A stretch of 32,010 nucleotides of DNA, taken from assembly GCA_036679605.1 (NCBI GenBank), contig JAZDCZ010000330.1, positions 1 through 32,010 of the forward strand, given 5' to 3'. Each line of letters begins with the position of its first letter. Position 1 is the first letter of the stretch. The notes below the pieces were generated by a model. The model was not told where the DNA came from. It saw nothing but the letters and a program-made list of their open reading frames with translations, and did no database searches. Source of the DNA: Gemmatimonadota bacterium. Lineage in GTDB: Bacteria > Gemmatimonadota > Gemmatimonadetes > Gemmatimonadales > GWC2-71-9. Below, piece after piece: positions 1 through 32,010 of the stretch. A program made the translations under genes and the position numbers.

Positions 1-2
1 GT

Positions 3-78
3 GGACAACGGTAGTCTCCTGTCTCAACCCTTGATGTCGTTGAACAACACCAAGATAGAGCAGGATCTACCGTTGTCC
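3..78 (-). repeat. Long imperfect inverted repeat / stem-loop
   Basis: GGACAACGGTAG (3-14) is the exact reverse complement of CTACCGTTGTCC (67-78). Inner arms also pair (TCCTG/CAGGA, and CTTGGTGTTG/CGACATCAAG with G-U pairs on the minus strand). Confidence 0.7.
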
Positions 79-114
79 CATCCCCCATCTCACCCCGCAA
101 ATACCGGATGAACC

Positions 115-155
115 AAGAAAAAGAGGGTCATCTCGTTTGAGTGAGATGACCCTCT
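115..155 (-). terminator. Intrinsic terminator of the cold-shock gene
   Basis: Perfect 13-bp stem AGAGGGTCATCTC (122-134) / GAGATGACCCTCT (143-155), 8-nt loop, followed by a U-rich tract on the minus strand, 26 nt after the csp stop. Confidence 0.9.
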
Positions 156-181
156 CTAGCTTCCGCGAACTTCAGCCCGAA

Positions 182-391
182 TTAGTCGAGCTTGCTGACG
201 TTCTCGGCCGCAGGCCCCTTCTGTCCTTCAACGATGTCGAATTCTACACGCTGGCCCTCAGATAACGACTTGAAGCCGTCGCCCTGAATCGCCGAGTGGT
301 GAACGAAGCAATCCTTCTCTCCATTCTCCGGCGTGATGAAACCGAAGCCCTTGCTGTCATTGAACCACTTCACTGTTCCTGTCGTACGCAT
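182..391 (-). CDS. cspA: Cold-shock protein (CspA family), 69 aa
   Basis: [19 protein letters not shown]...CFVHHSAI...[10 protein letters not shown] contains the RNP1/RNP2 motifs. ATG at 391 has SD TAAGGAG (402-408). The ORF-track start at 508 is over-extended. Exact paralogue name uncertain. Confidence 0.97.
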
Positions 392-405
392 ATGCCGTAC
401 TCTCC

Positions 406-432
406 TTAGATTTGTTCGTCGGAGTCCGGCAC
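406..432 (-). CDS. Putative 8-aa upstream ORF (MPDSDEQI) in the csp leader
   Basis: GGAGG (440-444), 7 nt, then GTG CCG GAC TCC GAC GAA CAA ATC TAA. The TAA forms the start of the csp SD (TAAGGAG). Confidence 0.35.
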
Positions 433-550
433 AGCCGTACCTCCCGACTACTGGTCTGTCGCGGTCTATGCCCCCGCGCTGGGCTGCTGCACTGCAATTC
501 AGTTTCACCGAGCCACAGGCTAGCTGTTATTGCGGTCTAACTGGTCAAAC

Positions 551-585
551 AAAAAAAGGGCCTGCGCGCGCTGCCAGGACCCTTT
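551..585 (-). terminator. Intrinsic terminator upstream of the csp leader
   Basis: Minus strand AAAGGGTCCTG-GCAGCGCGCG-CAGGCCC-TTTTTTT: GC-rich stem with one bulge, followed by 7 U. Confidence 0.75.
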
Positions 586-633
586 ACGTGTTCCACTGGA
601 TGTTCCCGCTGCCAATCCCAATACTTCTTGTTG
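551..633 (-). ncRNA. Candidate ~80-nt small RNA or attenuated leader
   Basis: Bounded by a near-consensus sigma70 promoter (640-668) and an intrinsic terminator (551-585). Contains no SD-led ORF. Confidence 0.45.
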
Positions 634-639
634 CCATAA

Positions 640-668
640 AGAGTAGCGGTGAACCCCGGCCATGTCAA
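640..668 (-). promoter_or_regulatory. Sigma70-type promoter
   Basis: Minus strand TTGACA (668-663), 17-nt spacer, TACTCT (645-640). Confidence 0.7.
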
Positions 669-741
669 ACTGGACGATCACTGCAGCAAGCTGCGAAGCC
701 TCAGGTCGAGGACACTGGTAGTCACAGAAAGCAACCCGCGT

Positions 742-763
742 AGTGTGGCGTGCACGCCACACT
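742..763. repeat. Perfect 22-bp palindrome (possible operator or hairpin)
   Basis: AGTGTGGCGTGCACGCCACACT is its own reverse complement. It lies in the divergent intergenic region between csp and the PAS gene. Confidence 0.6.
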
Positions 764-1121
764 CAGTGATGTCAACAGAACACCGGCAACGACCAGTATG
801 CTCGTCGGTTTGCGGTGGGTGCTGAGGCGGCGGCTGTTTCAACATCCCCACACAAGCCTCGGATTCGATGCAGCAATGAGTAGCCACCGTACGCTAAGTC
901 ATTAATTCATAGTCGATTGCGACACGCAGGGAAGTGCCAAACTCAGGCGCTATCCACATTCTGCTGTGGAAAGTGTGTTTCTGGCGATCGCATTGCCTCT
1001 CGGGGATCCCGGTAGCCGAGCCGATTGGGACGAGCCAGCGACGGAGCTATGGAGCGGTTCCTGCATAATTTGCCGTGCTGGATGTCTATTTGCGGTCCGA
1101 TCTAAGGAGCAATCTGAGCTG

Positions 1122-2789
1122 ATGCGGGAGAGAAGAGTCGACGAGAAAACTGCGGCTAGATGGACCACAGGCGGCAAGGCTGCGCTGGCTGGCCACGCTG
1201 GGCGTGTCCAATCTCATCCCGGCTATCAGACAAGAGCAATCGGGTCCGACCCAAATCCTCTGGTCCAGCGAGTTGAAATTCTGACCGCAGAGGTCTGCAA
1301 ACTCCAATCGGTGTTGGCGCAGCTTCACAGATTCCGCTCACTCATCGACCGCAGCGGCGAGGCCATATTCGTTTCGGATTTGGTCACCGGTCGCATAGTC
1401 GACGCCAACGAGACCGCGTGCAGTTGGGTCGGCCTGACCAGAAAGAGACTGCTCTCGCTCTCGATATCCGAACTCGATCTCGATTTTCCACTCCAGTGCG
1501 AAAATGTGGTAGGAGATCACGTTACAGAGACCAGAATGTCGAGCCGACCGCTAATTCTCGGTACCGGGTCGCATCGTAGGCGCAACGGTACTTCTTTCCC
1601 CGTTGAAGTAGCGATTTCCAGCATGAGGTTCGGAGAGCGTGACTATGTGCTAAGCGTTGCCCGGGATTGCAGAGACAGGCGCTGGGCCGAGGAAGCGCTT
1701 CACGACAGCGACGAGGGTTACCGGGCACTGTTCGAGTCTACGCACGATGCCCTCTATATATCCGCTCGCGATGCCACCGTGGTAGATGTGAACCGAGCGG
1801 CCATGCAGCTATTCGGCTACTCGCGCGAAGAGTTCCTCGAGTTGGATGCGCGGCAATTGTACACTGATGCTACCGACATACATGCTTTCCGTGAAGAAGT
1901 AGAGGAGAGCGGATCCGTTCACGATCGACCAATAGAGTTTCGTGCGAAAGATGGCGAGCGGTTTCGAGGACTGCTGACGGTAACGCTACGCCACGCTAGT
2001 GATGGAAGTATTCTGGGCTATCAGTGCCTGATCCACCCGTCGACGAATAGAGCGGAACCACCGTCCCCAGCCCCCGACATTCGGGAGGCGAAAGCAGCGA
2101 CACCTGATTCAACAAATGACAAGGAAGTCGTTGCTCCGGTGATTGAAGAGGAATTCGTGGCTCCGGTGATTGTCGAAGAGGTAGATCCTGTCCCGGATGC
2201 TGTGGACCCGTCTCCGATGGCTGCAGAAGTGGTCGTGGGAACGGTGACCAGGCGGATCGTGGAAGAAATCGTGGAGCGACCCTTGAATGGCGGCACCGCC
2301 GCAGCGCCACGTCATGTTGTTTCGCAAGCTCAGACAGCCACGTCGAAAGCCCTGGCACGCGATGGCGTCGAGTCTCGTCCCTGGAAGGCAGCAGTGGTTC
2401 TTGGTGTGGCAGTTTCAGCGATCGCTTGGCTAACATTAAGATTCTATCCGTTCAGTTTCGGAGGCCGGGAGTGGGCGGTCAGCACGCAGGCGATCGGTGC
2501 TGCCCTAGTCGGACTCGGCCTGGCGGGCAAGCAGTGGCGTCGTACGGCGAGGGGTCTGGCCCTGGGTGCTGTAGTCCTTGCGGCGGCCGTTGTAGTGACG
2601 TACGCCAGCTACGTGGCGGGTCTGCCATTTGAGTTGCGCAACGTGGTACCAGAGACTTGGTCTGCGATTAAGGCCGCCATCGTGCATGTCTCTGCATTTG
2701 CGGTGGGCTTTGGGGCTATCTTCAGTAGTATCGCCTGGTATCTGTGGCGACAAACCGATGAGCTTGAACCCGGAGTCAAAGAAGCATAG
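1122..2789 (+). CDS. Tandem PAS-domain protein with acidic linker and C-terminal ~4-TM region
   Basis: Two PAS S-box repeats (FRSLIDRSGEAIFV...GRIVDANETAC...RRRNGTSFPVEV; YRALFESTHDALYI...VVDVNRAAMQLFGYSREE...KDGERF) and hydrophobic C-terminal segments. ATG 1122 is preceded by AAGGAG (1104-1109). Confidence 0.85.
   Translation: MRERRVDEKTAARWTTGGKAALAGHAGRVQSHPGYQTRAIGSDPNPLVQRVEILTAEVCKLQSVLAQLHRFRSLIDRSGEAIFVSDLVTGRIVDANETACSWVGLTRKRLLSLSISELDLDFPLQCENVVGDHVTETRMSSRPLILGTGSHRRRNGTSFPVEVAISSMRFGERDYVLSVARDCRDRRWAEEALHDSDEGYRALFESTHDALYISARDATVVDVNRAAMQLFGYSREEFLELDARQLYTDATDIHAFREEVEESGSVHDRPIEFRAKDGERFRGLLTVTLRHASDGSILGYQCLIHPSTNRAEPPSPAPDIREAKAATPDSTNDKEVVAPVIEEEFVAPVIVEEVDPVPDAVDPSPMAAEVVVGTVTRRIVEEIVERPLNGGTAAAPRHVVSQAQTATSKALARDGVESRPWKAAVVLGVAVSAIAWLTLRFYPFSFGGREWAVSTQAIGAALVGLGLAGKQWRRTARGLALGAVVLAAAVVVTYASYVAGLPFELRNVVPETWSAIKAAIVHVSAFAVGFGAIFSSIAWYLWRQTDELEPGVKEA
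2124..2180 (+). repeat. Intragenic ~27-nt tandem duplication (EVVAPVIEE / EFVAPVIVEE)
   Basis: GAAGTCGTTGCTCCGGTGATTGAAGAG followed by GAATTCGTGGCTCCGGTGATTGTCGAAGAG. Confidence 0.8.
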
Positions 2790-2973
2790 CCCAGCGCGCG
2801 CGCTCGTCCGTAACACCTCGTTATCTCTAGCTCACATAACCACATCCGCGATCGTACCCTGTCCACAACGTGCTTGCGGATCTTTGGGGAAAGGTTCCAT
2901 CAACACGTCGGGTTGGCTGTGCGTACTACGCGTAAAGGTCCCAGTTCACGACGAACCCGGTGGAGATCTCCCA

Positions 2974-4011
2974 ATGAAATACTTAGCCTCTCTTGTCCTA
3001 ACCTCGCTCGTTTGGGCCGGATCGCCGTTGGCCCCGGATACCGTAGACATCACTGAGTGGCGTGTGCCCTACAAGATGGACCAGGATAGACGAACGGTAG
3101 ATGGTTTCCCTGAATCTCCCCGCGAGAACACGCGTCCGAGGGATCCCTATGTCGATCTGCAAGGCAGAGTGTGGTTCTGTGGCCAGGCCGGCAACTATAT
3201 CGCCTATCTCGATCCGGCTACGGGAGACTTCAAACGGTACGAGATCGACGAGGGGACCCATCCACATAATCTCATCGTCGATGATAAAGGATACGTCTGG
3301 TATGCAGGCAACAGGGCAAGCCACATCGGCAGGCTCGATCCAGCCACCGGTGAGATCACGAAATTCATGATGCCTGACCCGGCTGTCACAGATCCGCATA
3401 CGCTGGTCTTCAACAGGGACGGAGACATATGGTTCACGGCGCAGCAGAGCAACGCGATCGGCAAGCTTTCGGTGTCGACGGGTGAGATTCAGCTCATCAT
3501 GGTCCCGACTCGGAGAGCACGTCCCTACGGCATTATTCTCGATTCGCATGACCGGCCTTGGGTCGCGCTGTTCGGGACCAACAAAATCGCTACGGTGAAT
3601 CCGACGACGATGGAGCTAGAAGAAATAGAACTCCCACGTGAGGCCACTCGGCCTCGCCGGATTGAAGTGACGTCAGACGACATGATCTGGTACGTCGATT
3701 ATGCGGGGGGAAGGCTTGGACGGCTGGACCCATCAACCAGGAAGGTCCAAGAATGGCTTACTCCTGGCGGTGCTGCCTCCAGGCCCTACGCAATGGTAAC
3801 AGACGACAAGGATCGCCTCTGGTTCGTGGAGTCTGAGCGGGCGGAGCCGAGCCGCGTGGTCGGCTTTGATCCGAAGGAGAACGCATTCTTTGGCATGACG
3901 ATTCTGCAGAGTGGTGGAATAACGGTTCGCCATATGGTTTTCCATGCACCGAGCCGCGAAATATGGTTTGGAACGGACGCAAACACCCTCGCCCGAGTTC
4001 GCGTTCCCTAA
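2974..4011 (+). CDS. Exported Vgb-family (virginiamycin B lyase-like) beta-propeller protein
   Basis: Signal peptide MKYLASLVLTSLVWA. Repeated blades of the type PxxxxxDxxGxxW...IGRLDPATG. GGAG SD before ATG 2974. Confidence 0.85.
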   Translation: MKYLASLVLTSLVWAGSPLAPDTVDITEWRVPYKMDQDRRTVDGFPESPRENTRPRDPYVDLQGRVWFCGQAGNYIAYLDPATGDFKRYEIDEGTHPHNLIVDDKGYVWYAGNRASHIGRLDPATGEITKFMMPDPAVTDPHTLVFNRDGDIWFTAQQSNAIGKLSVSTGEIQLIMVPTRRARPYGIILDSHDRPWVALFGTNKIATVNPTTMELEEIELPREATRPRRIEVTSDDMIWYVDYAGGRLGRLDPSTRKVQEWLTPGGAASRPYAMVTDDKDRLWFVESERAEPSRVVGFDPKENAFFGMTILQSGGITVRHMVFHAPSREIWFGTDANTLARVRVP

Positions 4012-4036
4012 AACCTCGGCAATAAGTGATACCTCC

Positions 4037-4064
4037 TTGCCTGAGAGGGCCCGGGGGGTAGAAT
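4037..4064 (+). promoter_or_regulatory. Sigma70-type promoter for the VPS10-like gene
   Basis: TTGCCT (4037-4042), 16-nt spacer, TAGAAT (4059-4064), about 65 nt upstream of the ATG. Confidence 0.55.
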
Positions 4065-4130
4065 ACGTCTAGAGAAGCACCGATTTCAGAAATGATGGTC
4101 CTAGAAGGTCCCAAGACGGAGGTAGTCTCA

Positions 4131-7100
4131 ATGAAGTCCCTATCGTGGTTACACGTGCGGCGGTCAATGCTTGCCACAGGAGCAACTTTTCTTTTTTCAC
4201 TTTCGGCCGTGAGCGCTAGTGCGCAGGTCGAATCTGCCGTGGCCAATCTCGAGTGGCGTAACATCGGCCCGACCATCATGGGCGGGCGCGTTGCTGATGT
4301 TGCGGTGGTGGAGTCAAACCCTTCCATTTTCTACGTCGGTACCGCCACGGGTGGAGTCTGGAAGACGGTAAACGCCGGGACTACCTGGGAGTCTTTGTTC
4401 GACGATCAGGAGACCTCATCGATCGGTGATGTGACACTGGCTCCTTCGAACCCCAACATAGTGTGGGTCGGGACCGGCGAGCCCCAGAACAGGCAGAGTT
4501 CGCCCTGGGGCAATGGTGTCTACAAGTCCACCGATGCCGGACGGACCTGGAAGCACATGGGGCTGAACGAGACTCTTCACATATCCCGGATCCAGATAAG
4601 CTCTTCGAACCCCGATGTCGTTTTCGTGGCGGCAGTGGGTCATCTATGGGGTCCCAACGAGGAGCGCGGCGTTTACCGGACTACCGACGGCGGAGCTACG
4701 TGGGACAAGGTGTTGTATGTGGATGAGAACACCGGTGTGATCGATTTGGCGATGGACCCCGGTGATCCGTCTACGTTGTTCGCGGCGATGTATCAGCGTC
4801 GCAGAACGGGTTGGGGTTTTAACGGTGGTGGTCCTGGCAGCGGTATCTATCGAACGACCGACGGTGGCGCTACGTGGGAGAAATTGACTGAGGGTTTACC
4901 TGCTGGCGACATGGGTCGGATTGGTTTGGACATCTACCGCGGTGACGGGAATGTGGTATACGCTCTTGTCGAAGCCGACCCGAGAGATCCAACCCGGGGT
5001 TTCGCGTTTGGGCCAACGCCCACGCGAGAGGGACAAGAACGCAAAACCGGCGTGTACCGCTCCACCGATCGGGGTGACACGTGGGAGCATTTGAGCAACA
5101 CGAATAACCGGCCGATGTATTACAGCCAGATTCGTATCGATCCTAACGACCCGAATCGGATCTACTCTGGTGGCTCACAGCTCTATAGATCGAGCGACGG
5201 CGGAAAGACGTTCACGAGCGACGCCGCCGCCAACGTCCATTCCGACCACCACGCGCTGTGGATCGACCCAAGTAACTCAAACCATCTGATCGTGGCGGGC
5301 GATGGTGGTGTATCGGTGTCGTGGGATCGAAGCGATCACTGGCGCCAGCTACGCAATCTCCCGATCGCTCAGTTTTATGAGATTGGCGTGGATATGCGCG
5401 ATCCATATTACGTGTGCGGTGGCTTGCAGGACAACGGATCGTGGTGTGGTCCCAGCGCAACTTGGTCGAACCAGGGAATCAGGACGCGCGACTGGTATAA
5501 CGTGGGTGGTGGGGACGGTTTCTTCACCGTCATCGATCCCAACGACCACACGGTCGTTTTTGGAGAATCTCAGGGTGGCAATCTCTATCGCAGGAACCTC
5601 GCCACAAATGAGAGCATCAGAATGCGACCTGTTGGGCGTCCTGTCGATGATGAAGATGACCGCAGCTTCCGGTGGAACTGGGACACTCCTGTCGTCATGT
5701 CGGCGCACGACAACGCAACGATCTATCTTGGCGGAAACGTGCTGTTCAAGTCGACGGATCGTGGCATGAGTTGGAGTGAAATGAGTCCCGATCTGACCAA
5801 GAATATCGATCGGACTACGCTGGAGATCATGGGCGTGATGGGGTCGAAGCCAATGATGTCACCCAATGACGGCACCTCTTCGTATGGCAACTTTGTCGAA
5901 ATAGCGGAATCTCCGTTGAATCCCTCGGTGCTCTACGTGGGTACCGATGACGGCAACGTACAACGCACACAAGACGGAGGTGCGACTTGGACCGATCTCA
6001 CTTCCAACTTCAAGAATGTGCCCGATAAGACGTATGTGAGTCGATTGGAGGCATCCAAGTTCGAGGAAGGCCGAGTTTACGCAACATTCGACGGCCACCG
6101 CAATGACGACTACAAAGCTTACGTATTCGTCAGTGAGGATTTCGGCCGACGCTGGCGGCCGATCGCGAAGGGGCTGCCGGACGGATGGACCGTGAACGTG
6201 CTTGTCGAGCATCCACGCAATCCGAATTTGTTGTTTCTCGGAAATGAGATCGGTGTCTATTTTTCAATCGACCGCGGTGCAAACTGGACCAAGTTGAACA
6301 ACAACCTGCCGACGGTTCCGGTAGACGACATCAAGATCCACCCACGCGAGAACGATCTGGTGATCGGAACTCACGGACGCGGTATTTGGATCATGCCCGA
6401 CATCACACCGCTCGAACAACTGTCGAGTGACGTGCTCGCATCGGCTTCCCACCTGTTTCCCGTACGTAGAGCTACATCGTACAATCCCTACACTCCGCAG
6501 GGTTGGACACCAGGTGTCTATGCTGCCGAGAATCCGGCCTATGGCGCGCTGATTCGATATTACCAGAGGGATGATCTCCAGTCGCCCGAGGTTCCAGTAG
6601 CAGGGGATGGGCCCGAGACGAACGGTCAGGGGCCCGCTGTAGGTAGCGGTTTTTCCCGTGGTGCCATGCGCCGAGTGGAATCCGCCAAGGCGAAGATCAC
6701 AATTCTTAGCGCAGCAGGTGAGACGGTACGGGAGTTAGAGGGATCCGGGAAAGCCGGCATCCAGCAGATTGTTTGGGATCTGAGGATCGCACCGCCGTAC
6801 GTAGCGGACGCTGCCCAACAGAGGAACCGCTTCCGTGGAGGACCTCCTCGCGGACCGAAAGTACTGCCGGGCACGTACACGGTGAGGCTGGAGGCCGCAG
6901 GTCAGACCAGTACGACCGATTTGGTCGTGAGGTTGGATCCTCGGGTCACGATCTCCGATGCCGACCTGCGGGCGAGGCAGGAAGTTCTCATGAGCGCCCA
7001 TAAGTTGGCGAAGCCGGTGTACGAGGCCGGCCGGGCTGTTCAGCGCATCAACCGGCAGTTGGCTGACGTCCGCCGCCTTCTGAAAGAGAGCGATGATGCT

Positions 7101-7397
7101 CCTCAAGCCCTGAAGGATCAGGTGAGTGAACTGGCCGATGAGGTGCGCGAACTTGGCCGGCAAATCACTCAGACGGCTCGCGGAGGACGGGGCACTTTCA
7201 GCATCGAGGCCTCAACGACCCTACCGACGGCCGATCAGGCATGGCAACTCGAACAGGCCTGGGAAAAGGTGCCCGGCCTGATCGAGAAACTCAACGATAT
7301 CATAGAGAACAAGATGCCTGCGCTCTACAGCGATCTCGACAAGCACGGCATCCGTCCCAGCCCGGGCAAGCCTGTGGCGGTACCCAAGCGGGGTTAG
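4131..7397 (+). CDS. Exported VPS10/sortilin-like BNR (Asp-box) repeat protein, glycosyl hydrolase-like
   Basis: Signal peptide, the WRNIGPTIMGGRV motif, many S/TxDGGxTW Asp-boxes, GGLQDNGSW, GTHGRG, and a C-terminal PGTYTVRL plus helical region. GGAGG SD before ATG 4131. Confidence 0.9.
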   Translation: MKSLSWLHVRRSMLATGATFLFSLSAVSASAQVESAVANLEWRNIGPTIMGGRVADVAVVESNPSIFYVGTATGGVWKTVNAGTTWESLFDDQETSSIGDVTLAPSNPNIVWVGTGEPQNRQSSPWGNGVYKSTDAGRTWKHMGLNETLHISRIQISSSNPDVVFVAAVGHLWGPNEERGVYRTTDGGATWDKVLYVDENTGVIDLAMDPGDPSTLFAAMYQRRRTGWGFNGGGPGSGIYRTTDGGATWEKLTEGLPAGDMGRIGLDIYRGDGNVVYALVEADPRDPTRGFAFGPTPTREGQERKTGVYRSTDRGDTWEHLSNTNNRPMYYSQIRIDPNDPNRIYSGGSQLYRSSDGGKTFTSDAAANVHSDHHALWIDPSNSNHLIVAGDGGVSVSWDRSDHWRQLRNLPIAQFYEIGVDMRDPYYVCGGLQDNGSWCGPSATWSNQGIRTRDWYNVGGGDGFFTVIDPNDHTVVFGESQGGNLYRRNLATNESIRMRPVGRPVDDEDDRSFRWNWDTPVVMSAHDNATIYLGGNVLFKSTDRGMSWSEMSPDLTKNIDRTTLEIMGVMGSKPMMSPNDGTSSYGNFVEIAESPLNPSVLYVGTDDGNVQRTQDGGATWTDLTSNFKNVPDKTYVSRLEASKFEEGRVYATFDGHRNDDYKAYVFVSEDFGRRWRPIAKGLPDGWTVNVLVEHPRNPNLLFLGNEIGVYFSIDRGANWTKLNNNLPTVPVDDIKIHPRENDLVIGTHGRGIWIMPDITPLEQLSSDVLASASHLFPVRRATSYNPYTPQGWTPGVYAAENPAYGALIRYYQRDDLQSPEVPVAGDGPETNGQGPAVGSGFSRGAMRRVESAKAKITILSAAGETVRELEGSGKAGIQQIVWDLRIAPPYVADAAQQRNRFRGGPPRGPKVLPGTYTVRLEAAGQTSTTDLVVRLDPRVTISDADLRARQEVLMSAHKLAKPVYEAGRAVQRINRQLADVRRLLKESDDAPQALKDQVSELADEVRELGRQITQTARGGRGTFSIEASTTLPTADQAWQLEQAWEKVPGLIEKLNDIIENKMPALYSDLDKHGIRPSPGKPVAVPKRG

Positions 7398-7476
7398 ATA
7401 GGAGTGAGCATGGTGGGGGCACGCACCTGCGCCCTCACCACGCGTCCCGTCTTACAACAGTTGGTCCATCCAAGCC

Positions 7477-8412
7477 ATGTCCAATCCGCTAACACCTTTT
7501 CTTGATCAGCAGGGTGTCTTGATATTGGATGGTGGTCTCGCCACCGAGTTGGAAGCGCGTGGTTACGATCTGAACGACGATCTCTGGTCGGCACGGGGGT
7601 TGATGGAAAGGCCCGATCTAATCGGGCAAGTTCATTCCGATTATCTGGATGCCGGTGCCGATTGCATTGTGAGCGCCAGTTACCAAGCCACTCCGCTGGG
7701 GTTCATGCGACGTGGCTTGAGTCAAGAGGAGGCTGCTGATCTGCTCGTGTTCTCGGTCCGGCTTGCCCTGGACGCTCGCGACGAATTCTGGGCAGATCCC
7801 GTTCATCAAACCCGTCGCATCAAACCGATCGTGGCGGCTAGCGTAGGTCCGTACGGTGCCTACCTGGCAGACGGCTCCGAATACACAGGCGATTACGATA
7901 TTGGAGAGCAGGCGTTGACCGACTTTCACCGTGAGCGCTGGCGAATCCTTGCGAGGAGCGGTGCGGATCTGTTTGCATGCGAGACGATTCCGTCGATCGA
8001 TGAAGCTCTGGCGTTCATGACTCTGCTGAGCGAGACGCCTCAGGTCCATGCATGGTTCAGCTTCAGTTGCGTTGATGAAACGAGAGTGAGTGACGGAACC
8101 AAGTTGGCCGAGTTGGCCCTCCGCCTTGACGACTCAGATCAGGTGGTCGCTATCGGTGTGAACTGTACTGCGCCCAGATTTATTTCAAGCCTGGTTGCAG
8201 AAGTACGTGGTGTAACCGACAAGCCGATAATCGTCTACCCCAATTCGGGAGAGCGGTTCGATGCAAATGAACGACACTGGTCGGGTGCAAAAACGCTCGA
8301 CGATTTCGCCGAGTTGAGTGTAGAGTGGCGGAATATGGGAGCCTCGATAATCGGAGGGTGCTGTCGCACGGGCCCGGCTCAGATCGGAGACTTGAGAAGG
8401 CAGCTATTGTAG
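7477..8412 (+). CDS. mmuM: Homocysteine S-methyltransferase
   Basis: LILDGGLATELEARG, ASVGPYGAYLADGSEYTG, ACETIPS, GVNC, VYPNSGE and IIGGCCRT (Zn-binding Cys). Confidence 0.93.
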   Translation: MSNPLTPFLDQQGVLILDGGLATELEARGYDLNDDLWSARGLMERPDLIGQVHSDYLDAGADCIVSASYQATPLGFMRRGLSQEEAADLLVFSVRLALDARDEFWADPVHQTRRIKPIVAASVGPYGAYLADGSEYTGDYDIGEQALTDFHRERWRILARSGADLFACETIPSIDEALAFMTLLSETPQVHAWFSFSCVDETRVSDGTKLAELALRLDDSDQVVAIGVNCTAPRFISSLVAEVRGVTDKPIIVYPNSGERFDANERHWSGAKTLDDFAELSVEWRNMGASIIGGCCRTGPAQIGDLRRQLL

Positions 8413-9059
8413 TGCAAGAACGCCACGTCACCGTCGAGAAGACTGCCCGTTACTTCACCATTGGTAATGAGGACAAGCCAAGCGAAGTATGGATCGCCTG
8501 TCACGGGTATACGCAACTGGCCCATCAATTCATTCAACTATTGGCGCCACTGGACGACGGTATGCGCTTGATCGTATGTCCCGAAGGCTTGAATCGCTTT
8601 TACACCGACCATAAATCACGACGTGTGGGTGCGGGCTGGATGACCAGCGAGGATCGCTTGGTAGAGATCGACGACTACATCCAATACTTGGACAAGCTCT
8701 ATGCTGCTGTCTTCGAGAGGGTCGATCACAGTGCCGTAAGATGCCACGTCCTCGGCTTTTCCCAGGGAGTGGCCGCGACGTGTCGCTGGGTAGTTAATGG
8801 AGGGACGGCGGTCGACCGCCTCATTATGTGGGGCGGGCTGCTACCGCCTGAGATAGACCTGATCTTGCACAAGAAGAAGCTGACGGAGTCACATCTGACT
8901 ATCGTGCTAGGGGACGAAGATGAACTCGTCAGTTCGCAAGACCGCACCAGGCAGGAAGATCAGCTACGCGAGCACGAAATTCCTTTCAAGACCATTGTGT
9001 TTGCGGGCGGACACAGATTGGACAGGACTGTGCTGGGCAGGCTAGCCGGCGGTGAATAG
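8412..9059 (+). CDS. Phospholipase/carboxylesterase-family alpha/beta hydrolase
   Basis: HGY oxyanion region, GFSQG nucleophile elbow, GDED, GGH. The GTG start overlaps the mmuM stop (TAGTG). Confidence 0.85.
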   Translation: MQERHVTVEKTARYFTIGNEDKPSEVWIACHGYTQLAHQFIQLLAPLDDGMRLIVCPEGLNRFYTDHKSRRVGAGWMTSEDRLVEIDDYIQYLDKLYAAVFERVDHSAVRCHVLGFSQGVAATCRWVVNGGTAVDRLIMWGGLLPPEIDLILHKKKLTESHLTIVLGDEDELVSSQDRTRQEDQLREHEIPFKTIVFAGGHRLDRTVLGRLAGGE

Positions 9060-9068
9060 TTTTGTCTT

Positions 9069-9650
9069 TCACTTAGTGCCCCAGGGTCCGACCTCATCCT
9101 CCGGCTCCACTCCCAAACCGTCGGCTATTCTGGTGATGTAGTTGAAGTAGCCGATCACCTGTGTAGCATCGTGAATCGCCGTGTCATCGAAGCCGTAGCC
9201 TCGCAACTTCTCGAGGTCAGCAGGGCCGATGTCGTGCTGGTTGTGTGTCAACTTGGCCGCAAATTCACAGAGTGCGTGATCTGCTGCCTCGAGTTCTGCA
9301 CTGGCCCAATTGTGAGCCACGCTGTGAACGAAATCGTCTGCTTTGGCAGGGTCGTCGAACAGATCGTCGACCTCAGCACGGAGGTCGTCGGCATGCGCCT
9401 GAGTTCAGTAGTAGCACTTGAGTTCACACGAAACGACGGTGGCAATCAGCTCTCGTTGCATTCGTGAGAGGGGAGACGGTGCCAACATGATCGCCTGATA
9501 GAAGTCCATGCTACCCTTTAGCGCTCGCGGATTGAGGCTCATGACGTGAATGATGTGCCATACCCGCCCGGCTCTTCGGATAGCTTTGTCGAATTCGGCC
9601 TTCAAGAGGCCGGTGGCTTTCTCTACTGCAACCTGCTTTATCCAGGGCAT
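9069..9650 (-). CDS. AhpD/carboxymuconolactone-decarboxylase-like peroxidase-related protein, probable selenoprotein (C79-Y-Y-U82), 193 aa
   Basis: One frame runs LSRMQRELIATVVSCELKCYY[TGA]TQAHADDLR...FAAKLT...LRGYGFDDTAIHDATQVIGYFNYITRIADGLG. The TGA (9405-9407) sits at the second Cys of the family CxxC-xxxH motif. A downstream hairpin is present. SD GGGAG lies upstream of ATG 9650. Confidence 0.85.
9368..9404 (-). promoter_or_regulatory. Candidate bacterial SECIS element
   Basis: After the UGA: ACUCAGGCGCAUGCCGA-CGACCUC-CGUGCU-GAGGUCG. This gives a 7-bp perfect stem, an apical loop starting 24 nt after the UGA, and G at loop position 2. Confidence 0.65.
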
Positions 9651-9787
9651 CTAGAATTGCTCCCACATGTCGTCCGCGTAATTTGTTCGGGTGGCCTCGC
9701 GATCCAATCGCCTAATCCGTATCTTTGCGCGCCGCCGAGATCCCGTTGGTGTCACTAAGCTTCCAATAGAGCAGAGGAGTTGTCAAC

Positions 9788-10855
9788 ATGAACCGCACCA
9801 AGTCCACCCCCGTTTACAGAACAATGATGCTGGTTGGCCTCTTGTTGAGTCCGATCGGACTTCAGGCGCAGAGTTCCGGGGAGATCGAGGAGGTCAAGAA
9901 CCAACTTTCACGTCATGTAGAGAGCTTGAGACACTCGCTTGATGTGCTTAACCGGCGGGTAGACGACGTGATGTTCTTCCAGCGCATGAGTGATGTGGCG
10001 GATATAGACATCATCACGTTCACCGGACCTCCTCGACGATACGAACCAAACCCGACGGCACAGGGAGCGGGAAACCCTCTGACCATACGCGCCTACGTGT
10101 TTGTTCCGAAAGGCCTGGATCGAACCAAGAAACAACCGTTAATCGTGTTTCCGCACGGTGGCGTGCATGGAAATTTCGGAACGGGAAATACGCATATTCT
10201 GCAGGAGATGTTGCAGCAGGGGTATACGGTAGTGGCACCCGAATATCGTGGCAGCACGGGATATGGCGGAGGATTCTACCGCGCAATCGACTACGGTGGC
10301 GTTGAAGTCGAGGATACTTACGCAGCCCGGAACGTCATGCTGGAAAATTATGAGTTTTTGGATCAAGACCGAGTCGGAATAGTGGGCTGGAGTCACGGAG
10401 GACTGCACGCTCTCATGAACATCTTCGAACATGGGAACAGCTACGCCGCTGCATACGCAGGTGTGCCGGTCAGTGACCTAATAGCTAGGATGGGATACAA
10501 GACCCAAGGATATCGCGACCTATATTCGGCGGAATATCATATCGGTAAGTCGGCGTATGAAGACGTGGAGGAATACAGGAGGCGATCACCTTCGTGGAAT
10601 GCCGACAAGTATGACGGAACGCCGCTGTTGATTCACACTAACACCAACGATCAAGATGTAAATGTGCTGGAGGTCGAACGCCTTATTCAGGCGCTGAAGG
10701 CCGCAGGCAAGCGTGGATTCGAGTTCAAGATCTATCAGGATGCCCCAGGAGGTCATGGGTTTAATCGCCTGGACACGAAATTCGCTCGTGACTCTCGGCG
10801 TGAGATTTGGCGTTTCTTGGCTCCGATTCTGCGGCCGGATAACCCAATACGATAG
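9788..10855 (+). CDS. Exported S9 (prolyl oligopeptidase-family) serine peptidase
   Basis: Signal peptide, PLIVFPHGG, PEYRGSTGYG, GWSHGG nucleophile, NDQDV, GGHGF. AGGAG SD. Confidence 0.88.
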   Translation: MNRTKSTPVYRTMMLVGLLLSPIGLQAQSSGEIEEVKNQLSRHVESLRHSLDVLNRRVDDVMFFQRMSDVADIDIITFTGPPRRYEPNPTAQGAGNPLTIRAYVFVPKGLDRTKKQPLIVFPHGGVHGNFGTGNTHILQEMLQQGYTVVAPEYRGSTGYGGGFYRAIDYGGVEVEDTYAARNVMLENYEFLDQDRVGIVGWSHGGLHALMNIFEHGNSYAAAYAGVPVSDLIARMGYKTQGYRDLYSAEYHIGKSAYEDVEEYRRRSPSWNADKYDGTPLLIHTNTNDQDVNVLEVERLIQALKAAGKRGFEFKIYQDAPGGHGFNRLDTKFARDSRREIWRFLAPILRPDNPIR

Positions 10856-10916
10856 TGGGCGGGCAAGCGGAGCTAGGGTCGGTAGCCGGCTCGACGCAGG
10901 GGCTGGAAAACGTCCC

Positions 10917-12095
10917 CTAGTTGATTGATTTGACGACTCGTCCGAGGAACTCGTCTATTTTGGGAGCCTGAATCCACCGAACGACGACGACCAAGTCATT
11001 GTCCGGATCGATCCAAATCACGTTCGATCCGCCGCCGAGGGCTGCGAAGCTTTGTGCCGACACGCTGGGCCACTGTTGGTGGTCTGTGTTGAGCCACCAC
11101 ATATAGCCGTAGTTGGATCGGATATCGGTGGGCGTGGTGGTGCGGTCTACCCAATCGTGCGGCAGAAGTTGGCGCTCCTTCCATTGTCCCTTGCGCAGGA
11201 ACAAGTATCCGAATCGAGCTTGGTCTCGTGAACTGATCCACATGCCTCCGCCCCAATGCCCGCCACCGCTCACGGACTTGATCTTCCTGCCGTCGATCAC
11301 TACGTCCGAATCGAAATAGCCATGCCATTCCCAGGTACCGGATGCGTCGATGGGGCCCATGATCCGCTCCTGCAAGATTTCTGGGAGAGGTCTTCTCCAC
11401 AGTTGGAGCAGCGATAGGGCCAGCAGGTTAACTCGCACATCGTTGTACTCCCAGAATGTTCCAGGTTCCTGCAGTTCACGGTCTCGTCCACGCCGCCGGT
11501 CGGCTACGTCCGGCTTGCCCCACAACTCGCCCTCCCATTCACTCGTTTGTTGCAGCAGATGCTGCCAAGTGATAGCGGAGTTATGCGGCTTGTCGAACGA
11601 TTCATCGATATGATAATCTTTCACGGACTCGCGGACATTTTTGATGAGGGCGTCACCGACGGCCAATCCGGCAGTCGTGGATACGAAGCTCTTGGAGACA
11701 CTGAAGGTCATGTCTACTCGCTTCGTGTCGCCCCACTCGGCGACAATGTAGCCGTTGCGGATGACGAGGCCGTTCATTCCGCCACGGTCTTTCATCGGCC
11801 CGATGATATCTCCGTATGGCACGTTAGCCAGGCGTGTTGAAAGCATGAGCTGAAGGTCACGTGGCTCAGTCGATTCACTCGCAATAGCGAAAGCGACTGC
11901 GTCACTGAGTGAGGTACTGTCCATTCCCACTGCTGTGGGTGACCGGTGTTCCCAGGCGTCGCCCGTCCCTGGGTAATACGTGTCGGCCTGCGTCTGCGAT
12001 CGTGTGGCAGTTAGGAGCACGATCGCGGTGGCCAGGAAAACCAGCCACGCGGATGCGGGGTTCGTCCGTCTTTTCAGTCTGTTAGATTTGTTCAC
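10917..12095 (-). CDS. Serine hydrolase, beta-lactamase class C / 6-aminohexanoate-dimer hydrolase-like
   Basis: FSVSKS (SxxK), ITWQHLL, PGTFWEYND, ARFGYLFLRKGQW, YGYMWW, and an N-terminal signal peptide. GTG start with TAAGGT upstream; start position is uncertain. Confidence 0.88.
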   Translation of the reverse strand: MNKSNRLKRRTNPASAWLVFLATAIVLLTATRSQTQADTYYPGTGDAWEHRSPTAVGMDSTSLSDAVAFAIASESTEPRDLQLMLSTRLANVPYGDIIGPMKDRGGMNGLVIRNGYIVAEWGDTKRVDMTFSVSKSFVSTTAGLAVGDALIKNVRESVKDYHIDESFDKPHNSAITWQHLLQQTSEWEGELWGKPDVADRRRGRDRELQEPGTFWEYNDVRVNLLALSLLQLWRRPLPEILQERIMGPIDASGTWEWHGYFDSDVVIDGRKIKSVSGGGHWGGGMWISSRDQARFGYLFLRKGQWKERQLLPHDWVDRTTTPTDIRSNYGYMWWLNTDHQQWPSVSAQSFAALGGGSNVIWIDPDNDLVVVVRWIQAPKIDEFLGRVVKSIN

Positions 12096-12115
12096 GACCT
12101 TATCCGAGGAGACAG

Positions 12116-12268
12116 GTGGCGGAGAAAAGACGCCGCTCGAGCAGTGTTATCGTAGCGCCGCCCCGGCCCATATCCCGACGCAGATTGCGGCGCCGCCGAG
12201 TACTAATACTAGCGCTGGTAGCTGTGATCGTGGCAGTGGCTGTCCTTTTCTGGATGGTGGGGCTGTAG
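12116..12268 (+). CDS. Small (50 aa) Arg-rich protein with a single C-terminal TM helix
   Basis: GAGGAG SD then GTG. Translates as MAEKRRRSSSVIVAPPRPISRRRLRRRRVLILALVAVIVAVAVLFWMVGL*. It is below the ORF-track length cut-off. Confidence 0.6.
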   Translation: MAEKRRRSSSVIVAPPRPISRRRLRRRRVLILALVAVIVAVAVLFWMVGL

Positions 12269-12371
12269 GCCAGGATCCCCAATGTCCCGCCCACGATGCG
12301 AAAGAGACTTCTGACACAGTGCACTAGAACGTATTATGGGTGGAAAACGTACTCATTCATAGGGAGGTCAT

Positions 12372-12974
12372 ATGCCCACCGGTGGCAACGGCATCAGGAT
12401 CGCGGTCATCTGCGGCAGCGTGAGGCCGGGTAACTATACGTCCCATGCAGTTGCTTTAGTGCTGGACGAGTTGAGCCAACGCTCTGACGTAAGTATCGAG
12501 TCGGTGGATCCATCCTCCATGCATCTTCCATTGCCTGGACAAGATGGCGACGTGGCTGATGTGGAAGCTCTGATGGCCAAGGTGTCGGCTTGCACCGGTG
12601 TGATCTTTGCTACTCCTGAGTACCATGGGAGCTTCAGCAGCGTTACCAAGCTGATCATAGAGAACCTGGGTTTTCCATCGGTGCTAGCTGGGAAGCCCGT
12701 GGCGCTTCTCGGAGTTGCTGCGGGAGCCATCGGGGCGATCAAGTCGCTCGAACAGTTACGAAATGTGTGCTCACACGTCGGAGCGATTGTTTTGCCTGGG
12801 CCTGTATCGGTGGCGCACGTTCGAGACGTTTTCGACGATAAAGGCATCTGTTTGGACGAACGAGTGGAGGCACAAGTACGTGGGCTTCCGAACAGGCTGA
12901 TGGATTACATCGACCGTCATGTATGTCCGGCTGTCTCTCTGGAGGCGATGGTTCGGGAGGGCGTGTCTGGGTAA
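12372..12974 (+). CDS. NADPH-dependent FMN reductase (flavodoxin-like)
   Basis: ICGSVRPG phosphate-binding loop, ATPEYHGS...KL, GKPVALLG. GGAGG SD. Confidence 0.9.
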   Translation: MPTGGNGIRIAVICGSVRPGNYTSHAVALVLDELSQRSDVSIESVDPSSMHLPLPGQDGDVADVEALMAKVSACTGVIFATPEYHGSFSSVTKLIIENLGFPSVLAGKPVALLGVAAGAIGAIKSLEQLRNVCSHVGAIVLPGPVSVAHVRDVFDDKGICLDERVEAQVRGLPNRLMDYIDRHVCPAVSLEAMVREGVSG

Positions 12975-13065
12975 ACAGTTAGTGGTGTAGTTTCGGAACC
13001 AAAGGGGGCAATTGGCGGTATTGAGAGAGGGCATTCAAGGACTGGAGACAACGACCGCGCTGCGA

Positions 13066-13893
13066 ATGAACTTATCTTACCGCCGTGTCACGATCGCCGC
13101 GATAGGGCTGGCGACGAGCCTGCCTGCCATGGCTATGTTTTCCGGCGGATCCTTCCGATGGTTATCTCCGACACCAGACTCTGTGGTCGAGCAGCCTCAA
13201 GACGCAGAGACGCCTGTTCCCGGCAGGGCTTTTTACTTCACACGAGCGGTTTACAGCGGTCAGCGGCGTGGCTTCGACCGCGGTTACGGCAGGGGTAGCT
13301 GGGCCACCGATTGGCCCAAGGCCGATATCCAATTTCTCATAGGGGTCAAGCGGCTCACGAACATCGACGCCTACGAGTACGACAATCCGGTTCGGCTCGA
13401 TGACCCAAACTTGCGCCGATACCCACTCATCTACGCTCTCGAGGTTGGGTACATGGCTCTGACAGAGCCAGAGGTCGTCGGTCTCCGAGGATACCTGTTG
13501 GCTGGCGGATTCCTGGTGATCGACGATTTTTGGGGTAGCTATCAATGGGCCAACTTTGAGCAACAGATCAGAAGAGTGGTACCGGAATTCCCGATCGTCG
13601 ACATTCCTCTCGATCATCCACTCCTCAATGCGTTCTACAACATTGACGAAATTGTGCAAGTACCCAACGTCGGAAATGGTAGGAGAGGGGGTCCGACCTG
13701 GGAACGCGATGGATTCACACCCAAACTCAAGGGCATCTTTGACGATCGGGGACGCCTCATGGTTGTCATAAACTGGAACACCGATTTGGGAGATGCATGG
13801 GAATGGGCGGAGGATCCGTGGTATCCGATCAAGTACTCTAATTTCGCCTACAGTATGGGTATCAACATGATCGTTTACGGCATGAGCCACTAG
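13066..13893 (+). CDS. DUF4159 domain protein (exported)
   Basis: WATDWPKAD, YPLIYALEVG, LRGYLLAGGFLVIDDFWG, NTDLGDAWEW, GINMIVYGMSH. Start codon uncertain (13066 or 13129). Confidence 0.82.
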   Translation: MNLSYRRVTIAAIGLATSLPAMAMFSGGSFRWLSPTPDSVVEQPQDAETPVPGRAFYFTRAVYSGQRRGFDRGYGRGSWATDWPKADIQFLIGVKRLTNIDAYEYDNPVRLDDPNLRRYPLIYALEVGYMALTEPEVVGLRGYLLAGGFLVIDDFWGSYQWANFEQQIRRVVPEFPIVDIPLDHPLLNAFYNIDEIVQVPNVGNGRRGGPTWERDGFTPKLKGIFDDRGRLMVVINWNTDLGDAWEWAEDPWYPIKYSNFAYSMGINMIVYGMSH

Positions 13894-16188
13894 ATGAGTC
13901 AGTTTTTCGAAGGCGTTTTTCAATTTCTGTTCAAGTACCGTCCTGTGGTGTTTGAGCGCGGCGATTTTGTATTTGGTGTTTCTTGGCCGGCTCTTTTGCT
14001 CATTGTCATGGCGGCTGCGGTGGTGCTACCACCTCTGGTCACGTATGGTGGCATGCGCAGCAAGCTGAGATCGCTCGATCGCGCACTGCTTACCACACTC
14101 AGAGTCACTGCTATGGGCATCCTCTTGTTTGCCTTACTCCGCCCCATGTTGGTGGTAGCCACGGTTGTACCGCAGCAGAACTTCCTAGCGGTTCTGATAG
14201 ACGACTCCCGGAGCATGCAGATCGCCGATGAAGACGGGATACCGCGAAGCGAGTTCGTAAACAAGTTGTTCGGGCCTGACGGTAGCGACGTCATGACGCA
14301 ATTGGCAGATCGTTTCAAGTTACGCTTCTACGGATTTTCGGAGAGCGCGACGCAACTCGCTAGTGCTGCAGATTTGACCTATGAGGGGCAGCAAACCAGG
14401 CTCGCTAGTGCGCTAAGCCGTGTGTCGAGTGAACTGTCGTCGGTGCCTCTTGCCGGAATCGTTTTGGTCACTGACGGAGCTGACAACTCTGCGATCCCTC
14501 TCACCGAGTCGATATTGCAACTTCGCGGGCGAAACTTACCCGTGCACGCGGTTGGGTTGGGGCGCGAACACTTTGCCAAAGATATCGAGATCACGAGCGT
14601 ACAGGCGCCGCGTCGAGTGCTTCGTGGGTCGTCGGTAGCGGTGGACGTGATGATCGTCCATTCAGGATTCAGCGGCAAAACCATTCAATTGCACGTCGAA
14701 GACGATGGGCGGATAGTCAGCACACAGGAAATCGAAATGCCGAGGGATGGTGAGGTGGTGACGGTACGAACGCACTTCACGGCCGACGAGGTGGGAGCGC
14801 GCGTCTTTCGATTCCGCGTTGTTCCTGAAGATGGCGAGTTGGTGTTGGAGAATAACTCCCGCGAGGCGTTAGTGGTCGTAGTCGACCGGCGGGAAAAGAT
14901 CCTCTACTTCGAAGGAGAACCACGATGGGAAGTGAAATTCATACGACGGGCGGTCGAGGATGACGAGAATCTCCAGATCGTAACACTGCAACAAACAGCG
15001 GAGAACAAGTTCTACCGCATCGGCGTCGATGATGAAGACGAGGTTGCGGATGGGTTTCCCAAGAGGCGTGAAGACCTGTTTGAGTACCGCGCTCTTATCT
15101 TGGGAAGTGTGAAGGCAAGTTTTTTCACGCACGATCAGCTCCAGATGATTGCAGAATTCGTGAGTCAGCGTGGGGGTGGGTTGCTGACTTTGGGGGGTAG
15201 GAATTCATTTTCGGAAGGTGGATGGGCCGGCACTCCCGTGGCTGAAGTGTTGCCGGTGGTACTTAAGCAGAAGGCCCCCGGAGAGACGTCTGAGTTCTTT
15301 GTGGAAGCGAAGGTGGCGCTGACTCCCGTTGGCCGCTCCCATCCGATAACGCAGATCGCCGACCTACCCAAGGCGTCGAGCCAACGTTGGACGGAGCTGC
15401 CACCTCTATCAATTATCAACCCCATTACAGAGACAAAACCAGGCGCGAGCACCTTGCTCACCGGCAGAGGAGATGGTGAGAACTTTATTGTTTTGGCATC
15501 GCAGCGCTACGGGCGGGGTCGGGTCTTGTCGTTTCCTGTTCAGGATTCATGGATCTGGCAGATGCACGCGGACATACCGCTGGAGGACATGACACATGAA
15601 ATGTTTTGGCGGCAGTTGCTGAGGTGGTTGATTAACTCGGTACCAGACAGGGTTTCGGCGACAGTATCCAGGGACAGGGTGGGAATACAGCAGTCGGTAG
15701 AGATAACGACTGAAGCACTTGATTCCGCCTACTTGGAGGTGAACGATGCCGACGTAGTTGCTCACGTCATCACTCCGAGTGGGTCGGAGCGCGAAGTTCC
15801 ACTCGAGTGGACTGTAGAGCGTGATGGAGAGTACAAGGCAAGCTTCGTTCCCGAGGACTACGGTATGTATGAGGTTCGCATAGATGCGGGCCGGAACGGC
15901 GCGGTGTTGGGTAGCGGTGCCTCCTACGTGCAGGTGGCCGAACCAGTAGACGAGTTTTTCGATGCGGAGATGCGCGCGTCGCTGCTCAAGCGACTGGCTG
16001 ACGAAACTGGCGGTCGTTTCTACACGCCCGAGACCGTTTCGTCACTTCCCGAGGACGTACAGTTTACTGAAAGCGGATCCACAATTCTGGAGGAGAAAGA
16101 TCTTTGGGACATGCCGGCCGTGTTCTTCTTGCTTCTTGCACTGGTCGGGGTGGAGTGGGGATACCGGCGGACCAGGGGGCTGGTGTGA
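13894..16188 (+). CDS. Membrane protein with vWA, Ig-like and glutamine-amidotransferase-like domains
   Basis: Two N-terminal TMs, MIDAS-like DDSRSM and VTDG, ILYFEGEPRWE, FVSQRGGGLLTLGG, QRYGRGR, and a C-terminal TM ending EWGYRRTRGLV. Confidence 0.8.
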   Translation: MSQFFEGVFQFLFKYRPVVFERGDFVFGVSWPALLLIVMAAAVVLPPLVTYGGMRSKLRSLDRALLTTLRVTAMGILLFALLRPMLVVATVVPQQNFLAVLIDDSRSMQIADEDGIPRSEFVNKLFGPDGSDVMTQLADRFKLRFYGFSESATQLASAADLTYEGQQTRLASALSRVSSELSSVPLAGIVLVTDGADNSAIPLTESILQLRGRNLPVHAVGLGREHFAKDIEITSVQAPRRVLRGSSVAVDVMIVHSGFSGKTIQLHVEDDGRIVSTQEIEMPRDGEVVTVRTHFTADEVGARVFRFRVVPEDGELVLENNSREALVVVVDRREKILYFEGEPRWEVKFIRRAVEDDENLQIVTLQQTAENKFYRIGVDDEDEVADGFPKRREDLFEYRALILGSVKASFFTHDQLQMIAEFVSQRGGGLLTLGGRNSFSEGGWAGTPVAEVLPVVLKQKAPGETSEFFVEAKVALTPVGRSHPITQIADLPKASSQRWTELPPLSIINPITETKPGASTLLTGRGDGENFIVLASQRYGRGRVLSFPVQDSWIWQMHADIPLEDMTHEMFWRQLLRWLINSVPDRVSATVSRDRVGIQQSVEITTEALDSAYLEVNDADVVAHVITPSGSEREVPLEWTVERDGEYKASFVPEDYGMYEVRIDAGRNGAVLGSGASYVQVAEPVDEFFDAEMRASLLKRLADETGGRFYTPETVSSLPEDVQFTESGSTILEEKDLWDMPAVFFLLLALVGVEWGYRRTRGLV

Positions 16189-17186
16189 TGCGGGCACTGG
16201 GTGGAGCGACTGTTGCCGTGTGTCTTCTGTGGCAGCCGATTATGGCGCAGACTGAGGTCGTGATAGTGAGCGGATTGGGTGGGGACAGTTACCACCGCGA
16301 CCTGTTCCACGGGTGGGCGGTGCAGATGATTGAGGCGGCAACCGATCGATTCGGGGTTCCGGTCAGCAATATCACCTACTTGGCCGAGCGACCCGAACGA
16401 GATCCCGATCTAATCGACGGCAAGTCTACGAAGAAGAACATCGAAGATGTCTTGAGTCTCTTGATCGATGCGCCGGCGCCAGACGGGATATTCATTTTGC
16501 TCATTGGACACGGTAGTTACCAGGGCGACGAATCGCGATTGAGTCTTCCAGGTCCTGACATGACGCCCAAGGATTTCGCACATGTCATTAATAGGTTCCG
16601 TTCGCGGAGAATCGTGGTGGCCAACACATCGAGTGCCAGCGGTGAGTTCATTGCGGCGCTTTCCGGGCCCGGCCGTACCATCGTGACTGCTACGAAATCC
16701 GCCTTTGAGCGAAACGACGCGATCTTCGGCAAGCATTTCATCGGTGCGTTTGCCAACGACGTGGCCGACGTAGACAAAGATGATCGGGTGTCCGTATTGG
16801 AGGCCTTCGACTACGCTCGTCGGGAAGTGGCCCGAGAGTATGAGTCCGACAAGCAACTGCTGACCGAACACGCGCAGCTCGATGACAACGGCGACGGCAA
16901 GGGGAGTTCCGAGCCAGGAGCCAACGCACCGGATGGAGCACTGGCCGCGTCGATGTTCCTGACCGGGTCTGCGGAGACCATGGTGGTGGATGCCGCGGGT
17001 GATCCTGAACTGGCGGCGCTTCATGAGAAGCAGCGAATACTACAGCAACGCATTGCCGATCTTCGAGCCCTAAAGAGCAAGACCGAGCCGGAAGTGTACC
17101 GGCGCGAGTTGGAAACACTGTTGCTGGAGTTGGCGCAAACATCGCGGGCAATTCGAAGCCGCAAGCCAGAGAGCCGGCAACCTTGA
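16188..17186 (+). CDS. Exported caspase/legumain (clan CD)-like fold protein with C-terminal coiled coil
   Basis: Signal peptide, LLIGHGS, VVANTSSASG, IVTATKS, DxDxD-type loops (DVDKDDRVSVLE, DDNGDGKG). The ATG overlaps the upstream TGA. Confidence 0.6.
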   Translation: MRALGGATVAVCLLWQPIMAQTEVVIVSGLGGDSYHRDLFHGWAVQMIEAATDRFGVPVSNITYLAERPERDPDLIDGKSTKKNIEDVLSLLIDAPAPDGIFILLIGHGSYQGDESRLSLPGPDMTPKDFAHVINRFRSRRIVVANTSSASGEFIAALSGPGRTIVTATKSAFERNDAIFGKHFIGAFANDVADVDKDDRVSVLEAFDYARREVAREYESDKQLLTEHAQLDDNGDGKGSSEPGANAPDGALAASMFLTGSAETMVVDAAGDPELAALHEKQRILQQRIADLRALKSKTEPEVYRRELETLLLELAQTSRAIRSRKPESRQP

Positions 17187-19840
17187 GACGGTTCTATCGT
17201 CCGGCGTCTGCGGCCTTCGGAGGAGCGGCTCTCCTGACATGCGTGTCGATCACTCCGGTCGTCGCGCTACAGGAGTCGGAAGCAGCCGATGCTTTCAGGA
17301 CTGGCCGCTATGACGACGCGATATCGCTGTTCACCGCTGCTACACGGAGCCAAACAGCTTCTGTGAAGGCAGCGCGAGGCTTGGTGACCGCACTCAGGTC
17401 GGTCGGTCGGTACAAGGATGCGGTAAACGCTGCACGACGGTTCGAACGGGACAACGAAGAGTCTGTCGAACTCGCCAACTCTCTTGGCGAGACCCTTTAC
17501 GTACTCGGAAGAACGGAGGATGCAGAGCGGGAGTTCTCACGGGCTTCCCAAGGGGCCTCGGACAGTCTTACAGCCGGCTATAATCTCGCGGTGCTGCACT
17601 ATGGTCGAGGCGATGTAGACCTAGCGATGCGGGAGTTCGATCGATTCATAGATCTTTACAACTCCGGTCGCGATCTATCCGCGGCCCAGCTTGCCACAGT
17701 CGCTGGAGCCGTGGATTACTTGAGCGTCACCAACCCCCAGCTTGCCAAGGACGCGCTGCGAGCATACGACGAAGCGATTGCCGCCGATCCAGGGGACCTA
17801 GACATCAGAGTATCACAGGGAGAATTGTTTCTCAAGAGATACAACGGTTCGGAGGCGAGGGCCACGTTTGAGGACGTGCTGCAGGCCAATCCACAACATG
17901 CAGGTGCGCTTCTGGGACTCGCTGCCACATCGCGGTTCGAGGGGTCATCGGGTGTGCGTGAGCTGGGGGAACGAAGCCTCGAGGTCAATCCGAACTATGC
18001 GAGTGCACGTGTTTTTTCGGCCAAACTCTTCTTGGAGCTTGAGGACTATAGGCGTGCTTCGGACGAGGTCGAACGCGTGCTGAAAGTGAATAGTGTCTCT
18101 CTCGAGGCACGAACGGTAGAAGCGGCAATCCTGTATCTGACGGGTGACGAGGCCGGGTTCGAAGACGCGGTCAAGCGAGTGCTGAGCATCAATCCACGTT
18201 ACGCGGCACTGTACACGACACTTGCCGAGGTTAGCGCGAGGAACAGGTTGTACAGTCAAGCAATTGAGTTTGCTCGGCTTGCCGTTGCTTTAGACTCGAT
18301 GTCGTGGCATGGATTTGGTCTGCTTGGCATGAATCAGTTGAGGAACGGGACCATCGCAAGTGGTAAGCAGAACCTCGAGCGTGCGTTCTCGGGCGACCCG
18401 TATGACGTGTGGACCAAGAATACCCTGGACCTGCTGGACACGTTGGAGCAATACAGTGTTACGAAGACGGCGCGCTTCAGACTGGTCATCGATGCAAAGG
18501 AATCCGAAATACTGTCGCTTTATTTCGGCGATCTGGCAGAAGAGGCGTACGACAGGATGGCAGCAAAGTACGGTTACCATCCGACGACTCCGATTCGTAT
18601 CGAGGTGTTCGCCAACCATGCCGACTTTTCGGTTCGAACGGTTGGATTGGTCGGGTTGGGTGCACTCGGAGTCAGTTTCGGACCTGTAATTGCAATGGAC
18701 TCTCCATCATCCCGATCCGTTGGGGATTTCAATTGGGGCTCGACGCTGTGGCACGAACTAGCTCACACCTTTCACCTCGGCATGACGAAGCACCGGGTTC
18801 CTCGTTGGTTCACCGAGGGGCTAGCCGTGTTCGAGGAGCGGCAGGCGCGGGCCGGCTGGGGTGACGACGTCACTCCGGGGTTCTTGGTGGCCTTCCAAGG
18901 TGGCATGCTTGTGCCCGTGAGCGAGCTGAACAACGGTTTCATGCGGCCGGAGTATCCCGAACAGGTGGGGTATTCCTACTACGAGGCATCGTTGGTGTGT
19001 GAGCTAATCGCAAGAGACCATGGTTTCCAGGCAATTGTTGGCATCTTGAGAGCCTATGGTGAGGGAAAGAGCACTGCCGAAGCGTTTAACTCAGTCTTGA
19101 ACACAGACCTGGCGAGTTTCGACGAGTACTTCGACCAGTATGTGAGGGATCGCTTTGCCGGCCCGCTGGCCGCACTCAAAATGGCAGCGCCGGGAGATAG
19201 TAGTTCGCCAGTGACCCGAGACGACGTGATGCGGCGGGCGCGACAGAATCCGGGAGATTTTCTCGCACAGCTGGGCATGGGCAGAATGCTACTCGAGCAA
19301 GGACGGTTTAACGAGGCCGCTCCGTTCCTGGAACAGGCCAAGCGGTTGTTTCCCGAGTACGGCGGGTCTGACAGTCCGCACTGGTATTTGTCACAACTGA
19401 ATGTGAGAGCGGGTGACTCGACGGCCGCCGAACAAAATTTGGCCGACCTGACCATGATCAACGAGCAGCACTACCAGGCGCGCGTGGAACTAGCCAACCT
19501 GCGGGAGGCGTTGCATGATCATGCAGGCGCTGCCAAAACGCTAGGTGAAGTGAGATACATATATCCCTTGGAAGTCCCCGATCACATTCGCCTGGTGGAA
19601 CTGTACGCGCGTGTGGGTGAATGGAGAGATGCGATCCTGGAGCGGCGCGCGATTGTGGCGTTGAACCCCGTCGATCGTGCGGAGGCGCTATTCCAGCTTG
19701 CGAAGACCTACTTCGAGGCGGGTGACATTGCCAATGCGCACAGCAGCGTCATCGATGCTCTCGAAGGGGCTCCGAATTTTGAGGAGGCCCAGGACCTGTT
19801 ATTGGCGATACATGTTAAGCGCAGCGGAGGAGACCGCTAG
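17183..19840 (+). CDS. TPR-repeat protein with central MA-clan (gluzincin) metallopeptidase domain
   Basis: Signal peptide, multiple TPR-like repeats, HELAH followed by RWFTEGLA. The TTG start overlaps the upstream stop. Confidence 0.85.
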   Translation: MRRFYRPASAAFGGAALLTCVSITPVVALQESEAADAFRTGRYDDAISLFTAATRSQTASVKAARGLVTALRSVGRYKDAVNAARRFERDNEESVELANSLGETLYVLGRTEDAEREFSRASQGASDSLTAGYNLAVLHYGRGDVDLAMREFDRFIDLYNSGRDLSAAQLATVAGAVDYLSVTNPQLAKDALRAYDEAIAADPGDLDIRVSQGELFLKRYNGSEARATFEDVLQANPQHAGALLGLAATSRFEGSSGVRELGERSLEVNPNYASARVFSAKLFLELEDYRRASDEVERVLKVNSVSLEARTVEAAILYLTGDEAGFEDAVKRVLSINPRYAALYTTLAEVSARNRLYSQAIEFARLAVALDSMSWHGFGLLGMNQLRNGTIASGKQNLERAFSGDPYDVWTKNTLDLLDTLEQYSVTKTARFRLVIDAKESEILSLYFGDLAEEAYDRMAAKYGYHPTTPIRIEVFANHADFSVRTVGLVGLGALGVSFGPVIAMDSPSSRSVGDFNWGSTLWHELAHTFHLGMTKHRVPRWFTEGLAVFEERQARAGWGDDVTPGFLVAFQGGMLVPVSELNNGFMRPEYPEQVGYSYYEASLVCELIARDHGFQAIVGILRAYGEGKSTAEAFNSVLNTDLASFDEYFDQYVRDRFAGPLAALKMAAPGDSSSPVTRDDVMRRARQNPGDFLAQLGMGRMLLEQGRFNEAAPFLEQAKRLFPEYGGSDSPHWYLSQLNVRAGDSTAAEQNLADLTMINEQHYQARVELANLREALHDHAGAAKTLGEVRYIYPLEVPDHIRLVELYARVGEWRDAILERRAIVALNPVDRAEALFQLAKTYFEAGDIANAHSSVIDALEGAPNFEEAQDLLLAIHVKRSGGDR

Positions 19841-19842
19841 AC

Positions 19843-20604
19843 ATGGTGTCGGGTAAGAAAACCATGCTGCTAGGTTTGCTACTGATTGCGACGACCGCGT
19901 CCAGCGCCGAAGCGCAACGCTGGGATGGCGGGTCTGACTTTACGGAGTATAACGTGCCCTACGATGGCCGGTTCACGTTTGTTCGAATCAGTTTTAGCGC
20001 GCTATCGCAATGGGGTAGGCGGCGACGTGACCTCAAGTGGGATCACGACTGGCCCATTGCCGAAAGCAACCTAATGAAGCTGCTCAATGAATTGACGTAT
20101 GTTCGACCGTTTATGGAGGGTAGCAACATTCTAGCGGCCGACGATCCCAATCTGTTCAACTATCCCGTGGGGTACGTTTCGGAACCCGGTTTTTGGACCG
20201 TCTCAGAGGACGAGATTAGAGGTCTGAGGAACTATCTGTTAAAGGGAGGGTTCCTGATCTTTGACGATTTTGGCGGCGGATACGAGTGGGCGAATTTCCT
20301 TGATAAGATGAATAGAGTATTGCCCGACGCCATCCCCGTCCGGCTCGATCTATCGCATGCGATCTTTCACTCGTTCTTCGATATCGAATCTCTGGATTAC
20401 CTCCCATCGTATCGGGGACTACCGGAGTATTGGGGTATTTTTGAGGACAATGATCCGGAAAAGCGTCTAATGGCGATCATTAACTATAACAACGACGTGG
20501 GAGAATACTGGGAGTACTCGGACACGGGTTACACGCTTGTTGATCTAACCAACGAGGCGTATAAACTCGGTATCAACTATGTCGTCTACGCCATGACTCA
20601 CTAA
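19843..20604 (+). CDS. DUF4159 domain protein (second paralogue)
   Basis: WDHDWPIAE, YPVGYVSEPG, LRNYLLKGGFLIFDDF, NNDVGEYWE, GINYVVYAMTH. Clearly homologous to 13066-13893. Confidence 0.85.
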   Translation: MVSGKKTMLLGLLLIATTASSAEAQRWDGGSDFTEYNVPYDGRFTFVRISFSALSQWGRRRRDLKWDHDWPIAESNLMKLLNELTYVRPFMEGSNILAADDPNLFNYPVGYVSEPGFWTVSEDEIRGLRNYLLKGGFLIFDDFGGGYEWANFLDKMNRVLPDAIPVRLDLSHAIFHSFFDIESLDYLPSYRGLPEYWGIFEDNDPEKRLMAIINYNNDVGEYWEYSDTGYTLVDLTNEAYKLGINYVVYAMTH

Positions 20605-20615
20605 CTAGGAGAGAT

Positions 20616-21644
20616 ATGTCGACCCAACCTACGGAACTCGATGCGGCAGACGACATCGAACTAGCCGATCGTTTGAGGAGTGGTAAGGACAGGATCCTTT
20701 CAGAGCTTCGGAAGCTCATAGTCGGCCAGGACGACGTCATTGATCAAGTGCTGCTGTCTCTCTTTGTAGGGGGCAATAGTCTCATAATCGGCGTGCCCGG
20801 ATTGGCGAAGACCCTACTGATACACACATTCGCACAGGTACTGGATCTAGACTTTTCCCGAATCCAGTTTACGCCCGACCTCATGCCGTCCGACATTACG
20901 GGCACAGATCTCGTTCAGGAGGATCCCGATACGCACCAACGCAAGATGGTCTTCATGCGGGGGCCGATCTTCAGCAACATAGTTCTCGCCGATGAGATCA
21001 ACCGGACGCCGCCCAAGACACAGGCCGCCTTGCTGGAGGCGATGCAAGAGCACCAGGTAACCGTCCAGGGCAGGACCTACACGCTGGACGAACCGTTCTT
21101 CGTATTCGCTACCCAGAACCCGATTGAACTGGAAGGTACGTATCCGCTTCCCGAGGCACAGCTAGACCGCTTTATGTTCAATATTATCATGGAGCACCTG
21201 CCGGAGGACGAGGAACTCGAGGTTGTGCGGAAGACCACTGCCATACAGAGTCATGACCTAGAGCATGCCGTGACTGGAAGTGACATTGTCGCCTTTCAAG
21301 AGTTAGTTCGAAAAGTTCCGGTGTCCGATCCCGTTCTGCGCTATGCGTTGGATCTTGCTCGTACGACTCGGCCCAGTGAGAACGGTTGTCCTGATTTCAT
21401 AAAGCGATGGGTTTCATACGGTGCCAGCGTTCGGGCAGCACAGTATTTGATATTGGGTGCCAAGGCCCGTGCTCTGATGAACGGTAGCTACCACGTAAAC
21501 CTCGAAGATATCCGAGCTTTGGCGCATCCGGTTTTGCGACACCGCATCCTGACGAACTTTCATGCTGAGTCCGAGCAAGTGACCACCGATTCGCTGATCG
21601 ACAAACTCTTGGACGTAGTGCCTATTCCGCAGTCCGGAATGTGA
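20616..21644 (+). CDS. moxR: MoxR-family AAA+ ATPase
   Basis: Walker A GVPGLAKT, RIQFTPDLMPSDITG, Walker B VLADEINRTPPKTQAALLEAMQE, ATQNPIELEGTYPLPEAQLDRF. Confidence 0.96.
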   Translation: MSTQPTELDAADDIELADRLRSGKDRILSELRKLIVGQDDVIDQVLLSLFVGGNSLIIGVPGLAKTLLIHTFAQVLDLDFSRIQFTPDLMPSDITGTDLVQEDPDTHQRKMVFMRGPIFSNIVLADEINRTPPKTQAALLEAMQEHQVTVQGRTYTLDEPFFVFATQNPIELEGTYPLPEAQLDRFMFNIIMEHLPEDEELEVVRKTTAIQSHDLEHAVTGSDIVAFQELVRKVPVSDPVLRYALDLARTTRPSENGCPDFIKRWVSYGASVRAAQYLILGAKARALMNGSYHVNLEDIRALAHPVLRHRILTNFHAESEQVTTDSLIDKLLDVVPIPQSGM

Positions 21645-22534
21645 GACCCTCTAGCTTCCTCGATCCCAAGGTGTTGGCCAGGATAGACAATCTCGAACTC
21701 CTGGCGCGGACGGTAGTGGACGGTTTTATCAACGGTCTGCACCATTCGCCCTATCTTGGCCTATCCGTCGATTTTGCCGAGCACCGCCCGTATATGCCGG
21801 GCGATGACATACGAAGAATCGATTGGAAGGTGTTCGGTCGAACGGATCGATTCTATGTCAAGGAATTCGAGGCCGACACCAACGCGAATTTCAGTATCCT
21901 GTTGGATATTTCGCGATCGATGGACTATGGAAGCACCGGTATCACAAAGCTCGATTATGGCCGCTACTTGGCTGCGTGCCTGGCGTACTTCTCTCGACAA
22001 CAGAGAGACCGAGTCGGAATAATCACGTTCGATGATGACATCGTAGACTTCGTACCTGTATCGGCCAAGCATCTCGACATCGTACTGCACACAATAGACT
22101 CCCTTGCTTCGACCAAAGCCGGGAATCTGTCCGGACCCTTGCTAAAAGTTGCCGAAATCATTACGCGGCGGAGCATACTGGTGCTCATTTCCGATCTCTA
22201 CGAAGATCCTGGAGAGGTGCTTGACTCGCTGAGCAGGCTGAGGTTCAAGGGAAATGATATAATAGTGTTTCACCTGCTCGATCCGGCCGAGGTGGAGTTT
22301 CCTTTTGATGAGGCGGCGTACTTCGAAGATCTTGAGACCGCGCAACGAATACCTATAGTGCCCGAGACTCTTCGGGAAGAGTATCGATCAATGATGTCCG
22401 ACCACATGAGCAAGATGTCTAAGCGTCTCGTCGATGGCCAGATTGACTATCTCCAAGTAAACACTTCAACACCGCTCGACTACGCACTGTTTGAGTACCT
22501 GTCGCGTAGGGAGCGCATGAGCCGGGTGCGCTAG
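21641..22534 (+). CDS. DUF58 domain / vWA protein
   Basis: GLHHSPYLGLSVDFAEHRPYMPGDDIRRIDWK, YVKEFE, DISRSM, ISD. Confidence 0.93.
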   Translation: MRPSSFLDPKVLARIDNLELLARTVVDGFINGLHHSPYLGLSVDFAEHRPYMPGDDIRRIDWKVFGRTDRFYVKEFEADTNANFSILLDISRSMDYGSTGITKLDYGRYLAACLAYFSRQQRDRVGIITFDDDIVDFVPVSAKHLDIVLHTIDSLASTKAGNLSGPLLKVAEIITRRSILVLISDLYEDPGEVLDSLSRLRFKGNDIIVFHLLDPAEVEFPFDEAAYFEDLETAQRIPIVPETLREEYRSMMSDHMSKMSKRLVDGQIDYLQVNTSTPLDYALFEYLSRRERMSRVR

Positions 22535-24618
22535 TGTCGTTCATCGCCCCGTTGTTCTTGGCAGGGTTCGCCGCCTTGGCGATTCCGATCCTGATTCATC
22601 TTTCACATCGGACCAAGAAGGAAGCGATCCCGTTTCCGTCGCTGATGTTCTTGAGCAAGGTTCCGTTTCGAACCGTTCGCCGCCAGCGGATTCGTCATTG
22701 GCTTCTCTTTCTGTTGCGGAGCGCGACGATAATCTTACTAGTTACAGCCTTTGCTCGACCGCTATTTGAGAATCTCTCACTAGGCGCGGCTGGAGCCGGC
22801 AGTGCGAGAGAAATAGTGGTCATGATGGATCGGTCGTTCAGCATGAGTTACGGAGACCGATGGCAGAGGGCCGTTGCCGCCGCACACGAGGTAATTGACG
22901 GGATCGGCCCGGAAGATCGAGCGAGCATCATTTTTTTTTCGAATCGGGTGGAGGTGGCTAGCCAACCAACCAGCGACCGGGGTGTGCTGCATGGTATGAT
23001 CGACAACGCGGAGGTCGGGCCCGGTCATACGCAATATGCCCCCGTATTGCAGGCCGCCGCTCGAATTCTGGATGCCTCGACTATGCCCAATCGCGAGGCA
23101 GTGCTCATCACCGATTTCCAGAGGACCGGCTGGGACGACCGCGAAGACGTGCAGCTTCCTCAGGGAGTTACGCTCACGAGACTGGATATCGGATTCGATC
23201 AGGCGTCGAATGTGGCGCTAACCGGTCTGACGGTCGACCGGATAGTCAGATCCGGGCGGGAACGAGCCGCTCTGTCGGCGAGGATTGTCAATCTCGGCCC
23301 CGAGGCCGCTGACGGGCTCGGCGTGACACTGGAGATCGATGGCCAACAGATGGCCGCGCAGTCGGTTGATCTTGCGAGTAATGGATCTGCGACGGTCCGT
23401 TTTCCACCGTTTGCGCTGCCTCGTCGTCGTGTGCAGGGTGTGCTGCGGACCACCGGTGACGCGTTACCGCTGGACGATGTATTCCGCTTCGTGCTCTCGC
23501 CAGGCCAGGTACTGTCCGTGCTTATCCTGGAGCACGCTGACGCACGGGGAGACGAGAGCTTGTATTTGGCGCGCGCCCTAGCTGTCGGAACCGAGCCCGC
23601 GTATCGAGTCACGGTGAAAAAGGTCACGCAATTCAGATCATCGGATCTAGCTGGCCGATCGGCTGTAATCCTCAATGACGCATCGTTCCCTCGAGGGTCG
23701 AGGGGGACGAGCTTGAGGGATTTCGTATCTGGCGGTGGGGGCATGCTGATCGTGTTGGGTCAGAGAAACACGGGCCGGTGGCCGACCGAGTCTGCGGAAC
23801 TCCTTCCGGGAGCGCTACGCGGTCCGGTTGATAGATTGAGTGATCGCGGTGGTACGCTGAACCTGACCGACTACGACCATCCAATCCTCGAGATCTTTAG
23901 TGCCCCTAGGAACGGCGACTTTTCGCAGGCCCGTTTCTTCCGTTATCGCAAACTGGAGGAGAATCAGACTGCCAGAGTGTTGGCACGGTTTGATGATGGA
24001 TCGGTGGCGCTGGCTGAAGTAGAGAGCGGTGAGGGCGTCGCGGTAACCTGGGCCACTGGTCTGGCAGATTCCTGGAACGATTTTCCGTTGCAGCCGGTCT
24101 TTCTACCGTTCGTACATCAACTGATCAAACATCTCGCTCATTATTCTCCCGAGCGGCAGTGGTACAACGTTGGGCAAGTGTTTGATGTAGCTCAATCCTT
24201 TGGTGATACCGTCAATGAGGTGCTGGTGGAGTCTCCCTCAGGTGAACGTCGTGCAGAGAGTCTACGAGGGGAACCTCTGTACGTGCATCTGGAGGAACCG
24301 GGATTCTATCGAGTCAGGCCGTTGGAGAGTGCTGCAGGGCCAAACGTTGTGGTTGCAGTCAACCCAAGCGTCGCAGAGTCCGATCTGACAAGGTTGGATC
24401 CCGAAGTGCTGGCTGGAGCGGTAACTCATAGAAGCCGTGGAGTCGAAGAGGAGCCGCGACTGGCCGCGACGCTGACGCCCGCGGAAAGGGAACGGAAACA
24501 GGGTGTTTGGTGGTATCTTTTAATGGCGGCTCTGCTCATCTTGGTGGTCGAGACGGCCGTCTCAAACCGAATCTCCAAGGGTCCCCCCTCAGGGAGCCGG
24601 AATAGGAGAGGTCCATGA
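22534..24618 (+). CDS. BatA N-terminal + vWA domain membrane protein
   Basis: MSFIAPLFLAG...PILIHL...FPSLMFL...LLFLLR...AFARP (BatA N-terminal double TM), DRSFSM MIDAS, ITDFQ, ESDL, and a C-terminal TM (WWYLL). Confidence 0.9.
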   Translation: MSFIAPLFLAGFAALAIPILIHLSHRTKKEAIPFPSLMFLSKVPFRTVRRQRIRHWLLFLLRSATIILLVTAFARPLFENLSLGAAGAGSAREIVVMMDRSFSMSYGDRWQRAVAAAHEVIDGIGPEDRASIIFFSNRVEVASQPTSDRGVLHGMIDNAEVGPGHTQYAPVLQAAARILDASTMPNREAVLITDFQRTGWDDREDVQLPQGVTLTRLDIGFDQASNVALTGLTVDRIVRSGRERAALSARIVNLGPEAADGLGVTLEIDGQQMAAQSVDLASNGSATVRFPPFALPRRRVQGVLRTTGDALPLDDVFRFVLSPGQVLSVLILEHADARGDESLYLARALAVGTEPAYRVTVKKVTQFRSSDLAGRSAVILNDASFPRGSRGTSLRDFVSGGGGMLIVLGQRNTGRWPTESAELLPGALRGPVDRLSDRGGTLNLTDYDHPILEIFSAPRNGDFSQARFFRYRKLEENQTARVLARFDDGSVALAEVESGEGVAVTWATGLADSWNDFPLQPVFLPFVHQLIKHLAHYSPERQWYNVGQVFDVAQSFGDTVNEVLVESPSGERRAESLRGEPLYVHLEEPGFYRVRPLESAAGPNVVVAVNPSVAESDLTRLDPEVLAGAVTHRSRGVEEEPRLAATLTPAERERKQGVWWYLLMAALLILVVETAVSNRISKGPPSGSRNRRGP

Positions 24619-27600
24619 GGATGCTGTTCGAGGCTTCGAGCCATCAAGATCTAATGCGGATCATCCGCTTGGTCAGGCTTCGGTGGCGGCTTAGGATAGC
24701 TCTGCGAGGACTTGCCCTCCTGGTTGCACTCGGCCTACTCGCGTTTCTGATCTCGGCCTACGGTATGGATCGGTTCCGATTTACGCCGGCTGCCGTCACG
24801 GTTTTCCGAATCGTAACGTACGCCACGTTAGCCGCGGTCGCTGTGCGGTTCCTTCTCATGCCGCTGCTGCGTCGTGTATCCGACCAGCAGGTCGCTCTTT
24901 ATTTGGAAGAGCACGAGCCCACACTGAATGGGCAGGTGCTGAGTGGCGTAGAGTTTGGTGCCAACGAAAATCAGTCGGAACAATTGGGTCATTCGAAGCA
25001 AATGGTCCAACGTCTCATTCGGAACGCCATAGAGTCATGCTTTGTTGTAGAGGAGGGGCGTCGCGTCGAGCGAAAGGGCTTGGTTCGTTCTTCGGGGCTC
25101 TTGGCCGGGGCCACTGCCGTAGGCATGATGTTCGTTCTACTCAACCCCGGGTTTATCAGAAACAGTGTTCCGTTTCTCTTGTCGCCACTTGGTGGAACGA
25201 ACGCGAATCCCTATCGCGTAGAGGTTTCACCGGGAGATACAGCACTGGCGCGTGGAGCCGACCTCAGAATTACGGCACAACTAAGCAACTTTACTTCGGA
25301 TGAAGTGGACATCGCGGTGAAACGCGGCGACGATGGCCAGTGGGAACGGCTGCCGATGACCGTGGATGAGGAAACAGGTCGGCACCTGCTGTTGCTATTC
25401 GATCTCGACGTTCAGACAGAGTATTTCGTCGAGGCCAGCGGAGTCCGCTCACCACTGTATCGCATCACTGTATCGGATCTCCCGTACGTAGATCGCATAG
25501 ACCTCGAGTACCACTTCCCCGCATACACGGGCCTTAGCCCCCAGCGTCAGGAGAATTCCGGCGACATCGCGGTCTTGGCTGGGACACGAGTGATCTTGCA
25601 GGTGACTCCCACTATGTCGGTCGCGAGCGGCGTGCTCGTCTTCGAGGAGACCGACACGCTTGCCCTCGAACTGGAGGAGACCGGGTCTCTTTCGGGATCT
25701 TTCAGAGTGAGACGAGAAGGGCTGTACAAGATTTTGCTAGAGGATGCGAGAGGCAATCTCATCGTAGCGTCCCCCGATTACACGGTGGATCTCCTCAATG
25801 ATATGCCCCCGTCGATTTCGTTCGCCAAACCAGGGCGGGACATAAAGGTCACCTCGATCGAAGAGGTTTTTTCCGAGGTCAAAGCTGAGGACGATTACGG
25901 GCTTGCCAAGCTGGAACTCATATTCTCGATCAATGGGCAGGCAGAGGACACCGTCGAGCTTTTCTCAGGCGGGGGCGCCCGCAAGCAGGTCTCCGCTGGT
26001 CACACGTTTTACTTGGAAGAGACAGAGTTGGAACCAGGCGACTTTGTTTCGTATTACGCGCGTGCCAGCGAATCCGCCCACAGGGGTGGCGCCAAGGTCT
26101 CTACGACCGACATCTATTTCATGGAGGTCCGACCCTTCGATTGGGAGTACCGCCAGGCGGACGCTCAGGGTGGACAAGGCGGAGGCGGTGGCATGGGTAG
26201 TGGCCTGTCTGAGCGACAGCGCGACATCATTGCCGCCACGTTCAAGATGGTGCGCGATCGAGAGCAGTATTCCGAAACAGATTATCGAGAGAACCTATCT
26301 ACGCTGGCGCTAGCCCAAGGCAGGCTGCGCGAAGAGGTTCAGACCCTGGTGCGAAGGATAGGGACTCGGGGCATCGTAGAACTCGACTCCAGCTTCCAGA
26401 CGGTCGCGGAGGCTCTGCCCCGGGCAGTGGACGAAATGCAGGGCGCCGAAGAGCGTTTGGGGGAGCGAAAGCCCAACGAAGCGCTTTCTCCTGAGCAACG
26501 TGCGCTGAAGTTCTTGCAACGTGCTGAGGCGGCATACCGAGAGAGCCAGGTTTCCCGTGGTGGCGGCGGCGGTGGTGGCGGAGGTTCGCAGGCGAACGCC
26601 GAGGAGCTGGCCGATCTGTTCGATCTGGAGATGGACAAGATGCGTAACCAGTACGAACAGGTTGAGCGTGGTCAGCGACAGCAAGTAGACAATGAGATCG
26701 ACGAGGCGCTCCAAAAACTGAAGGAGCTGGCAAGACGGCAGCAGCAGGAGAACGAGAGGGCTCGCGCTCGACAACAGCAGCAAGCGGAGCAGTCAGGCGG
26801 TGGTGGTGGAGGAGGAGATGCGATGCGGCGCTCGGCAGACGAATCTGACGAGCTGGCCCGCAAGCTCGAGCGACTGGCCCGCGAAGAATCGCGTCCAGAG
26901 TTGGAAGAAGTAGCGCGCACGCTGCGGGAAGCCGCAGATGCGATGCGTAAGGCCGCGGCGAGCATGCGCAACGGCAATGTCGGGCAGGGCACGAGGGCGC
27001 TCGACCGGCTGCGCGAAGCGCGGCGGCTGTTGGACAAGAATCGTTCTGCCGGCCTTCAGAGAGATGCGGAGGACGCGCTGCGGCGTACGGAGCGGCTGGC
27101 CCAGCAGCAGCGAGAGATCATAGATGATGTCAAGGGCTTGGACAACGGATCTGGGCGGGCCGACCAACTCAGCCGACTCATCGAGCGCAAGACTGAGATG
27201 GCAGAAGAGGTGGCCGATATAGAGATGCAGCTTGACAGGGTCGGCCGAGAATCACAACGCGAGCAGAAAGATGCAGCGCGCGAACTCAGGGGCGCTGCCA
27301 AGTCGATCCGCGACAACAAGCTCAAAGAGAAGATCCAATACTCGCGGGGAGTCATCCAGGGGCGATCCAGCGAGTACGCTGAGGCCTTCGAGGAACAGAT
27401 CGGGTCGGACATCGAAGAGCTGCGTCGGCGGATCGAAGATGGGGTCAACTCTATCGGCGAATCCGACGAATCAAAGATTGGCCGCGCTCTCGATCGCACA
27501 CGCGATCTTGTGAACTCACTCGAGTCGCTGGACGACAGGCTTCGTGAGCGTACAGGTCAACAGGGTCAACAAGGCCAACAAGGCCAACAAGATCAGCAGG

Positions 27601-28076
27601 GACAGCAGGGACAAGATGGCCAGGGACAACAGGGTCAAGGAGGACAAGGGCAGCAGGGGCAGGGCGGCCGCCAGGGTGGGCAGGGAGCTGCTGGAGGGCC
27701 TTTGGGTGGTGGTGGGCCTGGTAACATAGCACCAGGTGACGCTCGGCAATTCGGCCGTGAACTTCGAGAGCGGCAGAACGATCTCAATCAATTGCGAGAG
27801 GAACTGCAGCGCCAAGGGGTCGATGTCGGAGACCTGGACAACATTATCACAGGGTTGCGGGATTTTGTCCGCAGGCCGATCGGCGACCCGCGTGGGTTGG
27901 ACAAACTCGAATCTCAGGTCATACAGGGGCTCAGGGAATTCGAGTACGCTCTGCGCCGCCAATTCGAGGTGGGCGATGGCCAGCGTCTGTCCCTCTCAGG
28001 CTCCGACGATGTGCCTGAGGGGTACCGGAAGCTGGTCGAGGAGTACTACAAGGCGCTTTCCAAGAGAAGGAACTAG
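24615..28076 (+). CDS. Large membrane-anchored coiled-coil protein (DUF4175-like)
   Basis: Three N-terminal TMs, Ig-like middle region (YHFPAYTG, DMPP, AEDDYGL), long coiled coils with Gly/Gln linkers, C-terminal VPEGYRKLVEEYYKALS. Confidence 0.8.
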   Translation: MRMLFEASSHQDLMRIIRLVRLRWRLRIALRGLALLVALGLLAFLISAYGMDRFRFTPAAVTVFRIVTYATLAAVAVRFLLMPLLRRVSDQQVALYLEEHEPTLNGQVLSGVEFGANENQSEQLGHSKQMVQRLIRNAIESCFVVEEGRRVERKGLVRSSGLLAGATAVGMMFVLLNPGFIRNSVPFLLSPLGGTNANPYRVEVSPGDTALARGADLRITAQLSNFTSDEVDIAVKRGDDGQWERLPMTVDEETGRHLLLLFDLDVQTEYFVEASGVRSPLYRITVSDLPYVDRIDLEYHFPAYTGLSPQRQENSGDIAVLAGTRVILQVTPTMSVASGVLVFEETDTLALELEETGSLSGSFRVRREGLYKILLEDARGNLIVASPDYTVDLLNDMPPSISFAKPGRDIKVTSIEEVFSEVKAEDDYGLAKLELIFSINGQAEDTVELFSGGGARKQVSAGHTFYLEETELEPGDFVSYYARASESAHRGGAKVSTTDIYFMEVRPFDWEYRQADAQGGQGGGGGMGSGLSERQRDIIAATFKMVRDREQYSETDYRENLSTLALAQGRLREEVQTLVRRIGTRGIVELDSSFQTVAEALPRAVDEMQGAEERLGERKPNEALSPEQRALKFLQRAEAAYRESQVSRGGGGGGGGGSQANAEELADLFDLEMDKMRNQYEQVERGQRQQVDNEIDEALQKLKELARRQQQENERARARQQQQAEQSGGGGGGGDAMRRSADESDELARKLERLAREESRPELEEVARTLREAADAMRKAAASMRNGNVGQGTRALDRLREARRLLDKNRSAGLQRDAEDALRRTERLAQQQREIIDDVKGLDNGSGRADQLSRLIERKTEMAEEVADIEMQLDRVGRESQREQKDAARELRGAAKSIRDNKLKEKIQYSRGVIQGRSSEYAEAFEEQIGSDIEELRRRIEDGVNSIGESDESKIGRALDRTRDLVNSLESLDDRLRERTGQQGQQGQQGQQDQQGQQGQDGQGQQGQGGQGQQGQGGRQGGQGAAGGPLGGGGPGNIAPGDARQFGRELRERQNDLNQLREELQRQGVDVGDLDNIITGLRDFVRRPIGDPRGLDKLESQVIQGLREFEYALRRQFEVGDGQRLSLSGSDDVPEGYRKLVEEYYKALSKRRN
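27555..27686 (+). repeat. Low-complexity (GQQ)n coding repeat
   Basis: GQQGQQGQQGQQDQQGQQGQDGQGQQGQGGQGQQGQGG, encoded by degenerate 9-nt units. Confidence 0.85.
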
Positions 28077-28118
28077 CGCGGTCTAGGACTGTTCTCGGCG
28101 GGCCCCCCTGAGGCTATT

Positions 28119-29963
28119 TCACCAAGCGATCCCGTAGTCCTCACCATAAGTGCTCGACCCGCCCCAGAAAGTCCCATGCTCGCGATCGAAGAAGATCGCG
28201 TTGATGGGTCCCGAAGTCAGCCGCCGAAAGTTCAGGTCGTAGCCCATTGACGTAAGGGTCGCACGGATGAACGGAGGGAGCGACTCGTTTGCCGTCATCC
28301 GTCCCGGACGTGACTCATGGGCACCGAACGAACTCCTTACCTGGAAGCTGTTGATGTTCGCCGCCTCGGCCGCCTGCTGAACATTCATGTCGAACTCCAC
28401 CACGTTCAGGAAGAATTGCAGCAGGTTCTGATCTTGGGTGTCGCCCCCCTGGACCGCAAACGCAAGGAACGGTTTGCCATCCTTCAACGCCAGGCTGGGC
28501 GTGAGCGTGGCCCGCGGCCGTTTTCCCGGCTCCACGACATTGTATGGGTTTTGCGACTCGTCCAGCACAAAGCTCTGCATTCTCTGGCTCATCCCTACTC
28601 CCGTGCGCCCCGCGAGCGTGGCGGGTATCCAGCCACCGCTGGGAGTAATCGAAACGACCCAACCTTCTTCGTCAGCGGTCTCAATCGACGTCGTGCCCGC
28701 AAGGAAACCCTCCTCAAAGGCCTGGTCGTCCTGAGACTCCGAACCACCTGACGTAGCCGGGGCGACGGGCCCCCACTGTTGGAGGAGATGCTTGAAGGGA
28801 TTCGCCCTGCCCTCGAATGGATAGGGGTCGCCCGGCATCACATCTGGGTCGTTGCGCTCCCAATTGATCTCCGCAAACCTTGCCTTGGCGTAGTCCTTGG
28901 AGAGCAGGCCCTTGATGGGCTCTTCGGGTGGGAAATACGGGTCGCCGTAGTAGAAGTCCCTGTCGGCAAATGCGAGGTTCATGGCCTGATACAGCGTGTG
29001 GATATAGCGTGCGCTGTTATATCCCATCGACTTGAGGTCAGCGTTCTCCAAAATGTTCAGGGCCTGAAGCAGCACAGGACCCTGTACCCAGTTGGTGAGC
29101 TTGTATACTTCGATTCCCTTGTAATTGGTGTGTACCGGCTCCTCGATGTAAACCTGCCAGTTGGCGAGATCGTCCATTGTATGCAGGCCTCCCTGTTCCT
29201 GAGAGCCTCTGACATACTCCTCGGCAATATCTCCCTTGTAGAACCGATTGTAGGCGGCGTAAATGGCCTCCTTGCGGCTCTTGCCGTTCTTCAGCGCCTG
29301 CTGTTCGGTCTCTACCAATTTTCCGAGCGTGTTAAGCAGGTCGGGTTGTCTAAAAATCTCTCCTGCGTAGGGGGCCTCGCGGTCCTCACCGGGGTGCGTC
29401 AGAAAGACCTCTTTGGAATAGGGCCACTCTCTGATCCGGTCCTTTTGCCGCTCGATCGCGTCGGCTGTCTGTTTCTCTATGGGATAGCCCTCCGCCATCT
29501 GCATTGCCGGTTGGAGCACCTCTTTCAAGCTGAGCGTTCCATATTCGGCCAACATCACCATTAGACCACCGGGAGTGCCCGGTGTGACGGCAGCCAGGGG
29601 TCCATATTCCGGGGGGAAGGGCATTCCCTTGTTCCGGAAGAATTCCGGCGTGGCTCCGGTCGGCGCGACACCTAACGCATTTATTCCGTGGACTTGACCG
29701 GTGTTTGGGTCATAGATCAAGGCTTGGGTTTCACCGCCCCAGCTCAGGACATCGAACATGGTGGCGGTGGCAGCCAGCATTGCGGTGGCGGCGTCCACTG
29801 CGTTGCCGCCCCGCTGGAAGATCATGGCTCCGGCGGTAGCACCCAGAGGTTTGCCGGTTATCGCGACCCAGTGCTTGCCGTGCAACACGGGCTTAACAGT
29901 TCGCTGGGCGAGTGCGGTTGTTGGAAGCAGCAGAAGACCGGTCAATACAAGGGCACGCCACAT
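28119..29963 (-). CDS. Gamma-glutamyltransferase-family Ntn hydrolase (exported)
   Basis: GGNAVDAA, LAFADRDFYYGDP, catalytic Thr in GTTSIETAD, PGKRP, GGDTQ, and a signal peptide. AGGAGA SD. Confidence 0.9.
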   Translation of the reverse strand: MWRALVLTGLLLLPTTALAQRTVKPVLHGKHWVAITGKPLGATAGAMIFQRGGNAVDAATAMLAATATMFDVLSWGGETQALIYDPNTGQVHGINALGVAPTGATPEFFRNKGMPFPPEYGPLAAVTPGTPGGLMVMLAEYGTLSLKEVLQPAMQMAEGYPIEKQTADAIERQKDRIREWPYSKEVFLTHPGEDREAPYAGEIFRQPDLLNTLGKLVETEQQALKNGKSRKEAIYAAYNRFYKGDIAEEYVRGSQEQGGLHTMDDLANWQVYIEEPVHTNYKGIEVYKLTNWVQGPVLLQALNILENADLKSMGYNSARYIHTLYQAMNLAFADRDFYYGDPYFPPEEPIKGLLSKDYAKARFAEINWERNDPDVMPGDPYPFEGRANPFKHLLQQWGPVAPATSGGSESQDDQAFEEGFLAGTTSIETADEEGWVVSITPSGGWIPATLAGRTGVGMSQRMQSFVLDESQNPYNVVEPGKRPRATLTPSLALKDGKPFLAFAVQGGDTQDQNLLQFFLNVVEFDMNVQQAAEAANINSFQVRSSFGAHESRPGRMTANESLPPFIRATLTSMGYDLNFRRLTSGPINAIFFDREHGTFWGGSSTYGEDYGIAW

Positions 29964-30037
29964 AGTCTGTCTCCTCAGGGTTGCGTTAGACGCGACGGCG
30001 TCTCTAGCTCAAAAGATAAGCGAAGGACGTAGGCGCG

Positions 30038-30715
30038 CTACAGCTGCGGGGCCTCGATCCATGCGGTCATGGTCTCAACCAGCTCTGCCATCACTTCGTC
30101 TGCAGTACGATCGCTGTGCTTTAAAACCTTGAACGAGTGATCTCCGCCCTCGATCACGTGGAGCTTTGCCCCGGGCCCGAGTTTGTCGATCACCGGAATA
30201 AGTAGGTCCAGGTCGGCGAGCTTGTCGCGCGTCCCCTGTAGAAACAGCATCGGAGGGTCAACATCTTTGAGATGACGGGATCGGCTGTCTCCAGGCTTGT
30301 TCGCGGGGTGGAGGGGAAACCCCAGGAACACCAGTCCGCGGACTCCGGCTAGCGGCGTTTTCGACGCCGCCAGAGAAGTCATGCGGCCGCCCATCGACTT
30401 GCCGCCGGCCAGGAGTGTCAGGTCGCGTGCGGCAGCGGCCGCTTGTGCGACGGCCGAGCGAACGGTGTCCTCCAGGATGGCGAGCGGATCGGGGAGCCGC
30501 CTCCCTATTTCCATGTAGCGGAAGTTGTACCTGAGCGTTGCGATGCCGCGCTCGGCCAGCAACTGCGCGAATGTTGCCATGAATGGATGTCGCATGTCCG
30601 CTCCGGCTCCATGACCCATGACATAGAGGGCCTTTGCTCCCGGCGGTCGGACGAGCAGGGCCGAGACCCGCTCGGGTCGTCCCCCGATGGCAAACGACAG
30701 TTCCTGTTCGTTCAC
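30038..30715 (-). CDS. Alpha/beta hydrolase (KANL3/Tex30-like)
   Basis: HGAGA, GGKSMGGR, GFPLHP, QGTRD, GGDHSF. Confidence 0.88.
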   Translation of the reverse strand: MNEQELSFAIGGRPERVSALLVRPPGAKALYVMGHGAGADMRHPFMATFAQLLAERGIATLRYNFRYMEIGRRLPDPLAILEDTVRSAVAQAAAAARDLTLLAGGKSMGGRMTSLAASKTPLAGVRGLVFLGFPLHPANKPGDSRSRHLKDVDPPMLFLQGTRDKLADLDLLIPVIDKLGPGAKLHVIEGGDHSFKVLKHSDRTADEVMAELVETMTAWIEAPQL

Positions 30716-30791
30716 TCAATGCGCTGCATCAAGAGTGCAAGCGGAGCAAATCCGTGTCCGAGTGAATGATCCGCGGTAGCTCGTTCGTGCG

Positions 30792-32010
30792 TTAGCGGCG
30801 GAAAGCTACCGGAGCAATACCGGGGCTGAACGGACCCACTTCGAAGTCCACCGCGCTCGTGTGGGTCCGTTGGAGTATGGCCTGTCCGTTCGTCCTGAAT
30901 CCCGCTACGCGGCGGTGTGTCGATACAGCAGCATTAGTTGGCGGCAGAAAATATCCTTCCACCCGGTCAAATCTCACGTTGACCATGCGACGACATTCCG
31001 TAAACAAGTTACCAATTGACGGACTGCGAAATGTGGCGACGTCGATGATCTTGTCAGCCGGGTAACGTGCCCATGCCCTGGGGCTGCCAGACGCATCATT
31101 AGGATCTAGCTCAACAGGCAGCCCGGCGATATCCACTGGTTCGGCAATGAATGGCACCTCACTCGGGGTCAGGGGAAAAAACAAGACACCGTGCCCGAGC
31201 AAGAACGGTTCCAGGCCCACGTCGATCATATTGGGCACGGCCGGGTTATCCACGTCCGCGTTGCCGAAGAACTCGAAATCCGCTCCACTCAGGTCGATCG
31301 TTCCCTCCACCAGTGTGGTGTGATCTATCCCATCCGTCGCTACTACCACCGCGGCACCCGGAGCAAGCGGATGCTCGGTACCCGAGCCGGGAAACGCGTG
31401 CATATGGCGCGCAAAGATACCCAGGGGTTCGTCTCGTAACTGGACGTCATCGCCGCAGGGTCGAAGCGTGAAGTCATAATTTATGCTCCATCCGGCGCCA
31501 AAGATCTTGCCGTCCAGGAAAATCGTCGAGGCACTGTTATTGTAGATCTCCACATAACCACCAAAATGGTAGATGGTGCTCGTTCCCGGAGGTACAATGG
31601 CGGTAAAATACCACTCGCTGATCACCAGGGATCCTGGTTGGTCGGGCGAGAGTTCCAGCACCGCCTGCTGGGGTCCTCCTGTGACCGGAAACTTGCCGCC
31701 GCCACCCAGGACACGCACGTTCCAGCCCCGCTCGGCCGCCGTGAGCACCCGGCTCGCCCATGCCTTGTACTCGCCCGGCACCAGATTTTCGATGCCGGCC
31801 GATCCCGTTTCGTCGGTTCGCAGGGTGTCGCGCTGGGTTATCACCCCTCCGCGCTGCAGAATCACTTCAGCGCCAGGAACTCTACCGTCCGTCCAACCGA
31901 GCGCCTCAGCCAATCCAAGACTAGCGGAGTCCAACATCAGCGTCATGCTGAGCCCGGGCTTTGGCACGTCGCCAGGCTCACCGGGCGCCGTTCCTGGATC
32001 GACGAGCTGA
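30792..32010 (-). CDS. DUF4876 domain protein, 5'-partial (frame open to the window edge)
   Basis: LVISEWY, YVEIYNNS, FPGSGTEHPLAPG, IDH, DLSGADFE, DVDNPAVPNM, TSAVDF. Upstream of the ORF-track start the frame continues without a stop (QLVDPGTAPGEPGDVPKP). Confidence 0.75.
   Translation of the reverse strand, partial: QLVDPGTAPGEPGDVPKPGLSMTLMLDSASLGLAEALGWTDGRVPGAEVILQRGGVITQRDTLRTDETGSAGIENLVPGEYKAWASRVLTAAERGWNVRVLGGGGKFPVTGGPQQAVLELSPDQPGSLVISEWYFTAIVPPGTSTIYHFGGYVEIYNNSASTIFLDGKIFGAGWSINYDFTLRPCGDDVQLRDEPLGIFARHMHAFPGSGTEHPLAPGAAVVVATDGIDHTTLVEGTIDLSGADFEFFGNADVDNPAVPNMIDVGLEPFLLGHGVLFFPLTPSEVPFIAEPVDIAGLPVELDPNDASGSPRAWARYPADKIIDVATFRSPSIGNLFTECRRMVNVRFDRVEGYFLPPTNAAVSTHRRVAGFRTNGQAILQRTHTSAVDFEVGPFSPGIAPVAFRR

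Follow-up and report, generated by a model that had tools for sequence, protein, structure and literature searches.

A predicted AhpD-like selenoprotein gene in a Gemmatimonadota genome, with an in-frame UGA at codon 82 and a conserved SECIS-type hairpin

Selenoproteins of the AhpD-like family have been catalogued from sequence data since 2005. The Sargasso Sea survey of that year recorded an 'AhpD-like protein, CXXU' with 27 sequences (PMC1088965), the GOS survey of 2008 an 'AhpD-like 1, COG2128, CxxU' with 299 sequences (PMC2398784), and the family also appears in the tables of PMC1794560. Table 1 of a 2026 review places 'AhpD-like protein, TIGR01926, CxxU' in the group 'Predicted with high confidence' and not among the experimentally verified selenoproteins (PMC13188914). 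BSepDB has a browsable page for the family (PMC13326102), in which the clade described here may already be included; the term 'Gemmatimonad' is absent from the main text of both papers, whose supplements may list it. Judged by title, the literature on Gemmatimonad selenocysteine (Sec) or selenoproteins contained nothing on the AhpD-like family and, judged by listings, biochemical work on an AhpD-like protein with Sec was not found either. The statement of a first-pass annotation of the present DNA that such proteins are known from comparative genomics was thus borne out for both the family and its CxxU motif.

Among the Cys-containing counterparts, the proton-relay residues are Glu36, Cys48, Tyr50, Cys51, and His55 in Pseudomonas aeruginosa PA0269 and Glu118, Cys130, His132, Cys133, and His137 in Mycobacterium tuberculosis AhpD (PMC3141380). 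PA0269 reduces H2O2 weakly (PMC3141380), lipoyl proteins act as reductants for the mycobacterial AhpD, and loss of Deinococcus radiodurans DR1765 leads to greater H2O2 sensitivity (PMC8945050). A different activity is represented by the tetrabromopyrrole debrominase Bmp8, described as a dehalogenating CMD homologue and located within a bromopyrrole biosynthesis cluster (PMC7918430). The gene analyzed here adds a member to the known, computationally predicted selenoprotein family (TIGR01926/COG2128), and its recoding is textbook. It shares with that family the CxxU motif, a single Sec, a SECIS-type hairpin after the UGA, and widespread Cys homologues, and no categorical difference from it was found.

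The window, i.e., the whole stretch of 32,010 nucleotides analyzed (contig JAZDCZ010000330.1 of assembly GCA_036679605.1), carries the gene on its minus strand. An ATG at position 9650 starts 81 codons that are ended by an in-frame TGA (9407–9405, codon 82), beyond which 111 codons stay open in the same frame up to a terminal TGA (9071–9069). The internal TGA stands in the context VVSCELKCYY-TGA-TQAH. The 83-aa ORF called at 9320–9069 is the tail of the frame opened at 9650, and the read-through product has 193 aa. The first-pass annotation had described the same arrangement, with the 81-aa and 83-aa ORFs sharing one frame and interrupted only by the TGA at codon 82, and the sequence confirmed it. 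The features are as follows (homologue counts refer to the best 80 of 240 confirmed relatives; counts of 81 include the window gene):

9069..9650, minus strand: predicted AhpD-like (TIGR01926, 'peroxidase-related enzyme') selenoprotein gene, 193 aa, from the ATG at 9650 to the terminal TGA at 9071–9069
9660..9664, minus strand: putative ribosome-binding-site-like, purine-rich GGGAG, read in the sequence about 10 nt upstream of the ATG
9450..9452, minus strand: Glu67, equivalent in the proton relay to Glu36 of PA0269 and Glu118 of AhpD; 80/80 homologues
9426..9428, minus strand: Cys75, the 'extra' Cys of the first-pass annotation; 0/80 homologues
9414..9416, minus strand: Cys79, the Cys that opens CxxU, equivalent to Cys48 of PA0269 and Cys130 of M. 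tuberculosis AhpD; 80/80 homologues
9405..9407, minus strand: internal TGA at codon 82, predicted to encode selenocysteine and aligned with the second Cys in CxxCxxxH; TGA in 80/80 homologues
9393..9395, minus strand: His86, proton-relay counterpart of PA0269 His55 and AhpD His137, between the two called ORFs; 80/80 homologues
9368..9387, minus strand: SECIS-type hairpin with a 7-bp stem and a 6-nt loop, −10.2 kcal/mol, loop 24 nt past the UGA
9267..9269, minus strand: Cys128, near-invariant in the clade; 81/81 genes, Ala in locus L033

Against the TIGR01926 profile (cut-off 81.8 bits), the read-through protein scored 127.4 bits over model positions 1–178 of 178, and the separate halves fell below the cut-off with 46.1 and 60.2 bits; the shared frame is thus no coincidence. 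As anticipated in the first-pass annotation, gene calling had split the gene: the 81-aa and 83-aa halves are recorded publicly as separate proteins, and 81-aa halves are likewise recorded separately for 5/5 relatives tried. The full-length 193-aa form was not found in protein records by a look-up that is blind to records bearing U. A contig of another assembly (run X1), possibly of the window's own source sample, showed 0 differences over 801 bases to window positions 9000–9800. Among the matches listed for contigs of three other runs (X2–X4) there was no difference at 9405–9407, which was not counted as evidence, and no RNA run occurred among the sequencing runs listed for the gene.

The gene stands alone. 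A divergent S9 peptidase gene starts at 9788, a convergent alpha/beta hydrolase gene ends at 9059, and a scan of positions 8900–9900 for promoters and terminators found neither. Clustering of ORFs within 4 kb of the homologues by BLASTP gave no neighbor recurring across phyla; recurring neighbors were confined to small clades or were antisense shadows. Elsewhere in the window, a homocysteine S-methyltransferase gene (7477–8412, plus strand; NF007020, 409.9 bits, above cut-off) lies two genes away; enzymes related to homocysteine S-methyltransferase methylate selenocysteine. A cold-shock domain gene occupies 182–508 (minus strand), and a beta-propeller gene of the Vgb lyase family at 2629–4011 (plus strand) scored 94 bits vs. 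600, far under the resistance-gene cut-offs. Positions 13012–28076 (plus strand) hold a MoxR-vWA type operon with two DUF4159 genes and genes for glutamine-amidotransferase-like, TPR/peptidase MA, MoxR AAA ATPase, DUF58, BatA/vWA, and DUF4175 proteins.

Conservation was assessed with the best 80 of 240 confirmed relatives (53–78% identity) from a scan of 185,579 species genomes with six seed patterns, none of which required a TGA. By their titles, the 80 derive from Gemmatimonadota, Chloroflexota, Planctomycetota, Acidobacteriota, and others, the best named homologue being from a Gemmatimonadales MAG (78% identity). All 80 had TGA at codon 82 and no other stop within the aligned region, with Glu67, Cys79, and His86 invariant; these homologues are related by descent and do not represent 80 independent events. 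Homologues with Cys or TGA at codon 82 and with conservation on both sides, a check proposed in the first-pass annotation, were found. Mean identity across the 81 genes was 58% before the TGA and 61% after it. Values of pN were 0.29 before and 0.26 after, at pS of 0.72 and 0.74, which are near saturation. The relaxed selection downstream of the TGA that the first-pass annotation had named as grounds for abandoning its reading was not seen, since purifying selection acted on both flanks. A nonsense mutation, a pseudogene, or an assembly error would have to be considered in a draft genome with 6.3% contamination. Because the same TGA recurs in these best 80 of 240 relatives at 53–78% identity, with purifying selection before and after it, we regard this explanation as refuted and its probability as negligible; the separate assembly without differences, possibly from the same sample, also speaks against it.

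The two protein records could also be taken at face value: if UGA were a true stop in a split CMD/AhpD gene, the locus would make two small proteins that assemble, and both halves do stand as separate proteins in public collections. A true stop would be expected to change to TAA or TAG over time, as has happened at the ends of 31/81 of these genes (terminal TGA 50, TAG 20, TAA 11), whereas the internal codon is TGA in 81/81. There is also no conserved restart for a second protein, the first in-frame ATG, GTG, or TTG occurring at 17 different codons or being absent, and the invariant His86, Asp89, Leu90, Arg91, and Glu93 fall between the called ORFs. Two separate products are accordingly very improbable.

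In a sample of the phylum, which overlaps with the homologue set, 130 of 301 genomes matched the TIGR01926-type profile of the clade. One TGA was present in 145 of the 150 matches listed (47 places lay beyond these), and its position was checked in 44 of 48 that were fetched. A closer look at 76 loci gave 74 that cover the codon-82 site, with 70 TGA and 4 Cys. In the wider family, 71 of 111 database stretches aligned at the motif read C-x-x-C-x-x-x-H, and in solved Cys homologues the internal UGA aligns with the second Cys of CxxCxxxH. The proposal in the first-pass annotation of a CxxxCxxU motif did not hold: Cys75 is present as described but is private to this gene, and the motif was rejected. 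Four clade members, L177 (genome G239) and L179–L181, had a fragmented match or lacked the first half, possibly through frameshifts or assembly errors.

The host genome (G000; draft, 96.5% complete, 6.3% contamination) contains selA (505 bits), selB (349.8 bits), and selD (365 bits), all above cut-offs, and a tRNA-Sec (selC) of 97 nt (72.5 bits). All four genes that the first-pass annotation had suggested searching for were thus present, and selD itself has an in-frame TGA. In tetranucleotide distance from the genome median, the four contigs with this machinery rank 3, 19, 26, and 35 of 77, and therefore do not look like contaminants; the window's contig ranks 36. The formate dehydrogenase gene (FdhA) also reads across an in-frame TGA (1332.9 bits). 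A hairpin filter by itself passed 5460 of 38114 in-frame TGAs and served only to choose candidates. Of 12 further hand-picked ones, nine matched redox families across the TGA, two matched nothing, and one was unclear. In the nine, FdhA, HMA, SCO, and OsmC were represented once each, TIGR01926 twice (153 and 82.6 bits), and Prx-like proteins three times. AhpD-like proteins of the genome comprised three with Sec and one Cys paralogue (L025, contig C357).

Predicted selenoproteins outside the AhpD-like family in the same genome (L131–L135, L137, L141, L011) include an HMA/MerP-like protein (UxxC), an SCO1/SenC-like protein, three Prx-like proteins, FdhA, an OsmC-like protein, and SelD. A TUGCC candidate on contig C93 is presumably DUF411-like. 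In L136 (C125:13008–15638), an in-frame TGA links a 260-aa region without known match to a multicopper oxidase, and may be a Sec codon or separate two genes; this locus adjoins the SCO-like candidate L132 on a compositionally deviant contig.

Reading of UGA as Trp or another standard residue, through an altered code or a suppressor tRNA, was considered because contig C343 carries, according to ARAGORN, another tRNA with a UCA anticodon (71 nt), and because 6 of the 111 aligned database stretches read C-x-x-W-x-x-x-H, the codon being TGG or a TGA under code 4. In this genome, TGA ends 884 of 1889 long ORFs, a set that may include antisense frames, and codon 82 aligns with Cys, not Trp, in the solved homologues and in the 71 stretches mentioned above. 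Contig C343 is the most deviant of the 77, and the tRNA on it can alternatively be read as tRNA-Glu(UUC). We consider a standard residue at this codon no more credible than two separate products, and thus highly improbable. Some database proteins of full length (P0035, P0036, P0039, P0042) have Trp at position 82, which may reflect a TGA read under code 4 or a genuine TGG codon; a metagenome scan for the codon behind them returned 4 distant loci only. C343 itself (155 kb; L143–L145) has low coding density and 24 tRNA genes in arrays, as well as ORFs that we take to be topoisomerase VI B-like and TROVE-like, and probably represents a large element that is phage-like or was mis-binned. The 'tRNA-SeC(tca)' of this contig (115749–115819), which has a 5-bp anticodon stem when parsed as tRNA-Glu(UUC), could conceivably be a UGA suppressor.

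In the bSECIS model, a stem of 4–16 bp carries a loop of 3–9 nt at 16–37 nt from the UGA, with G in the first two loop positions and a free energy of at most −7.5 kcal/mol (PMC13188914). Evaluated with our own script, not with bSECISearch, the hairpin of the window agreed with every element of this model; G occupies loop position 2 (window 9379) and is followed by U. Single-sequence folding gave a region that was not unusually stable (z −0.4 to −1.75) and, not being significant, was rejected as proof of a SECIS element. Hairpins of −10 kcal/mol or lower are also seen downstream of control sites, namely 150 of 8391 Cys codons and 17 of 878 terminal TGAs. As about 2% of control codons have one as good, the hairpin counts only via its conservation.

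This conservation was pronounced. RNAalifold on the 81 genes returned the same seven pairs unaided, 99.4% of 490 cells pair compared to 26–48% for slid structures, and none of 500 shuffles, which ignore kinship, reached the observed value. The hairpin encodes the residues around D89-L90-R91-A92-E93-V94, and the wobble base of Asp89 covaries with the first base of codon 94 (C-G 46, U-A 30, U-G 5, C-A 0). Since C-A was never seen, Ile94 is found only with the GAT form of Asp89 and never with GAC, so that a silent change in the Asp89 codon is coupled to a Val/Ile change at 94. The U-A state required about 7 changes on a quick tree, which was built with the Val/Ile column included, and at least 3 were forced by starred branches. 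Codon choice was similarly constrained: Leu90 was CTC in 80/81 (background 30%), Glu93 GAG in 81/81 (66%), and Arg91 CGG or CGT only in 81/81 (43%). TGA aside, the codons of Leu90 and Glu93 were the most fixed among the conserved residues scored.

The position of the hairpin also distinguishes clades. In the window clade, recognized by its HAHDLR-x-E motif, 24 nt separate the UGA from the loop, and the Leu-Arg codons form part of the 5' arm. The more distant paralogous clades that co-occur with it in the same genomes have a different register: their loop follows the UGA by 16–17 nt, and the Leu-Arg codons belong to the 3' arm. The two TGA-containing paralogues of the host genome, L138 (C65:4578–5141) and L139 (C161:68529–69185), have their loops at this shorter distance. 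A short insertion before helix 5 and the near-invariant Cys128 are further features of the window clade.

Of the 80 host genomes of the homologues, 76 contain selA and 3 of the remaining 4 contain selB, so that selA or selB was present in 79; in the last (G101), selA, selB, and tRNA-Sec were not found, yet its homologue contains the TGA. Elsewhere, G343 (97% complete), in which neither selA nor selB was found, has TGT at the codon-82 position, a Cys form. In G054 (85% complete) neither gene was found, yet the homologue match includes a TGA somewhere, and G049 and G057, without selA or selB above cut-off, gave distant stop-free matches only. G370 and G383 carry Cys forms although sel genes are present. 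The Cys (TGC) homologue of G370, a genome with both selA and selB (L175; contig C79), still has a 7-bp stem-loop where the SECIS would lie, which may be left over from a Sec-to-Cys change. Taken with the sel genes, the invariant TGA aligned with Cys, the two-sided conservation, and the covarying hairpin, the UGA at codon 82 is very likely decoded as Sec, as the first-pass annotation had proposed from the sequence.

An AlphaFold model built with 55 of the 81 sequences and with U entered as C had a pLDDT of 95.5 and a pTM of 0.91. Foldseek matched it to 2PFX, 3C1L, 6K40 (DR1765), 2PRR, and 2OYO at TM 0.79–0.87 and more weakly to PA0269, the debrominase Bmp8, and Sestrin2. The five closest structures share with the window protein the all-helical fold, 24–32% identity, and the E...CxxCxxxH and FN-x-x-x-R motifs, differing in having Cys at the UGA site and Leu or Ala in the Cys128 column; the clade profile scored DR1765 at E 1e-36. 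M. tuberculosis AhpD and PA0269 are distant in sequence (profile E 0.16 and 1e-5, respectively), and the window gene, unlike these systems, has no ahpC neighbor. The conserved relay set E67, C79, Y81, U82, and H86 nevertheless has the AhpD spacing (Glu, Cys, Tyr/His, Cys, His) and fold, with the catalytic residues spaced E-12-C-3-U-4-H as in both proteins. The local motif CYYUT is near-identical to that of the NF041238 AhpD_rel_CFYUT (seleno)protein (1.9e-18); membership in that family was rejected at 66.9 bits vs. a cut-off of 175, the 193 aa covering only positions 152–338 of 357 in the model.

Cys128 is likely a buried structural residue, as its column is mostly hydrophobic in the wider family (L 66, C 18, V 9, I 8, A 5, M 3, F 1, and T 1 in 111 stretches). 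A redox role was not supported by this column, in which Cys also occurs in 18/111.

The locus very likely encodes, as a single gene, a Sec82 AhpD-like enzyme that would reduce peroxides or protein disulfides via Cys79-x-x-Sec82. In the proposed mechanism, the SelA/SelB/SelC/SelD system of the host would decode UGA 82, with SelB carrying Sec-tRNA, binding the G-containing hairpin loop 24 nt downstream, and delivering Sec at the UGA to give the 193-residue product. The Sec82 selenolate, held by the His86-Glu67 relay, would then attack the oxidant, the first-attacking position being chosen as for the Cys of AhpD. Cys79 would resolve the oxidized Sec82 to a selenenylsulfide, which a cellular dithiol would re-reduce. 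By analogy with its relatives, peroxide or disulfide reduction is probably also the physiological role, and the Prx-like selenoproteins of the host are possible clients. We take the 'peroxidase' label from homology; the weak activity of PA0269, the absence of a neighbor recurring across phyla, and the place of the family outside the experimentally verified selenoproteins speak against a firm choice of substrate.

Sec could also be inserted for a job other than peroxide removal, such as Bmp8-like reductive dehalogenation or detoxification of reactive halogens or metalloids. The model matches Bmp8 (6OHI, 6OHJ) in fold at TM 0.72–0.75 and E of about 1e-4, and the dehalogenating activity ascribed to that CMD homologue favors this idea (PMC7918430). 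Close relatives of the window gene occur in marine sediment sequencing runs. The three Sec and one Cys AhpD-like paralogues of the host, together with its several Prx-like selenoproteins, suggest differing substrates. Sec suits dehalogenation, as in deiodinases. Sequence argues against this role: Bmp8 is only 15–16% identical and escapes the clade profile at a threshold as loose as E 10, compared to 1e-36 for DR1765, so that a Bmp8-type assignment was rejected as a match in fold only. Bmp8 moreover belongs to a biosynthesis cluster, whereas the window gene stands alone, with no halogenase or other pathway gene recurring beside it. A role of this kind is therefore unlikely. Less likely still is the specific proposal that the clade comprises Se-dependent reductive dehalogenases with an AhpD fold akin to that of Bmp8, which would be the bacterial equivalent of Sec deiodinases and use Sec82, Cys79, and perhaps Cys128; if true, such enzymes would be spread in Gemmatimonadota, Anaerolineae, and Planctomycetota, hidden by annotation splitting.

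For the preferred reading, a Sec82 AhpD-like enzyme reducing peroxides or disulfides, the hairpin offers a clean case of mRNA structure steering protein sequence, with paralogues employing two hairpin registers. Public records carry the clade as 81-aa 'hypothetical' fragments, although well over a third of the sampled phylum genomes match it. As the AhpD-like family has predicted status in the 2026 review, an activity obtained by expressing the protein would be the first for this common family of bacterial selenoproteins.
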